From: an uncultured Chitinophagales bacterium | GTDB taxonomy: Bacteria; Bacteroidota; Rhodothermia; Balneolales; DATFMH01 | NCBI GenBank assembly: GCA_964572735.1 | Contig: CAZNHE010000002.1 | Location: 7,684-71,683 of the forward strand | DNA: 64,000 bases | Direction of reading: 5' to 3' | Shown here: one piece after another, positions 1 through 64,000 of the stretch | Layout of the letters: every line of letters starts with the position of its first letter | How positions within the stretch are numbered: the first letter of the stretch is position 1 | Position numbers and translations under genes: made by a program | Notes under the pieces: generated by a model | What the model saw: only the letters and a program-made list of their open reading frames with translations | Databases searched by the model: none | What the model was told of the DNA's origin: nothing

Positions 1-37
1 AGGCAGACACGTCCCGGAGGCGGTCTGGCATTATCGG

Positions 38-3000
38 GTGCATAACGATGGGCTCTACCAGTCGCAAATCAGTAAGGATCAGCGGTTGAAGGCCAGAGTG
101 GTAATGAACCATCCGCGCTTATATACGCAGGCCCAGAAGAAATGGGCAAAGGGAGTTTTGACAGGCAATACGGAGGCATTGGGTATCACCGGTGGCATAG
201 GTATGGTTCCGCAATTTGATAACGCTCTGGAAACACCCCAGGTTGATAGACAACGATCTAATATCGGTGACAGTGGACGTGAGTCCCGTCACATCCTCTT
301 CACCATGTACGGTTGGGACGATGAGGGCGGCGGTACGATCCTGCCGCGCCAGATTGCCAAAGAGCTGGTCCGCCGGGGAAACCGGGTGAGCGTGATTTAT
401 ACGCCATCTAAGAACCTGCCGGATAAGCCGGCGTATTATCTGGAGCAGTCCGAAGACGACGGGGTGCAGCTTTTTGCCGTTTACAACCGCCCTGCCCTGT
501 TTTACGATGTGAACCATCCGGAGCGCGAGATCAGTGATCCGAAGATGCGTGAACTGGTGGGCGGAATCATTGCAGAACTGAAGCCGGATATCATCCACTA
601 TCACAGTTTCCTGAATTTTTCGATGGGTGTGGCAAAGGATGTGCACGAAGCGGGCATTCCGAGTGTCTATACTTCCCATAATTATTGGCCGCTTTGTCCG
701 CGAATGTATTTGTTTGACGACAAACTGAATTTGTGCAGTGGTCCCTCTGCGGATGGTTCCAAATGCGCAGCATGTGTAAAAAATAATGATCAGAAGGATG
801 GTTATGCTGCGCGCGCCGAAGAAGGCCGCCGGATGCTCGGCGAATACGTCGACCGCCATCTGGCCGTGTCGAACCGGGTGAAGGAGCTGTTTGTTGCCAA
901 CGGACATCGGGAAGATCGCATTCATGTATTACAGCAGCAACCAGAAACGGCCGACAGGATCTGGCGGACCGTGGGGGTGAAACGAGAGATTGTGGAAGAC
1001 CTGAATCGTCCCCTGAGGATCGGTTTTATCGGCTCCCTGCTCCTGCAAAAGGGCGTTCATCTGCTGGTGCAGGCATTGCAGGCGTTTTCCAGGGAACGGT
1101 TGGAAGGTTTTGTATTCGGAGGCGGCCCCGAGCCCGTCGTTAAGTGGCTGAAGACGCTCGACAAGAAAAATCTTGTCACGTTCACAGGAAAATACGAACT
1201 GAACGAGCTTCCCGATCTCCTGAAGAAAATTGATGTCATGGTGGTTCCCTCCGTTTGGGAAGATTGTGCACCGCTGGTCGTGTCCGAGGGACTCGCTGCC
1301 CGGCTTCCTGTGATTGGCGCAAGGATGGGCGGCATCCCCGACTTCATAGAAGAGGGCACGACCGGCTTTCTTTTTTCTTATAATGATGTGCAGGAACTGG
1401 CTCAGAAAATCGGGGGGTTCATCTCTGATCGGAAACTGCTGGGCAGGATGCAGCGGAACATTCGATACACGCGCTCCTTCGGTGATTATATGGATGATCT
1501 GCTTCGTCATTATAATGAAGTGATGGACTCCAATGAAACGAGACGGAGTCCGCAGCAAGAAAAACGGGGGGTCATTATTGAGGGTTCTCAGTTCGTGAAC
1601 CACTCTTTGGCACGCGTAAATCGCGAAATCGGCAAGCAACTGATCCGGCGGGAATACAGCCTCTCGATCCTTCCATATGAGAAAGATACATGGATTCCCG
1701 AAAAAGGAACGGATGAATATGCCTTGTATGAACATTACCGTGCGCCTGTTCCCTCAGGCAATCATGTACACATTCGCCATCGCTGGCCACCCGATTTTAC
1801 TCCGCCGGCAAGCGGACACTGGGTGATCATCCAGCCCTGGGAGTTCGGCAGCCTGCCGGAAAAGTGGATACGGCCGATGTCGGATCTGGTGGATGAGGTT
1901 TGGGTTCCCAGCCATTATGTAAAGGAATGCTATGTGCGAAGCGGCGTGCCGGACGATCAGGTTCAGGTAGTTCCCAACGGGGTGGATACCGAAATGTTTA
2001 CCCCGAAAGCCAAACCTTATCCTCTTCATACAAAAAAGTCCTTCAAATTTTTATTTGTGGGAGGTACTATTGCCCGGAAGGGAATCGATGTGCTGCTCAA
2101 TGCCTATGCCCGCAATTTCACGGCAAAGGATGATGTCTGTCTGGTCATTAAAGACATGGGAGGGAGCTCCTTTTATCGCGGACAGACTGCCGCCGATACC
2201 ATTACCCGGCTCCAGACACACCCCGATGCTCCGGAAATCGAATACATTGATGAGGAATTGAGCGATGAGGAAATCGCCGGCTTGTATACTGCGTGCAACT
2301 GCCTGGTTCATCCATATCGCGGCGAGGGATTTGGGCTGCCTATAGCGGAAGCGATGGCGGCCGGCCTTCCGGTGATCGTCACCGGCTGCGGAGCCGCCCT
2401 TGATTTCTGTAATGATGATAATGCCTGGCTTATAAAGGCCCGGGAAATGAAGCTAAAAGAGAAAGCCATCGGATCCCTCAAGACCGTCGATCATCCCTGG
2501 TGGGCCGAACCGAATCCCGAATCGCTGGTGCAACTCATGAAATATGTGATACAGCATCCTGAAGAGGTTCAGAAAAAGGCGAAGAAAGCCCGGAAAACGA
2601 TTCTTACCCGTTTCACCTGGGATAATGTGGGAGATTGCGTGGCACGAAGAATAAATGAGCTTTCGGGAAAACCGATCAGGCGCCTGCAGCCGGCAATGAC
2701 GCCGAAGTGGACCAACAAGGAGTCCTTCATCCGCCATTTTATGCAACGTGTGCAGCGCCAGGAATGGAACCCGTTGATGGAGGAAACCGAAAAAGTCTGC
2801 CGTCAATACCCTGACGACACCTACCTGTGGGTGCTCCGGTCCATTGCCCTGCGGATGAATGCCTGTTTTGACGATGCTATAGAAGCCGTGCAACACTCAC
2901 TGAGGATCAATGAAACCCCCGAGGCACTGTACGAGACAATCCAGCTTGCCGGGGTAATGAATAAACCGGAACAGGCTCAGGCGGTTACCCATCGCCTGCA

Positions 3001-3061
3001 ATCGAATTATCCGGATTGGTGGCGGCAGATGGCGTCACAGGCAGAAGTTGAGCAACGTTGA
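38..3061 (+). CDS. Large tandem glycosyltransferase (two GT-B/GT4-like modules) with a helical TPR-like C-terminal tail. The frame is open to the window edge, so the true start may lie upstream.
   Basis: 1007-aa ORF. First module: HILFTMYGWDDEGGG...IIHYHSF. Second module: FLFVGGTIARKGIDVLL...HPYRGEGFGLPIAEAMAAGLPVIVTG (GT4 E-x7-E type signature). No in-frame stop between nt 2 and the GTG at 38. Confidence 0.8.
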   Translation: MHNDGLYQSQISKDQRLKARVVMNHPRLYTQAQKKWAKGVLTGNTEALGITGGIGMVPQFDNALETPQVDRQRSNIGDSGRESRHILFTMYGWDDEGGGTILPRQIAKELVRRGNRVSVIYTPSKNLPDKPAYYLEQSEDDGVQLFAVYNRPALFYDVNHPEREISDPKMRELVGGIIAELKPDIIHYHSFLNFSMGVAKDVHEAGIPSVYTSHNYWPLCPRMYLFDDKLNLCSGPSADGSKCAACVKNNDQKDGYAARAEEGRRMLGEYVDRHLAVSNRVKELFVANGHREDRIHVLQQQPETADRIWRTVGVKREIVEDLNRPLRIGFIGSLLLQKGVHLLVQALQAFSRERLEGFVFGGGPEPVVKWLKTLDKKNLVTFTGKYELNELPDLLKKIDVMVVPSVWEDCAPLVVSEGLAARLPVIGARMGGIPDFIEEGTTGFLFSYNDVQELAQKIGGFISDRKLLGRMQRNIRYTRSFGDYMDDLLRHYNEVMDSNETRRSPQQEKRGVIIEGSQFVNHSLARVNREIGKQLIRREYSLSILPYEKDTWIPEKGTDEYALYEHYRAPVPSGNHVHIRHRWPPDFTPPASGHWVIIQPWEFGSLPEKWIRPMSDLVDEVWVPSHYVKECYVRSGVPDDQVQVVPNGVDTEMFTPKAKPYPLHTKKSFKFLFVGGTIARKGIDVLLNAYARNFTAKDDVCLVIKDMGGSSFYRGQTAADTITRLQTHPDAPEIEYIDEELSDEEIAGLYTACNCLVHPYRGEGFGLPIAEAMAAGLPVIVTGCGAALDFCNDDNAWLIKAREMKLKEKAIGSLKTVDHPWWAEPNPESLVQLMKYVIQHPEEVQKKAKKARKTILTRFTWDNVGDCVARRINELSGKPIRRLQPAMTPKWTNKESFIRHFMQRVQRQEWNPLMEETEKVCRQYPDDTYLWVLRSIALRMNACFDDAIEAVQHSLRINETPEALYETIQLAGVMNKPEQAQAVTHRLQSNYPDWWRQMASQAEVEQR

Positions 3062-3088
3062 AGTTCAAAGACACGAAGGAAGAATTAA

Positions 3089-3161
3089 CCACAATGTTCG
3101 CAAAGGTTTCACAAAGTACACAGAGACAAACACATAGTGAACATTGTGGGATTCATTGTGG
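3089..3161 (+). repeat. Inverted repeat with a duplicated 3-prime arm, in the gap between the two glycosyltransferase genes
   Basis: CCACAATGTTC (3089-3099) is the exact reverse complement of GAACATTGTGG (3139-3149). A second CATTGTGG copy at 3154-3161 is followed by TCTATTTTC. Confidence 0.6.
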
Positions 3162-3211
3162 TCTATTTTCTAAGGCTTCATTATGGTAAATAATAATAAT
3201 CATCATTTAAA

Positions 3212-4501
3212 ATGCCGCGTACGGTTTCGCCAAAACTCAGTCTGGTTATTCCTGTCACGGAAAATCGCCGGGTATTCGTTTCACAATGCCTGGCCGACCT
3301 GAGCCGGCAGACTATTTCCTCTGAAATGGAAATCATCCTGACGGGAACAGGAGACTATCTCAATGAAGTTTCCGCAGATCGTTTTTCCGGTGTGGCGATC
3401 CGTAAAGTGGAAAGTGGGTCCGATTCCCTCTTCCGTCTTTGGAACGAAGGATTAAAAAAGGCGGCTTCTCCCTTCGTCTCCGTTATACACCCGGCGGACC
3501 GCTATCGTCCGGATGCTTTTGAGCAGATGACAGGCGAACTCGATCGTCATGAGGATATCCCGGCGGTTTATGCGGATGCACTGGTTACGGATGAGGAAAA
3601 TGAAACGTTTGAAGTTCATAGTGCACAGGGTGCGAAGCGGTTTCCCGATTATGACCGCGGGAGCCTTATAGAACGTGGTTTTACAGAACTCAGGCCGGTA
3701 TGGAGATCCTGCCTGCACCGGCAATGCGGTTATCTGGATGAAGGATTGACCGCTGTCGCCGATCTTGAATTCTGGCTGAGGATCAGTGGCCGGGACCGGT
3801 TCCGGCATATCCCCGAATTTTTGGCTCTTCGTTTTGAAAAGCCGGGTTATCAGAGGATGGTCCCCGAGAAAAAACGCCGTGAGGAATTCACCGCTGTTCT
3901 TCCGTTTTATGAGAATGACTATTCGGGAAAAGGCGAGGCTCTTTCCCAAATGATCCATAAATGCCGGAAGATGGAGCACCTGGCCGGAGGGGCCGGTTTT
4001 GGGAAACGGATAGATCAGGAAATTTCAAAAAATCCGTCGAACCAGGAGCTCTGGCTGCTCAAGGCGAGGCATTTGATGCAGGACGGAAACCGCAAAGAGG
4101 CGGAATCTTTCCTGAGGCAGGCCGTAGCAAGGTTTCCAAATGAACCCCGGTTTATCCTGCACCGGGCCATTCTTCTTTGGAAGACCGGGCATAAGCGCCA
4201 TGCGGTCGAAATGCTGGAAGAGGTCATCCGGAACAAACCTCTGGAGGCACAGGTTCATGCAACATTATCTGAAATGTACAGTGAAACCGGTCAGGCGGAT
4301 AGGGCCATACAGGAATACGTTTTTCTTATCAATCATTCGGGAGATCATCTTTCACTATATACATCATTAATTCGTCATCTGCTGGAACAGGGCGAGCTGG
4401 TCAGGGCACACTATTATTATCATATAGCCTGTCGGAAACATCCGGAAAACGCAGAATTGCAGAAAATCGCACATTTGTTTAGATGGCCCCAAATCGGCTG
4501 A
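3212..4501 (+). CDS. Family-2 glycosyltransferase fused to C-terminal TPR repeats
   Basis: 429-aa ORF. N-terminus LSLVIPVTENRRVF...LSRQT is typical of GT2 (GT-A fold). The C-terminal half has repeated A/Y/L-rich helical pairs (WLLKARHLMQDGNRKEAESFLRQAV...). Confidence 0.75.
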   Translation: MPRTVSPKLSLVIPVTENRRVFVSQCLADLSRQTISSEMEIILTGTGDYLNEVSADRFSGVAIRKVESGSDSLFRLWNEGLKKAASPFVSVIHPADRYRPDAFEQMTGELDRHEDIPAVYADALVTDEENETFEVHSAQGAKRFPDYDRGSLIERGFTELRPVWRSCLHRQCGYLDEGLTAVADLEFWLRISGRDRFRHIPEFLALRFEKPGYQRMVPEKKRREEFTAVLPFYENDYSGKGEALSQMIHKCRKMEHLAGGAGFGKRIDQEISKNPSNQELWLLKARHLMQDGNRKEAESFLRQAVARFPNEPRFILHRAILLWKTGHKRHAVEMLEEVIRNKPLEAQVHATLSEMYSETGQADRAIQEYVFLINHSGDHLSLYTSLIRHLLEQGELVRAHYYYHIACRKHPENAELQKIAHLFRWPQIG

Positions 4502-4557
4502 GAGAGGCGGGACAAGCCGTTTCGGGCGAGATGCCTTCTTTTTTCTGGGTGCAGATG

Positions 4558-4588
4558 TTTAAGCTGTAAAAACCAAATGACGATAAGT
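4558..4588 (+). promoter_or_regulatory. Sigma-28 (FliA/SigD)-type promoter of the flagellin gene
   Basis: TTTAAG-N17-CGATAAGT, i.e. TAAG-N15-GACGATAA versus the consensus TAAA-N15-GCCGATAA. It lies 64 nt upstream of the fliC ATG. The same architecture recurs at 5554-5584. Confidence 0.65.
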
Positions 4589-4600
4589 TGGCTATAGTCA

Positions 4601-4618
4601 AATCCCAAGGATGGGATT
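4601..4618 (+). promoter_or_regulatory. Putative CsrA binding hairpin in the flagellin 5-prime UTR
   Basis: Perfect 7-bp stem AATCCCA/TGGGATT with loop AGGA. A second GGA lies in the SD-like AAGGAG at 4640-4645. Confidence 0.55.
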
Positions 4619-4651
4619 CCGAAACAAATAACCAAAAAGAAGGAGCTAATT

Positions 4652-5479
4652 ATGTCATTCGGAGACTTTAACCGCATCAACACCAATGTACAGTCGATGC
4701 AGGCACAGTTGTCGCTGAACCGGATCAACAACCGGCTTTCAAATGTACAACTGAAGTTATCTACAGGTAAAAAGATTAACCACGCAGAAGATGACGCTGC
4801 CGGTTTCTCTATTGCTGCCAAACTTTCATCCCGGATTGCCGGTATGAACCAGGCCATGCAGAACATTGGGGATGCCAAATCGGTGCTCAACATCGCCGAA
4901 GGAAGCATAAACAACGTGCTGGATATCCTTAATACGATGAAAACCAAGGCGACCCAGGCCGCCAATGGCACATTAGGAAGCACCGAAATCGGGTATGTCA
5001 ACGATGAAATCAACGGTTTGGCTAAAGAAATTACCTCTATCGTTGATACAACCAAGTTCGAAGACACCAAGCTGCTGGACGGTAGCTATACTGCTACGTT
5101 CCAAACCGGTGAAGATAGCAGTGATACGCTGGCTGTGAGCCTGAGCGGTGTAAACACCTCGGACATCGGACTGGGCAGTATAAGCATAACGACAGCCTCG
5201 GATGCCAACACCTTCCTGGCTTCGATTGATGACGCTGTCAGCCAGGTTGCCGGTTATATGAAAGACATCGGGGTGTATCAGTCACGTCTGTCCATCCGCC
5301 AGGATGTGCTGGCTGAAAACATCAACAACAACAGCAGCGCGCTCAGCAGTGTTCAGGATACTGACTTTGCCAAGGCGCAAAGTGAATCTATTAAGCTGCA
5401 AATCCTGCAACAAACAGCTATTGCTGCTTTGTCTCAAGCCAACGCGGCTCCGCAGGCAGTACTCAAATTCATCGGATAA
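4652..5479 (+). CDS. fliC: Flagellin (short, D0/D1-only type)
   Basis: 275 aa. N-terminus RINTNVQSMQAQLSLNR...INHAEDDAAGFSIAAKL. C-terminus DTDFAKAQSESIKLQILQQTAIAALSQANAAPQAVLKFI. Confidence 0.95.
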   Translation: MSFGDFNRINTNVQSMQAQLSLNRINNRLSNVQLKLSTGKKINHAEDDAAGFSIAAKLSSRIAGMNQAMQNIGDAKSVLNIAEGSINNVLDILNTMKTKATQAANGTLGSTEIGYVNDEINGLAKEITSIVDTTKFEDTKLLDGSYTATFQTGEDSSDTLAVSLSGVNTSDIGLGSISITTASDANTFLASIDDAVSQVAGYMKDIGVYQSRLSIRQDVLAENINNNSSALSSVQDTDFAKAQSESIKLQILQQTAIAALSQANAAPQAVLKFIG

Positions 5480-5517
5480 TCAATCGGTGAAGGCAAGAAT
5501 GACAAGTCAATTGTCTG

Positions 5518-5556
5518 GACAGGGAGTATCGGGAACGAAACTCCCTGTCATTTTTT
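5518..5556 (+). terminator. Rho-independent terminator after fliC
   Basis: 10-bp stem GACAGGGAGT/ACTCCCTGTC, 12-nt loop, then A plus TTTTTT. Confidence 0.8.
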
Positions 5557-5584
5557 AAGAAAATGACCGAAATGACCGATAAGT
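5554..5584 (+). promoter_or_regulatory. Sigma-28-type promoter for fliS-fliD-flaG-orf-flgM
   Basis: TTTAAG-N17-CGATAAGT (TAAG-N15-ACCGATAA). The -35 overlaps the T-tract of the fliC terminator. It ends 15 nt before the fliS ATG. Confidence 0.55.
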
Positions 5585-5598
5585 AGTTTTTCAAGCAC

Positions 5599-5904
5599 AT
5601 GAATAATGCCCTTAATACCTATCAGCGACAAGCCGTTCTGAACGCCTCTCCTGAAAAGCTCATTTCCATAATTTACGACGGAACCATAGCCGCCGCTTAC
5701 CGGAAAGACCAGGCCAGGCTTTTGGAGGGCCTCCAGATCCTCACTCTTTCGCTGAATTTCGAGTATGACGTGGCTAAAAACTTCTATAATCTGTATCAAT
5801 ATTGCCGCCACAGAGTTCAGGTAAACGAATTTGACGAAGTTCGGGAATTGTTAGATGATATCAGGACAGCATGGAATGAACATGTGGTGAAAAGCAAAGA
5901 ATAG
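5599..5904 (+). CDS. fliS: Flagellin-specific export chaperone FliS
   Basis: 101 aa. YQRQAVLNASPEKLISIIYDG... matches the FliS N-terminal pattern. Sits between fliC and fliD. Confidence 0.85.
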   Translation: MNNALNTYQRQAVLNASPEKLISIIYDGTIAAAYRKDQARLLEGLQILTLSLNFEYDVAKNFYNLYQYCRHRVQVNEFDEVRELLDDIRTAWNEHVVKSKE

Positions 5905-5925
5905 AATTCTAAAAATGGACCGATC

Positions 5926-7443
5926 ATGGCAATAAGTTCTTCTACCAGCAGCGATTATGCATCTCTGTTTAAGGCCAATGATCCTTACTCGCAGTTGATC
6001 GATAATCTGATCACGCTGGATAGCACTCAAAAAAACAAGTATGTAAGTCAGAAGCAGACAGAGCAGAATACAGAGGATGCCATAAGCGATGTCAGCTCTG
6101 ACATGTCTGCATTAAATACCCTCCTCACTAATTACGTCGGCCCTCTGGCAAATCAGCTGGAAGCGCCTGAGGCAACCTCTTCCAATCCCGATTCTTTTTC
6201 CGTTACCGCCGGCGATGGGCTGGAGACCAAAGGCGACTTCTCCATCAGCATCCAGAATATCGCCCATAACGATACCCGGTATACGGCACAATTCTCTACA
6301 ACGGGAACCGACATCGTTGATCAGCTCACCGACGCTTCCCAGCCCGGAAGTTTTGAGATGACGGCAGGAGGCAATACATATACCATTCAGGCGGGCGACC
6401 TTAGCGGGATGGATAATGAAGACGCCCTCTCTGCCATTGCCAGCGCGATAAACTCGGTTGCAGGCGACAGCGTGAACGCCAGCATTGTCCATGAGAGTTC
6501 GGGAACCGTACGATTATCAGTACGCAGCCTGGAGAGTGGTTCTGCTAACCAGATATCTTTTCAAAATACGGCCGATGCTGCTAATCCTGCCGAAATTCTG
6601 GGCTTTACCAATGGCAGCGGCTCGGGATCCGAAGGCCAGGATAACACCGCTCTTATCAGCGGAACGGCAGCCGGCCGGGTGTATGACACGGACGATCTGG
6701 ATGCCCATTTTACCATGGATGGCCTGAGCTATACCCGCAGCTCTAATAAAGTGGATGACGCCATTACCGGCCTTACAATCAATCTGCTGGCACCTACAAC
6801 AGGTTCTGATACCATAACCATCGGCAGTGACAGCGATCAGGGCAAACAGGCGCTGCAGGATTTTATCGATGCCTACAACAAGCTGAATTCGGATATCCGG
6901 AGCAAATCGTCATTGGATCCTGACACCGGCGAACGCGGACCGCTCGGCAATGACCGCACTTTCAAAAATCTGATGTATACCCTGCAGAATGCAATGATTC
7001 AGACGGTCTCGACCTCGGGCGATTATACCAATATTTTTTCGATCGGTCTGAATTTTCAGCAGGATGGAACGCTGTATATTGAGGATGAATCCAAACTGGA
7101 TGAAGCGCTTAAAAATGACCCCGATGCCGTTCAAAAACTGTTTTCCAATGACTCGGGGAGCGACACGATAACCGACGGAGACGGTCTGGCCAAACGACTA
7201 CAGTCGCAAATCGACAGCTATGTAAAGGCGGGCGGCGTCATCGACGAAATGAAGTCTTCTGTTGAGGCACGGATCTCACAACTGGATGATCAGATATCCC
7301 AGCAGGATGATTATCTGGCTATGAAACGAAAGATCTACGAGCAGCAATATACTCAGCTCGAACAGCTTTCCAACACAGCTACCGCCCAGTTCAATACCAT
7401 ACAAGCCATCATGGCCAACACGACAGCCATTTATTCATCCTGA
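5926..7443 (+). CDS. fliD: Flagellar filament cap protein FliD
   Basis: 505 aa. C-terminal coiled coil RISQLDDQISQQDDYLAMKRKIYEQQYTQLEQL is typical of FliD. Synteny with fliS. Confidence 0.9.
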   Translation: MAISSSTSSDYASLFKANDPYSQLIDNLITLDSTQKNKYVSQKQTEQNTEDAISDVSSDMSALNTLLTNYVGPLANQLEAPEATSSNPDSFSVTAGDGLETKGDFSISIQNIAHNDTRYTAQFSTTGTDIVDQLTDASQPGSFEMTAGGNTYTIQAGDLSGMDNEDALSAIASAINSVAGDSVNASIVHESSGTVRLSVRSLESGSANQISFQNTADAANPAEILGFTNGSGSGSEGQDNTALISGTAAGRVYDTDDLDAHFTMDGLSYTRSSNKVDDAITGLTINLLAPTTGSDTITIGSDSDQGKQALQDFIDAYNKLNSDIRSKSSLDPDTGERGPLGNDRTFKNLMYTLQNAMIQTVSTSGDYTNIFSIGLNFQQDGTLYIEDESKLDEALKNDPDAVQKLFSNDSGSDTITDGDGLAKRLQSQIDSYVKAGGVIDEMKSSVEARISQLDDQISQQDDYLAMKRKIYEQQYTQLEQLSNTATAQFNTIQAIMANTTAIYSS

Positions 7444-7479
7444 TAATCGATCATCAACCGGAATGGAAGGTAATGAGTC

Positions 7480-7899
7480 ATGGACATTACAAGCAGAATA
7501 ACATTCACGCCGTTAGACCAGGATTCGAATCATAAGATCGACCGGCTGATTTCGCCTCCTGCAGATTCTCCTGGAGAACAACCCGCTTCACAGGCAGCCG
7601 GCACCGGACCCCGCGTAAACCATCCCGCCCCGGAATCTAAGGGACAAAGTGGTGCGGGTGTTGTTTCAAAGCAGCAAATCGGAACCCATGATGTTGATAC
7701 GGATGATGAATATGAACTGAAGCTCACAAAGTTAAAATTCTCTAAGGATGAGCAAACAGGGAAAATGGTTGTAAAGGTTATCGATAAAAACACCGATAAG
7801 GTAATCAGGCAGGTACCGCCGCAGGATTTTCTGGATATGGTCCACCAAATGCGAAAGGCGGCGGATGAGTTGCTTAAACGATTACCTAAAACAATTTAA
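7480..7899 (+). CDS. flaG: FlaG family flagellar protein
   Basis: 139 aa. C-terminal LKFSKDEQTGKMVVKVIDKNTDKVIRQVPPQDFLDM matches the FlaG domain pattern. Confidence 0.75.
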   Translation: MDITSRITFTPLDQDSNHKIDRLISPPADSPGEQPASQAAGTGPRVNHPAPESKGQSGAGVVSKQQIGTHDVDTDDEYELKLTKLKFSKDEQTGKMVVKVIDKNTDKVIRQVPPQDFLDMVHQMRKAADELLKRLPKTI

Positions 7900-8288
7900 T
7901 GGAACAGGCAGAACAGATCGAGGCACCGCTGTCACAGGCTATCGCCATGAGCCGGGAATTGCTGGCAATGAGTGAGAAAGATGAGCCGGATCTGGAAGAG
8001 ATGGAGTTGGGATTTCAGAGCAGGGGGAAGCTGATTGATAAAATTCAGTCTGCCTTGAAATCGATGAATCAGGCTGATACTTTGCCTGGTGACCGCCGTG
8101 ATGCCGTCTTGCAATCTCTGGGCGAACTTGAAGAAATTGACGTCCGGCTGCGGGATCATCTCTCTGTTTTGCTCGACCAAAAGCGCGTCTCGCTGCTTAG
8201 AATACGACGAGATGAACGGGCCGGCAAGAGCTATCAGAGAAAGCGTGTAGGTCATGCATTGTTCATACGAAACAAACTGGAAGGCTGA
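7899..8288 (+). CDS. Hypothetical helical flagellar-locus protein, possibly a FliT-like chaperone
   Basis: 129-aa ORF translationally coupled to flaG (TAATG overlap). All-helical, acidic. Position equivalent to fliT/yvyF-type genes. No diagnostic motif seen. Confidence 0.4.
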   Translation: MEQAEQIEAPLSQAIAMSRELLAMSEKDEPDLEEMELGFQSRGKLIDKIQSALKSMNQADTLPGDRRDAVLQSLGELEEIDVRLRDHLSVLLDQKRVSLLRIRRDERAGKSYQRKRVGHALFIRNKLEG

Positions 8289-8294
8289 GATATT

Positions 8295-8741
8295 ATGGAT
8301 ATTTCCCGCTTAGGAGAGCACAACAGACACATTGAGCAACACAAGTTTCAGGCAGAAATCAAGCCGATTGACAACTATTCGGATACTCCTCCGTCGGATG
8401 CCCCTGATTCTGTCAAATTTACGCCGTCTCATAACGACAAAGTGGAATTATCGGGTAAGTCATCGAAGCAGGAAACCGACATTGCGCGCAAAATCTATGA
8501 TAAACTCGATGCACAAAGCCAGGATAATGTGCATCGTGCCAGAGCAAATATCAAAAATGGTGTTTATAACCTGAGCAACCCCGAAGTAACCCACAAAATT
8601 GTGCAGGGAATCTCCGGACAGGAGGAAAGTACGCCTGTAACTCAGAGCCGGTTGGACGAAATCCGGAATAAAGTTAAAAATAATCAGGACGTTCTTAATA
8701 CCATTTCCCACCGTTTATATTCCTCGTTGAGGAATCTCTGA
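8295..8741 (+). CDS. flgM: Anti-sigma-28 factor FlgM-like protein
   Basis: 148 aa. DKVELSGKSS and RARANIKNGVYNLSNPEVTHKIVQGI resemble the FlgM pattern (D.V.LS ... I..G.Y.vd...iA.kl). Confidence 0.6.
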   Translation: MDISRLGEHNRHIEQHKFQAEIKPIDNYSDTPPSDAPDSVKFTPSHNDKVELSGKSSKQETDIARKIYDKLDAQSQDNVHRARANIKNGVYNLSNPEVTHKIVQGISGQEESTPVTQSRLDEIRNKVKNNQDVLNTISHRLYSSLRNL

Positions 8742-8817
8742 TAAAAATCTGATCAATTAATAGACATATACCTTTCCAAAACGTACCTTTGCGTATAATA
8801 ACAACAGCTAACGAAGG

Positions 8818-10242
8818 GTGGTTTTGAAAGGGCGAATTTTTGTTGTCGATGACGAGTCGTTGATGCTCCAGTATCTGGAGAAGCAATTGGTGTCTAATGG
8901 ATACGAAGTGGCGGCGTTTGATTCTCCACAGGTTGCTTTTGAGGAATTGGGTTCCGGAGACGTGGATCTTGTCATTTCGGATGTGAAGATGCCGGGTGTT
9001 ACCGGCGACGAAGTGCTGGACCACATAAAACGGCATCATCCGGAGGTCGGCGTTATCCTCATTACCGGGTTCGGGAGCATCAGTCATGCGGTGAATGCGG
9101 TGCGTAAGGGTGCGTTCGATTACATCACCAAGCCGTTTGGCGGTGCTGAGATTACCGCACGCGTTAACCGCTTTTTTAAACACCGGGAGGAAACCGGCCG
9201 CGTCAGTTTTGAAGGCGATACCCTGGAGGCACCGGTATCAAAGGAAACGGTTAAGGGGAAACCTGCCGCCAAACCGTCGGTACGATACGAAGCCAAACTG
9301 ATCGGCAGTGACCCCAAAATGCAGCAACTGCTGGAAGTCATCCCCCGCATTGCGCAGAACGATGCGCCGATCCTGATACAGGGAGAAAGCGGAACCGGCA
9401 AGGAGGTTTTTGCCTCGCTGATCCATTATAATAGCGAGAGAGCCGAAGGGCCTTATGTGAAGATCAACTGTGCCAATCTTCCCAGAGAACTTGTGGAAAG
9501 CACATTGTTTGGCCACGTGAAAGGCGCCTTTACGGGTGCCGTGTCAGATGCGAAGGGAGCCTTTGACGAAGCCCGGTGCGGCACCTTATTGCTGGATGAG
9601 ATCACTGAAATCGAATTGTCGGTTCAGGCCAAGTTGCTGCGTGTGTTGCAGGAGCGGGAATTCCGGAGGGTGGGCAGCCAGAAGGAGATCAAGGCCGACG
9701 TACGTGTTATCGCCACGAGCAACCGGAACATCGGAGAAGCCATACGCGAGGGTTCGTTCCGCAAAGATCTTTATTACCGGCTCAGTGTGTTTCCACTTGC
9801 CATCCCTGCCCTGCGGGAGCGCCGTGGCGACATCCCTTTACTTGCAGAATATTTCTGCGATAAGTATGTACATGAGAATGGATCTTCACCAAAGAAAATT
9901 TCAGACGAACTCATGGATTACCTGAAAAATCAGGAGTGGAAAGGCAATGTGAGAGAACTCGAAAACCTGATACAACGCGGCGTTATCATGGCAGGGGACG
10001 CCCCGGGGATAACGCTTGATCATGTTCGTAACCTCCTGTTCGATCAGATTGATGCTTCGTTTCGCGAGGAAGTCTTTGATGAACTGCCCCTGTTACCTAT
10101 CGAGGAAATGGAGATCAGGCTGATTCAGAAGGCGTTGCAACGGACGAACGGTAACCAGAAGGAAGCGGCGCAATTATTGGGTATCTCCGACCGCACCATT
10201 CGTAACAAGCTCAAAAAAGGGAACGACGACGAAGCAGGTTAG
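8818..10242 (+). CDS. Sigma-54-dependent response regulator (NtrC/FleR/FlgR class: receiver, AAA+ and Fis-type HTH domains)
   Basis: 474 aa. Receiver IFVVDDE...ISDVKMPG. Walker A GESGTGKE. GAFTGA sigma-54 contact motif. C-terminal QKEAAQLLGISDRTIRNKL. GTG start. Confidence 0.9.
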   Translation: MVLKGRIFVVDDESLMLQYLEKQLVSNGYEVAAFDSPQVAFEELGSGDVDLVISDVKMPGVTGDEVLDHIKRHHPEVGVILITGFGSISHAVNAVRKGAFDYITKPFGGAEITARVNRFFKHREETGRVSFEGDTLEAPVSKETVKGKPAAKPSVRYEAKLIGSDPKMQQLLEVIPRIAQNDAPILIQGESGTGKEVFASLIHYNSERAEGPYVKINCANLPRELVESTLFGHVKGAFTGAVSDAKGAFDEARCGTLLLDEITEIELSVQAKLLRVLQEREFRRVGSQKEIKADVRVIATSNRNIGEAIREGSFRKDLYYRLSVFPLAIPALRERRGDIPLLAEYFCDKYVHENGSSPKKISDELMDYLKNQEWKGNVRELENLIQRGVIMAGDAPGITLDHVRNLLFDQIDASFREEVFDELPLLPIEEMEIRLIQKALQRTNGNQKEAAQLLGISDRTIRNKLKKGNDDEAG

Positions 10243-10260
10243 CCCCTCAATATCATCATC

Positions 10261-12363
10261 ATGAATACGGGATCCCCGGAGCAGGGTGATATTATTAATC
10301 ATATTGCCGAGACCACGGTTATGCTTACCGGGGTCGACATCCCCATGCTCGGAGCAATACTCCGGGATCTGGATCACCTCGATCCAAAAGTGTTTGCTGC
10401 GGAAATCCGGAAGACCAAAGAAGTAGCTGAAGCTCTCATTCTTGACGAGTTTAAAGATCCCCGGAAGGGACTTTCCGCATTGAACCGGTGTGTGGAACAG
10501 TTGCAAAATGCCTTTAATAACACGCGTTTTGCTTCTCTGGATGAGCGACAGGGTAAACGGAAACGCCTGGAGCAGGAGGATGATACCGGGATATCAGGGG
10601 AGGGAAAAAGCACGATTCCACTCGACGAAGAAGAACAGAACGCTATTCATGAATCCGGGGATACTCCCGGCCGGGAGGAGATAAATACCAACTATGAGGC
10701 TCTTTTAACGGCAATTCGGGAGGATGATACGGTGTATCGCGAGTTTGTCGACGAGGCAGTGGTTAATCTGAGTGAAGTGGAGCAACATCTGTTGGCCCTG
10801 GAATCAAATCCCGATGATCCGTCGCTGATAGATGCCGTCTTTCGTCCGTTTCATACGATAAAAGGTGTGGCCGGTTTTCTGAACCTGGTGGAGATAAACA
10901 AACTCTCGCACCTTTACGAGGATTTGCTGGATAGCATTCGCCGCCGACAGGTGGAAGTCAGCCGGAAGTTGATCGATGTGATCCTTGAAGGGGTCGATAC
11001 GTTGCGCAGGCTTATAAGCGAATTATCCGACGGTCTTAACAAAGATAAAACACCTGATTTTCGGGTAGATCTGGAAGCTTTTCAAAAGAAAATCCAGAAG
11101 GCGCAACAGGGCCGGCCGGGTTCATCGAAAAAACAAAAAAAAGCGGTCGAAACTAAAAAACAGGAAGGGGAATCCCCGGCCAAAGATATTGATCTGATTC
11201 ACGACAGCTATATTCGTGTGGATATTAATAAGCTGGACCAGCTGGTTGATATGATGGGTGAGCTCGTGATCATTCAGAATATTATCACCGATGACCCCCG
11301 GATTGCTAATAATACCGACGAAAAGCTGCAGCGGAATATCACCCAGTTAAAAAGAATTACAGGTCAGTTGCGGGACCTTTCGACGGCGCTGCGTATGGTA
11401 CCGGTACGTGACATGTTTCAGAAGATGCAGCGCGTTGTACGCGATTTAAGCCGTAAATCGAAAAAAGAAATCGCTCTCGAAATCCACGGAGAAACCACGG
11501 AAATAGACCGTAGCATTGCCGACGAGCTCTATGAACCGCTGGTACACATCATCCGTAATAATTGCGACCATGGCATAGAACCCCCGGATGAACGGATGAA
11601 TATGGGGAAATCCAGAACCGGAACGATCGCTCTGAATGCATATCACCATGGCGGCCGGGTCATCCTTGAGATCAGCGACGACGGCCGGGGAATCGATTTC
11701 AAAGCCGTCCGCAAAAAGGCGATCGACCGCAGGCTGATCCGGGCCAATGAGAAAGTGCCGGAAGGAAAACTGCTGGAAATGATCTTTAATCCGGATTTTT
11801 CCACAAGTGAGACCGTAACAGAGATATCGGGACGCGGAGTAGGGCTTGATGTCGTCAAACGTACGGTAAACCGATTGAACGGCAACGTGGAAGTACAAAC
11901 TGAACCCGGAGGGGGCAGTACGTTCGTCATCAATCTGCCCCTGACACTTGCTATGATCGATGGTGTGCTTGTGAAGGTCGGTGGCGAACGGTACATCATA
12001 CCCAGCGTTCACGTGAGAGAAACATTCCGGCCGCTGCAATCGCAGCATCGCTACCTGGCAGGGAAAGGGGAATTCCTGCTGTTTCGTGATGAAATCCTCC
12101 CGCTCATCCGGCTGGGGCGGCTTTTTGAGGTCCATGATGCTGCAGAAGAACTGGAAGAGATGCTGGCTCTGGTTGTTGAGGACAAAAAGAAGAAAGCGGT
12201 CCTGCTGGTAGACCAACTGGTAGACAAACAGGAACTGGTCATCAAGTCGCTGGGCGACCAGTTTGGGCAGTTGGAAGGATTGGCCGGCGGAGCCATTCTC
12301 GCCGACGGACAGATCGGTCTTATCATTGATGTCGGCACCCTCCTTCCCGAGGTTTCCGTCTAA
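10261..12363 (+). CDS. cheA: Chemotaxis histidine kinase CheA, with an N-terminal extension and no recognisable P2 domain
   Basis: 700 aa. HPt motif FRPFHTIKGVAGF (His198). P3 IRVDINKLDQLVDMMGELVI. N-box HIIRNNCDHGIE. G1 DDGRGID. G2 GRGVGLDVV. CheW-like C-terminus. Confidence 0.95.
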   Translation: MNTGSPEQGDIINHIAETTVMLTGVDIPMLGAILRDLDHLDPKVFAAEIRKTKEVAEALILDEFKDPRKGLSALNRCVEQLQNAFNNTRFASLDERQGKRKRLEQEDDTGISGEGKSTIPLDEEEQNAIHESGDTPGREEINTNYEALLTAIREDDTVYREFVDEAVVNLSEVEQHLLALESNPDDPSLIDAVFRPFHTIKGVAGFLNLVEINKLSHLYEDLLDSIRRRQVEVSRKLIDVILEGVDTLRRLISELSDGLNKDKTPDFRVDLEAFQKKIQKAQQGRPGSSKKQKKAVETKKQEGESPAKDIDLIHDSYIRVDINKLDQLVDMMGELVIIQNIITDDPRIANNTDEKLQRNITQLKRITGQLRDLSTALRMVPVRDMFQKMQRVVRDLSRKSKKEIALEIHGETTEIDRSIADELYEPLVHIIRNNCDHGIEPPDERMNMGKSRTGTIALNAYHHGGRVILEISDDGRGIDFKAVRKKAIDRRLIRANEKVPEGKLLEMIFNPDFSTSETVTEISGRGVGLDVVKRTVNRLNGNVEVQTEPGGGSTFVINLPLTLAMIDGVLVKVGGERYIIPSVHVRETFRPLQSQHRYLAGKGEFLLFRDEILPLIRLGRLFEVHDAAEELEEMLALVVEDKKKKAVLLVDQLVDKQELVIKSLGDQFGQLEGLAGGAILADGQIGLIIDVGTLLPEVSV

Positions 12364-12387
12364 ACCAGTTGCCCCGGCAGCCGATAA
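12361..12387 (+). promoter_or_regulatory. Consensus sigma-28 promoter between cheA and cheW
   Basis: TAAA (12361-12364, containing the cheA TAA stop), a 15-nt spacer, then GCCGATAA (12380-12387). This matches TAAA-N15-GCCGATAA exactly. Confidence 0.6.
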
Positions 12388-12524
12388 CCAATATTGAAGA
12401 TTGAGTCCGTCATTTAAAGCCGGAATATGCCGGAGATGTATTTCCCGGAGTAAACTCAATATCAGACGACAGCCGGAGCAAAGCCATCAGCCGTTTGAAT
12501 GGCGTTCCAGAGCCGATTGTGATT

Positions 12525-13106
12525 ATGAAGCGTGATAAAAAGAATACGACCAAAGATGTGAAAGACATGGACCGGAAACCGGGTCATCCGGAAAAGGATC
12601 CTGTCAGAACGGTTTCGTCAGGGAAATATCTGACCTTCGAAATCGACAGCGAAATTTACGGCTTGTACGTAATGAGCGTGCGTGAGATCATCGGTATGGT
12701 AGAGGTGACCCGCGTGCCCCGTACACCGGAGTTTGTGCGGGGGGTGGTCAACCTGCGTGGAAAGGTAATCCCTGTTATCGATTTGAAAAAGCGGTTCAAT
12801 GCAGGTGTTGTTGAGGAAACGGTGCGCACGCCGATCATCATTGTAGAAGCCAGATCGGGCGAGAAACTTACAGGGATGGGGTTGTTGGTGGATCATGTTT
12901 CGGATGTGATCAATGTAAACGAACAGAACCTGGAACCGCTGCCTTCTTTTGGCATTGAACTGGATACCTCTTTTATCGACGGGATCGTTCGCAATGGAGA
13001 AGATGTTATCACTCTGCTGAATATTGACCGTGTCCTCACCAGTACCGAGTTGATCGACATCCGTAAGATGAAAAAGCGACTCGCAGCCGCCGGGGAGGAT
13101 AAATGA
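12525..13106 (+). CDS. cheW: Chemotaxis coupling protein CheW
   Basis: CheW domain GKYLTFEIDSEIYGLYVMSVREIIGM...VVNLRGKVIPVIDL. I prefer the ATG at 12525 over the TTG at 12495. Confidence 0.9.
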   Translation: MKRDKKNTTKDVKDMDRKPGHPEKDPVRTVSSGKYLTFEIDSEIYGLYVMSVREIIGMVEVTRVPRTPEFVRGVVNLRGKVIPVIDLKKRFNAGVVEETVRTPIIIVEARSGEKLTGMGLLVDHVSDVINVNEQNLEPLPSFGIELDTSFIDGIVRNGEDVITLLNIDRVLTSTELIDIRKMKKRLAAAGEDK

Positions 13107-13978
13107 CCGCGCCGGAGCTTCTATCTGCAGAGGTGCCCGACACCCGCCATCTGACGGATGTCCAGTTTGCCTATCTTCAGGATCTGGTATACCGCAAGAT
13201 GGGTATTCGGCTGACAGGGGTGAAAAAAATGATGGTTCAGAACCGACTCGGGCGTTTTGTGCGACGTTCCGGGATCGGGAGCATCACACGCCTGCTGCAC
13301 GCTGTCCATAGAAACGAAGATGGCCCCGAGGCACAGTCGGTGTATGATGCCATTTCCACCAATCATACCTTTTTCTTTCGCGAAATCAATCATTTCAAGT
13401 TCCTCTCGATGGAGCTGCTTACGGAAATGCTTCCGGATGATGAGAAGAACAGGAGGCCGTTAAACGTCTGGAGTGCGGCCTGCTCCAGCGGTGAGGAAGC
13501 CTACAGCCTTGCCATTGTGCTCGAAGAATACAAGCGGGCCCGGCCGCAGTCGCAGCTTGCCTACGAGATTCTCGGCTCCGATATCAACCAGAGTGTGCTG
13601 GAAACGGCAGAACAGGGCATTTATCTCAGGAACACAATCGGCGGCTTCGATTACAGTCTCAAAAAAAATTACTTTCAACAAGGTCGCGGAGCTTTTCAGA
13701 CACTGGTCAAAGTTAAAAAGGAATTGCGCGCGCATATAAAGTTTATAAAACACAATCTGCTTGATACCCCGCCTTCCCTGAATTCGTTCGATATCGTTTT
13801 CTGTCGTAATGTGATGATTTACTTTGATGCCGATTCAAAGCAGGCCTTGTTGAATAACATAAAAAGAGCGTTGCGGCCGGGTGGCTATCTTTTTATAGGA
13901 CATTCTGAAAGCTTATACAACATGACCCCTGATTTCGAGTTGGTTCGCCCGACGATTTATCGTTATACCGGCTTATAA
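13103..13978 (+). CDS. cheR: Chemotaxis protein methyltransferase CheR
   Basis: 291 aa. TNHTFFFRE, VWSAACSSGEEAYSLA, FCRNVMIYFD. ATGA overlap with cheW. Confidence 0.93.
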   Translation: MTAPELLSAEVPDTRHLTDVQFAYLQDLVYRKMGIRLTGVKKMMVQNRLGRFVRRSGIGSITRLLHAVHRNEDGPEAQSVYDAISTNHTFFFREINHFKFLSMELLTEMLPDDEKNRRPLNVWSAACSSGEEAYSLAIVLEEYKRARPQSQLAYEILGSDINQSVLETAEQGIYLRNTIGGFDYSLKKNYFQQGRGAFQTLVKVKKELRAHIKFIKHNLLDTPPSLNSFDIVFCRNVMIYFDADSKQALLNNIKRALRPGGYLFIGHSESLYNMTPDFELVRPTIYRYTGL

Positions 13979-13985
13979 CATATGA

Positions 13986-14501
13986 ATGCATAGATACTTG
14001 ATCCAAAGAAAAATCGTCGGTCTTTCCGAGCTGAAAATCGGTAACAAAGCAGGGGAAGTACTGGTTACTTATTCCCTGGGATCGTGTTTGGCGGTAGTTG
14101 TATACGACCGCATGCAACGGCAGGCCGGGCTTTTGCACGTAATGCTGCCCGATTCGGGCATTGAAAAGCTGTCGAAGTCGTCTGCGGCGTTTAATCCGTT
14201 TAAGTATGTGGATACCGGTGTTTCGGAATTGTTCCGCAGGCTCTACCGACGCGGTGCCGAGAAGAATAACCTGTGCGTCGGGGTGTTTGGGGGCGCAAAG
14301 GTTTTTGCCGGGGACGATTTCTTCAATATTGGCAAGCGAAATTATGTAGCCCTGCGGAAGGTGTTATGGAAAGAAGGAATCCTGATAACCCATGAACACG
14401 TGGGGAGTAATGTTCACCGGACAGTAAAAGTCGATATCGATAATGGCATAATTACTGTAGATGTAAACAACAAAGAAATGATAACCTATCACTGCCTGTG
14501 A
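13986..14501 (+). CDS. cheD: Chemoreceptor glutamine deamidase CheD
   Basis: 171 aa. LGSCLAVVVYD...AGLLHVMLPDS is typical of CheD. Confidence 0.88.
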   Translation: MHRYLIQRKIVGLSELKIGNKAGEVLVTYSLGSCLAVVVYDRMQRQAGLLHVMLPDSGIEKLSKSSAAFNPFKYVDTGVSELFRRLYRRGAEKNNLCVGVFGGAKVFAGDDFFNIGKRNYVALRKVLWKEGILITHEHVGSNVHRTVKVDIDNGIITVDVNNKEMITYHCL

Positions 14502-14553
14502 CGATCGGGAAAGTCTCGTCGCAGCAGCACTAAGCCTTAATAAGGAAACGGGG

Positions 14554-14943
14554 ATGGCATATAATATTTTGATTGTGGATGATATGTCGGTCATGCGGCA
14601 GGTCATGAAAATGACAGTGCAGATATCCGGGGTGAATTTGGGTGAAGTATACGAGGCAGGCAACGGAATCGAAGCACTGAAGCAGGCGCGTGAACATTGG
14701 GTGGATCTGATTATCACAGATCTGAATATGCCGGAAATGGGCGGAATTGAGCTGATAGAGACGTTGAAGAAGGATGAGGTCTTAACATCCATCCCGGTGA
14801 TTGTAGTGTCCATCGAAGGCCGCGACGCTATTGTTACCCGGGCACTTAAATTAGGTGCTTACACGTACATCACAAAACCCTTCCGTCCGGAGGTAATTAA
14901 AAATCACATTCTAAAAGCCCTTGGCTATGATATTTCAGAATGA
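14554..14943 (+). CDS. cheY: Chemotaxis response regulator CheY
   Basis: 129 aa single receiver domain. ILIVDDMSVMR...ITDLNMPEMGG...ITKPF. Confidence 0.9.
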   Translation: MAYNILIVDDMSVMRQVMKMTVQISGVNLGEVYEAGNGIEALKQAREHWVDLIITDLNMPEMGGIELIETLKKDEVLTSIPVIVVSIEGRDAIVTRALKLGAYTYITKPFRPEVIKNHILKALGYDISE

Positions 14944-15385
14944 TTCGACCCTCAGGGAGGTGCTTCAGGAAATCATGCCGGAGATGTTCTTCCTGTTTCC
15001 GGATGTAGATGATGAAGGGAAACCGGTGGAATCCTTAGAACATTTTAATGGGGAATGCCACACCAGTCTCCATTACGGACAAAGCGATTTCTTATTTTTT
15101 GAGTGGAATCTGTCCCTGCTCAAAGATATGGCAGCCAATTTCCTGGGGGCTGACCCGGAAGAAGTTACGGATGATCAAATCAGGTCGATGGCCCTGGAAG
15201 CAACCAATGTGATTGGTGGAAGATATCTGGTCATTGCAGATCCGGAAAAGACGCGGCCCATGTCTCTGCCCCGGCTAATGAATAAAGCCGATTTAGAGAA
15301 ATACAGGGCCGGTATTGCGGTATGGCAGGTTGGATTTGTCAGCGGCCGGCATGAAGTACGTGTCTCGGCTCACCATTTAAAATGA
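14927..15385 (+). CDS. cheX: CheX/CheC-family CheY-P phosphatase
   Basis: About 152 aa. Contains a single S-x3-E-x2-N motif (SMALEATNVIGG) with Pro about 21 residues downstream, as in the CheC/CheX/FliY family. Overlaps the end of cheY. Confidence 0.65.
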   Translation: MIFQNDSTLREVLQEIMPEMFFLFPDVDDEGKPVESLEHFNGECHTSLHYGQSDFLFFEWNLSLLKDMAANFLGADPEEVTDDQIRSMALEATNVIGGRYLVIADPEKTRPMSLPRLMNKADLEKYRAGIAVWQVGFVSGRHEVRVSAHHLK

Positions 15386-15404
15386 TTTTCTAAACCATCT
15401 GTGA

Positions 15405-16475
15405 GTGAAAAGAGTACTCATTGTAGATGACTCCGCGGTATTCCGGAAGTTTCTTGCTGAGGAGTTAAACCGGTATCCGGATATTGAGGTTGTCGCAACG
15501 GCCTCGGATCCTTATGTGGCAAGAGACAAGCTGGTACGCCTGGATCCCGATATTGTTACCGTGGATGTGGATATGCCGCGCATGGACGGGATTTCATTCC
15601 TGCGCAAGGTGATGCGTTATTATCCCAAACCGGTGATTGTACTTAGCGCCGACACCAGCAGGGAAAGTCTTCGCGGACTGGAAGCAATGGAAGCCGGAGC
15701 TGTCGACGTAATGGTGAAACCGGCCGATTCGGGTGCCATCGGGCAGTTCCTTCAGCAAATGGTGCGGGCAATCAGGCAAGCCTCCGATATCCGGCTTGCA
15801 AACCTGGGGAAAGGCCGGCTAAATCTTTCCGATTTAGAAAAAATGATGGATATCCCTGCCCTGGAGATGAAGAATCCTCACAAATGGCTTTTAGTAATGG
15901 GGGCCTCGACCGGCGGAACGGAGGCCCTCAAGTATATTATGAAGCGAATGCCTGCCGATAGTCCGCCTGTGTTGATCGTGCAGCACATGGCGTCCCATTT
16001 TACCCGGTTTTTTGCCGGGCGATTAAATACTATATCGGCAATGGAGGTTCAGGAAGCCGGGAATGGCGACCTCGTGGAACCCGGGCGGGCCTTTATCGCC
16101 CCGGGCAACCATCACCTGATTCTCGGCAGCGAAAACGGGAGGCTCAAAACGATGTTGCGACAAGGGCCTCTTGTGAATCAACATCGTCCGTCTGTGGATG
16201 TCCTGTTCAAATCAGTGGCACGGATACCTGATCTCAACGTCATATCCATATTGCTGACAGGGATGGGGAAAGACGGGGCTGTGGGCATGCTGGACCTTAA
16301 AAGGGCGGGATCGCTGACTATCGCCCAGAGTGAACGTACTTGTGCCGTGTTTGGGATGCCCGGAGCTGCTATCCGGATCGGTGCGGTCGATTACACGGAG
16401 GATCTGGAAAATATACCTGCGCGCATTTTCAAAATCCTCCTGGGAGAGGCGAGACAGCAGGTAATCACAAAGTAA
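15405..16475 (+). CDS. cheB: Chemotaxis methylesterase/deamidase CheB (receiver plus CheB catalytic domain)
   Basis: 356 aa. VLIVDDSAVFR...TVDVDMPRMDG. Catalytic GASTGGTEAL...VQHM...GMGKDG. GTG start. Confidence 0.93.
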   Translation: MKRVLIVDDSAVFRKFLAEELNRYPDIEVVATASDPYVARDKLVRLDPDIVTVDVDMPRMDGISFLRKVMRYYPKPVIVLSADTSRESLRGLEAMEAGAVDVMVKPADSGAIGQFLQQMVRAIRQASDIRLANLGKGRLNLSDLEKMMDIPALEMKNPHKWLLVMGASTGGTEALKYIMKRMPADSPPVLIVQHMASHFTRFFAGRLNTISAMEVQEAGNGDLVEPGRAFIAPGNHHLILGSENGRLKTMLRQGPLVNQHRPSVDVLFKSVARIPDLNVISILLTGMGKDGAVGMLDLKRAGSLTIAQSERTCAVFGMPGAAIRIGAVDYTEDLENIPARIFKILLGEARQQVITK

Positions 16476-16622
16476 CCGATGAATTCCTCCGCGTGATCAT
16501 GGGGCGGACGCGAAAAAAGGGGATGAACCGCAAACGGAGCTGCCGGCACCGGATATGCAGGTTTCCCACCCTTGATAATGGTTTTTTCCAGGAAGCAGGT
16601 GCTTCCTGATCTCCAGGCACGG

Positions 16623-17336
16623 TTAGCCGAACAGGCGATCGATCTCGTCCTGGGTCATATCCGGTTTATGAAGAGGATTGTTCCGGTCCCCGGAGGGTTC
16701 TCCGTCGGCAGTGAGCTTTCCGTCGTCGACGATAAAGGAGTTAAGGATATGATCGATTTCTTCGGGATCAACGCCGAGTGATTGCATCAGGTATTCCTTT
16801 GTTCCCTCTGAAACGTCCAGTTTGTTGATGCAGGAGAACAGGGAGATAAGTTTCGACTGCGCCTGGCTCAGCACTTTCTTCACATGAATCAGTTTTTGGG
16901 ATACGATATCATGAAATTGCAAGGCGTTAATGATCTCATCGGTATCCTGACGAAACTGCTCCAGTTCGTTTGCAAAGGCTTCCGGCGGTTGCTTTGCCAC
17001 CTTTTCTTTTGTATCCCATTGATCGAGACGTTTCTGAACACTGGTTACACGACCCATGATCCGGAAGGTGGAGCCGGTCATTTGTTCGATAGATTCTCCG
17101 AGAACCCGGGCCATATTCGGCATGATGCCCTGGTTGACCAGGGTGTGATCGGAAACGTGCCCCAGTAATGGAGTCATATCATTCAGGAAAAGGAACAACT
17201 CCTCCAGCAGTGGCATGATCTCCTCGCCCAGGGAAAATAATTCCTTGAGATGCCGGATGCGATCCATGATCTCGTCATAATGCCGTCCATCGCCGGAGAA
17301 AGATGGAGTTGCGGGTCGTAAGTTTTCAGAGGGCAT
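16623..17336 (-). CDS. Divergent CheZ-like CheY-P phosphatase
   Basis: 237 aa helical protein immediately downstream of a cheY. ALQFHDIVSQKLIHVKKVL aligns by eye with E. coli CheZ AQDFQDLTGQVIKRMMDVI (D-x3-Q; here D143/Q147). The C-terminus DMTQDEIDRLFG resembles CheY-binding peptides. Confidence 0.55.
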   Translation of the reverse strand: MPSENLRPATPSFSGDGRHYDEIMDRIRHLKELFSLGEEIMPLLEELFLFLNDMTPLLGHVSDHTLVNQGIMPNMARVLGESIEQMTGSTFRIMGRVTSVQKRLDQWDTKEKVAKQPPEAFANELEQFRQDTDEIINALQFHDIVSQKLIHVKKVLSQAQSKLISLFSCINKLDVSEGTKEYLMQSLGVDPEEIDHILNSFIVDDGKLTADGEPSGDRNNPLHKPDMTQDEIDRLFG

Positions 17337-17340
17337 TTTA

Positions 17341-17769
17341 TTAAACCATTAATTTTTCTATCTTTTCCTGCAGCACCTCTGTGGTAAAAGGCTTTACGAT
17401 GTAATTGTTCACACCCGCCTTTACTGCTTCAACCACGTGTTCCTTCATTCCGCGGGTGGTAATCATCAGGATCGGGAGATCTTTAAAATCGTCATTATTC
17501 CGTATCCACGTAACGAATTCCAGCCCGTTCATCTCGGGCATATTCCAGTCGGTTATAATGAAACCAACCGGTTGTTTTTCAATTTGCTTGATCGCCTCTT
17601 CTCCGTTGCCTGCCGAGATGACATTCAGGAACCCCAGTTGCTTTAATGTATTACGAATAATACGCCGCATTGTCGGGGAATCTTCCACAATGAGAATATT
17701 CTTTCCCTCCTCATTCATGGACGAGGCCAACTCGTTTGAAACGGTCTCTTTCTGGATTTCTGAGCTCAT
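17341..17769 (-). CDS. cheY: CheY-like single-domain response regulator
   Basis: 142 aa. ILIVEDSPTMRR...ITDWNMPEMNG...IVKPF. Confidence 0.88.
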   Translation of the reverse strand: MSSEIQKETVSNELASSMNEEGKNILIVEDSPTMRRIIRNTLKQLGFLNVISAGNGEEAIKQIEKQPVGFIITDWNMPEMNGLEFVTWIRNNDDFKDLPILMITTRGMKEHVVEAVKAGVNNYIVKPFTTEVLQEKIEKLMV

Positions 17770-17825
17770 GTTCTGTACTATAAAAACAGGTTATAACCGA
17801 TTGAAAAATTTGATGGTTCCTTGAT

Positions 17826-17852
17826 TTATCGGCCGAAAGATGAATAATTGTA
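17826..17852 (-). promoter_or_regulatory. Sigma-28-type promoter for the cheY and CheZ-like pair
   Basis: The minus strand reads TACA-N15-GCCGATAA (perfect -10, 3/4 match at -35). It lies about 57 nt upstream of the cheY ATG at 17769. Confidence 0.45.
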
Positions 17853-17868
17853 TCGGCAGGGCGATGAA

Positions 17869-19092
17869 TTATTGAAGAATAATAGATTCTAATCTTTCGA
17901 TGAGCTGTTGATATCGGGCGATGAGGGCCTGAATCTGCGGAGTGGCAGGAACCTGTTCGAGTATTTGCAGGGCCCGGATGAAATGCTTTCTTGCCTGGTC
18001 GATTGATCCTGCATTGAATTCAGCCTGTCCCAATTCCGCCCACAACTGATAGGTGGAGGGTGCCATCGTCACGGCTTCTTGCAGCAGGGAGGCTGCCTCG
18101 GCAAACCGCCTTTCGCCGCTAAGGATGCCGGCTTCCCTCCTGCGAAGATCAACCTCCAGTTCGGAGATGTGGCTTTCGTTTTTTCTCCCGCCTGCCTGGC
18201 CTGTTTTTCGACGATACAGTTGGTAACATTTGGCCGCCTCGTGTAACTGCCCCTGCAATTCCAGCCTCCGGCCGTGATAGAAATAATAATCGGGCAGCAC
18301 CTCCGGCCGGGGAAGTATCCTGAAGTATTTCTTCAGGAGTGTGTCGTTTTTCCCGGAAAAAGCGTATTTGAAGCACAGATGGAGGATATGGCGGCGCATG
18401 GGGAAAGTCACGCCGTACCAGAGAGCCTGATCGGCGAACGCAATGGCCTTATCCGGTTCGCCCTCCATATAATAATGCTGGGCGAGGTAGGACAGCAGGA
18501 ACGGATTGTGGGGAGATTCCCGGAGTTTTTCTTGTAGGATGGCCAGGTTTCGCCGGCGTTTGCCTTTAATATCGGCCTGGTAATTATATCCCTTGTGCAA
18601 AATCCGGACCTTACCGGCCGATACCAGTGTTCTGTGAATATGCAGGGTCTCATGGATGGCCGATTCATAATGGACGTCCGGATGATTCCGGTAGAAACGG
18701 ATCAGCCGGTGGATTAGCGACACCTCCCCGCTTTCTTTGGTACTCAGATTGTGAATGTCGAGATAATAGCCGAACGCTTCCTCCCAGGGGTAGGTCTGGT
18801 AAAACCATGGAATATCGTTCCTGCAAATTTCTTCGTCGGCATCGAGTTGAAGGATCCATGGATTTTTTGCATGAGCCAGGGAGGCATTTCTGGCCTCGGC
18901 GAAATCGTTTTTCCAGGTGTGGTTATATACCGAAGCCTGAAACTCGCGCGCAATATCGATCGTCCGGTCTGACGAGCCGGTATCGACAATCACCATTTCA
19001 TCCACCCATTCCTGCACGCTTTTGAGGCAGGAGGCGAGATGGCGTTCCTCATTTTTGACGATCATGCATAACGAGACCGGCAGTTTATCCAT
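17869..19092 (-). CDS. Family-2 glycosyltransferase fused to C-terminal TPR repeats
   Basis: 407 aa. VSLCMIVKNEERHLASCLKSV...VIVDTGSSDRT...LQLDADEE (GT2 DxD region). TPR-like C-terminal half. Last gene of the flg/fliW/csrA operon. Confidence 0.8.
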   Translation of the reverse strand: MDKLPVSLCMIVKNEERHLASCLKSVQEWVDEMVIVDTGSSDRTIDIAREFQASVYNHTWKNDFAEARNASLAHAKNPWILQLDADEEICRNDIPWFYQTYPWEEAFGYYLDIHNLSTKESGEVSLIHRLIRFYRNHPDVHYESAIHETLHIHRTLVSAGKVRILHKGYNYQADIKGKRRRNLAILQEKLRESPHNPFLLSYLAQHYYMEGEPDKAIAFADQALWYGVTFPMRRHILHLCFKYAFSGKNDTLLKKYFRILPRPEVLPDYYFYHGRRLELQGQLHEAAKCYQLYRRKTGQAGGRKNESHISELEVDLRRREAGILSGERRFAEAASLLQEAVTMAPSTYQLWAELGQAEFNAGSIDQARKHFIRALQILEQVPATPQIQALIARYQQLIERLESIILQ

Positions 19093-19126
19093 AGGTACGG
19101 AGATTTATCGCCCGAAAATACGGCCG

Positions 19127-19657
19127 TCAGGCGAAAATAGGATGGTCCGGATCTCTTTTCCGGGCTTCCTCAAAATAAGTCTCTGCCTTTTCCTCATGTC
19201 CCGCCCCTTTCATCAAATCTCCCATCATGATCCAATTTTCGACATCGTCAGGGTTGGTCGTGATGCGGTCTAACAAATATTGGGCGGCCTCATCATATTG
19301 TTCTCTCAGGATGTAGAGCAATACCTGGTTCCGGTGTGCCGCTTCCAGATCTTCCAGCTCGATGGCTTCACGGAGATCCTTTTCGGCGGATTCCAGATCG
19401 CCCTGATTCATTTTTGCAAAGGCTCTAAGATTAAACAACCTGGAGTCGTAGGGCGCATTTTCGATAGCCTGATCCAGTGCGATGATGCTTTTTTCCCATT
19501 CATATTGATACTGATACGCCATTGCGCTGATATGAAAGGGATCGGCAGCTTCCGGGTTTTCTTGTTGCAGCCGGGCGGCAAGCTGCAGACAGCGGTCGAA
19601 ATCCTCCTGTTCAAGGGCCTGGAGGCAGGCTTCAAGTTGTACGTCGTAAGAAGGCAT
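19127..19657 (-). CDS. TPR repeat protein
   Basis: 176 aa. Repeated 34-residue A/Y/L patterns (AMAYQYQYEWEKSIIALDQAIENAP...). The start lies 2 nt after the csrA stop. Confidence 0.7.
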   Translation of the reverse strand: MPSYDVQLEACLQALEQEDFDRCLQLAARLQQENPEAADPFHISAMAYQYQYEWEKSIIALDQAIENAPYDSRLFNLRAFAKMNQGDLESAEKDLREAIELEDLEAAHRNQVLLYILREQYDEAAQYLLDRITTNPDDVENWIMMGDLMKGAGHEEKAETYFEEARKRDPDHPIFA

Positions 19658-19658
19658 G

Positions 19659-19907
19659 TCAGGGTTCCTTTTGAGATTTTAGCTTTTTCAGGATTTCGGG
19701 AAGATTCACCGAATCCGGTTTGGTGGAGGCGAGAGAATCGCGGTTTTCAAATTTCACACGATCCATAATTTCATCACGGACAATCGAGACATCGCGCGGG
19801 GCATCGATCCCCAATTTGATTTGGTTCCGGTTGATTTCAACGACCGTGATTTTGATGTTGTCATTCAGGTAAATTCCTTCACCCTCTTTGCGGGAGAGAA
19901 CCAGCAT
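19659..19907 (-). CDS. csrA: Carbon storage regulator / translational repressor CsrA
   Basis: 82 aa. MLVLSRKEGEGIYLNDNIKITVVEINRNQIKLGIDAPRDVSIVRDEI is the canonical CsrA fold sequence. Confidence 0.95.
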   Translation of the reverse strand: MLVLSRKEGEGIYLNDNIKITVVEINRNQIKLGIDAPRDVSIVRDEIMDRVKFENRDSLASTKPDSVNLPEILKKLKSQKEP

Positions 19908-19916
19908 GGTTTTTCC

Positions 19917-20321
19917 TCATGTTGATTGCATGGTGACATAATCAAGAATATACTGTTCTCCCCTTTGTTCTTCTACATCCACGATAATCGGCGCCTTCAG
20001 GGAAAGGTGCGAAACGGAGGGATCCAGTTTCAGGATCACGTAAGCAGCCGTCTTTGGATGTTCATTCAGAATCTGCATGAGCTGAGGGTAGTAAACCTCG
20101 TGTGATTCCTCATCCAGGTCGTCGGAATCGATCAATGTTAAAGGAACTACCGGAAGATGATACGTTCCGCCCTGGCTTACCATCCACACAAGCGGCTGGT
20201 ATTCTTCGATACAAACAAAGGCGAAATAACGTTCACTGTCGAGACCAGGGATACCCTTTGGGAAGTGAATAATTTTTGAGTTCTCAATGCTCATCGGGCC
20301 GAATACCCGTGAGTTAATCAT
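19917..20321 (-). CDS. fliW: Flagellar assembly factor FliW (CsrA antagonist)
   Basis: INSRVFGPMSIENSKIIHFPKGIPGLDSERYFAFV matches the FliW N-terminal pattern. Adjacent to csrA. The start was chosen at an internal ATG; the ORF extends to 20390. Confidence 0.85.
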   Translation of the reverse strand: MINSRVFGPMSIENSKIIHFPKGIPGLDSERYFAFVCIEEYQPLVWMVSQGGTYHLPVVPLTLIDSDDLDEESHEVYYPQLMQILNEHPKTAAYVILKLDPSVSHLSLKAPIIVDVEEQRGEQYILDYVTMQST

Positions 20322-20373
20322 GGTTGAATCAGGCGTTTTCGACATAAGAACCGGCTCAGACATGCGATTATGA

Positions 20374-21267
20374 TTACATGTAGTTGGCAAGGTTGTTGTT
20401 CATGATCTGGGTGTGAACGGATAATGCAGCTGTATAAGCAGTTTGAAGGCTCTGGAACTGGCTGATCACAGAAGCGAAATCGGCATCGGTCAGATTACTG
20501 ACATTCGACTTCAGGTTGATGTTGCTGGTCTCGTACTGCTGATTGGTAAATTGCATCTGATTAATAGTATTACCAAGCGAGCTGCCCATATCGCTCACAT
20601 GAGATACGGCGTCGTCCACATTATCCATTTCGTCGTTAACCGCCTGGGTGTCGCCGCTGCGCAGATCCGCCTCAATACGATCGAACAGATCGAACAGCGT
20701 GTCACCGCTTTTGTAATCATTGATAGTGTTTCCGTTTTTGCTCACATTTACCGTAGTGCTGTCGCTGATACGGATGGTGAGATCTTCAGAATTTCCGCTG
20801 TAGTTCACGGTCCCGTCGGTAGCTATTGAGAAGGGAGGGTCTCCGGATTTTGTTCCTGCGAAAATATAACGACCCTGAATCTGTGTGTTGCCAAGTTCTA
20901 CGAAAGACTGCTTGAGCTGATCGATGTTGTCGGCCAGAGTGTTCAGCTCATCCTGAGAGAGCGTTCCGCCGTTTGCACCTTTGGTGACAATCGTTTTCAA
21001 TTGTGTGAGGTTATCCAGCATTTGGCTCACTGCCGTGCTCGCTGCGGTGGCCTGATTCAGTCCTGCATCGATATTCGCCTGATATTGTTCATTTTTACCG
21101 ATCTCGGCTTCGATATCCCGGCCGTCTGCAAAGGCGATAGGATCGTCGGAAGGTTTGTTTACCCGTTTTTCCGTAGCCAGCTGCTCCTCGAGCCTGGCCA
21201 TCTCCGAACGGTTCCGGTTTATATTTTGCAGGAAGTTGTTGATATAGCTTTGTTCTGTAATTCTCAT
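20374..21267 (-). CDS. flgL: Flagellar hook-filament junction protein FlgL (HAP3)
   Basis: MRITEQSYINNFLQNINRNRSEMARLEEQLATEKRVNKPSDDP. Flagellin-like termini. Follows flgK. Confidence 0.88.
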   Translation of the reverse strand: MRITEQSYINNFLQNINRNRSEMARLEEQLATEKRVNKPSDDPIAFADGRDIEAEIGKNEQYQANIDAGLNQATAASTAVSQMLDNLTQLKTIVTKGANGGTLSQDELNTLADNIDQLKQSFVELGNTQIQGRYIFAGTKSGDPPFSIATDGTVNYSGNSEDLTIRISDSTTVNVSKNGNTINDYKSGDTLFDLFDRIEADLRSGDTQAVNDEMDNVDDAVSHVSDMGSSLGNTINQMQFTNQQYETSNINLKSNVSNLTDADFASVISQFQSLQTAYTAALSVHTQIMNNNLANYM

Positions 21268-21277
21268 AGGCGGAGCA

Positions 21278-22636
21278 TCAGAGCATTGAGATAAGGGCGT
21301 CAAACATTTTCTGTGATATGGTTACCACACGTGCATTTGCCTGATAAGCATTTTGGTACTTAATCAGGTTGGTCAGTTCTTCATCCAGGTTCACCGCGGA
21401 GACACTTGCCTGTTGATTATCCAGCAGGTCCTTGGCGGAGTTGAGTGTTTCGATGCTGTTTGTCAGAGTGGTAATCGTAGTACCGGTTGAACTGGCGATA
21501 GAAGCGGCATTTTCCTGAAAGCTTTGTCCGTTCATGGTCCCATCGCTGCCCAGGTCGAACAATTGCAGAGCGATTTTATTATTGCCTACTTCTCCGGCTG
21601 CGTCAGACGCGGCAATGCCGTTTGGATTTCCCTCCAGAAGAGGGTTCAGAGAAATTGTCTTTGCCGTGGTATTGTTGGGGTCGAAGAAATCAACGCCTGT
21701 ATTGTCGTCGAGATTGTATCCGGTTTCATGAATGGCATTTACCTTTTCAACCAATGTTTTTGCCAAAGTATTCAATTGATCCTGATAGCCGGGGATGACC
21801 TTGTCATAAACATTGATATCGGCACCTATAGTACCGCCGGTTACATCGAGGGTCTTTCCATTATCCAGCCTCAGGCGTATCTGGCTGTTGTCGGTATCTT
21901 CTTCAGCCTGAATATGTCGTACCTGGTCGTTATGCAGTACCACCATCGAACCCATTCGTATCTCAAAGTCGCCGTTTTTATTCTGCAACACGCTAAAATC
22001 GACCAGTTTAGCCAGATCATTCAGTTTTTGAGTACGCAGGTCCATCGAATGATTATCGGGGTTGCCTGTGGTCTGGCCGGAGAGAATCGGCTGGTTGAGA
22101 TTTGCAATATCGTTGAGGATGCTGTTTACCTGTGTGAGATTCTGGCGGACGGAATCGGCCGTATCTTCTTTCAGGGATGTCAGCCCGGCGTCGAGTTCAT
22201 GGAAGCGGGTGGTCAGTGCCGAGGTCTGATTCAGCACGTCGTTGCGAAGCGTCTGATCTTCGGCACGGTTGGAGAGGTTGCCGAATGCATTAAAAAAATT
22301 GCCGAGCAACTGGTCCAGGTCCTGTCCTCCCTGCGTAGATAAATGCGTTTCTATTTGCTGATAGATTTTCTGCTGTTCCTGTTTTGATCCAATCTCACTT
22401 TGTTTATCCCGGATCTGGCTGTCGAGGTTGGTGTCATGCAGGCGCTGAATTTCCTGAATCGTTACTCCAAGTCCGATCGTCATACCATTATGACGGTAAC
22501 CCGGAGACGGGGTGGCATCCATGCGCTGGCGGCTGTAACCGGGAGTATCGGCATTTGCAATATTATTGCCGATGACGTCCATAGCCGTGCGGCTGGCCAG
22601 CAGTCCCCGTTTGGAAATTTCTAACAGCGGATCCAT
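21278..22636 (-). CDS. flgK: Flagellar hook-associated protein FlgK (HAP1)
   Basis: 452 aa. N-terminus GLLASRTAMDVIGNNIANADTPGYSRQ. C-terminus EELTNLIKYQNAYQANARVV. Confidence 0.93.
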   Translation of the reverse strand: MDPLLEISKRGLLASRTAMDVIGNNIANADTPGYSRQRMDATPSPGYRHNGMTIGLGVTIQEIQRLHDTNLDSQIRDKQSEIGSKQEQQKIYQQIETHLSTQGGQDLDQLLGNFFNAFGNLSNRAEDQTLRNDVLNQTSALTTRFHELDAGLTSLKEDTADSVRQNLTQVNSILNDIANLNQPILSGQTTGNPDNHSMDLRTQKLNDLAKLVDFSVLQNKNGDFEIRMGSMVVLHNDQVRHIQAEEDTDNSQIRLRLDNGKTLDVTGGTIGADINVYDKVIPGYQDQLNTLAKTLVEKVNAIHETGYNLDDNTGVDFFDPNNTTAKTISLNPLLEGNPNGIAASDAAGEVGNNKIALQLFDLGSDGTMNGQSFQENAASIASSTGTTITTLTNSIETLNSAKDLLDNQQASVSAVNLDEELTNLIKYQNAYQANARVVTISQKMFDALISML

Positions 22637-22641
22637 GGCAA

Positions 22642-23175
22642 TCAGACGGTTTGGTTAATCATCCGGACAAGACCAGCCCCCTGGGTGGTATGGCCGTTGT
22701 GGGTATAGTGCATGGCATGCTGGTTGCTGAGCGCATAAATTTCCCGAAGCGTGTGCGACACATGATCCTGGGCAAATTCCAATAGCTTGATCAACTGAGA
22801 CTGAGCCTTTTGAGTCCGGCTGATTGCAGCCAGCAGCTGATCCCGTAAAGGTTCAAATTCTTCCCGTAGTTGTCCGACCTGTTTCAGCAGGGAAGACAAC
22901 GTGGGGGGAGAGGCGTCTACATTCATCTCCTCGAAAGCCAGGCCAAGCACCCGCTGAAATTGTTGCTCATGATGGTTGAGAAGGTCCGTCATGTCGAGCT
23001 GTTGCTCGGCGTGTTCTACAATTTCTTCAAAATTATTTTCTACAACCGCCTGGAGCTGCCGATGGATGAGCCCTTCCATCTCTCCGAAAGTATTAATCAA
23101 TTGCTGAATACTTTCATGAAGAGACGGATAGCTTGAAGCGATCTCAGGTTGCGTTGCCGCGTGCTGTGTTGTCAT
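22642..23175 (-). CDS. FlgN-like flagellar export chaperone (putative)
   Basis: 177-aa helical protein immediately upstream of flgK and overlapping the flgJ-like gene by 4 nt. Called on position and composition only. Confidence 0.45.
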   Translation of the reverse strand: MTTQHAATQPEIASSYPSLHESIQQLINTFGEMEGLIHRQLQAVVENNFEEIVEHAEQQLDMTDLLNHHEQQFQRVLGLAFEEMNVDASPPTLSSLLKQVGQLREEFEPLRDQLLAAISRTQKAQSQLIKLLEFAQDHVSHTLREIYALSNQHAMHYTHNGHTTQGAGLVRMINQTV

Positions 23176-23483
23176 GATGAGGATGATGATTCAGGTTTCT
23201 GATCCCAGTATTTCAGCAGCATATCAGCGATACCAAGCTTATGCTTTGATGCCAGCTCCCGGGCCAGTACTTCATTGACATGAGAGCGATAAATTGCCGC
23301 TACTCCTTTGTATCCATCGTTATCGGACATCTTGAAAGTGCCTTTAGTCATCTCCCGGACGAGTTCAAGTGCAAAAATCTGCTCAAACTGCGTTGCTGTT
23401 TTCTGCTTCTTTTCCTCTTCATCAGCAATTTGATTTTTCTTTAAATCAATGGGTTTTCCGGAGGATATGGGTTTTAGTTCCAT
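23172..23483 (-). CDS. flgJ: Rod-binding protein (FlgJ N-terminal domain only, no muramidase domain)
   Basis: 103 aa. TATQFEQIFALELVREMTKG matches the rod-binding domain pattern. Follows flgI. Confidence 0.65.
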   Translation of the reverse strand: MELKPISSGKPIDLKKNQIADEEEKKQKTATQFEQIFALELVREMTKGTFKMSDNDGYKGVAAIYRSHVNEVLARELASKHKLGIADMLLKYWDQKPESSSSS

Positions 23484-23495
23484 CGGAGATTCATA

Positions 23496-24626
23496 TTACA
23501 TGATGATGAGTTTGCCTTTCAACGCGCCTGCCCGGTCGATAGCCTGGAAAATGGCGATAATGTCGCGCGAGTTCAGCCCCAGCTTATTGAGTGTGGCGGA
23601 AAGCTGAGCGACTGTGGTGTTGTTTTGCAGAACAAATGATTTTGCTCCCTGCTGAGCGATTCCTGCCTGCGGAATATTGCCCTGTACCGTGGTGCCCTGC
23701 TGTGCAAAGGGCGCTGGCTGGGAAACGTATGGAAGAAGCCGGGTTTGTATCTGAACATTGCCATGGCTGACCATCACTTCGCCGATGCGTACATTGCCTC
23801 CGGCAACGATAGTCCCTGTACGTTCATTGATGACCACGCGTGCGGGTACTTCTACCTGTACCTGGGTTTCCATCACTTTTGCGATGAACTGGTTCATGGT
23901 TCCCGTATTCGTCGCCGTCTGAGGCCAGTCTACCGAAATCAGGCCGGCATTCTGAACGCTTGTTTTTGTTCCGGTGGACTGAGCGATGGCATCGGAGATG
24001 CGCTGCGCATTGGTGTAATCCGGATTCAGCAGTACCAGCCCGAATGGTTGTTTGTTGTTAGGAGAGAAAGTCTGATTCTTTATCACGATCCCGCCATTCG
24101 GGATGGTGGCGGTCAGCGAAGGGTTTTGGGAGACGCGCGCGCCGGGCACTTCGGCTGAAAGGTCTCCGGCGACCAGCGCACCCTGGGCACGTACTTCAAT
24201 ATCCTTATTATTGGGATCGATCAGAGGTGTTTGCAACAACACACCACCTGCCAGACTGGATGCGTCGCCCAGTGAGGAAACGGTTATATCTACATAACTC
24301 CCTTTGGCATTATAAGGACTAACCCTGGCCGTTACCATTACAGCCGCTACATTTCGTGTTTGCAATTGGTCGGGATCGACGGTAATGCCAAATTTTTTGA
24401 GCATATTGGCAATCGACTGAACGGTGAAAGTGGCACCCCGCCTGAACATTGTCCGGTCACCCGTCCTGTCCAGGCCGGTAACCAGCCCATAACCGATCAG
24501 GACATGCGAGTTGGCATTCTGAATCTTGCACAGGTCCTTGATTTTAATTTGGGCGCGTGTATTTGAAATCGCTCCACCGAGTAATGACAGGCATAAAAGA
24601 CCTGCCAAAATAATCCTTTTTGTCAT
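23496..24626 (-). CDS. flgI: Flagellar P-ring protein FlgI
   Basis: Signal peptide MTKRIILAGLLCLSLLGG. LIGYGLVTGLDRTGD, VVINERTGTIVAGGNV and a C-terminal ALKGKLIIM-type ending. Start at the internal ATG 24626. Confidence 0.93.
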   Translation of the reverse strand: MTKRIILAGLLCLSLLGGAISNTRAQIKIKDLCKIQNANSHVLIGYGLVTGLDRTGDRTMFRRGATFTVQSIANMLKKFGITVDPDQLQTRNVAAVMVTARVSPYNAKGSYVDITVSSLGDASSLAGGVLLQTPLIDPNNKDIEVRAQGALVAGDLSAEVPGARVSQNPSLTATIPNGGIVIKNQTFSPNNKQPFGLVLLNPDYTNAQRISDAIAQSTGTKTSVQNAGLISVDWPQTATNTGTMNQFIAKVMETQVQVEVPARVVINERTGTIVAGGNVRIGEVMVSHGNVQIQTRLLPYVSQPAPFAQQGTTVQGNIPQAGIAQQGAKSFVLQNNTTVAQLSATLNKLGLNSRDIIAIFQAIDRAGALKGKLIIM

Positions 24627-24633
24627 TTTCGTA

Positions 24634-25260
24634 TCAGCCTCCCGCTCCTTTGAATGCCGCAACTCCCAGAGCAAGTCCCAATACTACAAAAAGAGTTTTT
24701 CTCACAAATCCCGGCCGGTGGCGCACGTTTCCTTTTTTCAGATAGGTGATATGTGCATTGGCGATACGATAAGAAAGCACGCTGTTATCAGGAGATATGT
24801 CCTGCGGGCGCACATATCCCTCTAAATCCAGGGTATGAATCTCCCCGTTAATCTCGGTGCTTCGTTTTCCCACGATATATAAGTTGCCGTTTGCACCGAC
24901 CTTCTCGACCCGTGCCGTCAGAGTTCCCTTTAATAATTGATTTTGCACGCTGGAGATATTATCGGCTGTGTTGTAGTCGAGGCTGGCGCCGGCGCCGAAA
25001 ACAGGGAGAAACTTGGTGAGTGTACCTGTTACGGATCCCGAGGCCTTTCCTGTAGAGTTGGATTTGGTACTCGCCGTGGTATTGCTTTGACCGCTGATAT
25101 TTTCAGCCAGCACAACGGTGATGGCATCTCCCACCTGGCTCGCCTTATAATCCTGATATAATGAGTTCTGGGCAGCGACCACGCCGGGTAAGAGGATCAA
25201 TCCGGCTATAATGAGGATACTCCGAAACAGGACTGTCAATTTCACAATGTTTTCTCCCAT
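24634..25260 (-). CDS. flgH: Flagellar L-ring protein FlgH
   Basis: 208 aa. LYQDYKASQVGDAITVVLAENISGQ and GNLYIVGKRSTEINGEIHTLDLEGYVRPQDI are typical of FlgH. The N-terminal signal has no Cys. Confidence 0.88.
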   Translation of the reverse strand: MGENIVKLTVLFRSILIIAGLILLPGVVAAQNSLYQDYKASQVGDAITVVLAENISGQSNTTASTKSNSTGKASGSVTGTLTKFLPVFGAGASLDYNTADNISSVQNQLLKGTLTARVEKVGANGNLYIVGKRSTEINGEIHTLDLEGYVRPQDISPDNSVLSYRIANAHITYLKKGNVRHRPGFVRKTLFVVLGLALGVAAFKGAGG

Positions 25261-25931
25261 TTGACTTTAGATGCGTTTATAACGGTAGCTATATAGGTTT
25301 TCCTGGTTTCTTTACAGTAGACCCGGATTCGCTCTCCCGGGGATCCGGGCTGCCGGGCGACGCACAACAGACGCAGAAAAATGCCTTTGTCATGGTATTC
25401 AAGGGTGATGTTGTCTCCAAAATTGATGACCGGCGGATTGTGGATGCTCGATACGGGCACCGGTTTCCCGGCGGAAAGCAGCCGTTCGGAGACTTTGCCT
25501 TCTATCGAATTGACTTCCTTCAGATAGTTCCCCTGCAGACGGGTCATTTTGATCCAGCTCGTTTTAAACTGGAGTGTATCCAGGGGCTTATTCGGCATAA
25601 TGCGTTCTCTGGGTACCGGCAACTGCTCCCAGACGTCGACAAAAAACTGGACTTGCCCCTGTCCGGCTTGCCCGTGAGAGGTGAAAGTCACTTCAGCCAT
25701 GGCGTAGCCCGATGGGAGACCGGGGCGGCTCAGTTTGATGTTCGTGATCTGAGCAGGAGTCACATCCCGGAATGAATCCGGAAGGTACCGCAGGCTTACG
25801 TCGAAGCGGTAGGTATCCTTCCCATATTCCTGAACAAGCTGGTGTTCTATTCGTTGTACGAGATACCGGGAAAGCGATTCACCGGAAACCTGCAGGTTGA
25901 GAAATAGTGCTATAATCAGAAGAGCCGGCAT
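25242..25931 (-). CDS. flgA: Flagellar P-ring assembly chaperone FlgA (SAF domain)
   Basis: 229 aa, secreted. C-terminal GKPVPVSSIHNPPVINFGDNITLEY...GSPGERIRVY...KTYIATV. Confidence 0.8.
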   Translation of the reverse strand: MPALLIIALFLNLQVSGESLSRYLVQRIEHQLVQEYGKDTYRFDVSLRYLPDSFRDVTPAQITNIKLSRPGLPSGYAMAEVTFTSHGQAGQGQVQFFVDVWEQLPVPRERIMPNKPLDTLQFKTSWIKMTRLQGNYLKEVNSIEGKVSERLLSAGKPVPVSSIHNPPVINFGDNITLEYHDKGIFLRLLCVARQPGSPGERIRVYCKETRKTYIATVINASKVKWEKTL

Positions 25932-25943
25932 TCAGAATGAGTT

Positions 25944-26738
25944 CTACCGCTTTATGCTGTTGGTGAGCGACATCATCTGATCGGCCGTCTGTACCATTTT
26001 CGAATTGATTTCATAGGCCCGCTGGGCGGATATCAGAGAGACCATCGCGTTGACGATATCGACATTCGAATTTTCGAGGTATCCCTGTTCAATGGTGCCG
26101 AAACCATCGATACCGGGGGTACCCAGATAGGGCTGTCCGGAGGTTTCGGTAGCTGCATATAAATTGTTGCCCAGCGCCCGCAATCCCTCCGGATTAACAA
26201 ATCGCGCCAGCTCCATTTGTCCGAGATCGACCGGGTCGGTCTGTCCCTGAAGCATAGCCTGGATGACGCCGTCCTTTGAGATTTGAATGCTCTCGGTATT
26301 GGGAGGGACCTGTATTTGGTTCACCAGAGGCAGTCCCGAACTGTTGACGATGGTTCCGTCGGAATTGAGCGTGAACGTGCCGTCACGAGAATAAGCGACT
26401 GATCCGTCAGGACGCAGGACCTGAAAGAACCCTGTCCCGCTGATCGCCATATCCAGCGGATTTCCCGTGCTCTCAAGGGAGCCTTCCGAGAAATTACGAA
26501 TCGTGGCGGCCGGCCGGGAGCCGTTCCCGATCTGTAAAACAGGTGCGTCGTCTGTCGAACCATTTGCTGTCTGGCCGTTATTTGAGCCGTTTATTGTTTG
26601 ATAAAACAGGTCTTGAAAGGCGATGGTGCTTTTCTTGAAACCGGTCGTATTAACGTTTGCCAGGTTATTTGCGATGTTGTCTACCGACATTTTCTGGGCG
26701 TTCATGCCCAATGCCGCAGTTTGGAGTGCTCGAAACAT
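25944..26738 (-). CDS. flgG: Flagellar distal rod protein FlgG
   Basis: 264 aa. MFRALQTAALGMNAQKMSVDNIANNLANVNTTGFKK. C-terminus LISAQRAYEINSKMVQTADQM. Confidence 0.93.
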   Translation of the reverse strand: MFRALQTAALGMNAQKMSVDNIANNLANVNTTGFKKSTIAFQDLFYQTINGSNNGQTANGSTDDAPVLQIGNGSRPAATIRNFSEGSLESTGNPLDMAISGTGFFQVLRPDGSVAYSRDGTFTLNSDGTIVNSSGLPLVNQIQVPPNTESIQISKDGVIQAMLQGQTDPVDLGQMELARFVNPEGLRALGNNLYAATETSGQPYLGTPGIDGFGTIEQGYLENSNVDIVNAMVSLISAQRAYEINSKMVQTADQMMSLTNSIKR

Positions 26739-26754
26739 AATGTTTTGGTCTTAA

Positions 26755-27492
26755 TTAAAATTTTCCCAATGAAGTAGTGACTTTTCCGAGTATTTCGTTG
26801 ATTGACTGCATGGTACGCTGTTGCGATTCGAATAATCGCATGTTGGTTGTCATCGCAATCATTTCTTTAAGTGGATTGACGTTCGAGGTCTCATAAAAGC
26901 CCTGCGAGAGGGTGCTTTCGGTATCAGGCAGGGGGGGGCTCCCGTCTTTGGTTGTCATATACGAATTACCGAGGCGTTTCAGGTTATCGTAATCCGATAC
27001 TTTTGCCAGTTGAATCTTGTCCGCCTGCACGCCGTTGATGGATATAGTGCCGTCTTTCGCAATTTTCAGATGAGCATTTGCCGCGCCGGGAGAGCCGTCC
27101 CGCAAATCGGGAAGATAGATTGCCCCCGTTTTCCCCTGTACATAGGCATTATTCGAGTCCCGCAGGAAGCCCTCAGAATCAATGTGAAACCGTCCGTCCC
27201 GGCTGAGCACCACCCGGCCGTCATCATTAACGAGGAAGAACCCTTTGCCATTGATCGCCACATCCAGGGGATTATCGGTCTTTTGCATCTCTCCGACAGC
27301 CGGACTGGTCGTATCCTGCGCCTGAGGAATGGCTACGGTACGGCCGTCTACAGCTTTCTGAAACGCGTTAAAAAAAAGAGTTTCGGCTTTGTAGCCCGGA
27401 GTATTGATATTTGCCAGGTTGTTTGCTGTTACACCCTGAGCCTGAAAGAGGGTTTCCAGTGCCCTCATCGATTGTCTCAACTGGTCAATCAT
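26755..27492 (-). CDS. flgF: Flagellar proximal rod protein FlgF
   Basis: 245 aa. GVTANNLANINTPGYKAE. C-terminus MIAMTTNMRLFESQQRTMQSINEIL. Confidence 0.88.
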   Translation of the reverse strand: MIDQLRQSMRALETLFQAQGVTANNLANINTPGYKAETLFFNAFQKAVDGRTVAIPQAQDTTSPAVGEMQKTDNPLDVAINGKGFFLVNDDGRVVLSRDGRFHIDSEGFLRDSNNAYVQGKTGAIYLPDLRDGSPGAANAHLKIAKDGTISINGVQADKIQLAKVSDYDNLKRLGNSYMTTKDGSPPLPDTESTLSQGFYETSNVNPLKEMIAMTTNMRLFESQQRTMQSINEILGKVTTSLGKF

Positions 27493-27537
27493 AGCGAATG
27501 AGTGAAAATCATAGCATTCTCGTTTATCCCCGGAGGG

Positions 27538-27553
27538 TTCAAACCGTATGCCA
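27538..27553 (-). promoter_or_regulatory. Weak candidate sigma-54 (-24/-12) promoter upstream of flgF
   Basis: The minus strand reads TGGCAT-ACGGT-TTGAA versus the consensus TGGCAC-N5-TTGCW, with the -12 GC replaced by GA. It ends 45 nt before the flgF ATG. Confidence 0.25.
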
Positions 27554-27796
27554 CGACCTTTATCACCTTTTCGCGTGTTGCAGAGAGGCTTCCTCCTCTG
27601 TGCTTCAGGAAAGAATTGCCGGATTGAGGAAAGATATAGTTTAGCGGACGGTTGTTAATTGATGGGAGTTGTCGCCCCTGAATTGCCAGATTCGTCTCTC
27701 TCGTTCTCTGAAGGAGGCCACAGGGCATTCGGCACTTGCGTCCCAAAGCCGGGAAATCGCAGCCGGCAGAGGCCCCATTCCCTCAACAATAAGTAG

Positions 27797-28030
27797 CTAA
27801 CCTTTTGAGGCGGACGATTCCGGCTCCTTCTCTCTGACTTCAATATAGTCGGCCTCTTCAATGTCGTCAAATGACCGCGGACGTTTCCCGGAATAAAAAT
27901 TCGCCTTTGCGTTCCTCCCGGATGCCGGATTATGCATGCCGGGCTGAAACTTCTTGCCACTTGTGCCAAGCTTTTTGTAGAAGCGGACGAAAGCCCATAC
28001 CAACAGTATCAATAAAAGCAGATCAAGCAT
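27797..28030 (-). CDS. Small membrane protein (DUF4834-like)
   Basis: 77 aa. N-terminal TM helix MLDLLLLILLVWAFV, basic linker, acidic C-terminal DDIEEADYIEV. Confidence 0.5.
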   Translation of the reverse strand: MLDLLLLILLVWAFVRFYKKLGTSGKKFQPGMHNPASGRNAKANFYSGKRPRSFDDIEEADYIEVREKEPESSASKG

Positions 28031-28040
28031 AGCAGATCAG

Positions 28041-28679
28041 TTAACCGGGAATAATGTGTGTATGTGTATTACGAACAGGTGCGTAAAATATTTGCTCGTC
28101 GATGTAATCCAGATGTTTCTTATTGTTCACAAAATCAATCTCACTGGCATTTATGATCATGAGCGGAGAACGGTCGTAATGATGGAAAAACTGATTATAC
28201 ACGTCATTGAGTTCCTGCAGATAGCCCGGATCGATATTTTGTTCATACCCGCGGTCGCGCATTTCAATGTTGTAAAGCAATCGTTCCACGGTGCATTGGA
28301 TGAACACCACCAGATCCGGTTTCGGTGTCTTCGTCTGCATAATATTAAATATTTTATTGTAAAGTGCCAGTTCGTCTGCCGACAGGCTGACGCTCGCAAA
28401 AATGCGATCCTTCTCGAAAAGGTAATCTGCGATCACCAGATCGTGAAACAGCTCTTTATTCAGGATTTTCTGCTGCTGGTGGTAGCGTGACGCCAGGAAC
28501 GATAGTTGCGTCTGGAAGGCATACCGCTCCATATCGGCATAAAACCGGGGTAGGAACGGGTTTCCCTCCAATTCCTCCAGGACCAGTTTGGCGGAATGCC
28601 GTTTAGCCAATAGTTCGGCAAGAGACGTCTTGCCCGCCCCGATAACTCCTTCGATAGCGATGAAATCGAACTGGTTCAT
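28041..28679 (-). CDS. Deoxynucleoside kinase
   Basis: 212 aa. P-loop FIAIEGVIGAGKTSLAELLA. FQTQLSFLASR and DRIFA motifs of the dNK family. Confidence 0.85.
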   Translation of the reverse strand: MNQFDFIAIEGVIGAGKTSLAELLAKRHSAKLVLEELEGNPFLPRFYADMERYAFQTQLSFLASRYHQQQKILNKELFHDLVIADYLFEKDRIFASVSLSADELALYNKIFNIMQTKTPKPDLVVFIQCTVERLLYNIEMRDRGYEQNIDPGYLQELNDVYNQFFHHYDRSPLMIINASEIDFVNNKKHLDYIDEQIFYAPVRNTHTHIIPG

Positions 28680-29179
28680 GGATCACCGTCCCAGGATAAA
28701 GATGTCTTTGTAATTCTGATTTTTGGAGCGCATGTTATCATTTCTTCTATAAATTTGCCACTCAAAGGGTCATGCCAGTCCGGAGCGATGTCGGAAAGCG
28801 GCAACAGAACGAAGAGTCGTTCAGAATAAGCCGGATGAGGGATATGCAATTTCTGTTTCGCCACAGACCGGTCTCCGTAAACGATGATGTCGAGGTCGAT
28901 AACCCGATCCGACCAGCGCGGTGCGCGGGGATCTCTTCCTTGCCGGTATTCAAAGGTTTTGCATTCGTGCAACAAATCCTGCGGGCTGAGCAGGGTTTCC
29001 AGACGAACCACGGCATTCAGATAGTCGCTTTCCGAGGGGCCGACCGGCTCGGATTCATAAATGGGAGAAGCGACAACCCGGGCCGTTGACAGGGTCGCCA
29101 GAAAGCGACAGGCCCGCCGGAGATAGCCCAGCCGGTCTCCCATGTTCGATCCCAGCGCGATATAGACGGTTTGTTCCAT
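28676..29179 (-). CDS. folK: 2-amino-4-hydroxy-6-hydroxymethyldihydropteridine pyrophosphokinase (HPPK)
   Basis: MEQTVYIALGSNMGDRLGYL...RWSDRVIDLDII...LHIPHPAYSERLFVL. Start at the internal ATG 29179; the longer ORF (to 29458) would overlap dnaA. Confidence 0.88.
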   Translation of the reverse strand: MEQTVYIALGSNMGDRLGYLRRACRFLATLSTARVVASPIYESEPVGPSESDYLNAVVRLETLLSPQDLLHECKTFEYRQGRDPRAPRWSDRVIDLDIIVYGDRSVAKQKLHIPHPAYSERLFVLLPLSDIAPDWHDPLSGKFIEEMITCAPKIRITKTSLSWDGDP

Positions 29180-29193
29180 CTGCGCCGGAGGAA

Positions 29194-30660
29194 TCAAAGG
29201 CTCGTCAGTTCGATCTGATGTTCGAGATCCTGGAGAATACGTTTGTGTTTCGAACTGGTCTTTAAACGCTCCTTGATCGTAGAGACCGCATGAATCACAG
29301 TGGAATGGTCCCGTCCGCCGAAATGCAGGCCGATTGTTTTCAGACTCGATTTTGTGTATTTCTTCGACAGGTACATGGCGATCTGGCGCGCCTCCACGAT
29401 CTCCTGCTTGCGGGTTTTGTCTTTTAATTTGTTGGTATCCATCCCGAAATATTCGCACACATGGCTCTGGATGCTCTCGATAGAAATATGGGCGCGGGAA
29501 TCCTTGATCATATCCTTGAGGATGCGTTTCGAAGTCGTCAGGTCGATCTCGTCAAGTCCCTGAAGCGAAGAAGCGGCCAGCAGCTTGATGATCGCCCCTT
29601 CCAGATCGCGGATGCTGGACTTGAAGTTGTGGGCGATAAATTCGATGACGTCAGGATCCAGTTCTATACCGTTGTCGTGCGACTTGCGTTCCAGGATCGC
29701 ACACCGTGTTTCGTAATCAGGCATCTGAAGATCGGCGCTCAGACCCCAGTTGAACCGCGAAATCAATCGCTCCTCGATATCCGGAATGTCTTTCGGGGCC
29801 CGGTCGCTGCTCAGGACGATTTGCTTGCCCTCCTGGTGCAGTGTATTGTAGATATGAAAAAACTCCTCCTGTGTTTTCTCCTTGCCACTAAAAAACTGGA
29901 TGTCGTCGACGATAAGGCAGTCGATATTTCGATAGAACATAGAGAATTCACTCGCTCTGTTGTTCCTGATCGCATGGACGAACTCGTTCGTAAAGCTTTC
30001 CGAGGATATGTAAAGTACGGATTTCTCTTCCCCGTATTCTTGTTTGATCTTATTGCCGATGCTTTGTGCCAGGTGGGTTTTACCCAGGCCCACGCCGCCA
30101 TAGAGGAAAAAAGGATTGAATGAATTTTTCCCCGGGTTTTCGGCAATTGCCAGCGAAGCGTTCCGTGCCAGCCGATTGCAGTCCCCCTCAATAAACCGTT
30201 CAAAAACGTAGCTCGGATTCAGGTTGGAATTGATCCGTGTCTTCCGGATTCCCGGGATTACAAAGGGATTGTGAATTTGTTGCGGAGGGTAATACAACGC
30301 GTTCCCATGCTCCGCCGTATGATGCACCGGCTGCTGGGGCAGACGAACAGTGCGCGAATCCACGGAGGTGCTCGATTTTTCCAGTACAATCGAGTATTCC
30401 AGCTTGCCATCCGGACCGATGACTTTCGAGATCGTGGAGCAAAGCATATTATAATAGTGCTCCTCCAGCCATTCGTACCAAAACTGTGACGGAACCTGGA
30501 TCGTCAGCGTCTTGTCCTCCAGACGAAGCGGTTTTATAGGTTCAAACCAGGATTTAAATTTTTGGTAATTAATGTTGTCCCGAATGATCTCAAGACAACG
30601 TTGCCAGATCTGATGAGCACTTTCAGACTCAGAACCAATTGTAGGCGATACCTCAGTCAC
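29194..30660 (-). CDS. dnaA: Chromosomal replication initiator DnaA
   Basis: 488 aa. Walker A GGVGLGKTHL. LIVDDIQF. C-terminal HFGGRDHSTVIHA DNA-binding signature. GTG start. Confidence 0.97.
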   Translation of the reverse strand: MTEVSPTIGSESESAHQIWQRCLEIIRDNINYQKFKSWFEPIKPLRLEDKTLTIQVPSQFWYEWLEEHYYNMLCSTISKVIGPDGKLEYSIVLEKSSTSVDSRTVRLPQQPVHHTAEHGNALYYPPQQIHNPFVIPGIRKTRINSNLNPSYVFERFIEGDCNRLARNASLAIAENPGKNSFNPFFLYGGVGLGKTHLAQSIGNKIKQEYGEEKSVLYISSESFTNEFVHAIRNNRASEFSMFYRNIDCLIVDDIQFFSGKEKTQEEFFHIYNTLHQEGKQIVLSSDRAPKDIPDIEERLISRFNWGLSADLQMPDYETRCAILERKSHDNGIELDPDVIEFIAHNFKSSIRDLEGAIIKLLAASSLQGLDEIDLTTSKRILKDMIKDSRAHISIESIQSHVCEYFGMDTNKLKDKTRKQEIVEARQIAMYLSKKYTKSSLKTIGLHFGGRDHSTVIHAVSTIKERLKTSSKHKRILQDLEHQIELTSL

Positions 30661-31069
30661 GGTAACAAGCTAATCTTTACATGTTCAATATTAATTCAGG
30701 GGATTATTACACATCAATCCTCCGGGAGTTATCCACATTGTCCTCGCCCGAAATATAGGCACAGTGGGAGGAAAATGATAATTTCCCGAACCTATGTCAA
30801 ACAATTAGTGGCCGGATAGGAAGAAAGTTATCAACATTGCTGTTAACACGGTTGTGTATTGGGTGACAATGGGTTATGTAAAAAAGAAAAAGAGATGTGG
30901 AAAAAGCTTGCATCTTGTTAATCCCTCTGCAAAACAAAGCATGCGGCATCGACAAAGGCAAAAATAGTTGTGACGAAAAGTTTTACACAAATTATCCACA
31001 TCTTTATTACCGGTTTGATAATCTATCGAGTTACCCGTTTTAATCCGTTCTCAACCAACGTCTTAAGAG
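30661..31069. other. Candidate chromosomal replication origin (oriC)
   Basis: Non-coding 409 bp upstream of dnaA. Perfect TTATCCACA boxes at 30729-30737 and 30992-31000. One-mismatch boxes TTATCAACA (30828-30836) and TGTGGAAAA (30896-30904, reverse orientation). A-rich tract at 30877-30906. Confidence 0.65.
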
Positions 31070-31942
31070 TTATCCTTTGTAAAGGGCTGAAATAATACGG
31101 TTTTTCCCGTTATAATCTTTATGGAGGGTGCTCTTCCAGATGGGCGGCTGGAAAAGTTCAAGAAGTTCATCGCCGAAATCTTCGTGAATTTCGAGGAACA
31201 GGAATCCTTCTTTCTTCAGGGATTGCTCTCCCATAGCTTTGAGCGCACGGTAAACCTTCATCAGGTCGCCGGTGAACAAAGCTATCTCCGGCTCGAAATC
31301 CCGAACTTCCGGCTCGACAGACAGCCGCTCCGAGTCAGGGATGTAGGGGGGATTCGATACGATCACATCCAGTTGCTGCGTAAGGTCTTCCTGAAAGGTC
31401 GCCCTCTCGAAGAAATCGCCTTTCAGAAAATGGACTTCAGTTCCGTTCAGATCGGCGTTCTTCCGGGCCAGTTCCAGAGCCGGTTCGGAGCAGTCGAGAG
31501 CATGAATATCCCAATCGGGGCGTTCTTTTTTCAGAGAGATGGCAATGCAGCCCGATCCGGTACCCACATCCAATAGAGTGAGTGGGGGGACCGGCGGCAT
31601 TTGTTCAAGAATGAGCTCTGCCAGCCGTTCTGTCTCCGGCCGCGGGATGAGCACGTGCGGAGTAACGTGCAGCCGGACATGCATAAAATCCGTGTAGCCG
31701 ATAATATACTGGAGTGGTTCATGCCTGGCGCGGCGCCTGACGTGCTTCCGCAATACGGCGAGCTCTGCTGAGGAAAGCGGCCGGTCGTACTGGAGATAGA
31801 GATTAAGCCGCTGCGTCTGTAAAACATCTGCAAGAAGCCATTCAATACTTAGCCGCGGGGAAGGGATCTTCTTTTTCCTGAACCAGGCCGTTCCCCAGTT
31901 GATCATAGAAAGGACGGTCCACTCTTTAGGAATTTCGGGCAT
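31070..31942 (-). CDS. prmC: Release factor glutamine N5-methyltransferase PrmC/HemK
   Basis: 290 aa. LLDVGTGSGCIAISL and VSNPPYIP motifs. Confidence 0.9.
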   Translation of the reverse strand: MPEIPKEWTVLSMINWGTAWFRKKKIPSPRLSIEWLLADVLQTQRLNLYLQYDRPLSSAELAVLRKHVRRRARHEPLQYIIGYTDFMHVRLHVTPHVLIPRPETERLAELILEQMPPVPPLTLLDVGTGSGCIAISLKKERPDWDIHALDCSEPALELARKNADLNGTEVHFLKGDFFERATFQEDLTQQLDVIVSNPPYIPDSERLSVEPEVRDFEPEIALFTGDLMKVYRALKAMGEQSLKKEGFLFLEIHEDFGDELLELFQPPIWKSTLHKDYNGKNRIISALYKG

Positions 31943-31951
31943 TATGGCGGA

Positions 31952-32338
31952 TTATTCGGCCTCCTGAGCCGAAGTGCCTTTGACCTCCTGAACCGTTAAC
32001 CCGTATCGTTTGGCATAATCCGTGACGAAATCGACAACCTGATCCATCAGAGGACGTTCATTGTCCAGCGAACTGCCGCGGAAGCCCATGCGCCCCCCGG
32101 TGGGAAGGATGTTGATCTTGAGACTTTTTTCTGAAAATTCGAAAACGGCCGTCATGGCTGTACTTGAATTGAGCTGTCTTTGATATTCTTCAAAAACAAA
32201 AACCATGAGGGCATCTTCGTTCTGTGAAGGATTGTACTGGTATGAATACTTTGGCTTGATTTCCTCCAGCAATGAGGGACCAAATCGCTTCAGGGTATCG
32301 GCAGGTCCAAATACTATGAACTTTCGTGCTGACTCCAT
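31952..32338 (-). CDS. Hypothetical protein
   Basis: 128-aa ORF 9 nt upstream of prmC on the same strand. No motif recognised. Confidence 0.5.
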   Translation of the reverse strand: MESARKFIVFGPADTLKRFGPSLLEEIKPKYSYQYNPSQNEDALMVFVFEEYQRQLNSSTAMTAVFEFSEKSLKINILPTGGRMGFRGSSLDNERPLMDQVVDFVTDYAKRYGLTVQEVKGTSAQEAE

Positions 32339-32605
32339 ACGTTATATAGTTTTCGGATAAAGCCTGTGTTATACAGCAGATAAAAAACACATTGATAACC
32401 GTAATCAGGCAGTTTACAAAAATTTCACCCGGAAGATAAGGGCAAAATCGATTAAGGCAAGTGATGTTCGATATTTTCTTTACATTTTGTAGGATTTTAC
32501 GTCAGAATTATGAATTTTTCGGACCTGTGGATCGTTGATCATCCAAACATTGAGATTATTAACCGCATCCCGATTCCGGCTGAAGCTAATGAGTGATAAT
32601 TATTT

Positions 32606-33439
32606 ATGAAATATTTGATTTCCCTTTTGATTGCGGGAGTCATCCTGAGCGGAACAACAGCGGTTTTTGCTCAGATTGGGAGTCAGCCACCGGTATTGCC
32701 GCCGGGAGAACCGAAAACCCCGGTGTCTGAAAATCTGCATAGCGGATTAGCGGTTCAGATTATGCTGACCAATTTCGGCTTTTCGGTGGGAGGGCAGTAT
32801 CGGCACGTGATTAGTCCGCTCACGGAGATAACCGCCAGCCTTCGGATAGGAGCACTCAAAAATATCTCCGAACAGACCATAACCACTATTTTCGGCCAGG
32901 AAATCCCCCACAAGTTTAACCGGGCCTTTACCGTTCCGCTGATGTTCGGTGTGCGGGAACGCCTATTTCCAAAAATGATTGAGGATAATTTCCGGGTTCA
33001 TCTTTCAGCCGCCGTCGGACCTGCCATGGCGTTTGTCTACCCTTACTTCAAGGATTACAATAAGAATAAGATCCGTGATCTGGGTGAAATCTTTCAACTG
33101 CCGGATAGCACTCTCATTCAGGAGCCTTATGAACCTATCAATGATGCGTTATCCGGATGGGGAGACGGACACCTGAAATGGGGAACAGCCGGCGAGATTG
33201 CCATATCGGTTGATCTGGGGAAAATGAAGAATATAGGCACGCTTAGTTTCGGCTATTATTTCAATTATTTTCCTACCGGTATCCAGATGCTGGAGCCGCG
33301 GCAATATAAGACCAACCCACAAACCGGGCAGCGCCAGTACGATCCAAAGACTGGAGAGTTTTTGACTACCGAAGGATCGGCCATCCAGAAATATTTTGGT
33401 ACGCCGGTTATTTCCTTTACCATCGGGGGAATGTGGTAG
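32606..33439 (+). CDS. Secreted, probably outer-membrane beta-barrel protein
   Basis: 277 aa. Signal peptide MKYLISLLIAGVILSGTTAVFAQ. Alternating hydrophobic pattern with an aromatic C-terminus (FTIGGMW). Confidence 0.6.
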   Translation: MKYLISLLIAGVILSGTTAVFAQIGSQPPVLPPGEPKTPVSENLHSGLAVQIMLTNFGFSVGGQYRHVISPLTEITASLRIGALKNISEQTITTIFGQEIPHKFNRAFTVPLMFGVRERLFPKMIEDNFRVHLSAAVGPAMAFVYPYFKDYNKNKIRDLGEIFQLPDSTLIQEPYEPINDALSGWGDGHLKWGTAGEIAISVDLGKMKNIGTLSFGYYFNYFPTGIQMLEPRQYKTNPQTGQRQYDPKTGEFLTTEGSAIQKYFGTPVISFTIGGMW

Positions 33440-33461
33440 CGAAAATCGGTTTGTCGTGTTG

Positions 33462-34139
33462 TCAGGGATCGGCTAGTTCATTGAGGTGTGTCATCATGTG
33501 GTTAAGAGAAGGGAAAATCAGGTCGGGCTCGTGAGGAAGGAGCTCTGCAAGGGAATAAGAGCCGGTCGGCAGAGCGATAGCCTTCATCCCTGCGGAACGG
33601 GCGCATCGGATGTCGTGAGGGGTATCCCCGATAACCCAGCATCTGTCGCTGAGAAATGTTGTTTTGTAGATTTTTAACGCTGCCTTCAGGGCAATTTCAG
33701 GGAGATGGGCGCGATCGGCATGCAGGTTACCGTAAGCACCGAATGAAAAATAATGATCCAGTCCGGCCGTACAGAGTTTGAGCCGGGCCGATTCATCAAA
33801 ATTTCCGCTCAGGATTCCGACAGTGATCCCTCTCCTTTCACAGTACTCCAGAATTTCGCGTGACCCCGGCAGTATCTCAATATGTCCGGGTTTCAATTTT
33901 TGGCGCATGGAATCGAGATAAGCATTTTTCAGAGAGGTAAAAGACTCTTCATCCTCCGGATCGCCGGTCAGCCGGGTGAAAATGTAGTGATCCGTACGCC
34001 CCGCGAAATTGATTTGGTCAAGGCAGGAGGGATCAATACGATGGAGGCGCAAAATCTCCCGGATGATCCCTCGTGTAAAACCACGTTGAACATGCAGCAA
34101 AGTCCCGTCGATATCGAAAAGCAACAGTTGGGGAAGCAT
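33462..34139 (-). CDS. HAD-superfamily hydrolase (phosphoglycolate phosphatase-like)
   Basis: 225 aa. Motif I LLFDIDGTLL. Later GILSGN and VIGDTPHDI motifs. Confidence 0.8.
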   Translation of the reverse strand: MLPQLLLFDIDGTLLHVQRGFTRGIIREILRLHRIDPSCLDQINFAGRTDHYIFTRLTGDPEDEESFTSLKNAYLDSMRQKLKPGHIEILPGSREILEYCERRGITVGILSGNFDESARLKLCTAGLDHYFSFGAYGNLHADRAHLPEIALKAALKIYKTTFLSDRCWVIGDTPHDIRCARSAGMKAIALPTGSYSLAELLPHEPDLIFPSLNHMMTHLNELADP

Positions 34140-34219
34140 TGATTTATTTCCGGGTTTTTATTTCCAATATATTTCGGCGATAATCACCGTGTACTTTTGA
34201 ACGACCAAAGCAGAAAGTT

Positions 34220-34684
34220 ATGTATGCCGATGCCGTAAATCCGGCCGCATTTATCCAGCCGCAATATACTGAAACGGGTGCTCCGCCTATCCCGCCGGCG
34301 CCGGTGAACCCCGCGTCCGTGACGCCGCTGTTCAATCTGCCGGATCAGGGGTCCCGCCTTGATGAGAAACGTCATCCCGATCATTCAAAGTACGCGGATA
34401 CAGAAGGTGTACCCGAAGAGGAATCGGGACCGGCGGAGTTGTTTCAACTCACCACAAACGCCCGTTTCTATGACCTCCTGCGCTCGTTTCTGATAAACGG
34501 CCTCGGCCAGCTTGTGTTGTTGCGCGATCAATGGCGGCGCCAGCTTGGCATCAAGCCGTATACATTTGCTACTCAGGCCACGCGCCAGTCGCCTCTTATG
34601 CCTCCCGCCCGCGACCAGAGCTATAACAGCATACTTGCTTTTCATCAAAATCCACCGGGGCGCAGATTCACCGGCGGGATGTAA
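34220..34684 (+). CDS. Hypothetical protein (uncertain coding call)
   Basis: 154-aa ORF, Pro-rich N-terminus then a predicted helix. ORFs in other frames and on the other strand overlap it, so the call is weak. Confidence 0.3.
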   Translation: MYADAVNPAAFIQPQYTETGAPPIPPAPVNPASVTPLFNLPDQGSRLDEKRHPDHSKYADTEGVPEEESGPAELFQLTTNARFYDLLRSFLINGLGQLVLLRDQWRRQLGIKPYTFATQATRQSPLMPPARDQSYNSILAFHQNPPGRRFTGGM

Positions 34685-34805
34685 CCCGATTCTACGGTTA
34701 CCGGAGAGAGCATTCTATTCTTTTTTCACGGCAAGAAGGGCGTTTCCTGTCAAAAAATTTACCCGTACCTTGGCAGGTAACATTTTCCACGAAAAAATTA
34801 AATGA

Positions 34806-36101
<1,296 letters not shown>

Positions 36102-36296
36102 GATCCGGGGAGATCTTCCTATACGGTCGGCTTCTTCTTCATGATATAAGAATAACAATGTGTTTATTCTTCAGGGATGGGGTCCCGATAGGTGCAATTC
36201 CCACAGGAAATTGTATTTTATTCGGAGCTCAGATAAAATCCGTGCTTTCTGTTGCCGGAAGGCACGGATGTTCAATTACTACAAATATGTATTGTC

Positions 36297-36569
36297 ATGA
36301 ATATCTATGTTGGAAACCTTGCCTGGAGGGCAAATAACCAGGGATTACAGGAGCTGTTTGAACATTTTGGTGCGGTTGATAAAGCAGTGATCATCCGCGA
36401 CCGGAAGACCAAGAGGTCGCGTGGTTTCGGGTTTGTTGAGATGCAGAACGATGAAGAAGCACAGGCGGCTATCGAAAATCTGAATAATACGGTGTTTATG
36501 GAACGGACAATCATTGTGAATGAGGCGAAACCCCGCTCAAGTGAGGATGCCCAGACAAATGAAGGTTAG
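36297..36569 (+). CDS. RRM-type RNA-binding protein
   Basis: RNP2 IYVGNL and RNP1 RGFGFVEM. About 90 aa. Start at the internal ATG 36297. Confidence 0.88.
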   Translation: MNIYVGNLAWRANNQGLQELFEHFGAVDKAVIIRDRKTKRSRGFGFVEMQNDEEAQAAIENLNNTVFMERTIIVNEAKPRSSEDAQTNEG

Positions 36570-36613
36570 CCTTTTTTTTATCCTTTCGTTGCCGGCATAA
36601 CACGATAATATCG

Positions 36614-36650
36614 GGAAGGCCCAAATCTGGTTTTGGGCCTTCCTTGTTTA
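36614..36650 (+). terminator. Rho-independent terminator after the RRM gene
   Basis: 12-bp perfect stem GGAAGGCCCAAA/TTTGGGCCTTCC, 6-nt loop, followed by TTGTTTA. Confidence 0.7.
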
Positions 36651-36685
36651 CGGAGCATGTCTTCCAGGCGATATCCTTTTTTCGG

Positions 36686-37825
36686 ATGCGTATCATATCG
36701 ATTGAATTATCACATTTCAGGAATCACGTTTCCACCAGCCTTGAATGGGCCCGGCATTTGAACATCATCACCGGCCCGAACGGAGCGGGCAAAAGCAGCC
36801 TTATCGATGCGATTCACTATTTATGTATGAGCCGCAGCTTCGTCGCCAACAGTGATCAGTACGTGGTAAATCGGGATGCCGCCTCTTTTTTGATCAGAGG
36901 AACATTTGAGGGACAAATCAGGTCCGGTTTTGCCATCACCTGTACGTATTCCCGGGGTGAAGGGAAGAAAATCTACGTAAACGAGAGCCCGCTTGAACGT
37001 CTTTCGGATCTGATCGGGGTGGTTCCCGTAGTCCTGCTGAGCCCGGAAGACAAAAAATTGACCAGCGAAGGTCCGGCCGAGCGTCGTTCATTCCTGGACG
37101 CCCTCATCAGCCAGATTTCCAAATCGTATCTGCGGGACCTGATCGAATACCGGCGCGTGCTTAGACAGCGAAACCGGTTGCTGTCGGCCTATGACGACGG
37201 CCATCTGCCCGCCACGCTCCTGGAGCCCTGGGATGTTCAGCTCGTAGAGGCCGGGTCGCACATCATTGCCATGCGCACACGGATCCTCAACGATTATCGC
37301 AGGTATCTGCGGGAGGCTTACCACAAGATGTCGGGCATAGACCTGATTCCCGATTTCGAGTATAAAACGTTCTGCGAACCCTCTGCGGAAATAGAAACAA
37401 TCCGTGAACAATTCAGCCGGGCACTGGCTCATCAGTCCGAAAAAGAAAGGGAATTGCGCTATACGGTAACGGGTCCGCATCGTGACGACCTGATCTTCAC
37501 GCTGGATGGTATGGAACTTCGCAAATTCGGCTCTCAGGGGCAGCACCGGCTTTTTGCATTGTCTCTCAAACTGGCTCAGTTATCCTTCTTCACGGAATAT
37601 CTGGATGATCTTCCCATTTTGCTGCTCGACGATGTATTTGGCGATCTTGATCCGCATAAAATCGAAATACTGCTCGACACACTGGCGTTACACGAAGGAC
37701 AAACGTTCATCACGGCGGCCAACCCGGTGCCGTTTGATGAGCATATCTCTTTTATAGATGATCGTAACCGGCGATACCAATTGAATGCGGGACGTGTGAC
37801 TTTGCCGGCAGACGGAAAGGAATGA
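36686..37825 (+). CDS. recF: DNA replication and repair protein RecF
   Basis: MRIISIELSHFRNH...ITGPNGAGKSSLIDAI...FGSQGQHRLFALSLKLA...LLLDDVFGDLD. Confidence 0.93.
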   Translation: MRIISIELSHFRNHVSTSLEWARHLNIITGPNGAGKSSLIDAIHYLCMSRSFVANSDQYVVNRDAASFLIRGTFEGQIRSGFAITCTYSRGEGKKIYVNESPLERLSDLIGVVPVVLLSPEDKKLTSEGPAERRSFLDALISQISKSYLRDLIEYRRVLRQRNRLLSAYDDGHLPATLLEPWDVQLVEAGSHIIAMRTRILNDYRRYLREAYHKMSGIDLIPDFEYKTFCEPSAEIETIREQFSRALAHQSEKERELRYTVTGPHRDDLIFTLDGMELRKFGSQGQHRLFALSLKLAQLSFFTEYLDDLPILLLDDVFGDLDPHKIEILLDTLALHEGQTFITAANPVPFDEHISFIDDRNRRYQLNAGRVTLPADGKE

Positions 37826-37828
37826 AGT

Positions 37829-38128
37829 ATGGCTTTTTATCGAAAACAGCCGAAGCCGCTGGGAAAACTGGTCAATGATTTTATGGAGCACTCTCCCTAC
37901 CGCAGACAATTCCGGAAGGGACGGATTTTATCGCTCTGGCCGGAGATCGCCGGCGATGCCGTTGCACGTCACTGCAGAAACCCCCACTTCGACGGCGACC
38001 GTTTTATTGTGCATATCGGTCATCCGGGCTGGCGCCAGGAGGTGCATATGCAGCGCTTTTCAATCATGAAAAGGCTGAACCAGGCGGTAGGGGAGGATAT
38101 TATTTCGGAGATTATCATCCGTGCGTAA
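37829..38128 (+). CDS. DUF721 (DciA-like) protein
   Basis: 99 aa directly after recF. LGKLVNDFM...ILSLWPEIAGDAVARH...DRFIVHIGHPGWRQEVHMQRFSIMKRLN matches the DUF721 pattern. Confidence 0.7.
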   Translation: MAFYRKQPKPLGKLVNDFMEHSPYRRQFRKGRILSLWPEIAGDAVARHCRNPHFDGDRFIVHIGHPGWRQEVHMQRFSIMKRLNQAVGEDIISEIIIRA

Positions 38129-38208
38129 TCCCGGTTTGACAATCGAGGTATGCCAGACATATATTGTCTCAAATTTACCTGAAATACAGGGATTCGCATG
38201 CAATTTAT

Positions 38209-39210
38209 ATGAATAAAGAAACCTGGTCGGCCTACTTCAGGAATCTGTGGGCAAATATTCGCGGAAACGTTTTGGATGATGAGGGCGGCGGCTTTTTCAG
38301 GCGTGAAAAAGTCATTGTGTTTATGTTTTCCTTCGGGATTGCGCTGATCCTTTGGTTCCTTGTGAATCTGAGCCGGCCGTTTAACCTGACTATCACCCTT
38401 CCGGTTGACCTGGAATCTGTTCCGCCCGGAAAGGCGCTCGCCGAGGATGTCCCCCACCAGGTAACGGTAAATGTGAATGGGGAAGGATGGAAATTGCTTC
38501 GTATTTACAGCAATCCTCCCCGCATCAAGCTTCATCCCGTTGCCGGCACCATGAACTTTTATGACGACGTCCGTGGACAATTGAATATGTTTGCGGGAAT
38601 CGAGGTGGCCAAGGTAATGCCGGCCACGATAGACATAAAGCTGGAAAAAAAGATCACCAAAAAAATTCCGGTCGTCGCCAATGTCCTGGTGAAGACCGAC
38701 GCCCAATATGAAATGGTAGGCTGGCCCGTGATCATCCCCGACAGTGTGGAAATCTCAGGGGCTCCTTCCGTACTGGCAAAAATCAATAACTGGCCTACGG
38801 CCTATAAAGAGATCAAGGGCGCCGATTCCGATATCAATGCGCAGTTATCTTTGATAAGACCGGATCAGATTATTACGCTTGCCCCCCGGCAGGTTGTCTA
38901 TCGTGCGAAGATACGGGAATATACCGGAGATGAAGTAAGCATAAGCATTCAGACGGATGATCTTCCCGACGGACAGGGTGTTTCCTATAGCCCTCCTACA
39001 CTCCTCATTCACTTTGGAATACCTATTGACGAATACGAAAGTGCTCAAAAGACGGATATATTTCGCGCTTATGTGCCGTACGGGGATATACTTAAAGATA
39101 CTACAGGTTTCGTAGCCCCATTGATTGCTATTGAAACGGACAGTTTGCATGTGCGGATACGTTCTTACCAGCCGCACCGGGTGAGATATTTTACGACAAA
39201 GCGGAAGTGA
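38209..39210 (+). CDS. YbbR-like domain-containing membrane-anchored protein
   Basis: N-terminal TM helix VIVFMFSFGIALILWFLV. Repeated units of the type P..V.ISGAPSVLAKINNWPT...IKGADSDI. Confidence 0.55.
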   Translation: MNKETWSAYFRNLWANIRGNVLDDEGGGFFRREKVIVFMFSFGIALILWFLVNLSRPFNLTITLPVDLESVPPGKALAEDVPHQVTVNVNGEGWKLLRIYSNPPRIKLHPVAGTMNFYDDVRGQLNMFAGIEVAKVMPATIDIKLEKKITKKIPVVANVLVKTDAQYEMVGWPVIIPDSVEISGAPSVLAKINNWPTAYKEIKGADSDINAQLSLIRPDQIITLAPRQVVYRAKIREYTGDEVSISIQTDDLPDGQGVSYSPPTLLIHFGIPIDEYESAQKTDIFRAYVPYGDILKDTTGFVAPLIAIETDSLHVRIRSYQPHRVRYFTTKRK

Positions 39211-39272
39211 ATAGAAAGTGTCCGACAATCCCTTGCATCATCGGTCCCTTGTCCGTCCGACCATTTCATCCG

Positions 39273-40511
39273 TCATTCTGTTTCCAGGTTCTCCAGCTCC
39301 TGTAAAGCTTCTTCTATGGGACGGCTGTCTTCAAACCATGAAGTGATCTTCAGGAGCACTTCGTCCACCAGGGCATCGGGGCAGGAGGCGCCGGAGGTCA
39401 GCGCGATTGTAACAGGCTGGGGTTGCGGGAGCCAGTCCCGCGTTTCCTTCATCTCGTTTTCCCATTGATCAAAATGCCGGATAGATTCGGGCCCCCTTAG
39501 TTCGACGGCATCCCGGACGTGATAAGTCGGGTACTTCTGTTCCAGCAATTCAACAATATGCATTGTATTAGAAGAATTATATCCCCCGACTACCAACGCC
39601 AGATCCGCCCCGGCCCCCATCAGGGCATAGGTAGCCGACTGGTTTTCATTTGTGGCGTAACAGAGCGTGTCCGACGTGTCTGCAAAATGCTGATCGACCT
39701 GTTCGGCGCCGTATTTCTCCATTGCGGCATTTTTAAGTACCGACATAATTTCAGCGGTCTCCGTGGCAAGCATCGTGGTTTGGTTGATCACGCCAAAATG
39801 ATGCAGATCCCGGCGCGGGTCGAACTCTTTTGTGCATTTTTTCCCGAAATGATGATCAAATTCATCAACAGGGCGTTTCTCCAGCATGAAATCGGCCAGG
39901 AGCTCTGCCTCTTCAACCGTCAGCACGACTACTACCGGTCCGTAACGGGCACTATGACTGAACGTAGCGCGGGTTTCTTCATGCTGATATTTGCCGTGGA
40001 TGACGATCGAATAGCCCCTGGAACCGAGCTGGTTGCCCCGCTTCCACACTTTCTCGACGAATGGGCACGTGGTATCATATGAATAGGGATCGATGCCATG
40101 ACTCTTTAGTCTTTCCTGTATCTCCAGAGTGGTGCCAAAGGCAGGTACCATCACAATATCGTCTTTCGTCAATTCATCGAGAGAGATTCTCGGGGTGCCG
40201 TCTGTTTCGAACAGGAACCGGACGCCACGCCTGACCAGGTCGGCATTGACATTCGGATTGTGGATCATCTCGCTGAGCAGGAAAACACGTTGATCCGGAT
40301 GTGCTTCGATGGTGCGGTAGGCGATGTCAATGGCATTCTGGACTCCATAACAAAAGCCAAAATGACGCGGGATAAGAAAACGAACAGGACCCAGATCCAG
40401 CAGGATGGGAGTCAGGTCTTTTTTTCTGGGGTCCAAAATCTGGTGGCGATCTTTGATCCGCCGGATGACCGGAGATTTATACAGATCGGGAATATTAAAT
40501 TGCTTTGCCAT
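39273..40511 (-). CDS. ispH: 4-hydroxy-3-methylbut-2-enyl diphosphate reductase (long form)
   Basis: 412 aa. HFGFCYGVQNAIDIAY, TTCPFVEKVW and VVGGYNSSNTMHIVE motifs. Confidence 0.9.
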   Translation of the reverse strand: MAKQFNIPDLYKSPVIRRIKDRHQILDPRKKDLTPILLDLGPVRFLIPRHFGFCYGVQNAIDIAYRTIEAHPDQRVFLLSEMIHNPNVNADLVRRGVRFLFETDGTPRISLDELTKDDIVMVPAFGTTLEIQERLKSHGIDPYSYDTTCPFVEKVWKRGNQLGSRGYSIVIHGKYQHEETRATFSHSARYGPVVVVLTVEEAELLADFMLEKRPVDEFDHHFGKKCTKEFDPRRDLHHFGVINQTTMLATETAEIMSVLKNAAMEKYGAEQVDQHFADTSDTLCYATNENQSATYALMGAGADLALVVGGYNSSNTMHIVELLEQKYPTYHVRDAVELRGPESIRHFDQWENEMKETRDWLPQPQPVTIALTSGASCPDALVDEVLLKITSWFEDSRPIEEALQELENLETE

Positions 40512-40642
40512 GATGTAGCCAAGATCGCAACGAAAAATGAATTTTGAGGGAATCTTATATGAAATTCTTTTTCAGAATGCGGCAGCCGGGAAGATCGGGA
40601 TCTCGACATTGCCGGCTTCATAACGTTCAGAGGGGCCGGCAA

Positions 40643-43600
40643 TTATCCGGCAGGGACGTCGTCCATGCGAACTCCTACCAGACGGCTGATGCCCGGCTCG
40701 GGCATGGTCACCCCGTAGAGCATTTCCGCCTTTTCCATCATTTTTTTGTTGTGGGTGATAATAATGAACTGTGTGTCGTCGATGAAGCGGCGAAGCATCT
40801 TCACAAATCGCTCTACGTTCGAATCGTCAAGAGGAGCGTCTACCTCATCCAAGATACAAAACGGGGACGGTTTTACCAGGTAAATGGCGAAAAGAAGTGC
40901 GATAGCCGTGATGGTCTTCTCACCGGTCGACAACTGGGAAATGGTGCTCGGGCGCTTCCCCCGGGGGTTGGCAATGATCTCGATGTGCGACTCCAGCGGG
41001 TCCTCCGGATTCTCATCAATGCGGAGGTCACATTGATCATTCTCGTCGAAGAGGGTACCGAAAATCGACTTAAAGTTGGTCCGGATTTGCTCAAAGGTCG
41101 TAGAAAACCGTTCCAGGGCGGTTTCATTGATTTCCTCAATCGTTTCCTGAAGTTTTTTGCCTGCGTCCGTTAGATCATTGATCTGCTGCTCATAAAAATC
41201 CAGGCGTTCCTTCTCCTTTTCGTATTCCTCGATGGCCAGAGGATTGACCTCCCCGATGTTTTTCAGCTTCTGCTTCAGATAGGAAATCCTTTCCCGGACT
41301 TCTTCGGGGGAAGTTTCGTCAGGCAGCGTTTCCGTGAGGTTTTCCATCAGTATGTTATAGCTTTCCCAGATATGGTCGGCAATACTCTTCGACTCCATAT
41401 CCAGTTGTGATTTGGCTATATCCAGCTGGTGCAGCAGTTCGATAGCTATCTCCCGTTTGCGACGACAGCTTTTGGTATCCTCCTCAATCTGATGGATGCG
41501 GCCGCGATGGCGGGCACAATCTTTATCGGCTTCGCGTAACAGGAGGTCGACATTCCCCTTTTCTTCCTGCTGTTCCCCGAGTTTCACTTCCAGTTCTTCA
41601 ATAGTGCTTCGGTAACCGATAATCCGGTCTTTGCTCCGGCGGGCGTTTTCAGAACGTTGTGTAAGACGTTCCTTGATGGCGGCGATAGATTGTTCGGCCC
41701 GTTCCTTATCCTTTTCCAGATTGAGGACTTCGTTCCCGGCCGCCTGATATTTAAGTTTGATATCATTATACAGCGAGCGGGCCTTATCCTGATTCTCTTC
41801 AATCTTGTTAAGCTGGCTGCGGCGGGTCATTTGCTCGCGGAGCAGCTTTTTTACTTTCTTCGATTCCTGCTCAATTAGCGGATCGAGTTCTTTCCGGGAA
41901 GTTTCTTCCTCATGAACAGCAAGACTCAGCCGCCTGATCCGTTCCTCGACTTCTGCTCTGTTCTTCTCATAAACCGACTGGCGGGCGGTGAGGGAACTCT
42001 GCCGGGACTCGAGCTTGCGCAACAGGTGCTCCGCTTCCCGCACCTGACGTGCCGCTTCTTGTGTATCGAGCTGTTCCTGCTGGCGCTGTGCGGCCTGCAA
42101 TTCCCGCTCCAGTTTTTCTATATCCCGCTCACAAGTCAATACCTTACGTTCGAGCTTCTCAATGCGGTCTTTGAGTCCCACACGCAGGCCTGTATTCCGG
42201 CTTCGGCTCCCGCCCCGGAGGAAGAACCGGGAGGTGATTACCTCTCCTTCGTATGTGACCCCCACGCTGCCCTTTTTCTGCCGGACTTCCTTCTCGGCTT
42301 CGTCAATCGAGTTATAGACGAAAACGTGCCCCAGCAGGAGTGCCCTGACAGGAGAATATTTTGGGGAGCAATGAACTTTTTCGCAAAGAGAACCGGGCAT
42401 GACGTCATAAGAATCACTTAGCTGATCCAGCGGGATGAATGTGGCTTTGCCCTTGTCGTTGTCCCGGAGTCGCCCTGCGGCCTCTTTTACCTTATCGATG
42501 GTGTCGACGATAAGATAATGGCAGGCTTCACCCAATACCGATTCCAATGCAACGGCGTGTTGTTCATCAGTGGAGAGGATGTCGGAGAGTACCTGAAACC
42601 GGTCGTCCTCGCTTTCATCCATCAGATATTTGACACTGCCGGGGAATGCTTCGTGGGATTTTGCGATGTTTTCAAGCAGAGCCATCTCTGATTGAGCGGC
42701 ATCCAGGCGGCTTTGTGCGGCACGGATCTTGTCTTTGAGCTCGTTTTGGCTGGCTGAAAGTTTTTCCCTTTGACTGGTCCGGTCTTCCAGTTGCCGGGTG
42801 AATGTCTCCAGCCGGCGGCCGGCGTCGTGGAGTTCCTGTTGTAATTGTGCTTCCTGGGCTTTCAGTGAGTCAACATTCTGCCGGATTTGTTCGATTTGCT
42901 GCTGAAGGCGTTCTCCGTCTTCACTGCTGTTCTCCAGCCGGGATTCAATACGGATTTTCCGGGTCTGCAGGTGATTAAGTTGTTGTGTATTCTCGTTGTA
43001 GCTGTGGGTGACATTATCCAGGGCATTGCGGGCTTCACTCAGGCGTTCCTGCTGTGCATTGAGCTCGCCGGCTGCCTGGTCGAGCTCTGCCCTGACGACA
43101 CCCTGCTTCGCCTCTTTTTCTTCAAGTTGCGCTTCACTTTTCCGAATAGTCTTCCGCAGTTCTTTTATATCATCCTCAGACTGATAAATATCCTGTTCAT
43201 ACTGCCGGATTGCCTGTTCTTCATTTTTGATTTTTTCATGGGTGATCCGAAGCGAGGTTTCGGTCTCGCGAATGGCGTTTTGCAGACTCAATTGCTTTTG
43301 CTGGACCTCCGAAAGTTTTTGCTCCTTCCCACGCAGTTCCGTACGCGCCTCCTGCTCCAGTTGTTCCAGCTGCTCCAGTTTCCGGCCGAGGTCCTCTTTA
43401 TCGGATTCCGCATTGACAATTTGTTCCATGAGCGGAGTGAGCTTTGCGGCAATGGCTTCATATTCCCGGCGGGCAAGGCCCTGTTCCAGTTTGCTCAGTT
43501 CGGCATTATATTCTTTGGCGCTTTGTGCACGCGTGGCCTGGAGCTGCAGAGAGCGGGTATTTTTCCGGATTTCAACAAGGATGTCATCAACCCGCTGAAG

Positions 43601-44161
43601 GTCGTCCTGGGTTTCTTTGAGCTTGCGGAAAGTCTGTTTACGCCGCTCTTTATATTTCGTGATTCCAGCGGCTTCTTCAAACAGGACGGTCCGTTCATTG
43701 TTCTTGTCGTTAAGAATATCCTCGACCATCTTCAGTTCGATCACCGAATAAGAGTTGGCACCCATGCCGGTATCCATAAACAATTCGATGATGTCTTTCA
43801 GACGGCAGGCCGTGTTGTTGAGCAGATATTCGCTTTCTCCGGAACGGTAAAGCCGGCGCGTGATTTTGACTTCCTTAAATTCGGTAGGCAGAATGCCTTT
43901 ATTGTTTTCAATGGTGACCGAAACCTCCGACAGACCCAGTGCTTTTTTAAGGGCCGTACCGTTGAAAATCACGTTCGACATCGATGCCGAACGCAGGTGA
44001 GAGGGGCGCTGTTCGCCAAGTACCCAGCGGATGGCATCTACGATATTCGACTTTCCGCAGCCGTTAGGTCCGACGATAGCCGTCAGACCGCTGTCGAATT
44101 TGACGTGGGTCTTATTGGCGAAACTTTTAAAGCCTTGAAGTTCGAGTTCGGATAAATACAA
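40643..44161 (-). CDS. smc: Chromosome condensation/segregation ATPase SMC
   Basis: 1172 aa. FKSFANKT...GPNGCGKSNIVDAIRWVLG. Long coiled coils and a hinge. LSTGEKTITAIALLFA and ILDEVDAPLD. Confidence 0.97.
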   Translation of the reverse strand: MYLSELELQGFKSFANKTHVKFDSGLTAIVGPNGCGKSNIVDAIRWVLGEQRPSHLRSASMSNVIFNGTALKKALGLSEVSVTIENNKGILPTEFKEVKITRRLYRSGESEYLLNNTACRLKDIIELFMDTGMGANSYSVIELKMVEDILNDKNNERTVLFEEAAGITKYKERRKQTFRKLKETQDDLQRVDDILVEIRKNTRSLQLQATRAQSAKEYNAELSKLEQGLARREYEAIAAKLTPLMEQIVNAESDKEDLGRKLEQLEQLEQEARTELRGKEQKLSEVQQKQLSLQNAIRETETSLRITHEKIKNEEQAIRQYEQDIYQSEDDIKELRKTIRKSEAQLEEKEAKQGVVRAELDQAAGELNAQQERLSEARNALDNVTHSYNENTQQLNHLQTRKIRIESRLENSSEDGERLQQQIEQIRQNVDSLKAQEAQLQQELHDAGRRLETFTRQLEDRTSQREKLSASQNELKDKIRAAQSRLDAAQSEMALLENIAKSHEAFPGSVKYLMDESEDDRFQVLSDILSTDEQHAVALESVLGEACHYLIVDTIDKVKEAAGRLRDNDKGKATFIPLDQLSDSYDVMPGSLCEKVHCSPKYSPVRALLLGHVFVYNSIDEAEKEVRQKKGSVGVTYEGEVITSRFFLRGGSRSRNTGLRVGLKDRIEKLERKVLTCERDIEKLERELQAAQRQQEQLDTQEAARQVREAEHLLRKLESRQSSLTARQSVYEKNRAEVEERIRRLSLAVHEEETSRKELDPLIEQESKKVKKLLREQMTRRSQLNKIEENQDKARSLYNDIKLKYQAAGNEVLNLEKDKERAEQSIAAIKERLTQRSENARRSKDRIIGYRSTIEELEVKLGEQQEEKGNVDLLLREADKDCARHRGRIHQIEEDTKSCRRKREIAIELLHQLDIAKSQLDMESKSIADHIWESYNILMENLTETLPDETSPEEVRERISYLKQKLKNIGEVNPLAIEEYEKEKERLDFYEQQINDLTDAGKKLQETIEEINETALERFSTTFEQIRTNFKSIFGTLFDENDQCDLRIDENPEDPLESHIEIIANPRGKRPSTISQLSTGEKTITAIALLFAIYLVKPSPFCILDEVDAPLDDSNVERFVKMLRRFIDDTQFIIITHNKKMMEKAEMLYGVTMPEPGISRLVGVRMDDVPAG

Positions 44162-44256
44162 GGGAGATGCGTATAGTTACATGGAGGGAAAGACCCGGCC
44201 CCTGTTTTCAATATCCGAAAGCAGATAACCGCTTCTCATTTAAAACTAAAATCACG

Positions 44257-44823
44257 TCAGACTGTTAAAATTTCTTTCTCTTTATGAGCAAGAAGTTCAT
44301 CGGCACGTTTAATGTATTCATTGGTCAGTTGTTGTATTTCCTCTTCCGTGTCGTACAGGGCATCTTCCGATAATGAATCGTCTTTCACCTTTTTCTTGAT
44401 CCGGTCGTTGGTCTCCCGGCGGGCGTTGCGGATGCTGATGCGGCTTCTTTCAGTTACCTCATGTGCCATTTTTACCAGTTCCTTGCGGCGTTCCCCTGAT
44501 GGAACCGGCAGAGGTATCCGGATGAGAGTACCGTCGTTGTTGGGGTTTAGTCCAAGGTTGGCCGCCTGGATAGCTTTTTCGATATCCTGGATGGTTGATT
44601 TATCATAAGGTTGTACCACCAGCATGTGTGTTTCGGGGGCCGTGACGTTGGCCAGTTGGTTCAAAGCGGCCTGAGTGCCGTAGTAATCCACTTTTATGCC
44701 GTCGAGAAGGGACGGGGTGGCCCGGCCGGCCCTGATATGAGAAAACTCGCGTTTCAGGAAATCAATGGCATCCTCCATTTCATCCTTTGCCGCATCATAT
44801 AAAGGTTTTAATTCGGGAATCAT
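44257..44823 (-). CDS. frr: Ribosome recycling factor
   Basis: FLKREFSHIRAGRATPSLLDGIKVDYYG...IRNARRE. Start at the internal ATG 44823. Confidence 0.95.
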   Translation of the reverse strand: MIPELKPLYDAAKDEMEDAIDFLKREFSHIRAGRATPSLLDGIKVDYYGTQAALNQLANVTAPETHMLVVQPYDKSTIQDIEKAIQAANLGLNPNNDGTLIRIPLPVPSGERRKELVKMAHEVTERSRISIRNARRETNDRIKKKVKDDSLSEDALYDTEEEIQQLTNEYIKRADELLAHKEKEILTV

Positions 44824-44948
44824 GATCCTAAGAATATGTTGTTTTATGTCTGACCAGTTAGAATGTGAAATAACACGCTGCAAAATAGCAGAATCAGGAG
44901 AGGAATTAAATAAATATCCCGAAGAGTGTTAACAAAAGACGGATTTGG

Positions 44949-45662
44949 TCATTTCCAGACTACGGTTGATCCGACGGGCTCTTTACGCACGACCCGGATC
45001 AGATTACCGGGGGTATTCATATTAAAGACGATGATGGGAGTCTGATTGTCCCGGCACAGGGTGAAAGCCGTCAGATCCATCACCGAGAGCCGGCGTTGCA
45101 GGATTTCCTCTCCGTTGATCACATCAAATTTCTCTGCATCGGGATTTTTCTCCGGGTCGGAATCGAACACCCCGTCCACCCGGGTACCCTTGATAATGAC
45201 ATCGGCTTCGATTTCAATGGCACGCAGAGAAGCGGCCGTGTCCGTGGTGAAATAGGGGTTGCCGGTGCCGGCGCCGAAGATCACAACCCGTCCCTTTTCA
45301 AGGTGCCGGATAGCGCGTCTGCGGATATACGGTTCGGCGATTTGTTCCATGCGGATAGCCGACATCAGCCGTGTCTGCACGTTTTTACGTTCCAGCGCGT
45401 CCTGCAGGGCCATACTGTTGATCATGGTAGCCAGCATCCCCATGTAGTCGCCCTGCACCCGGTCCATTCCGGCGGTGGCGCCTTTTACTCCACGAAAAAT
45501 ATTCCCTCCGCCGATAACAATAGCTATTTCGATGCCCGCATCATGAACAGTTTTGATTTCCTCGGAATATCGCGCAAGCACTTCACTATCGATACCATGC
45601 CCCTGCCTGCCCAGGAGTGCTTCCCCGCTTACTTTCAATAAAATGCGTTTATAATCTCCCAC
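44949..45662 (-). CDS. pyrH: UMP kinase
   Basis: 237 aa. [41 protein letters not shown] start. Confidence 0.96.
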
Positions 45663-45761
45663 CGTGTATAATTGTTGATTATGGATTACATAGAGATATT
45701 CATGAAGAAAATGGACCTTTATGCAGATGAAAAAGACGCACGCGCAACGGGTTAACCTTAC

Positions 45762-45793
45762 AAAAAAAGGCTATCCCAAGGTAGCCTTTTTTT
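45762..45793 (-). terminator. Rho-independent terminator after tsf
   Basis: AAAAAAAGGCTA/TAGCCTTTTTTT stem with an 8-nt loop. On the minus strand the hairpin is followed by a T-run. Confidence 0.7.
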
Positions 45794-45811
45794 CATAAAT
45801 GAGGAACAAAC

Positions 45812-46642
45812 TTAAGCGGACTCGCCCAATTGCAGCCGATAAAACGATTTAATATCGGGCGCCTTGTTGTTCTTCAGATAATCAAGGACCGATATGTTAC
45901 TGTCTTTTACAAATTTCTGGTTAAGCAGCACCCGTTCCTCATAGAAACGCCGCAGCTTCCCTTTGGCTGCCTTTTCAGCGATTTCTTCGGGTTTCCCCTC
46001 GTTGATCAATTGTTCCCTGGCGATTTCGATTTCCTTATTGATCATATCGTCAGGCACTTCTTCCTGGCGAACGGCAATCGGGTTCATCGCTGCAACCTGC
46101 ATGGCAACATCCTTGCCGATTGTCTCGTCCACGCCATTGGCGAAGTCGACGAGTACCGCAAGCTGGCTTCCCGGATGGATATAAGAGACGATAGACCCCT
46201 CTGTCCGGATCAGTTCCAATCGGCTGATTTCAATTTTCTCACCGATTTTACTTACCAGGTCTTTCAGATGGTCTTCAATCGTCTTGCCATTTAATGTCTG
46301 TTCCTTCAGGACATCAGGATCGGATATCTCCTTATCAAAAGCGACTTTGGCGAAATCGTTGGCGGCCTGGACAAATTCGTCGTTGCGGGCCACAAAATCG
46401 GTTTCGCAATTCAGAGCCAGGGCAACAGCTTTAGTTCCGTCTTCTGAAATACAGGTGACAATAATTCCCTGGTTAGCCTCGCGATCGGCCCGTTTTTCAG
46501 ATACCTTTTGTCCTTTTTTGCGCAGGATTTCAACTGCGACATCCATATCACCGTTGGCTTCGGTAAGAGCTTTCTTACAATCCATCATACCGGCCCCGGT
46601 ACGGTCGCGAAGCTCTTTAACATCAGCTGCAGAAATACTCAT
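45812..46642 (-). CDS. tsf: Translation elongation factor Ts
   Basis: 276 aa. ISAADVKELRDRTGAGMMDCKKAL. Confidence 0.97.
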   Translation of the reverse strand: MSISAADVKELRDRTGAGMMDCKKALTEANGDMDVAVEILRKKGQKVSEKRADREANQGIIVTCISEDGTKAVALALNCETDFVARNDEFVQAANDFAKVAFDKEISDPDVLKEQTLNGKTIEDHLKDLVSKIGEKIEISRLELIRTEGSIVSYIHPGSQLAVLVDFANGVDETIGKDVAMQVAAMNPIAVRQEEVPDDMINKEIEIAREQLINEGKPEEIAEKAAKGKLRRFYEERVLLNQKFVKDSNISVLDYLKNNKAPDIKSFYRLQLGESA

Positions 46643-46700
46643 AGATACAATCTGTTAAGTAACAATTTTTTAATGAACTATAACACCTTTGGGGAGAAGC

Positions 46701-47582
46701 CTATTCTTCACTTTCACCCTTGCGGCTTCCTCTTTGACGCCGTCGTCGGGGAGCACGTTGGGGTTCTTCTTTTTTGACTCCTTCTTCCAGTTCTTCCAGT
46801 TCGGTCTCCGATTCGGAGTCTTCCCCATCGTCTTCGTCGGAAACTTCAACCTCATCGGCTGCTTCCTGGGCGAGCTGTTCTTCCTCGTAAGCCTCGCGTT
46901 CGGCAGCGCCCTCGATAATGGCATCGGCAATATTGGAGGAAATAAGTTGAATAGTGCGTGAGGCGTCGTCGTTGCACGGGATGATATAATCGGGGACATC
47001 CGGGTCGCAGTTGGTGTCGACCATGGCAAAGATCGGGATGTTGAGCTTGATCGCCTCGTTCATAGCGATACTTTCCTTCACGGTGTCAACCACAAAAATA
47101 GCTCCCGGAATACGACTCATCGTAGCGATACCGGCCAGAACTTTTTCGAGCTTTGCCTTCTCACGGTCAAGCATGAGCCGTTCTTTTTTTGTGATATTCT
47201 CGTAGGTGCCGTCTTTTTGCATCGTATCGATCTCTTCCATCCGGGCAATGCTCTTGCGCACGGTGGAAAAATTGGTGAGCATTCCGCCCAGCCATCGGTA
47301 AGTAACGTAAGGCATCCCGCAACGAAGTGCTTCGGCTTTGATGATTTCCTGGGCCTGCTTTTTTGTACCGACAAACAGGATTTTCTTCCCCGAACGTGCC
47401 ACACGGGTGATCGCTTCGAGACTTTCCTGCAGGTACTTGCGGGATTTGTTGAGGTCGATGATGTGGATCCCGTTACGCTGCATGAAGATGAATTCACGCA
47501 TTTTGGGGTTCCAGCGGCGGGTGAGGTGACCAAAATGGGCTCCGGCCCGCAGGAGTTCTTCTATACTGGCTGCTTCTGGCAT
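46701..47582 (-). CDS. rpsB: 30S ribosomal protein S2, with an acidic C-terminal extension
   Basis: 293 aa. [19 protein letters not shown]. The tail [35 protein letters not shown] lies beyond the conserved core. Confidence 0.96.
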
Positions 47583-47779
47583 AATGATTCGATGTTTTGA
47601 GTTAATCCTCTACACGGGTCTGCCTTGAAAACCCATTCCGGGGGAACCGGAACACTCTGGTCGCAAGTCGCCGTGTATGTGTTGTTGTGTAAAAATCGTT
47701 TTCTCCGGGCATCTGCCGTTGGCGCGCCGGTTTCGCGAAAGAGATCACCGGCATGCAATGTACCTGTCGGTATCGGAGA

Positions 47780-48166
47780 TCAGCGCTTGGAAAACTGGAA
47801 CCGTTTGCGTGCTTTTGGCCGGCCGTATTTTTTACGTTCCACCATGCGGTCGTCGCGGGTGAGGAGGCCGTTGCTCTTTAACACGCCATGCAGGTCGTCA
47901 TTCAGGGAATCCAACGCGCGGGCAATACCCATTTGAATGGCTTCAGCCTGTCCCGACTGGCCGCCGCCGGCTACCGTCACCTTGATGTCGTACTTGCCTT
48001 CCATCTCCGCGAGTCTGAGTGGAAAAACGGCGGTACCCCGATGAGAATTGAGCGTGAAATAATCATCGACAGGCTTATTGTTCACAATAATTTCGCCTGA
48101 TCCGGTTTTAATATAAACGCGCGCGGTTGCTGTTTTTCTCCTGCCTATAAAATGTTGTTGTGCCAT
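47780..48166 (-). CDS. rpsI: 30S ribosomal protein S9
   Basis: 128 aa. GRRKTATARVYI...GGGQSGQAEAI...KARKRFQFSKR. Confidence 0.97.
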   Translation of the reverse strand: MAQQHFIGRRKTATARVYIKTGSGEIIVNNKPVDDYFTLNSHRGTAVFPLRLAEMEGKYDIKVTVAGGGQSGQAEAIQMGIARALDSLNDDLHGVLKSNGLLTRDDRMVERKKYGRPKARKRFQFSKR

Positions 48167-48187
48167 GAATTAATTCGTGAAGCGGGT

Positions 48188-48649
48188 TCAGAACGTTACT
48201 TTTTCCGGTTTTTGAGCATTATGAGGATGTACCGGACCGGCGTACACACGCAGGTTTCCTAAGAGTTGCCGCCCCAGCCGGTTTTTGGGCAACATCCCGC
48301 GAACCGCATTTTGTATGAGAAACGCCGGCTTTCGTTCCAGCATCTCTTCAGGTGTGGTAAAACGCTCACCGCCCGGGTAGCCGGAATGACGGAAGTATTC
48401 CTTCTGAGTCATTTTATTGCCTGTCAGACGGACTTTCTCGGCATTGATAACCACGACATTGTCTCCTGTGTCCATATGAGGCGCGAAACCGGGCTTGGTT
48501 TTTCCCCGCAGGATCGCGGCGATCTGGCTGGACAGCCGCCCGAGAGTCTGGCCCTCGGCATCCACCAATATCCATTTCTTGTCAATATCTTCGGGTTTCG
48601 GCGTAAAAGTCTTGAAGCTGAGTGTATTCACAATGTAACTGTTCTGCAT
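48188..48649 (-). CDS. rplM: 50S ribosomal protein L13
   Basis: KKWILVDAEGQTLGRLSSQIAAILRGK...DTGDNVVVINA. I prefer the ATG at 48649 over the TTG at 48667. Confidence 0.95.
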   Translation of the reverse strand: MQNSYIVNTLSFKTFTPKPEDIDKKWILVDAEGQTLGRLSSQIAAILRGKTKPGFAPHMDTGDNVVVINAEKVRLTGNKMTQKEYFRHSGYPGGERFTTPEEMLERKPAFLIQNAVRGMLPKNRLGRQLLGNLRVYAGPVHPHNAQKPEKVTF

Positions 48650-48768
48650 TAATACAAAAGTCTGCAAAGATAAGGTTTTAAATCTACCGATACAATAAGC
48701 GGCTACAGATCGGTTTTGCTTTCTTTAATTGAGAGTACTGATGGGGGGCGGTTGTTATTTTTGTGATC

Positions 48769-48821
48769 CTTCAGAGGTGCTGATCCGGAATATCGGCTTT
48801 TGTCCGTCGGCACCTCTGAAG
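48769..48821. other. Long perfect hairpin between hisIE and rplM
   Basis: CTTCAGAGGTGC (48769-48780) and GCACCTCTGAAG (48810-48821) form a 12-bp perfect stem with a 29-nt loop. There is no adjacent U-run on the transcribed (minus) strand. Confidence 0.5.
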
Positions 48822-48846
48822 ACCCGACTACAGCCGAAAAACCGCT

Positions 48847-49476
48847 TTATTTCGCATGTCTGCGTTCCAGCTCTGCGATCAGATCTTCGAGATGCAGTTC
48901 TTTTTCGACGAGCAGGAGTTGCAGATGGAAAATCAGGTCGGAAGCTTCATAGACAAATGCTTCCTCCGAATCGGCCAGTGCCGCTATCACTGTTTCCACG
49001 GCTTCTTCTCCTACCTTCTGGGCAATTCGGTTCAGCCCTTTCTGGAACATTGAACTGGTATAAGAGTGTTCGGGAAGTTCCTGTTTCCTTCGATATAAAA
49101 GTTCTTCAAGCTCCTTCAGGAACGAATAACCGGCTGTTTCCCGAAAAGGCTGAAACTCCTGTTCGTGAAAACAGGAGACCTCCCCGGTGTGACAGGTTGG
49201 TCCCTCCGGATCCGCCAGGATGAGCAGTGTATCGTTATCGCAATCTTTCTGGATGGATTTCAGGTTCAGGAAATTCCCGGAAGTCTCCCCCTTGGTCCAT
49301 AATTTTTCCTTCGAGCGGCTGTAAAAAGTGACCCTGCCGGAATGAAGTGTCTGTTCGACCGCCTCCCGATTCATGTACCCCAGCATCAGCACCTGCCCGG
49401 TGTCGTAATTCTGGACGATAGCCGGGACCAGGCCGTTTCCTTTTTCAAAATCGATCGTATCAGGATTGAATGCCAT
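48847..49476 (-). CDS. hisIE: Bifunctional phosphoribosyl-AMP cyclohydrolase / phosphoribosyl-ATP pyrophosphatase
   Basis: 209 aa. GLVPAIVQNYDTGQVLMLGYMNREA...CHTGEVSCF, then the PRA-PH helical domain. Confidence 0.93.
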   Translation of the reverse strand: MAFNPDTIDFEKGNGLVPAIVQNYDTGQVLMLGYMNREAVEQTLHSGRVTFYSRSKEKLWTKGETSGNFLNLKSIQKDCDNDTLLILADPEGPTCHTGEVSCFHEQEFQPFRETAGYSFLKELEELLYRRKQELPEHSYTSSMFQKGLNRIAQKVGEEAVETVIAALADSEEAFVYEASDLIFHLQLLLVEKELHLEDLIAELERRHAK

Positions 49477-49773
49477 AGAATTTTTAAATGGGACGATTGT
49501 TTTTTTCAGAGAATATTAACTGCGAAGCAGATGCTATTTTTGTGGTTTTTCAGAAATGTCGATCGGGAATATAAGCTTTCGGCGAACCGCCTTCAGCCGG
49601 CAATTTCTGAAGATTTGGCTGCGGCTGAAAGTCCGAAAGGGAGAACCTTGTCTTTTGCCGACACAATTTTCTCCATGTACAACGAACATCGCGGTCAAAA
49701 GTATTCAATCCGCAGCGCAGATGCCACCTTGTCGCGAGCATATCGCCGACAGGCTGGTTTCGCGAAAAAGCTG

Positions 49774-50538
49774 TTATGCCGGCGTCAGCCTGACCGGCAG
49801 TCCGGCTTTTCGCATCTCGGCTTTTAAGACACCGATCCCGATTTCCTTGTAGTGGAAAATGCTTGCAGCGAGTATGGCATCGGCGTGTCCCGTGCGGATA
49901 GCGTCTATGCAATGAGCGATGGTACCCGCCCCGCCGCTGGCAATCACCGGGATGGTGACGAGGCGGTTTATCCGCTGCAACAATTCAATATCGAAACCGG
50001 CTTTGGTGCCGTCGCGGTCCATGCTGGTGAGCAATATTTCCCCGGCCCCCCGCTTTTCCACCTCCGAGGCCCATTTGAGCGCATCCACACCTGTATTTTC
50101 ACTTCCGCCCTTCACAAACACGTTCCAGCTGCCGTTATTCCTCCGTGCATCGATAGCCGCAACAATGCACTGGGATCCGAAATACCCGGAAGCCTGTGTG
50201 ATGAAATCGGGGTCTCGTACAATGCTGCTGTTTAGCGATACTTTATCGGCGCCGGCATTTAATAAAGCATCAATCTCCGCTTCGGTTCGAATGCCGCCTC
50301 CCACGGTGAAAGGGATGTTAATCTCCTGCGCAATTCTGGCTACAAGGGGAACCAGCGTCTTTCTCTTTTCTTTTGTAGCGGTGATATCCAGGAACACCAG
50401 CTCGTCGGCGCCTTCCTCAGAATAACGGCCCGCCAGCTCCACCGGATCGCCGGCATCGCGAAGTCCGATGAAGTTAACCCCTTTAACAGTGCGTCCGTCT
50501 TTGATGTCCAGACATGGTATGATTCGTTTGGTCAGCAT
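49774..50538 (-). CDS. hisF: Imidazole glycerol phosphate synthase cyclase subunit
   Basis: 254 aa. [20 protein letters not shown]...[11 protein letters not shown]...ASGGAG. Confidence 0.96.
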
Positions 50539-50662
50539 AACCCTAAAATACTCTCAAACACCGGTTGAGAGCAAGCGGAGAGAATTCTCACAATGATATC
50601 GAAATGATATCAATAAAAACAGCAACTGCCGGATACCGGGAAATGGATTCCGGCGGACAGGA

Positions 50663-51220
50663 TCACCGTGTTCTGGTATTGATCAGAATGACCCCATTGG
50701 CTCCCCGGGTTCCGTAAATGGCGGCCGATCCGTCTTTAATGATGCTGACCGAGGCAATATCATTGGGGTTTATAGATTGCAAGATATCCGTTGAAGAGAG
50801 CGGGATGCCGTTCAACACGATGAGCGGTTCGGTATTTGAAAGGAATGTGTGAACGCCCCTGATTTGGATGTGATATCCAAACGGATTGTTTGGGTCTCTG
50901 GTAACCGTGACACCCGGCACGCGTCCCTGCAAATATTCGGCCAGATTGGCATAGTTTGAGCGATGCAGATCCTGAACATTGATCGAAGAGATCGCCGAGG
51001 TAATTTGGTCGCTCCGTTCATATCCGTAGCCGACATACCGGAATGCCGCAGAGGTCTCTTTGGCATCCGCAGCCTGCGGGATAGATTGGGTGGACACCGG
51101 CTGAATCTGCGTAACGAAAGCGGCACTTGTGGTGTCGGCCGCTGCCTTGTTTGTTCCCTGTGCTAAAAGTTCTCCGGAACATACCATACAGATGAATAAA
51201 CCGACGAGCAATGATCGCAT
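50663..51220 (-). CDS. Stand-alone TonB-dependent-receptor plug-like secreted protein
   Basis: 185 aa. Signal peptide, then LQGRVPGVTV...IQIRGVHTF...PLIVLNGIPL...INPNDIASVSIIKDGSAAIYGTRGANGVILINTR (SusC-type N-terminal plug signature). No barrel follows. Confidence 0.65.
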   Translation of the reverse strand: MRSLLVGLFICMVCSGELLAQGTNKAAADTTSAAFVTQIQPVSTQSIPQAADAKETSAAFRYVGYGYERSDQITSAISSINVQDLHRSNYANLAEYLQGRVPGVTVTRDPNNPFGYHIQIRGVHTFLSNTEPLIVLNGIPLSSTDILQSINPNDIASVSIIKDGSAAIYGTRGANGVILINTRTR

Positions 51221-51429
51221 AATGGTTCTCCAGGAATGTTATATAACGATAGATAACAAAAATATAATTATATAATTAAAAATTAGAAATAAGATGCAAG
51301 TTTTTTTGAATAAATTTTTGGGAATTGGCAATCCTGTCTGAAACGGGAACGTTTGGGCGTCTCCCTGATATTCTGTAAGGAAGACTTCAGAGAAGAGTAA
51401 CAGCAATCGGTGTTTTAAGGGAAATTGCT

Positions 51430-51876
51430 ATGGCTGAGGAAGAGATTCAAAAAAAGAAAGAGGAAAATACAGGTATTGGACCACAGGACGGATGGATGAA
51501 CCGCCCGCGTAACGTGCTGTTGGCGGCGCTTGGAGTTTATGCGACTATAGAAGAAAACGGGAAGCGGCTTATTGATTCGCTGGCGGAGAAAAGGAGGGAA
51601 CAGAAGAAAAACAGCCGGAGACAACTTGATAAAGCTTATGAACGGCTGCAAAAGAGTAAAGAGGAGGTATCCGGCCGGATGAAAGAGTTTGTCGATTCTC
51701 TTGATGAACGTCTTGAGCCGGTACTCGATCGCATCGGCATTGCAAATCGTAAGGAAATTGAAGATCTGATGGGTAAAGTGGAAAAGCTCTCTGCCGAGGT
51801 GCATAAGCTGTCGCTACAACTCGAAAAGCAAAAAGAAAGACAGGAGCCGCCTCCGCCGCCTCCCGAAAATCTGTAA
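51430..51876 (+). CDS. Phasin-like coiled-coil protein (putative)
   Basis: 148 aa. VLDRIGIANRKEIEDLMGKVEKLSAEVHKL resembles the PHA-granule-associated (phasin) C-terminal motif. Low-complexity ends. Confidence 0.4.
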   Translation: MAEEEIQKKKEENTGIGPQDGWMNRPRNVLLAALGVYATIEENGKRLIDSLAEKRREQKKNSRRQLDKAYERLQKSKEEVSGRMKEFVDSLDERLEPVLDRIGIANRKEIEDLMGKVEKLSAEVHKLSLQLEKQKERQEPPPPPPENL

Positions 51877-52129
51877 ACCATGGATTGAATGACGGGCGTT
51901 GAGAATGCACCGGCCGGAGGGTTGGTTTGAATAGTATAAAATAACGTGAGTTTAGTTTTGGGATAAGAAAGGGGCACTCTTTCAGGGTTATCATGATGGC
52001 GTTTCATTTTCTAACTGCCGTCATTTTATCCCCATCCGGACTTTAAAGAACAGGTCCATCCTCCATCCCGGAAAGTTCGTTTTGTTTGGCCGGCCACGAA
52101 GAAGCCATCCGGCATCCCGAATCCACGCT

Positions 52130-52170
52130 AAAATAAAAAAGGGCGCACGGAACTCAATCCATGCGTCCTT
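52130..52170 (-). terminator. Rho-independent terminator after the CarboxypepD_reg gene
   Basis: The minus strand reads AAGGACGCA-N14-TGCGCCCTT (9 bp including one G-U), followed by TTTTTATTTT. Confidence 0.6.
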
Positions 52171-52220
52171 GGTGTGATTGGCTAATTAACAAGAGGTACT
52201 ATTCGTTTATTTACTTCTGT

Positions 52221-52649
52221 CTATTGGTTCTCGCCTGGTGTCAGCCTGATGGTGAGGCTTTGGGCATTAGCGCCTACCTCTATCTGATTCTCGTAATCCT
52301 GATAGCCGTCGGCCGTTACTGTAATCGTATATGTGCCGGCACTGGCATTCTCTATCTGGAAGGAACCGTCAGAATCAGTAGTTACTGAATTATCTTGTCC
52401 TTCGAGCTGTACGGTCGCTCCGCTGACCGGCTGGCCGGTATTGGCGTCAAGTACCGTACCGGTTATAGCCTGGGCGGAATCACTGTTTGCAACTTGCGGA
52501 TTTCCCGGTGCGCCTGGGTTACTGGGTGCGCCCGGAGTCTGTGGCGGCGGAGTTGGCGGAGTATTTTGAGCATAACCGGAGTTGGGTGTAAGGCTGCTTA
52601 TCAGTACGACTGAAAAGACAGCGAATAAAAAGATGGATAAGCGTTTCAT
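52221..52649 (-). CDS. Secreted carboxypeptidase-regulatory-like (CarboxypepD_reg) domain protein
   Basis: 142 aa. Signal peptide, Pro-rich linker, then ITGTVLDANTGQPVSGATVQLEG...TDSDGSFQIENASAGTYTITVTADGYQ. Confidence 0.75.
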   Translation of the reverse strand: MKRLSIFLFAVFSVVLISSLTPNSGYAQNTPPTPPPQTPGAPSNPGAPGNPQVANSDSAQAITGTVLDANTGQPVSGATVQLEGQDNSVTTDSDGSFQIENASAGTYTITVTADGYQDYENQIEVGANAQSLTIRLTPGENQ

Positions 52650-52918
52650 GGTAGGTCACCTTATGTTTAGTTTTCGTTTACCTTGATTCCACTGGTAAAC
52701 CTACATCTGAAGATCGATATACAACATCATTAGGTGGCGGAATCCCAAATAGTGTAGCAAGTTAACCATATGTGGGGCAACAGGTTATTATTTCCTAATC
52801 GAACGCCTTTTTGGGCGTCGGTTTAAGCCGGTGTACAACCCGGAAAGGCCGAAAACGAAAGGAGCCGTTTCATTCATCCGGACCTACAGGCTTTTTTTCC
52901 ATTTGCCCTTTCCCGCTT

Positions 52919-53977
52919 TCAGTCAACGGTAATCAGGGATTGATGCTTTATTTCCGAATCCAGCATTCCTATCGGGTGCAGGCAAATTTCGGGCACCTGT
53001 CCTTCCTCCCTTAGGAGCTGTACGAGTGTGTCTTCTGTTCCGGCGTCTGCGGCGATAAGCAGGCCTCCGCTCGTTTGAGGGTCGCACAACAGGAGCCGCT
53101 CCCGTTCTGAAAGTTCCCCGATTTTATGACCATAACTCTCCCAATTTCGTCCGGTTCCTCCCGGGATGCAGTCCATTTCAAGGTAGCGTTCTGTTTCAGG
53201 GAGCAACGGAATCCGATCTGTAAACAGGCGGGCGGTAAGGTGGCTGCCTTCGCACATCTCACTAAGGTGTCCCAGCAGGCCGAATCCCGTAACATCGGTC
53301 ATAGCTGTAATTCCCTCCAGCCGTGAAACGATCTCTCCGATCCGGTTCAGGTGAATCATGCTGTCGCGCGCGATATAGACATCTTCATCCCGCAATTTGT
53401 GCTGCTTTTGAGCGGTACTCAGGATGCCGATGCCCAGGGGTTTTGTAAGATAGAGCGTGTTGCCTGCCCGGGCCGTATCATTTCTTTTAAGCCGCCCCCG
53501 CGTTATGCTTCCGGTCACTGCGAGACCGAAGATGGGTTCAGGACTATCGATGCTGTGTCCGCCTGCCAGAGGGATACCCGCTTTCTCACAGATGGCACGT
53601 CCTCCTTCAACAACGCGGCGGGCGTGTTCCGGAGCGATTTTTGAGACCGGCCAGCCCAGGATGGAAATAGCCAGCAGCGGCGTTCCCCCCATTGCGTAGA
53701 CATCACTGAGGGCATTGGCCGCCGCGATTCGCCCAAAATCGAACGGATCATCGACGATAGGCATGAAAAAATCAGTTGTACTGATGACGGCCTGGTCCGA
53801 ACCGGTTTCAAATACGGCCGCATCGTCCCGCGAATCGTTGCCGACCCAGAGCCGCTGATCCGTGCAAGAAGAAGTGCCTTGCAAGATTTCTTCGAGTATT
53901 TTAGGGGATATCTTACATCCGCAGCCGGCCCCGTGACTATATTGTGTGAGTTTGATGGATTCTGTATTTATCGACAT
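52919..53977 (-). CDS. selD: Selenide, water dikinase (Cys-type SelD)
   Basis: 352 aa. N-terminus [25 protein letters not shown], nearly identical to the E. coli SelD active-site segment. Cys, not an in-frame TGA, occupies the catalytic position. Confidence 0.95.
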
Positions 53978-55014
53978 GGAATGAGCGTGATATGGTTACG
54001 GGCAAAATCGCGAATCGTTTCTGCCTGTGCGGATCGGTCCGTATCTTTAAGAGGCAGGTGGTAAACCTTTTTCGGATCCCGTGCTTCTATTTGGTGCCGG
54101 TATGCCTTGTCGTAGTATGATAGAATCAGGGAGACAGTGTTTGTGAAGTTTTCTTCCTTAAGTGCCTGCAGGGCCTCTTTTGTTCGCTGCCCGCCCAGTC
54201 GCCGTTCTATTCTTCGAATGCAATGTGAGAGGGCGTCTTTGGGGAATATCGCATATTCGCTGACCAAATGACGGATCCGTTCTTCACGTCCGATATCAAG
54301 AAGCACAAGCGGTGCCTGCCGGATTCGGGAGAAAAGCGGCTCGGGCAGGTTAATCCGGCCAATCCGGCTGCTTTCATCCTCCAGCCAGACGGGACGCTGA
54401 GGGTCCAATTGGCGCCAGTGCATAGCCAGTATATTTCCATACTGTTCGCCGGTAGGTTGCGCGGGTTCTCCCAATGCCCCGAAAGCCGATCCTTTATGGC
54501 AGGCCAGGCCCTCCAGGTCGATTACCTGTTCTCCCTGTTCCCGCAGTTCCTCCAGCAGTTGCGTCTTGCCGGACCCGGTCTCTCCTCCGAGAACAATGAT
54601 AGGCTGATTGAGCGTAAAAGAATCGAGTACCCAGTTCCGGTAATGCTTGTATCCGCCTTTGAGCACGGAAACCGAAAAGCCGGCAAACTGCAGCAGCCAT
54701 GCAATACTTTCGCTGCGCATCCCGCCCCGCCAGCAGTGAACAAGTGCCTCACGAGCGGGAGCATGTTTTTCGGCCAGGTCTACCAGATCCCTCATCCTTG
54801 GCCCGATTAGCTCCAGCCCTCGTTTCACAGCCTTATCGCGGCCCTTTTTGGTATAGATGATGCCGATTTCTTTTCGTTCTTCATCATTAAAAACAGGCAG
54901 ATTAACGGCGCCGGGAATATGTCCTTTTATAAACTCCGCGGGAGTGCGCACATCGAATAACGGCAGTTGCTGCGCCGATTGCATGAAAGCGTCTATCGAC
55001 AAGTTGGCAGGCAT
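53968..55014 (-). CDS. selU: tRNA 2-selenouridine synthase
   Basis: 348 aa. Rhodanese domain with [10 protein letters not shown]-loop GGETGSGKT. 10-nt overlap with selD. Confidence 0.9.
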
Positions 55015-55030
55015 ATTCGGCAGGGTACGT

Positions 55031-56107
55031 TTAATGAGTTACCGACAGGTTATAAGCATATTCATAATCCCATTTCAAATCCACGTATATTGGGAGATGA
55101 TCGCTGGCCGTGCCGGCTTTAATGAATCCATAATCCAGGACGGGATAATTGTTGTTCACAAACAGGTAGTCGAGTCTGCGATCGGGAGCCTGGGATGGAA
55201 ACGTGAAATACCGGCGCTCATTCTTGTAGTAATCTGCCAGAGGCACCATCTCGTGGAACCCGGGGATACCCATCAGAATGTTCAGTGAAGTGTCGCCGTT
55301 GTAATCATCCTGGCTATCGGATGCGAAATCACTTTTCTTCTTTGCCTTATAGGGAACAGTGTTTAAGTCGCCCCCAAACAAGATCAATGCGTTTTGGCTG
55401 TTGGCATTATGAACCAGTTTCTTCAGCTGAAAGGCCTGCAGGGTACGGTTATCGATGTCAAAAGCTTCCAACTGGACATTAATAAAGGAAGCCCGGGTTC
55501 CCCGGATATCTATCTGAACCATCTGGTTGAATCTGAACAGATAAAACAAATTGTACCAGAAGGGGTTATCGGAGGGCTTGGGAAGACGAATAACGGTGTT
55601 TGAAAGAATCGGGTACCGGCTTAAGACGGCTCCCCCGGAGTTGATTTCTCCAAACTGATGCTGGGGCGGCCAATAGGGATAAGGCACGTAATTCGCCTGC
55701 CAGGTGATAGCCGCGGCCGCATATCTCAGGCCGGTTAACTGCGCCAGCACCGCCAATTGATTCGTGTGGCCGCTCCGGGCGGCATCAAAATCAACTTCCT
55801 GCAGCAAAACAACATCCGGGTTGTATTTACGGATAGTTCCGGCGATTTCGTGCAAATGCTTCGTTATTACACTGGCGGGCACGGGATGGTAGTTTTCATT
55901 GCCGGAGTTGGCCCCATAAGCATAAGCAATGTTCCAACTCATCACACGCAGCTTTCCGGAATAAGCGCTGTCGGGCTTTTGGGCGGGATCGTAACGGGTG
56001 ATATTGCCCGAATATACTCCCGGAGCCTGGTATCCGCCGGCGGCCCAGAAAAGGAGACCGGCAAGTATCAGGATAATAATAACGAGTGTTAACAGGAATT
56101 TCTTCAT
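55031..56107 (-). CDS. Endonuclease/exonuclease/phosphatase (EEP) family protein with an N-terminal membrane anchor or signal
   Basis: 358 aa. LRVMSWNIAYAYG, VVLLQEVD and ASDHLPIYVDL motifs. Its stop lies 16 nt before the selU start. Confidence 0.8.
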   Translation of the reverse strand: MKKFLLTLVIIILILAGLLFWAAGGYQAPGVYSGNITRYDPAQKPDSAYSGKLRVMSWNIAYAYGANSGNENYHPVPASVITKHLHEIAGTIRKYNPDVVLLQEVDFDAARSGHTNQLAVLAQLTGLRYAAAAITWQANYVPYPYWPPQHQFGEINSGGAVLSRYPILSNTVIRLPKPSDNPFWYNLFYLFRFNQMVQIDIRGTRASFINVQLEAFDIDNRTLQAFQLKKLVHNANSQNALILFGGDLNTVPYKAKKKSDFASDSQDDYNGDTSLNILMGIPGFHEMVPLADYYKNERRYFTFPSQAPDRRLDYLFVNNNYPVLDYGFIKAGTASDHLPIYVDLKWDYEYAYNLSVTH

Positions 56108-56510
56108 ACAATCATAGACAAAAACCGAAAAACAGGATTTTTGAGAATTACGGGAAAATCAGCCGTCTCTGAAGTCAGGTACTTCTTCAGCATCTGCTGC
56201 CGGGCCGATTCCTCGCTCAAAAACCCCAAAGTAAGAAAAATAGCAATATTGCCTGAATCGTCGGCGGGAATTTTGTGCATGATTAACGATTAATAGCCGG
56301 TATTCCGCTACTGACCGCCGGATGCCGACAAACGAAACAAGCGTGAAGACTTTCATGTGAGGGAAAATATTGCAATACTACCAACGACCTGTATTCCCGT
56401 TAGCCACAAATCATTTGGGAACCACTGCCATCGTTTTTATGATACGGGTGCGGGGCCGTAAGAATCATTCTGCGATTCATAAGGTTAACTTATCCATCAA
56501 TCAACACATT

Positions 56511-57914
56511 ATGAAGAAAGCTCGTTTTTTGTACAGAAATGCCTGGTTATTGATAATCGGCATCATCTTTACTGTGGGACCGGCGGCCGTGCGGGCCCAG
56601 GAGCTGAGCGCTCCTGAAAAACAATCGCTCATCATCTACAGTAACAACCGGGCGTTGGTTAATGAACAACGGACGCTGAAGTCTCAAAAAGGGATATTTA
56701 AAGTGCATCTGGATGACCTCTCCGACAAAATCGATCCTTCGTCGGTTGTGATTGGTTTTCCCGGCCAGGTCGTGGGTCAGGTGTATCAAACCCGGCGGAC
56801 GTCCATAAGCGAGGTACTGAAAGCCTGCATCGGGCATCAGATTCGATTCATAAGTGAAACAGGGCAGGTCGAAGCAGGCGAACTGGTTGCGCTGGAAGGA
56901 AACCAGGCCATTATCCGGTCGGGGAAGAACGATGATTATCTGGTGGTTAACCAGATTCGCAATTACACCTTTATCCTCGATAAATTGCCCAGGAAGCCGA
57001 TGAATAAGGCCACTATCACGTGGACATTGAAAGGATCGAAGAACGGCAGCCGGCCTTTTGATCTTGCCTATCAGACCAACGGAGTCAATTGGGAAGCGCG
57101 GTACAACCTGATCCTGCAGAACGACCGTCAGGCGGATTTAAAAGGTTGGGCCGATATCAGCAACCAAACCGATAAGGATTTTACGGATGCCGGGATTACC
57201 CTGGTGGCGGGCGAAATCCATCAGGTACGGGCGCCAAGGCCTGTTTATGAGTATGGCAATATGGCCATGAAATCGACGGTGGCAGCGGGTTCGGTATCCC
57301 AACAATCATTCTCCGATTATCATCTTTATCAACTCCCGGGCCGGGAAACGCTGGCAGCACACAGCCGGCAAAGCATACCCATTGTGGCGGGCGACGGAAT
57401 TCATGTTCAGAAAGAGTATATATATCAACAATCCTATTTCACGCCAGCCGCTCAGCCGGGGAATGGAACGATTGAAGTTCGTTATACCGTGGCCAATACC
57501 AGGGGTAATCATCTTGGAGTGCCTATGCCGGGCGGGGTCATCTCCATTTACAAAAAGGATCCCGGCGGACAGCTGGTATTGCTTGGGGAGGATGACATCC
57601 CTCACACACCGGCCAATGATTCCCTTGTCGTTACACAGGGGAAAGCTTTCGACATCACCGGATCGGGCCTTGTGGCGGACATCCGTCATATCTCCGGTAA
57701 AGTCACCGAGCAGGATGTGGAGGTAACGCTTTCCAACCAGAAAGATTCCGATGTTACGGTTACCGTACTCAGGAACCTCAACGGGCGCGAGCAGATGATG
57801 AAATCGAATATTCCATACAAGAAACGCTCGGCTTATCTGTACGAATTCCACGTTCCGGTAAAAGCTCACCGAACAACCAAATTAACCTACACTATCCGGC
57901 AGACGAACCCATAG
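56511..57914 (+). CDS. DUF4139 domain-containing secreted protein
   Basis: Signal peptide MKKARFLYRNAWLLIIGIIFTVGPAAVRAQE. LAYQTNGVNWEARYNLIL...GWADISNQTDKDFTDAGITLVAGEI is typical of DUF4139. Start at the internal ATG 56511. Confidence 0.75.
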   Translation: MKKARFLYRNAWLLIIGIIFTVGPAAVRAQELSAPEKQSLIIYSNNRALVNEQRTLKSQKGIFKVHLDDLSDKIDPSSVVIGFPGQVVGQVYQTRRTSISEVLKACIGHQIRFISETGQVEAGELVALEGNQAIIRSGKNDDYLVVNQIRNYTFILDKLPRKPMNKATITWTLKGSKNGSRPFDLAYQTNGVNWEARYNLILQNDRQADLKGWADISNQTDKDFTDAGITLVAGEIHQVRAPRPVYEYGNMAMKSTVAAGSVSQQSFSDYHLYQLPGRETLAAHSRQSIPIVAGDGIHVQKEYIYQQSYFTPAAQPGNGTIEVRYTVANTRGNHLGVPMPGGVISIYKKDPGGQLVLLGEDDIPHTPANDSLVVTQGKAFDITGSGLVADIRHISGKVTEQDVEVTLSNQKDSDVTVTVLRNLNGREQMMKSNIPYKKRSAYLYEFHVPVKAHRTTKLTYTIRQTNP

Positions 57915-58259
57915 AAGGTTTGGAGGAGGATCCCGTTCACCTGATCGGTTCCGGGACACGATTGGGGAATCTGCAAATTCATGGGTTAAAAACGCTGCAA
58001 TCCGGCTGCCGGGTCAGCAGAGAAAAGGCCCCATCTAATCTAGTGTCGGGCCCTTCCGGGCGGCTCTGCAGGACAGGGAGGTGATGAGCCTGATCCGGCA
58101 GTAACCCTGGAGAGCTTATTTCCGGGTCCGGACGATCATCCCAGAGGCTTATCTGCCAGGGCGTTGAGAAGATCGAAGCACGTGAAAATTATTTTTATAT
58201 AATCTAAATAAGCATTATAATAGGTCGAAATGATCGCTATTAAGATTATATCTAAATAA

Positions 58260-59492
58260 ATGAAACCTGCGTTGGTATTTCTTTTGTGTTTCGTGGCAGC
58301 GCTACCCTGTCTTGCTCAAAACAGGACAGGGGATGAGGACGAAGCCGGCTCATCCTTGTCTGATTTCGGCCTGAAAGGATACGGGATATTCAACTACTAT
58401 CATTATGATTGGGATACGTATCCTCAAAAAAGAGATGCCGTCGATCTTGAACGGTTTTCCCTGTATCCATCCTACAAGTATAGTGACAAGCTCAGTTTCA
58501 GAGGGGAGATCGAATTCGAACACGGGGGGACCGGAGCAACCAAGGAATTTGATGTTTTTGAGGAGTCCGGGGAATACGAGACCGAAATAGAGAAAGGCGG
58601 AGAGGTCAATATTGAGCAGCTGTACATCCTTTATCATCACAACGATGCTTTTAATCTCAAGCTCGGCAAGGTAAAACTGCCCGTTGGGATTGCTGCCGTT
58701 AAAGATGATCCCACCGAATATTTCACTACTTCGGTATCGCCGGCTGAGGCAACGGTTATACCTGTAGGCTGGTATGAGATCGGAGTGCAGGCACTGGGAT
58801 CCGTGGGGCGGATTGATTACACGCTCTCCTTCGTAAACGGGCTGGACGGCACCGGTTTCAGTTCGGCCAACTGGATTGCTCCGGGCCACCAGGGACGGTT
58901 CGAAATGGTAAACGCCAACAATTTTGCCGGCTCCCTTCGTCTCGATTATCACCCTGATGATGATATCGTGATTGGTTTTTCAGGATATATGGGTAATTCC
59001 ACAGGCAATCGTCCCAAGCCTAATCTTACGTTACCGGCCTGGGTCGGCATCGTGGAAGGACATTTCATGCTGGAAGACGGCCCCTGGAATATTCGCGCAC
59101 TGGCACTGTACGGTCACCTTCAAAATAGCGCCGCCGTCTCTCAGGCCAACCGGAACATTTCCAGCAACCTGCAGGTGAAGCGCGATCCGGTTGGGAAAGC
59201 GGCACTTGCCTGGTATGCCGAAGCCGCCTATGACCTCTCTCGTTATATCCCGTCGGTAACGACCCCAATAGACTTGTTTGGCCGCTACGAATTTTACGAT
59301 TCCATGTACCGGGTGGTGAAAGGCGTCATCAGCGACAACCCCCGATGGGAGCGCCATGCGGTAACCGGCGGCGTCGATGTGTATCTGAACAAAAGAATCG
59401 TGTTAAAATCACAATTCATGCATCGCTGGCTTGGCTTCTCAGGAGCCAATGTGGAGAATACCTTTTCGGTTGGGCTCGGTTTCGAGTTTTAG
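58260..59492 (+). CDS. Outer-membrane beta-barrel (porin-like) protein
   Basis: 410 aa. Signal peptide ending CLAQN. Alternating beta-strand pattern. C-terminal ...FSVGLGFEF with a terminal Phe. Confidence 0.65.
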   Translation: MKPALVFLLCFVAALPCLAQNRTGDEDEAGSSLSDFGLKGYGIFNYYHYDWDTYPQKRDAVDLERFSLYPSYKYSDKLSFRGEIEFEHGGTGATKEFDVFEESGEYETEIEKGGEVNIEQLYILYHHNDAFNLKLGKVKLPVGIAAVKDDPTEYFTTSVSPAEATVIPVGWYEIGVQALGSVGRIDYTLSFVNGLDGTGFSSANWIAPGHQGRFEMVNANNFAGSLRLDYHPDDDIVIGFSGYMGNSTGNRPKPNLTLPAWVGIVEGHFMLEDGPWNIRALALYGHLQNSAAVSQANRNISSNLQVKRDPVGKAALAWYAEAAYDLSRYIPSVTTPIDLFGRYEFYDSMYRVVKGVISDNPRWERHAVTGGVDVYLNKRIVLKSQFMHRWLGFSGANVENTFSVGLGFEF

Positions 59493-59536
59493 CCATCTCA
59501 TTCAACCTAAACATTAAAACGCACATAATTCACGTC

Positions 59537-60619
59537 ATGAAAGGATCATTCGTCGTACCCTTTTTGGCTGCAGGGTCGTTAGGACTACTCATTCTTGCGG
59601 GTTGCAAGGATAGTTCCACGGCTCCACAGTCTCAGCATCTCAATGAGCAGACGGCAGCTTCTGTCTTGCAACAGGCGTCGCAAAATGTGATCCTCCAAAC
59701 CTATATCGATCTTAATACACAGGCGGGACTGCTTCTGAAAGCCGTCAATACTTTGGGCTCGGCTGCCAATGAGGCCAACCTGGAAGCGGCTCAGAAACAA
59801 TGGAGGGATACCCGGGTTCCCTGGGAAGCTTCTGAAGCATTCCTGTTTGGTCCGGTTGAAACGGAAGGTATCGATCCGGGTATCGACAGCTGGCCGGTCA
59901 ACAAAACGGATCTGGACAACGTGCTGAAAAGCAGCGATCCGCTTACCAAAGAGTATGTTGCCGGCCTGGAAGGCACTCTCAAAGGTTTCCACACCATTGA
60001 ATATCTTTTATTCGGGGATAACAACGATAAGGCCGCTTCTGATTTTACCCAGCGGCAGATCGAATATCTGGTCGCCTGCATGGAGTGCCTGAAAGATGCG
60101 ACACAGGATCTCGTGGATCAGTGGAGCCCACAGGGGCAGGATTTTGAGGCGGAATTGACTACGGCCGGGGCCGGAAACCAGATCTATAAAACTCAAAAAG
60201 CGGCTCTTGAGGAGTTAGTAAACGGAATGGAGGGAATTGCCGACGAAGTAGGTAACAGCAAAATTAACGATCCGTTTTCGCAGGAAGACCCGACACTCGT
60301 GGAATCGCAATTCAGCCTGAATTCCAAGACGGATTTTCAGAATAATATCCGGAGCATCCTGCACATCTATACCGGCGATTACGCGGGAAATAACGGACCG
60401 GGAATTACAGATATCGTTCAGCAATACGACGCAACGCTGGATGCCCGTTTTGTTTCCCAGGTCAATGCGGCTATCACGGCCATTGGGAATATTCAGGGAG
60501 CTTTCAAAGATGCCATCACCCAGAATCCGGCCAGCGTTCAGTCCGCCCAGAGTGCCGTACGTACTGTATTCAGCACCCTCCAAAACGATATCAGTCCCCT
60601 GATCAGCAACCTGCAATAA
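59537..60619 (+). CDS. Imelysin (peptidase M75 / IrpA-like) family lipoprotein
   Basis: Lipobox LILAGC. WEASEAFLFGPVE, IDSWPVNKTDLD and GFHTIEYLLFG (HxxE) motifs. Start at the internal ATG 59537. Confidence 0.8.
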   Translation: MKGSFVVPFLAAGSLGLLILAGCKDSSTAPQSQHLNEQTAASVLQQASQNVILQTYIDLNTQAGLLLKAVNTLGSAANEANLEAAQKQWRDTRVPWEASEAFLFGPVETEGIDPGIDSWPVNKTDLDNVLKSSDPLTKEYVAGLEGTLKGFHTIEYLLFGDNNDKAASDFTQRQIEYLVACMECLKDATQDLVDQWSPQGQDFEAELTTAGAGNQIYKTQKAALEELVNGMEGIADEVGNSKINDPFSQEDPTLVESQFSLNSKTDFQNNIRSILHIYTGDYAGNNGPGITDIVQQYDATLDARFVSQVNAAITAIGNIQGAFKDAITQNPASVQSAQSAVRTVFSTLQNDISPLISNLQ

Positions 60620-62013
60620 TGCGCCGGATCATTTGTATACTGGTGTTTTTTGCATGTTTCGCCTTTGCTGCCTGCAACGGACTCTTTTCGGGTAAGAAGA
60701 AGGAACTTCTGGTAATTACCCCCGATGAAATTCGTGCAGGCGGGGCTACTACCGTTTTTGACAATTCCAGCCAGGCGTTTTCTCTGCCGGCCTCCAATCT
60801 GAGCGGCGCCGAATTGCAAAAGCATTTACAGGGAGATCAGGATTTCGAAAGCATTTTCGTAACCGCACCGGCTGTGGTTAACGGCGGGCTGGGTCCTCTT
60901 TTTGACAACAGTTCATGCGTTTCATGCCATGTTCATGACGGCGGCGGCAAACCTTTCTTTGATGACGGACGTATCTCGGCCGTTTTGATCCGCGTAAGCG
61001 GCAATGCCACCGATCGACCCGGAACCCCGCTTCCTATTGATGGATTCGGCACCCAGATACAACACAAGGCCTCGTTTGGAATTAAGGCAGAAGCCAACGT
61101 CATCGTTCATTATCAGATCATCGAGGATACACTTGCCGATGGCACGATCGTGGATTTGCACAAGCCTGTTTACCAGATGACGGATGCTTATAAACCGATA
61201 CCCGCAGGTATCCGGATGTCGGTTCGTACGGCTCCGCCCGTATTCGGCATGGGCTTGCTCGAGGCCATCCCCGAATCGGATATTCTCCTTCGTGCTGATC
61301 CGGATGATCAAAACGGCGACGGGATTTCAGGAAAACCGAACTACGTACCCAACGATTCCACCGGGAAAATGGAGCTGGGCCGGTTTGGCTGGAAAGCAAA
61401 TGAGCCGACGGTTCTTCAGCAGACAGCAATTGCCTATAATGAAGATATGGGCGTCACTTCTCCCTATTATCCAAAGGAGAATATCAACGACAATCCGCAG
61501 GCTGAAGACGGACTGAAGGATGATCCCGAAATCACCCGGGAGGTACTCGACGAAACAGCCTTTTATGTGATGACCCTGGGCGTACCCGCCCGCCGGAATA
61601 CCGACGACCCGATGGTACGGCGCGGGAAGCAGGTTTTCATTACAGCAAAATGTACTTCCTGTCATACTCCCCGGCATGTAACTTCTGCCGATTTTCCCAT
61701 AAAATCTTTAAGAGACCAGGTTGTCTATCCCTATACCGATTTATTATTGCATGATATGGGAGAGGGGCTGGCAGACCATCGCTCAGACTATCAGGCCGAC
61801 GGGAATGAATGGAGAACATCGCCCCTCTGGGGTATTGGCTTGAGCGGAACAGTTAACGGGCAGCCGCTTCATCTTCTCCACGACGGGCGTGCCCAAAGCC
61901 TTCTGGAGGCTGTCTTATGGCATGGGGGAGAGGCGGAATCATCCAAAAGATATGTTGAACACCTGAGCAAGAGAGACAGAGAGGCGCTCATCGCGTTCCT
62001 TGCCTCTTTATAA
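60619..62013 (+). CDS. DUF1111 family dihaem cytochrome c protein (putative thiol oxidoreductase/peroxidase-like)
   Basis: 464 aa. Two CxxCH sites (CVSCH, CTSCH). GRFGWKA and PLWGIGL motifs. The start overlaps the imelysin stop. Confidence 0.8.
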   Translation: MRRIICILVFFACFAFAACNGLFSGKKKELLVITPDEIRAGGATTVFDNSSQAFSLPASNLSGAELQKHLQGDQDFESIFVTAPAVVNGGLGPLFDNSSCVSCHVHDGGGKPFFDDGRISAVLIRVSGNATDRPGTPLPIDGFGTQIQHKASFGIKAEANVIVHYQIIEDTLADGTIVDLHKPVYQMTDAYKPIPAGIRMSVRTAPPVFGMGLLEAIPESDILLRADPDDQNGDGISGKPNYVPNDSTGKMELGRFGWKANEPTVLQQTAIAYNEDMGVTSPYYPKENINDNPQAEDGLKDDPEITREVLDETAFYVMTLGVPARRNTDDPMVRRGKQVFITAKCTSCHTPRHVTSADFPIKSLRDQVVYPYTDLLLHDMGEGLADHRSDYQADGNEWRTSPLWGIGLSGTVNGQPLHLLHDGRAQSLLEAVLWHGGEAESSKRYVEHLSKRDREALIAFLASL

Positions 62014-62018
62014 AAGGA

Positions 62019-62057
62019 AAAGCCCGACAGGTTTCGGAAAACTGTCGGGCTTTAATT
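62019..62057. terminator. Bidirectional rho-independent terminator between the DUF1111 and TPR genes
   Basis: AAAGCCCGACAG/CTGTCGGGCTTT, a 12-bp stem with an 11-nt loop, flanked by an A-run and a T-rich tail. Confidence 0.75.
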
Positions 62058-62098
62058 CCATCTCCCTATTTGGGAGATCATAAAGTGCGGGACGTTTC

Positions 62099-62698
62099 TC
62101 AGGCCGTGGTCCCGAGCTCGTTCGAGGTGAAATATTTATCCAGCATTTCACTTGCCTGCCGATAGCCGAGATTGGCGGCTTTCATGAAGTCGTCTCTTGC
62201 ATAATTATAATTTCCGTACTTCAGGTAAGAATATCCGCGGTTATAAAGGGCGGATATATTCAGAGGATCGATCTGCAGGGCTTTGTTATAATTAATGATA
62301 GCTTCAATCTTATTTTGATAATAATAAAAGTAAATCAACCCCCGGATGATATATGCTTCCGCATCTTTATTATCAAGTTTCAGGCTGTGATTGATATCCC
62401 GGAGGGCCTCTTTCTCCCTGCCCGTATTCATTTCCACATAGGCACGTCTTTTTAAGGCAAGGGCATCTTCGTGATACGAGTCAAGAATGTCATTATAATG
62501 ACGAATTGCCGCGTCGTACTTGCCGTTTGCCTCGTTGATCAATCCCATGACCAGCAAGGCGGTATAATTATCAGACTGCTTTTGCAAAATGTGACGGGCG
62601 GCCTCGATAGCATGCATATAATCTTCGATCTGGAAGTAAAACATACATAATTCATCATTGAACTTTTTACTGATATTTTTTTTCTCTGATGCTTTCAT
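62099..62698 (-). CDS. TPR repeat protein
   Basis: 199 aa. At least four 34-residue repeats (YTALLVMGLINEANGKYDAAIRHYNDIL..., AEAYIIRGLIYFYYYQNKIEAIINYNKALQIDP...). Confidence 0.75.
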   Translation of the reverse strand: MKASEKKNISKKFNDELCMFYFQIEDYMHAIEAARHILQKQSDNYTALLVMGLINEANGKYDAAIRHYNDILDSYHEDALALKRRAYVEMNTGREKEALRDINHSLKLDNKDAEAYIIRGLIYFYYYQNKIEAIINYNKALQIDPLNISALYNRGYSYLKYGNYNYARDDFMKAANLGYRQASEMLDKYFTSNELGTTA

Positions 62699-62842
62699 TT
62701 TTAAACACCCATAGATGTAGCTTAAGGATGATGGTTATAGGAAATTAAAGGACGTGCCGGTTCTTTCTTGCGGAACCGGCCTCTGGGTTCTTCAGATGAT
62801 AACTGAAGACGGGACAGACTTATCTTCTGAAGGCAATTATCT

Positions 62843-62856
62843 GCAGATATATCTGC
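62843..62856. repeat. Perfect 14-bp palindrome in a long intergenic region
   Basis: GCAGATATATCTGC is its own reverse complement. It lies about 150 nt upstream of the TPR gene start. Confidence 0.6.
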
Positions 62857-63236
62857 CTGGTAATAAGTATTCCCGGAGATCGGGACTTCTCACATGGCAA
62901 ACTTTTCAGTCCCCACTGCTGTGGCGTTCCTTATCTCTGTATCCTAAATAACATGATTGTTCTTCCAAAAGCAACATTATTCATGTATTAAAAAAATCAA
63001 ATAATCACGTCCTTAACCGTAAGTAAATGAGGGGCGGTATGAAGGGTGAATGAGGAGGTTTTCGGTTTATATTCTGCCGCCTGTACGTAAACCGTTCTCC
63101 TGCCGGCAACAGGAAAACGTAACGGCAGCTTTCGTCGCGGAAAAAAACATGTCCTCCTGCATAGTTGCAGGCTGTGGTGCCGCGCTCTTATAGAAAAAAC
63201 CGATTATTTGCCTCTGTCGTTCGCTGCCGGGGGTAT

Positions 63237-64000
63237 TTATTTCGACATTCCGCTCCTTTTTTTAAAGGGCTTTTCAGTGATCCTGAAATCTGCGGTACGG
63301 ATATCCTGAACGGTGCCCTTGTCATCCCGTACAGTCATCTTCACATAGTAGGATCCTTCCGCAAAGTCGCTGAGCTCCAGGGCGAGCCAGTGCCGGCCGC
63401 GCCTGTCCGGTTGCCGGTAGAGGACCGTTACGTCGGCATTCTCATTATACGGTTTCGAACTGCGCATCAAAAGACTGTTTTGGTAACGTCCGTAGCTGAA
63501 CTCTATCGAATAATTACCGGGGATGCGATCGTATATCTCGAAAAATACCAACATCTCATCACCATTAGTGAATACGGGATTGAGTGTCGGTGAGAAAGGA
63601 ATCCTCTTCGTTGCCGTCACAGTTTGCTGGTACCCCAGGATCGGATCGCTGACCAGAATTTGTTTGTCATTCCATTTCAACGGGTCGGGCAGGGGTAATT
63701 GCATGGGCCCTGTGCTGTATAGCAACTCCATTCGGCCGTATTTTATATGGTCGTGTTTCATATGTTTGCCATTTCGTCCGAATATATCGATACCCGTAAC
63801 CGGAGATGCCCCGGTAGTATCGGGGTTGAAGAACCAGGTAACAACGCCGCCGGTGCTGCGGATCTGGTGCAGGCCGAAGTTCCGGGCAGCCAGCACATGG
63901 CGGACCCGCGGATCTCTGGTTGCAAGAAACGTGCTTTTCATGGTTACGCTGGTGAGCGGATGTTTCTCTCTCCTTTTAGGCTCCAGGCGCCGGTAAAGCC
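63237..64000 (-). CDS. Hypothetical protein, probably 5-prime truncated by the window edge
   Basis: The first ATG is at 63941, but the frame stays open to nt 64000. The C-terminal region (GSYYVKMTVRDDKGTVQDIRTADFRI) looks like a beta-sandwich repeat. No family recognised. Confidence 0.5.
   Translation of the reverse strand, partial: LYRRLEPKRREKHPLTSVTMKSTFLATRDPRVRHVLAARNFGLHQIRSTGGVVTWFFNPDTTGASPVTGIDIFGRNGKHMKHDHIKYGRMELLYSTGPMQLPLPDPLKWNDKQILVSDPILGYQQTVTATKRIPFSPTLNPVFTNGDEMLVFFEIYDRIPGNYSIEFSYGRYQNSLLMRSSKPYNENADVTVLYRQPDRRGRHWLALELSDFAEGSYYVKMTVRDDKGTVQDIRTADFRITEKPFKKRSGMSK

Follow-up and report, generated by a model that had tools for sequence, protein, structure and literature searches.

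In Listeria monocytogenes, GmaR (Lmo0688) is a bifunctional protein that adds GlcNAc to flagellin as an O-GlcNAc transferase and serves as the anti-repressor of MogR (PMC9638930). Type B flagellin of C. difficile is modified by priming and extension glycosyltransferases (GTs) and carries methyl and sulfonate decorations; the priming GT2-family enzyme (CD0240/GT1) puts the first HexNAc on Ser/Thr of FliC, the enzymes GT2 and GT3 extend the glycan, and all are encoded next to fliC (PMC5207246). For FlmG of Caulobacter and Maf-1 of Shewanella and Campylobacter, it has been shown experimentally that the TPR domain binds flagellin, and GlfM is an example of a small, separate helical adaptor that such a system can require (PMC7591256; bioRxiv 10.1101/2023.12.03.569772). 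The glycocin S-glycosyltransferases SunS and ThuS also consist of a GT2 domain followed by a TPR-like helical domain, which recognizes the peptide substrate.

Flagellin glycosylation is thus a known kind of system, and the gene set analyzed here would represent it in an unusual fused, multi-enzyme form in a new lineage. The genes lie in a 64,000-nt stretch of DNA (the window) from an uncultured Balneolales-like bacterium, and their sequences suggest, with a probability of about 0.68, a cytoplasmic flagellin O-glycosylation system. The original prediction proposed multi-step flagellin glycosylation by three GT-TPR fusion proteins. Its core is supported by homology and comparative genomics, the common sugar donors that it named are conjectural, and the make-up of the set has to be corrected: one of the three proteins is the C-terminal half of a much larger multi-GT protein, and another has a degenerate active site. 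The open reading frames (ORFs) themselves are present at the coordinates predicted.

Gene content of the locus

2..3061, plus strand: giant multi-glycosyltransferase, C-terminal 1,019 codons, truncated at the window edge
First ~12 residues of this fragment, plus strand: end of a GT2 module
About nt 326-1465, plus strand: GT4 module 1
About nt 1580-2650, plus strand: GT4 module 2
About nt 2675-3058, plus strand: weak TPR-like helical tail
3212..4501, plus strand: 429-aa protein, divergent GT-A (GT2-like) domain and C-terminal TPR domain, directly 5' of fliC
4652..5479, plus strand: fliC, 275-aa flagellin, proposed acceptor (Pfam Flagellin_N and Flagellin_C)
17869..19092, minus strand: 407-aa GmaR/SunS-like GT2 and TPR protein, proposed priming flagellin O-glycosyltransferase
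19127..19657, minus strand: 176-aa all-TPR protein (TPR176; Pfam TPR), possible adaptor or scaffold
19659..22636, minus strand: flgK-flgL-fliW-csrA, upstream part of the same tight gene string

The 407-aa protein provides the strongest evidence for flagellin glycosylation among the genes studied. Its description as a GT2-TPR protein is borne out by a clear Pfam GT2 match (E = 9e-19) together with TPRs. Against the PDB, the catalytic domain matched the GT domain of Listeria GmaR (E = 2e-33) and SunS (E = 4e-21). In the structural model (pLDDT 91), the best fold matches were SunS and ThuS (E = 4e-17 to 7e-15), and TarS and RmlT-type polymer GTs matched more weakly (about 1e-7). All 26 homologues compared share the DTGSxD and DAD motifs, including the Asp residues that bind nucleotide and metal. 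Like GmaR, the protein has a homologous N-terminal GT2 (GT-A) domain, which retains the DXD motif, and a TPR domain after it, and a short flagellin is its proposed target, as it is the target of GmaR; Listeria FlaA is under 300 aa. Unlike GmaR (637 aa), it is without the linker and anti-repressor domains, its host is a diderm, and its gene lies within the flgKL-fliW-csrA string. A point against the assignment is that the protein shares no more than the GT and TPR parts with GmaR, so that its function is transferred from one domain. The resemblance to SunS and ThuS does not extend to the substrate, since those enzymes S-glycosylate Cys of small, secreted precursors of bacteriocins and their genes belong to bacteriocin clusters, and neither precursor nor cluster is found here.

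The 38-3061 ORF had been taken for a complete 1007-aa protein. However, it is a fragment: there are zero in-frame stop codons between bases 2 and 37, and the reading frame is already open at base 2, at the window edge. The residues GRHVPEAVWHYR upstream of this ORF match internal parts of a 1,930-aa orthologue (L011) and of a 1,280-aa ORF (L010), and a 1,596-aa orthologue (L012) has about 590 further residues upstream of the matched region. Orthologues are 1,596-1,930 aa long, with four or five GT modules, and the fragment is 68% identical to the final ~1,020 residues of the L011 protein. Both scanned orthologues have two extra GT2 domains upstream, and the 1,930-aa one also has a third GT4-type stretch, with the order GT4-GT2-GT2-GT4-GT4-TPR, in which the last element is a TPR-like tail. 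The double-GT4 architecture proposed for the ORF holds (Pfam Glycos_transf_1, E = 1e-44, in two stretches, plus Glyco_transf_4; GT-B), and both modules retain the (E/D)x7E motif (DCAPLVVSE and EGFGLPIAE). The predicted helical-repeat tail is TPR-like but only weakly so (E about 0.05-0.2); it is clearly TPR in the 52%-identical orthologue.

The 429-aa protein was also described as a GT2-TPR protein. Its TPR matches are strong and a GT-A fold is predicted (AF2 model, pLDDT 84; Foldseek matches to WrtF and SpsA, E about 1e-10 to 1e-11), but the Pfam GT2 score is below threshold (17 bits versus a cut-off of 23.3). When aligned with the GmaR-like family by hhalign (96% probability), it lacks two aspartates that all the GmaR-like relatives share; D37 and D84 are replaced, and VVDSGS and NTDDRHR of canonical relatives become LTGTGD and HPADRYR. 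Because these two canonical residues are absent, the protein may not be an enzyme. Its sequence is consistent with an atypical GT or with a possible pseudo-glycosyltransferase that serves as an adaptor. As predicted, the gene lies directly upstream of fliC, and the same is true of full-length orthologues in all four related contigs examined.

The flagellin is short, as originally described, with only the Flagellin_N and Flagellin_C domains in its 275 aa, and its variable segment is Ser/Thr-rich (37% at residues ~146-188). Residues 121-200 are the least conserved stretch among orthologues that are 75-77% identical, and Ser/Thr residues at positions 134, 147, 152, 163, 165, 180, 181, and 191 are kept in 6/6 orthologues.

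In the minus-strand string, flgL, fliW, and csrA were assigned by Pfam, and flgK by its location together with the Pfam annotation as FlgK that syntenic genes carry in relatives. Gaps within flgK-flgL-fliW-csrA are -26, -17, and +9 nt; csrA is separated by 1 nt from the TPR176 gene, which is followed after 34 nt by the 407-aa GT gene, an operon-like spacing. It is plausible that the last two are the final genes of an operon, as had been proposed, but no terminator was detected; a sigma-28-like promoter follows, ahead of cheY. TPR176 is a stand-alone TPR protein, as predicted, with TPRs throughout, and its orthologues (48-69% identity) are encoded at the corresponding place in L001, L003, and L004. 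It matched type III secretion TPR chaperone models below cut-off (SctY, 6e-6; LcrH/SycD, 3e-3).

Comparison with multi-enzyme systems

The likeness to C. difficile, where the fliW-csrA region is also nearby, is one of priming and extension logic. In contrast to C. difficile, a single TPR-tailed polypeptide, about 1,600-1,900 aa long in orthologues, combines the extension GTs here, and the priming GT is encoded 13 kb away in a separate gene string. Since a multi-GT extension enzyme accompanies the 407-aa GT, the product is probably an oligosaccharide, not a single GlcNAc as with GmaR. The relative L011 carries a sulfotransferase-methyltransferase gene in the region matching that upstream of the window, reminiscent of the C. 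difficile decorations.

As with FlmG and Maf-1, the enzymes appear to be soluble and cytoplasmic, with a TPR binding part and a separate catalytic domain for sugar transfer; these two proteins provide the experimental precedent by which the TPR domains here may be read as flagellin docking modules. Unlike here, FlmG has a TPR domain followed by a GT-B domain, Maf has a MAF_flag10 domain, and both FlmG and Maf-1 take nonulosonic-acid donors from linked pse/leg genes. Among the screened proteins, Pfam found neither MAF_flag10 nor pse/leg genes. The predicted lack of nucleotide-sugar biosynthesis genes agrees with our screen, in which 0/20 ORFs at 31-64 kb matched such families. This counts against glycosylation; the 5' half of the giant GT and the region upstream lie outside the window.

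Conservation of the gene order

Within the lineage, the GT genes stay linked to fliC or flgKL, and such linkage is seen again in other phyla. The order flgK-flgL-(fliW-csrA)-TPR176-GT2/TPR is kept in relatives at 62% and 35% identity; in L004, fliW-csrA is absent and the TPR and GT genes are retained. Four related contigs share the order giant GT, 429-aa protein, fliC. In L012, a 52%-identity relative, the genes form a single cluster (flgK-flgL-RR-TPR-sulfatase-giant GT-GmaR-like GT2/TPR-fliC-fliC-fliD). The split over two loci, originally considered unusual, is thus conserved across the lineage and not distinctive.

Among 26 distant loci, six have a gene for a protein with the same GT4 module close to fliC (Caldilineae, Brocadiaceae, Ignavibacteria, two Desulfacinum genomes, and a deltaproteobacterial MAG). 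A GmaR-like GT2-TPR match spanning the whole GT domain occurs in 14 of the 26, including five of these six, with Ignavibacteria, Desulfacinum, Caldilineae, and Brocadiaceae represented. However, the GT4 and GmaR-like GT2-TPR pair also occurs with no flagellin within 10 kb, for example in Anaerolineales, Isosphaeraceae, Gemmataceae, and a Methanomicrobiales MAG. The GT2-TPR family is not exclusively flagellar, because some homologues have no flagellin nearby; for a Clostridium homologue, none was found within 8 kb.

Alternative functions

Such loci, one of them an archaeal MAG, would be expected if the GTs acted on proteins other than FliC, or also on them, such as FlgK, FlgL, FliD, or the hook, or in a general cytoplasmic protein O-glycosylation that travels with flagellar genes. 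The packing of the 407-aa GT gene with flgK-flgL, not fliC, points the same way, as do the closest solved folds, SunS and ThuS, which modify small peptides and not flagellin. We nevertheless consider this unlikely: GmaR, the sole experimentally characterized close homologue, modifies flagellin, the GmaR-like gene adjoins or lies close to fliC in L012, L023, and L033, and the 429-aa gene keeps its place directly 5' of fliC.

Synthesis of a cell-envelope or secreted polysaccharide or glycolipid, with an incidental motility neighborhood, would fit the generic sub-threshold GT4/GT2 matches to exopolysaccharide, lipopolysaccharide, teichuronic-acid, and glycogen enzymes, as well as the abundance of giant multi-GTs of the same GT2 subfamily, reaching 5,089 aa, in clusters with many sugar-modifying enzymes where flagellin is not visible. 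However, all NCBIfam matches were far under the curated cut-off, no membrane segments were predicted in the giant-GT fragment, the 429-aa and 407-aa proteins, or TPR176, and Pfam detected no flippase, polymerase, exporter, or lipid-carrier priming (phosphoglycosyl transferase) family among these proteins, their flagellar neighbors, and the 20 ORFs at 31-64 kb. The flagellar linkage moreover persists at 35-69% identity and is found again in several phyla, and every component has a TPR protein-binding domain, all of which makes this function quite improbable.

That the GT-TPR and TPR proteins mainly regulate or chaperone flagellin supply (as a GmaR-type anti-repressor, FliW-CsrA switch partner, or export chaperone), with glycosyl transfer secondary or lost, could be argued from the bifunctionality of GmaR (PMC9638930), the TPR176 and 407-aa genes directly after fliW-csrA, the degenerate 429-aa active site, and the weak chaperone matches of TPR176, but is very unlikely given that the 407-aa protein is too short for the GmaR linker and anti-repressor domains, matched no PDB chain longer than the 204-residue GmaR GT domain, and has invariant catalytic residues, that the giant multi-GT retains its catalytic motifs, and that L004 retains the TPR and GT genes without fliW-csrA.

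Proposed pathway and flagellin leader

For flagellin O-glycosylation, we infer the following order of action. New FliC would be bound before its export via the flagellar type III apparatus, with the 407-aa protein binding it through its own TPR domain. The metal-dependent GT-A domain (DAD motif) of this protein would then put the first sugar on Ser/Thr hydroxyls, probably a HexNAc, as the analogous GmaR and C. difficile CD0240/GT1 suggest. The giant multi-GT, of which the window has the two final GT4 modules together with the TPR-like tail, could lengthen the glycan by one sugar per module, while its tail may hold the enzyme on the substrate or on other TPR proteins. The 429-aa GT-A/TPR protein might be an additional GT that binds its donor in an atypical way, or an adaptor that binds flagellin but has no catalytic activity, and TPR176 might be a scaffold or specificity factor.

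Two features precede fliC:

4560..4586, plus strand: sigma-28-like promoter of fliC, TAAG-N15-GACGATAA (pattern search)
4601..4646, plus strand: fliC leader, with a hairpin whose loop has A-GGA (4601-4618) and another GGA within the Shine-Dalgarno sequence (4637-4646) (predicted fold)

The promoter is kept in three orthologous loci, and the leader layout is invariant among orthologues. This layout looks like a CsrA-binding arrangement, by comparison with the known B. subtilis hag leader.

Flagellar gene organization and associated glycosyltransferases

We consider it probable (about 0.68), judging from homology and gene context, that the glycosyltransferases (GTs) encoded among the flagellar genes of the window form a flagellin glycosylation machinery. 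The genes and regulatory sites concerned are as follows.

2 to 3061, plus strand: long ORF, C-terminal part of a giant multi-GT
3212 to 4501, plus strand: 429-aa GT-A/TPR protein
4560 to 4651, plus strand: leader region with the sigma-28-like fliC promoter, TAAG-N15-GACGATAA
4601 to 4618, plus strand: fliC leader hairpin with A-GGA in the loop
4642 to 4644, plus strand: second GGA, in the Shine-Dalgarno sequence
4652 to 5479, plus strand: fliC (short flagellin), followed by fliS, fliD and flaG
After flaG, plus strand: weak FlgM-like gene, sigma-54 activator and che genes
12361 to 12387, plus strand: sigma-28-like promoter before cheW, TAAA-N15-GCCGATAA
27.5 kb down to 16.6 kb, minus strand: flgF-flgG-flgA-flgH-flgI, flgJ-like, flgN, flgK, flgL, fliW, csrA, and then the genes for TPR176, the 407-aa GT2-TPR protein, CheY and a CheZ-like protein
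19127 to 19657, minus strand: TPR176, 176-aa all-TPR protein
17869 to 19092, minus strand: 407-aa GT2-TPR protein
17852 to 17826, minus strand: sigma-28-like promoter between the GT2-TPR stop codon and cheY, TACA-N15-GCCGATAA

The L-ring and P-ring genes indicate a diderm cell. An orthologue of the 429-aa protein (P0130) carries the source label "Balneolales bacterium," and by this label the organism is placed in the Balneolota of the FCB group. Given the promoter at 17852 to 17826, cheY and the CheZ-like gene may have a transcript of their own, apart from the 407-aa GT gene. Scans for sigma-70 promoters and terminators gave counts no better than shuffled controls and were therefore left out of the operon definition, with the exception of a hairpin after the 429-aa gene.

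The GmaR-like GT2-TPR protein

The 407-aa protein is the most informative on function. Pfam confirmed the predicted GT2-TPR architecture, as well as the stand-alone TPR protein encoded next to it. Residues 6 to 192 matched residues 11 to 201 of GmaR chain 22ao_A (E = 2.1e-33, phmmer against the PDB), and the N-terminal region matched SunS in the PDB search (E = 4e-21). The motifs D37-T-G-S-x-D42 and D84-A-D86 are invariant across 26 homologues. The GT domain is followed by TPR repeats (Pfam TPR_19, TPR_2, and TPR_14), which are all-helical in the structural model (residues 175 to 406). The best fold matches of this model (pLDDT 91) were SunS and ThuS (E = 4e-17 to 7e-15), compared to about 1e-7 for the wall-polymer GTs TarS and RmlT. 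SunS and ThuS are glycocin S-glycosyltransferases, GT2 enzymes with a TPR-like peptide-recognition domain; they share the fold class of the 407-aa protein, but the acceptor differs.

The only GmaR chain matched was the 204-residue GT domain. Ending at residue 407, versus 637 for GmaR, the protein is too short for the linker and the MogR-binding anti-repressor domain and is thus a GmaR-like catalytic homologue rather than a GmaR orthologue. Both have the same catalytic family and TPR repeats, whereas the anti-repressor domain is found in GmaR only. The N-terminal domain of GmaR transfers GlcNAc to flagellin (PMC9638930).

The giant multi-GT

The two GT4 modules originally proposed for the ORF at 38 to 3061 held up in Pfam, and both keep the (E/D)x7E motif. 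However, the 1007-aa protein called there is a fragment. There is no in-frame stop from base 2 to the GTG at 38, and the residues before this GTG, GRHVPEAVWHYR, align with GKHVAGAIWHYR inside both the 1,930-aa orthologue of locus L011 (68% identical) and a 1,280-aa ORF of locus L010, in each case just after a GT2-type YEDWDFW motif. The orthologue of locus L012 (1,596 aa, 52% identical) has about 590 residues more upstream of the matched region. As these orthologues are longer upstream, the window contains no more of the giant GT than its final two GT4 modules and its tail. By domain scan, the 1,930-aa orthologue has two GT2 domains and three GT4-type stretches, with a short TPR-like tail behind them, and their positions suggest the order GT4-GT2-GT2-GT4-GT4-tail. 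The tail is weakly TPR-like in the window, near threshold in the 68% identical orthologue, and unmistakably TPR in the 52% identical one.

In L010, the giant GT is divided between two overlapping ORFs (5226 to 8363 and 8305 to 12147; 1,045 and 1,280 aa), versus the single 1,930-aa ORF of L011; a frameshift, an error in the assembly, and a true division of the gene are all conceivable. Upstream of the giant GT, L011 encodes a 738-aa sulfotransferase-methyltransferase fusion (1285 to 3501), and in L012 a sulfatase-family gene (7144 to 8355) lies beside the giant GT. These neighbours hint that the glycan is sulfated and/or methylated. A Pfam "GT4-conflict" match prompted a defense-system reading, which was rejected: PADLOC reported nothing for any of the GTs, and the match is confined to the generic C-terminal half of the model.

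The degenerate GT-A/TPR protein upstream of fliC

The ORF at 3212 to 4501 had also been described as a GT2-TPR protein. Its GT2 match in Pfam was sub-threshold (17 bits), but the two-domain layout held: in the AlphaFold (AF2) model, built from 12 sequences (pLDDT 84), a GT-A domain precedes TPR repeats. Foldseek matched the model to WrtF, AvpGT, and SpsA (E = 4e-11 to 3e-10). A profile-profile alignment with the GmaR-like family covered both domains (96% probability, 292 columns). An exhaustive HMMER search placed the N-domain in a very large GT2 subfamily with 4,343 matches. An initial "tiny family" result (14 matches in a word-indexed search) was consequently discarded and holds only for the full-length architecture. 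Members of the subfamily mostly carry 2 to 5 tandem copies of the domain within proteins of 1,000 to 5,089 aa, many with TPR regions (P0135 to P0283), and these architectures suggest a large class of soluble, multi-module glycosyltransferases that is still uncharacterised. One example, at locus L040, is encoded among a radical-SAM enzyme, a DegT aminotransferase, methyltransferases, and other giant GT-TPR proteins.

Canonical members of the subfamily have VVDSGS and NTDDRHR, where the 429-aa protein has LTGTGD and HPADRYR. The nucleotide-binding Asp and the full DXD/DD motif are thus missing, with LTGTGD in place of (V)DSGS/DTGSxD and HPAD in place of TDD/DAD. The profile-profile alignment agrees with this, in that the equivalents of D37 and D84, invariant in the GmaR-like family, are replaced. 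Given these replacements, we regard the 429-aa protein as a derived, possibly inactive GT-A/TPR protein. D96 is the only canonical motif Asp kept; it is invariant, as is the downstream motif D184-x-E186-FWLR, and because of the latter, the protein may still be catalytically active.

Two proposed relationships were rejected. A 427-aa TPR protein of locus L004 is not a counterpart of the 429-aa protein, as no homology was found (BLASTP, E = 1.3). The N-domain is also not a recent duplicate of the GT2 modules of the neighbouring giant, since BLASTP against the L011 giant gave a weak N-terminal match (E = 1e-5). The gap between the giant GT and the 429-aa gene is 150 nt in the window versus 5 to 12 nt in relatives. 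A terminator-like hairpin with a T-run follows just after the 429-aa gene (4524 to 4536); if it acts as a terminator, fliC would be transcribed separately from the GT genes.

Flagellin and the fliC leader

The flagellin had been characterized as short with a Ser/Thr-rich variable segment. The Pfam flagellin assignment holds, and 37% of residues 146 to 188 are Ser or Thr. Residues 121 to 200 are the least conserved stretch among 75 to 77% identical orthologues. Ser/Thr residues at positions 134, 147, 152, 163, 165, 180, 181, and 191 are kept even among 39% identical flagellins.

The promoter, the hairpin, and both GGA sites of the fliC leader are invariant in three orthologous loci. A two-site CsrA layout is known from Bacillus subtilis hag. 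By analogy, the predicted fliC leader is of this hag type, and the Balneolales-like genome that carries it is diderm and encodes fliW-csrA as well.

Conservation and distribution of the GT module

The gene order flgK-flgL-fliW-csrA-TPR176-GT2/TPR-cheY is conserved in loci L001 and L003, with GTs 62% and 35% identical to the 407-aa protein. In L004, fliW-csrA is missing, the TPR gene is kept, and there are two tandem GT2-TPR genes. The order giant GT, 429-aa protein, fliC, fliS, fliD is conserved in four contigs, one of which has a sulfotransferase-methyltransferase fusion and further GT4 and GT2 genes upstream. L012 has a single cluster, flgK-flgL-response regulator-TPR-sulfatase-giant GT-GmaR-like GT2/TPR-fliC-fliC-fliD, in which the giant GT is 52% identical. 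With all parts together there, the two-locus split in the window is a lineage-specific arrangement.

A more distant set of 26 loci was retrieved through the second GT4 module, with flanks of 10 kb. Flagellin was encoded within 10 kb in six of them (Caldilineae, Brocadiaceae, Ignavibacteria, two Desulfacinum genomes, and a deltaproteobacterial MAG), and five of these six also had a GmaR-like GT2-TPR match over the whole GT domain (14 of the 26 loci overall). The domain architectures were confirmed for the Ignavibacteria and D. infernum. Since flagellin genes make up very little of any genome, we reason that this co-location should be far above chance.

An alternative explanation is that the GTs act on other protein acceptors. 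The module is also found without visible flagellin, including in a Methanomicrobiales MAG, and P0095, a GT2-TPR homologue from Clostridium with no flagellar context within 8 kb, argues against a strictly flagellar GT2-TPR family; we regard this explanation as unlikely. The MAG contig (L015, 132,935 bp; 9062 to 15236) encodes a 1,306-aa GT4-GT2-TPR protein, whose GT4 module is 60% identical to that of the window, adjoining a 609-aa TPR-GT2-TPR protein. This archaeal occurrence could reflect horizontal transfer, mis-binning, or non-flagellar use of the module.

Screens for membrane and nucleotide-sugar biosynthesis functions

No membrane-like segments were found in the three GT proteins and TPR176; the highest 19-residue hydropathy was 1.6, within a GT4 core. 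No lipid-carrier, oligosaccharyltransferase, flippase, polymerase, or exporter families were found among those window proteins covered by the Pfam scans. Soluble GTs without membrane machinery would fit the cytoplasmic, donor-soluble chemistry of flagellin glycosylation (PMC7591256). Synthesis of an envelope polysaccharide by these GTs is, in our estimate, quite improbable: every match of the GT4 and GT2 domains to an EPS or LPS model fell far under cut-off, although one related cluster with a giant GT lies on a 16.8-kb contig that contains no flagellin.

The original prediction also noted a lack of nucleotide-sugar biosynthesis genes, and none were matched in our screen, either among 20 ORFs at 31 to 64 kb or among the GT and flagellar proteins scanned with Pfam. 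Linked nucleotide-sugar genes, a frequent but non-obligatory feature of flagellin glycosylation islands, were thus not seen among the ORFs screened from window base 1 on. The two other features of such islands are present: the GT genes adjoin flagellin or late flagellar genes with the linkage kept across related genomes, and the window GTs are predicted to be soluble, cytoplasmic proteins, with no lipid-carrier or oligosaccharyltransferase machinery among the proteins scanned. Leaving aside the glycan on flagellin itself, the GT set thus qualifies, by this operational definition, as a candidate flagellin glycosylation island.

Proposed mechanism and comparison with known systems

Every step of the following mechanism is drawn from homology and context. 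Before FliC is exported, the 407-aa enzyme would bind it through its TPR domain and attach the first sugar to Ser/Thr residues; from the precedents of GmaR and C. difficile GT1/CD0240 (PMC5207246), this sugar is probably a HexNAc. The giant multi-GT would then extend the chain module by module, with its TPR tail anchored on the substrate or on partner proteins. The 429-aa protein may be either a further GT, one that binds its donor in an unusual way, or an adaptor that binds flagellin but lacks activity, and TPR176 may be a scaffold or specificity factor, GlfM-like in role but not in sequence (bioRxiv 10.1101/2023.12.03.569772). A mainly regulatory or chaperone role, for which GmaR is a precedent and to which weak sub-threshold matches of TPR176 to type III secretion TPR chaperone models (SctY, E = 6e-6; LcrH/SycD, E = 3e-3) could also point, is highly improbable. 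These matches, and one to the PADLOC candidate model PDC-M71B (E = 8e-7), probably reflect generic TPR similarity.

Taken jointly, the giant GT could be a protein-tethered glycan assembly line on flagellin, accompanied by a dead 429-aa pseudo-GT, a TPR adaptor, and a priming GT co-expressed with FliW-CsrA; this full combination is doubtful and is put forward tentatively. In the closest orthologue, such an assembly line would comprise about 1,900 aa, with five GT modules and a TPR anchor, and its product would be a defined oligosaccharide, possibly with methyl or sulfate groups. Co-expression of the priming enzyme with FliW-CsrA would let glycosylation capacity follow flagellin supply. GT4 modules paired with GmaR-like GT2-TPR proteins recur in Balneolales, Ignavibacteria, Desulfobacterota, Chloroflexota, and Planctomycetota, and this pairing could therefore represent a major uncharacterised flagellin glycosylation route in environmental bacteria.

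The proposed priming-plus-extension logic of the set is the same as in the C. difficile type A and B loci. FlmG and Maf-1 share the TPR-docking principle, but their catalytic families differ. Pfam detected no MAF_flag10 or DUF115 domain in the three GT proteins and TPR176, which places them outside the Maf family. The FlmG class combines an N-terminal TPR domain, one C-terminal GT-B domain, and a linked nonulosonic-acid donor pathway, a combination not seen here. In the giant protein, the GT-B modules precede the TPR-like tail at the C-terminus, in contrast to the described architecture of FlmG, in which the TPR comes first, and no pse or leg genes were found among the 20 ORFs screened at 31 to 64 kb.

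The kind of system is therefore already known. What is new is the lineage, a protein beside fliC in which four or five GT modules are fused with a TPR tail, the conserved degenerate GT-A/TPR protein directly upstream of fliC, and the priming GT at the end of the flgKL-fliW-csrA gene string. To our knowledge, a few pathogens have been studied in depth for flagellin glycosylation, and environmental phyla hardly at all. A full-text literature search, which is weak negative evidence, turned up neither an account of multidomain GTs acting in flagellin glycosylation nor one of glycosylated flagellin from Balneolota. If confirmed, and within the limits of that search, the present system would be the first of its type to be described in Balneolota, and it would define a widespread module of a GmaR/SunS-like priming GT2-TPR protein and large fused GT4/GT2-TPR extension enzymes. 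No current concept would be overturned. Soluble, substrate-tethered multi-module GTs that build a protein-linked glycan inside the cytoplasm would be attractive for glyco-engineering, and the degenerate 429-aa protein would allow the idea of pseudo-enzyme adaptors to be put to the test.

Additional features of the motility region

The 237-aa protein encoded after cheY (16623 to 17336, minus strand) had no Pfam or NCBIfam match. Its counterparts by position in relatives are faint CheZ matches, and it is likely a divergent CheZ-type phosphatase. A DnaA-like ORF, recognized by reading the sequence alone, is located at 29194 to 30660 on the minus strand, about 2 kb past the flagellar basal-body genes, and the motility region may therefore be near the replication origin.

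Follow-up and report, generated by a model that had tools for sequence, protein, structure and literature searches.

A conserved hairpin and start-proximal GGA motif in Balneolales flagellin leaders: a predicted operator for CsrA

The hag leader of Bacillus subtilis, which is controlled by partner switching among CsrA, FliW and the flagellin Hag (Yakhnin 2007; Mukherjee 2011, 2016; PMC7652899, PMC13443453, bioRxiv 10.1101/2020.07.02.184341), is the closest described counterpart of the flagellin leader analyzed here. In that system, CsrA N55 is required for FliW binding, FliW Q124 contacts N55, and a salt bridge between FliW K123 and CsrA D41 is required for inhibition. The window, that is, the whole stretch of 64,000 nucleotides that we analyzed, resembles the B. 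subtilis system in the late (sigma-D/sigma-28) type of the predicted flagellin promoter, in the two GGAs of the leader, one in the loop of a 5' hairpin and the other over the Shine-Dalgarno (SD) sequence, in the location of fliW and csrA right after flgK and flgL, and in the presence of a C-terminal extension and N55 in CsrA and of Q124 in FliW. However, the flagellin gene of the window lies 14 kb from csrA on the other strand, whereas that of B. subtilis is immediately downstream; the positions of FliW K123 and CsrA D41 are occupied by E and S/T; and the host lineage is otherwise devoid of SD sequences.

In Campylobacter jejuni, the flaA 5'UTR (Dugar et al. 2016; PMC4894983) belongs to a sigma-28 transcript with a short leader and carries ANGGA/CANGGANG motifs both in an apical loop and at the ribosome-binding site, in a structure backed by compensatory changes between species; FliW is the antagonist of CsrA, the flagellin gene is not linked to csrA, and control differs by paralog, being strong for flaA and weak for flaB. 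The window and its relatives show likenesses to C. jejuni in each of these respects, with FliW as the predicted antagonist. In contrast, both flaA sites are located in stem-loops, 21 nt apart, whereas site 2 of the window is largely unstructured and the distance between the sites is 30-46 nt; moreover, some paralogs in the Balneolales relatives have no site at all. In the Escherichia coli glgC leader, a hairpin tether and an SD site are bridged by one CsrA dimer (Mercante 2009; PMC7652899). The common features in this case are the high-affinity GGA hairpin upstream, the second GGA over the SD and the bridgeable distance, but the regulated gene is metabolic, CsrA is antagonized by the CsrB/C sRNAs rather than by FliW, and the E. 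coli CsrA is short, without the FliW-binding extension. Finally, the rpsU leader of Flavobacterium johnsoniae is described as a lone strong SD in the SD-blind genome of a member of Bacteroidia (PMC9976891, PMC13000453). It is similar in being an isolated, conserved SD-like element in an SD-avoiding genome that apparently serves regulation rather than routine initiation, but there the ribosome itself, through its bS21 content, acts as the sensor in place of CsrA, and no GGA hairpin lies upstream.

CsrA has been reported to be scarce in Bacteroidota, and a functional survey of 555 homologs included none from that phylum (PMC13443453); in the literature that we searched, no paper links Balneolales to CsrA. 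The locus described here provides a Bacteroidota-affiliated CsrA with a concrete target that can be tested and supports FliW-CsrA-flagellin as the ancestral form of the CsrA system. The mechanism itself is already well known; the gain is in breadth and in a neat test case rather than in a new principle, with the modest twist that an SD-like site is tied to a predicted CsrA hairpin in an SD-avoiding genome and that paralogs differ in having the element.

The fliC leader in the window

The features of the fliC locus are as follows.

4524..4546, plus strand: terminator-like stem GGGCGAGATGCCT followed by the T-run TCTTTTTTCT, 3' of the upstream TPR gene
4558..4586, plus strand: sigma-28 (FliA)-type promoter, TTTAAG-N15-GACGATAA (sequence reading)
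4601..4618, plus strand: predicted CsrA site 1, hairpin AATCCCA/TGGGATT with an AGGA loop (fold, covariation and motif)
4638..4647, plus strand: predicted CsrA site 2, AGAAGGAGCT (invariance and co-occurrence with the hairpin)
4652..5479, plus strand: flagellin gene, fliC/hag-like, 275 aa (Pfam Flagellin_N, 4.7e-34; Flagellin_C, 1.9e-15)
5518..5556, plus strand: terminator-like 10-bp stem GACAGGGAGT/ACTCCCTGTC with a T-run, 3' of fliC (sequence reading)

The terminator-like stem at 4524-4546 sets fliC apart as its own transcription unit and, together with the hairpin at 5518-5556, brackets the gene, which therefore appears to be monocistronic. Because of a 12-nt loop, the terminator of fliC escaped the scan for such elements; it was read from the sequence instead. 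The genes located 3' of the flagellin gene are fliS, fliD, flaG, a sigma-54 activator and a che cluster (Pfam).

A sigma-28 promoter upstream of the hairpin, as posited in the original prediction, can be read directly at 4558-4586: TAAG at 4560-4563, a spacer of 15 nt and GACGATAA at 4579-4586 fit the sigma-28 consensus TAAA-N15-GCCGATAA. The motif TTAAG-N15/16-CGATAA is also found 5' of flagellin genes at 12 related loci (L001, L003, L014-L022 and L025; here and below, L numbers are our handles for related contigs). Within the window, there are 8 copies of the sigma-28-like motif versus 1.5 expected, most of these in or near flagellar and chemotaxis genes, for example, before cheW; one copy is located 16 nt 5' of the fliS ATG. 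By analogy with known sigma-28 promoters, the transcription start of fliC is predicted to lie near 4593-4596, 5' of the hairpin. A scan for sigma-70 promoters yielded nothing plausible for fliC, and no fliA gene was identified within the window.

The hairpin consists of the 5' arm AATCCCA (4601-4607), the loop AGGA (4608-4611) and the 3' arm TGGGATT (4612-4618), with 7 perfect base pairs, exactly as originally read, and folding of the leader recovers it in both the MFE and the centroid structures. The 5' arm begins 14 nt past the -10 element. Taken alone, the hairpin of the window is only weakly significant: its fold energy is -8 kcal/mol (z = -1.8), and 10 of 200 shuffles fold equally well. 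Hairpins with at least 7 perfect base pairs and a GGA in a loop of 4-6 nt occur twice in the window (both strands, 128 kb) against 1.5 expected, one of the two being on the sense strand of the fliC leader. Because about 1.5 such hairpins are expected over 128 kb, the chance of finding one inside one given 60-nt leader is p ~7e-4; furthermore, no ORF of the window other than fliC (68 in total) has both a hairpin with GGA in its loop and a GGA close to the start codon. A reading in which the hairpin and the adjacent SD-like hexamer arose by chance and have no function can invoke the expected number of such hairpins per window and a z value of only -1.8; the comparison of related leaders bears on it directly (see below). 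A scan of the whole window against Rfam produced 0 matches at or above the gathering threshold; we know of no curated Rfam family for the flagellin-leader CsrA element.

The second GGA (4642-4644) lies within AGAAGGAGCT (4638-4647), which overlaps the SD-like sequence AAGGAG (4640-4645) and ends 4 nt before the ATG. AAGGAG itself is followed by the spacer CTAATT, a gap of 6 nt, and the ATG at 4652, in agreement with the coordinates originally proposed. Site 2 is essentially unpaired in the folds, with two weak pairs, at 4645-4646, in one MFE structure.

Conservation and covariation in related flagellin leaders

On the evidence of the related sequences, it is conservation in relatives, not the window hairpin alone, that makes the case for the element. 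The comparison covered the upstream DNA of 26 distinct flagellin genes located on related contigs. Ten distinct leaders (11 with a near-duplicate), all from Balneolales/Balneolaceae contigs, carry the invariant AGAAGGAGCT 4-7 nt 5' of the ATG, and each of the 10 contains a hairpin with a GGA loop 30-46 nt upstream; the other 16 leaders have neither element. Both the MFE and the centroid structures contain the hairpin, not only for the window leader but also for the 9 other distinct ones. The stems are the following.

AATCCCA/TGGGATT: window, L001, L008
ATCCC/GGGAT: L014
GATGCCTC/GAGGCRTC: L015_4030, L016_5011
AGAGCTCCA/TGGAGCTCT: L015_4937
GGAGCTCCA/TGGAGCTC: L016_5917
GGAATCTCA/TGAGATTCC: L022_4929
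TGCCTC/GGGGCA: L025_4001
AAGATCCC/GGGGTCTT: L025_4914

Several of the related stems extend to 9-12 bp, with energies down to -20 kcal/mol. In an ungapped alignment anchored on the GGA of the hairpin loop (alignment A1), 86.7% of the cells pair, compared to 21-48% when the 3' partner is slid, and 7 of the 9 pairs show changes on both sides, that is, compensatory ones; none of the 500 shuffles reaches the observed covariation score. From a longer alignment of 11 sequences, RNAalifold independently derived the same helix (6 pairs, of which 5 compensatory and 0 broken), with the SD region unpaired in the consensus. Compensatory changes in the stems of orthologous leaders, which had been put forward as a check on the hairpin, are thus observed in both alignments.

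To avoid choosing leaders by the hairpin itself, we also selected them by a single criterion, GAAGGAGCT with an ATG 3-6 nt further downstream. This hairpin-blind selection returned exactly the hairpin-bearing set; at a distance of 30-46 nt upstream, every member has CANGGANG, a motif with a background density of 0.27 per kb per strand. The four copies of GAAGGAGCT located elsewhere have no CANGGANG upstream. A covariance model of the element gave matches confined to flagellin leaders in 229 kb of sequence, and two other flagellin leaders are among its next-best, sub-threshold matches (E = 0.6 and 2.3). Thus, 10 distinct leaders share the element, with compensatory changes in the stem, and the co-occurrence of its two halves is perfect. 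Because of the covariation, the RNAalifold helix and the strict co-occurrence of the halves, the chance reading is effectively refuted, and we regard it as extremely improbable.

The only invariant hairpin columns in A1 are C12, A13, G15, G16, A17 and G19, which spell CANGGANG. This motif, at 4606-4613 in the window, is found in the loops of all 10 leaders, and the start-proximal 10-mer is invariant as well, such that the predicted conservation of the hairpin and the GGA holds among these leaders. CANGGANG is cited, for the C. jejuni flaA leader, as the motif that CsrA/RsmE bind with high affinity in apical hexaloops (PMC4894983), and it fits the core of the SELEX consensus of CsrA, RUACARGGAUGU, where the C and the G on either side pair with each other (PMC7652899). 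One CsrA dimer bridges sites that are 10-63 nt apart (PMC7652899); the two GGAs, at 4609 and 4642, are separated by 33 nt in the window and by 30-46 nt in the relatives, within this range, as befits the two-GGA arrangement proposed for CsrA. Most of the hairpins selected by SELEX have 4 or fewer contiguous pairs (PMC7652899), so that very stable stems may be unfavorable for binding.

csrA, fliW and the proposed feedback loop

The genes of the predicted regulators are located in the flagellar cluster of the window.

19659..19907, minus strand: csrA, 82 aa, with L4, R6, R44, N55 and a C-terminal extension (PF02599, 6e-24)
19917..20363, minus strand: fliW, about 148 aa, directly 5' of csrA (PF02623, 1e-10; ORF open to 20390)
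20374-21303, minus strand: flgL, which together with flgK heads the fliW-csrA string (Pfam)
21278-22636, minus strand: flgK, which together with flgL heads the fliW-csrA string (Pfam)

The gene order on the minus strand is flgI ... flgN, flgK, flgL, fliW, csrA, followed by TPR and glycosyltransferase genes. The Pfam matches corroborate both the adjacency of fliW-csrA to flgK-flgL and the original coordinates of csrA; only the fliW start, given at first as 20321, is probably, by homology, at 20363. The separation of fliC from fliW-csrA, on opposite strands, likewise stands, at a distance of about 14 kb. The order flgK-flgL-fliW-csrA-TPR is retained in both close relatives examined (L023 and L024), and in L001/L024 the fliW-csrA string is on the same contig as a hairpin-bearing fliC. 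This synteny was established for the window, L023 and L024; most of the covariation comes from L015, L016, L022 and L025. The identity to the window is 87-88% for CsrA, 77% for flagellin and 66-71% for FlgL. An absence of CsrA from the close relatives, considered in the homolog search, was ruled out, given that the flgL neighborhoods carry fliW-csrA.

The CsrA sequence (MLVLSRK...VSIVRDEI, with L4, R6 and R44, and ...KFEN55R) includes two residues, L4 and R44, that are known to bind RNA (PMC7652899). Its best match in the PDB is 5DMB_D, the FliW-bound CsrA of Geobacillus, over the full length (residues 2-81), and that of FliW is 5DMB_A, with GIPG kept and G-E-Q at 122-124 providing the equivalent of Q124. 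Thus, the N55/Q124 contact pair expected of interacting CsrA and FliW is preserved; the K123/D41 salt bridge is not, with E at the FliW position and, at CsrA position 41, S in the window and T in L023/L024, which tells against the FliW-CsrA reading.

Judging from the leader and the protein sequences, it is likely that CsrA represses fliC translation via the hairpin and the start-proximal site, that FliW antagonizes CsrA and that flagellin titrates FliW; each sequence-level prediction of this reading that could be tested held up. The FliW-CsrA flagellin feedback loop would then very probably also run in this Bacteroidota-related lineage, which has received little study. We infer that fliC is transcribed from the sigma-28 promoter as a monocistronic mRNA, the leader of which, about 58 nt long, would include a two-site CsrA operator: site 1, the 5'-proximal hairpin with CAAGGAUG as the apical loop closed by C-G, and site 2, the largely single-stranded AGAAGGAGCU immediately 5' of the start codon. 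One CsrA dimer would dock on the hairpin and span the 33 nt to the second GGA, and the bridging CsrA would block the 30S subunit at the start codon, repressing flagellin synthesis. FliW, the product of the gene beside csrA and after flgK-flgL, would bind CsrA via the N55 region and thereby release the mRNA, and cytoplasmic flagellin would bind FliW, such that translation would track flagellin export in the way known from B. subtilis and C. jejuni.

SD avoidance and the paralogous flagellin genes

The genome avoids SD sequences throughout the window. The median energy of anti-SD pairing is -1.8 kcal/mol upstream of the 68 greedy ORFs versus -2.8 kcal/mol for random sequence, and the upstream regions contain 34% A and 17% G compared to 24% A and 26% G genome-wide. 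Pairing at or below -8 kcal/mol was detected only for fliC (-8.5) and for cheR at 13103 (-10.8); even with the best of 40 alternative starts permitted, just 3 ORFs reach this level. No 16S rRNA gene is present within the window. The fliC SD had been singled out as the one that stands out, which is accurate with respect to the SD-poor genome and to fliC as an outlier, but cheR has a strong SD, too. An SD is likewise missing from those flagellin paralogs that have no hairpin. Because the SD is avoided in general and the hairpin-less paralogs are SD-less, AAGGAG is not generally required for flagellin translation here; in the leaders compared, it travels with the hairpin. The locus can be viewed as a natural experiment, in which an SD-avoiding genome keeps an SD-like motif only where the predicted CsrA hairpin accompanies it and, therefore, the 'repressor site' and 'ribosome site' roles of GGA-rich SD regions are separable.

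The invariance of AGAAGGAGCU over 10 nt is more than a GGA site needs for CsrA, and some other constraint may act on it as well. This excess, along with the genome-wide shunning of SD sequences, could be taken to indicate that the element is read by a factor other than CsrA, be it another RNA-binding protein, an sRNA complementary to the GGA sites, or a subpopulation of ribosomes that uses the SD. In the last case, AGAAGGAGCU would be a specialized translation signal, with rpsU in Flavobacterium as the precedent; two reports, in which Bacteroidia ribosomes are described as SD-blind except in special states (PMC9976891, PMC13000453), count in favor of this possibility. Nevertheless, the hairpin loop is the exact CsrA motif, and csrA-fliW is present in the flagellar cluster, conserved and endowed with the hallmarks of the flagellin system, which makes involvement of a different factor quite unlikely. 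To our knowledge, no alternative factor of this kind has been described for flagellin.

The flagellins closest to that of the window (77% identity) come from Balneolales MAGs, and the more distant ones from Balneolaceae, Fodinibius and Rhodothermaceae, which agrees with the non-Firmicute lineage proposed originally; Balneolales are assigned to Bacteroidota in GTDB. The possibility that the element is common to all Balneolaceae flagellin leaders was rejected: it is absent from L003 and L017-L021, and the first paralogs of L015, L016, L022 and L025 likewise lack it. Where a contig carries a tandem array of two or three flagellin genes, a separate sigma-28 promoter precedes the first of them, which is devoid of both hairpin and SD. 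In the flagellin tree, element-bearing genes are distributed over two clades and interspersed with element-less paralogs, implying losses of the element or gene conversion of the coding regions. In L015_4937, L016_5917, L022_4929 and L025_4914, the hairpin is located in the intergenic spacer 3' of a different flagellin gene, and the 150-190 nt of upstream sequence that were examined contain no sigma-28-like promoter. A role of the hairpin as the terminator of the preceding paralog was considered and rejected, given that no U-tract follows it.

Flagellin is a very abundant protein, and the hairpin could be a mere 5'-terminal stabilizer that shields its mRNA from decay dependent on the 5' end, with AAGGAG as a mere strong ribosome-binding site and CsrA uninvolved. 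The hairpin is indeed only about 0-8 nt from the predicted 5' end, those of L015_4030 and L025_4001 begin 2-5 nt past the -10 element, and the stems are stable, down to the -20 kcal/mol noted above. However, a stabilizer requires a stem rather than a particular loop sequence, yet the C, A, G, G, A and G of the loop are invariant whereas the stem drifts, and the four intergenic copies are unlikely to be 5'-terminal. A strong SD, for its part, is at odds with the SD avoidance of the genome and with the paralogs in the same clusters that are devoid of both stem and SD, and this reading leaves the all-or-none coupling of the two halves unexplained. We consider it unlikely that stabilization and a strong ribosome-binding site are the entire explanation; the stabilizer and CsrA functions could coexist, and the long related stems may also act as 5' stabilizers.

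With CsrA as the probable repressor, a more tentative and somewhat doubtful extension would be that, in a lineage that translates its genes without SD pairing, AGAAGGAGCU is not a ribosome-binding site but serves either CsrA alone, as its operator, or a special state of the ribosome, as a signal, and is retained solely in company with the CANGGANG hairpin. The tandem flagellins would then make up a two-tier filament program, with a CsrA-blind 'starter', the promoter-proximal flagellin, and a CsrA/FliW-gated bulk. Among the leaders without the element, that of L019 (Fodinibius sediminis) contains, together with AAAGGAGAA, a 5' hairpin whose loop reads AAC.

Translation starts and the csrA start region

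Upstream of all 68 ORF starts in the window, the sequence is A-rich (34%) and G-poor (17%), and its complementarity to the anti-Shine-Dalgarno (SD) sequence is below that of random sequence; this start-region pattern is that of Bacteroidia-style SD-less initiation. Besides fliC, one other strong SD is found in the window, namely, that of cheR (13103), where GGGGAGGATAA-ATG overlaps the end of cheW. At the csrA start there is a conserved ACATGAGGAAnnAACC-ATG (window 19908-19923 (-); 5343-5358 and 5340-5355 in L023 and L024, respectively, two contigs of close relatives), in which ACATGAGGAAnnAACC provides an SD-like GGA at -9 and overlaps the fliW stop codon, although SD sequences are otherwise avoided in this genome. 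This GGA may serve in CsrA autoregulation or in translational coupling.

A PrmC-like methyltransferase ORF (31070-31942), which lacks GGA at its start codon, has another 7-bp hairpin with GGA in the loop (TTCGGCT-CAGGA-GGCCGAA; window 31943-31975 (-)) 31 nt upstream; this hairpin could terminate transcription of the gene before it, or could simply match by chance.

Flagellin leaders in related genomes

Three flagellin genes lie in tandem on each of four related contigs from Balneolaceae:

L015, 3001-5782
L016, 4001-6762
L022, 4001-6650
L025, 2916-5768

In all four, the first gene of the array has a sigma-28 promoter without the GGA hairpin or an SD, and the full element, hairpin plus AGAAGGAGCT, is found on one or two of the later genes. 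In some cases the element sits in a short spacer between two genes, and the upstream DNA examined there contains no sigma-28-like promoter.

Three other flagellin leaders, all from Balneolales, share CAAGAG 6 nt past the -10 element:

L019 (Fodinibius sediminis), 3930-4000
L020, 3020-3095
L003, 2940-3000

The first two also share a 5' hairpin without GGA in the loop (AGCGTGA-AAC-TCATGCT in F. sediminis). These leaders represent a different design for the same gene, flagellin.

FliW-CsrA contact residues

The N55/Q124 contact of CsrA and FliW (Bacillus subtilis numbering) is conserved. The K123/D41 salt bridge, reported to be essential for allosteric inhibition, is not, because FliW has E at the K123 position and CsrA has S at the D41 position (T in relatives; window 19659-20363 (-)).

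Surroundings of fliC and csrA

Large glycosyltransferase (GT) and TPR genes adjoin both fliC and csrA:

38-3061, GT4-GT4 fusion, beside fliC
3212-4501, TPR, beside fliC
19127-19657 (-), TPR, beside csrA
17869-19092 (-), GT2-TPR, beside csrA

Their synteny is retained in L014, L023 and L024, all related contigs, and they may represent flagellin glycosylation genes embedded within the flagellar cluster. Opposite the start and leader of fliC, the complementary strand holds a 216-aa ORF (4420-5070 (-)), presumably a spurious one given its overlap with the flagellin gene, for which Pfam support is strong.

Downstream of fliC, a sigma-28-like promoter (TAAG, N16, CCGATAA at 5576-5582; window 5556-5601), the -35 element of which adjoins the T-run of the fliC terminator, ends just 16 nt upstream of the fliS ATG (5599), implying that the predicted fliS mRNA would be nearly leaderless or have a very short leader.
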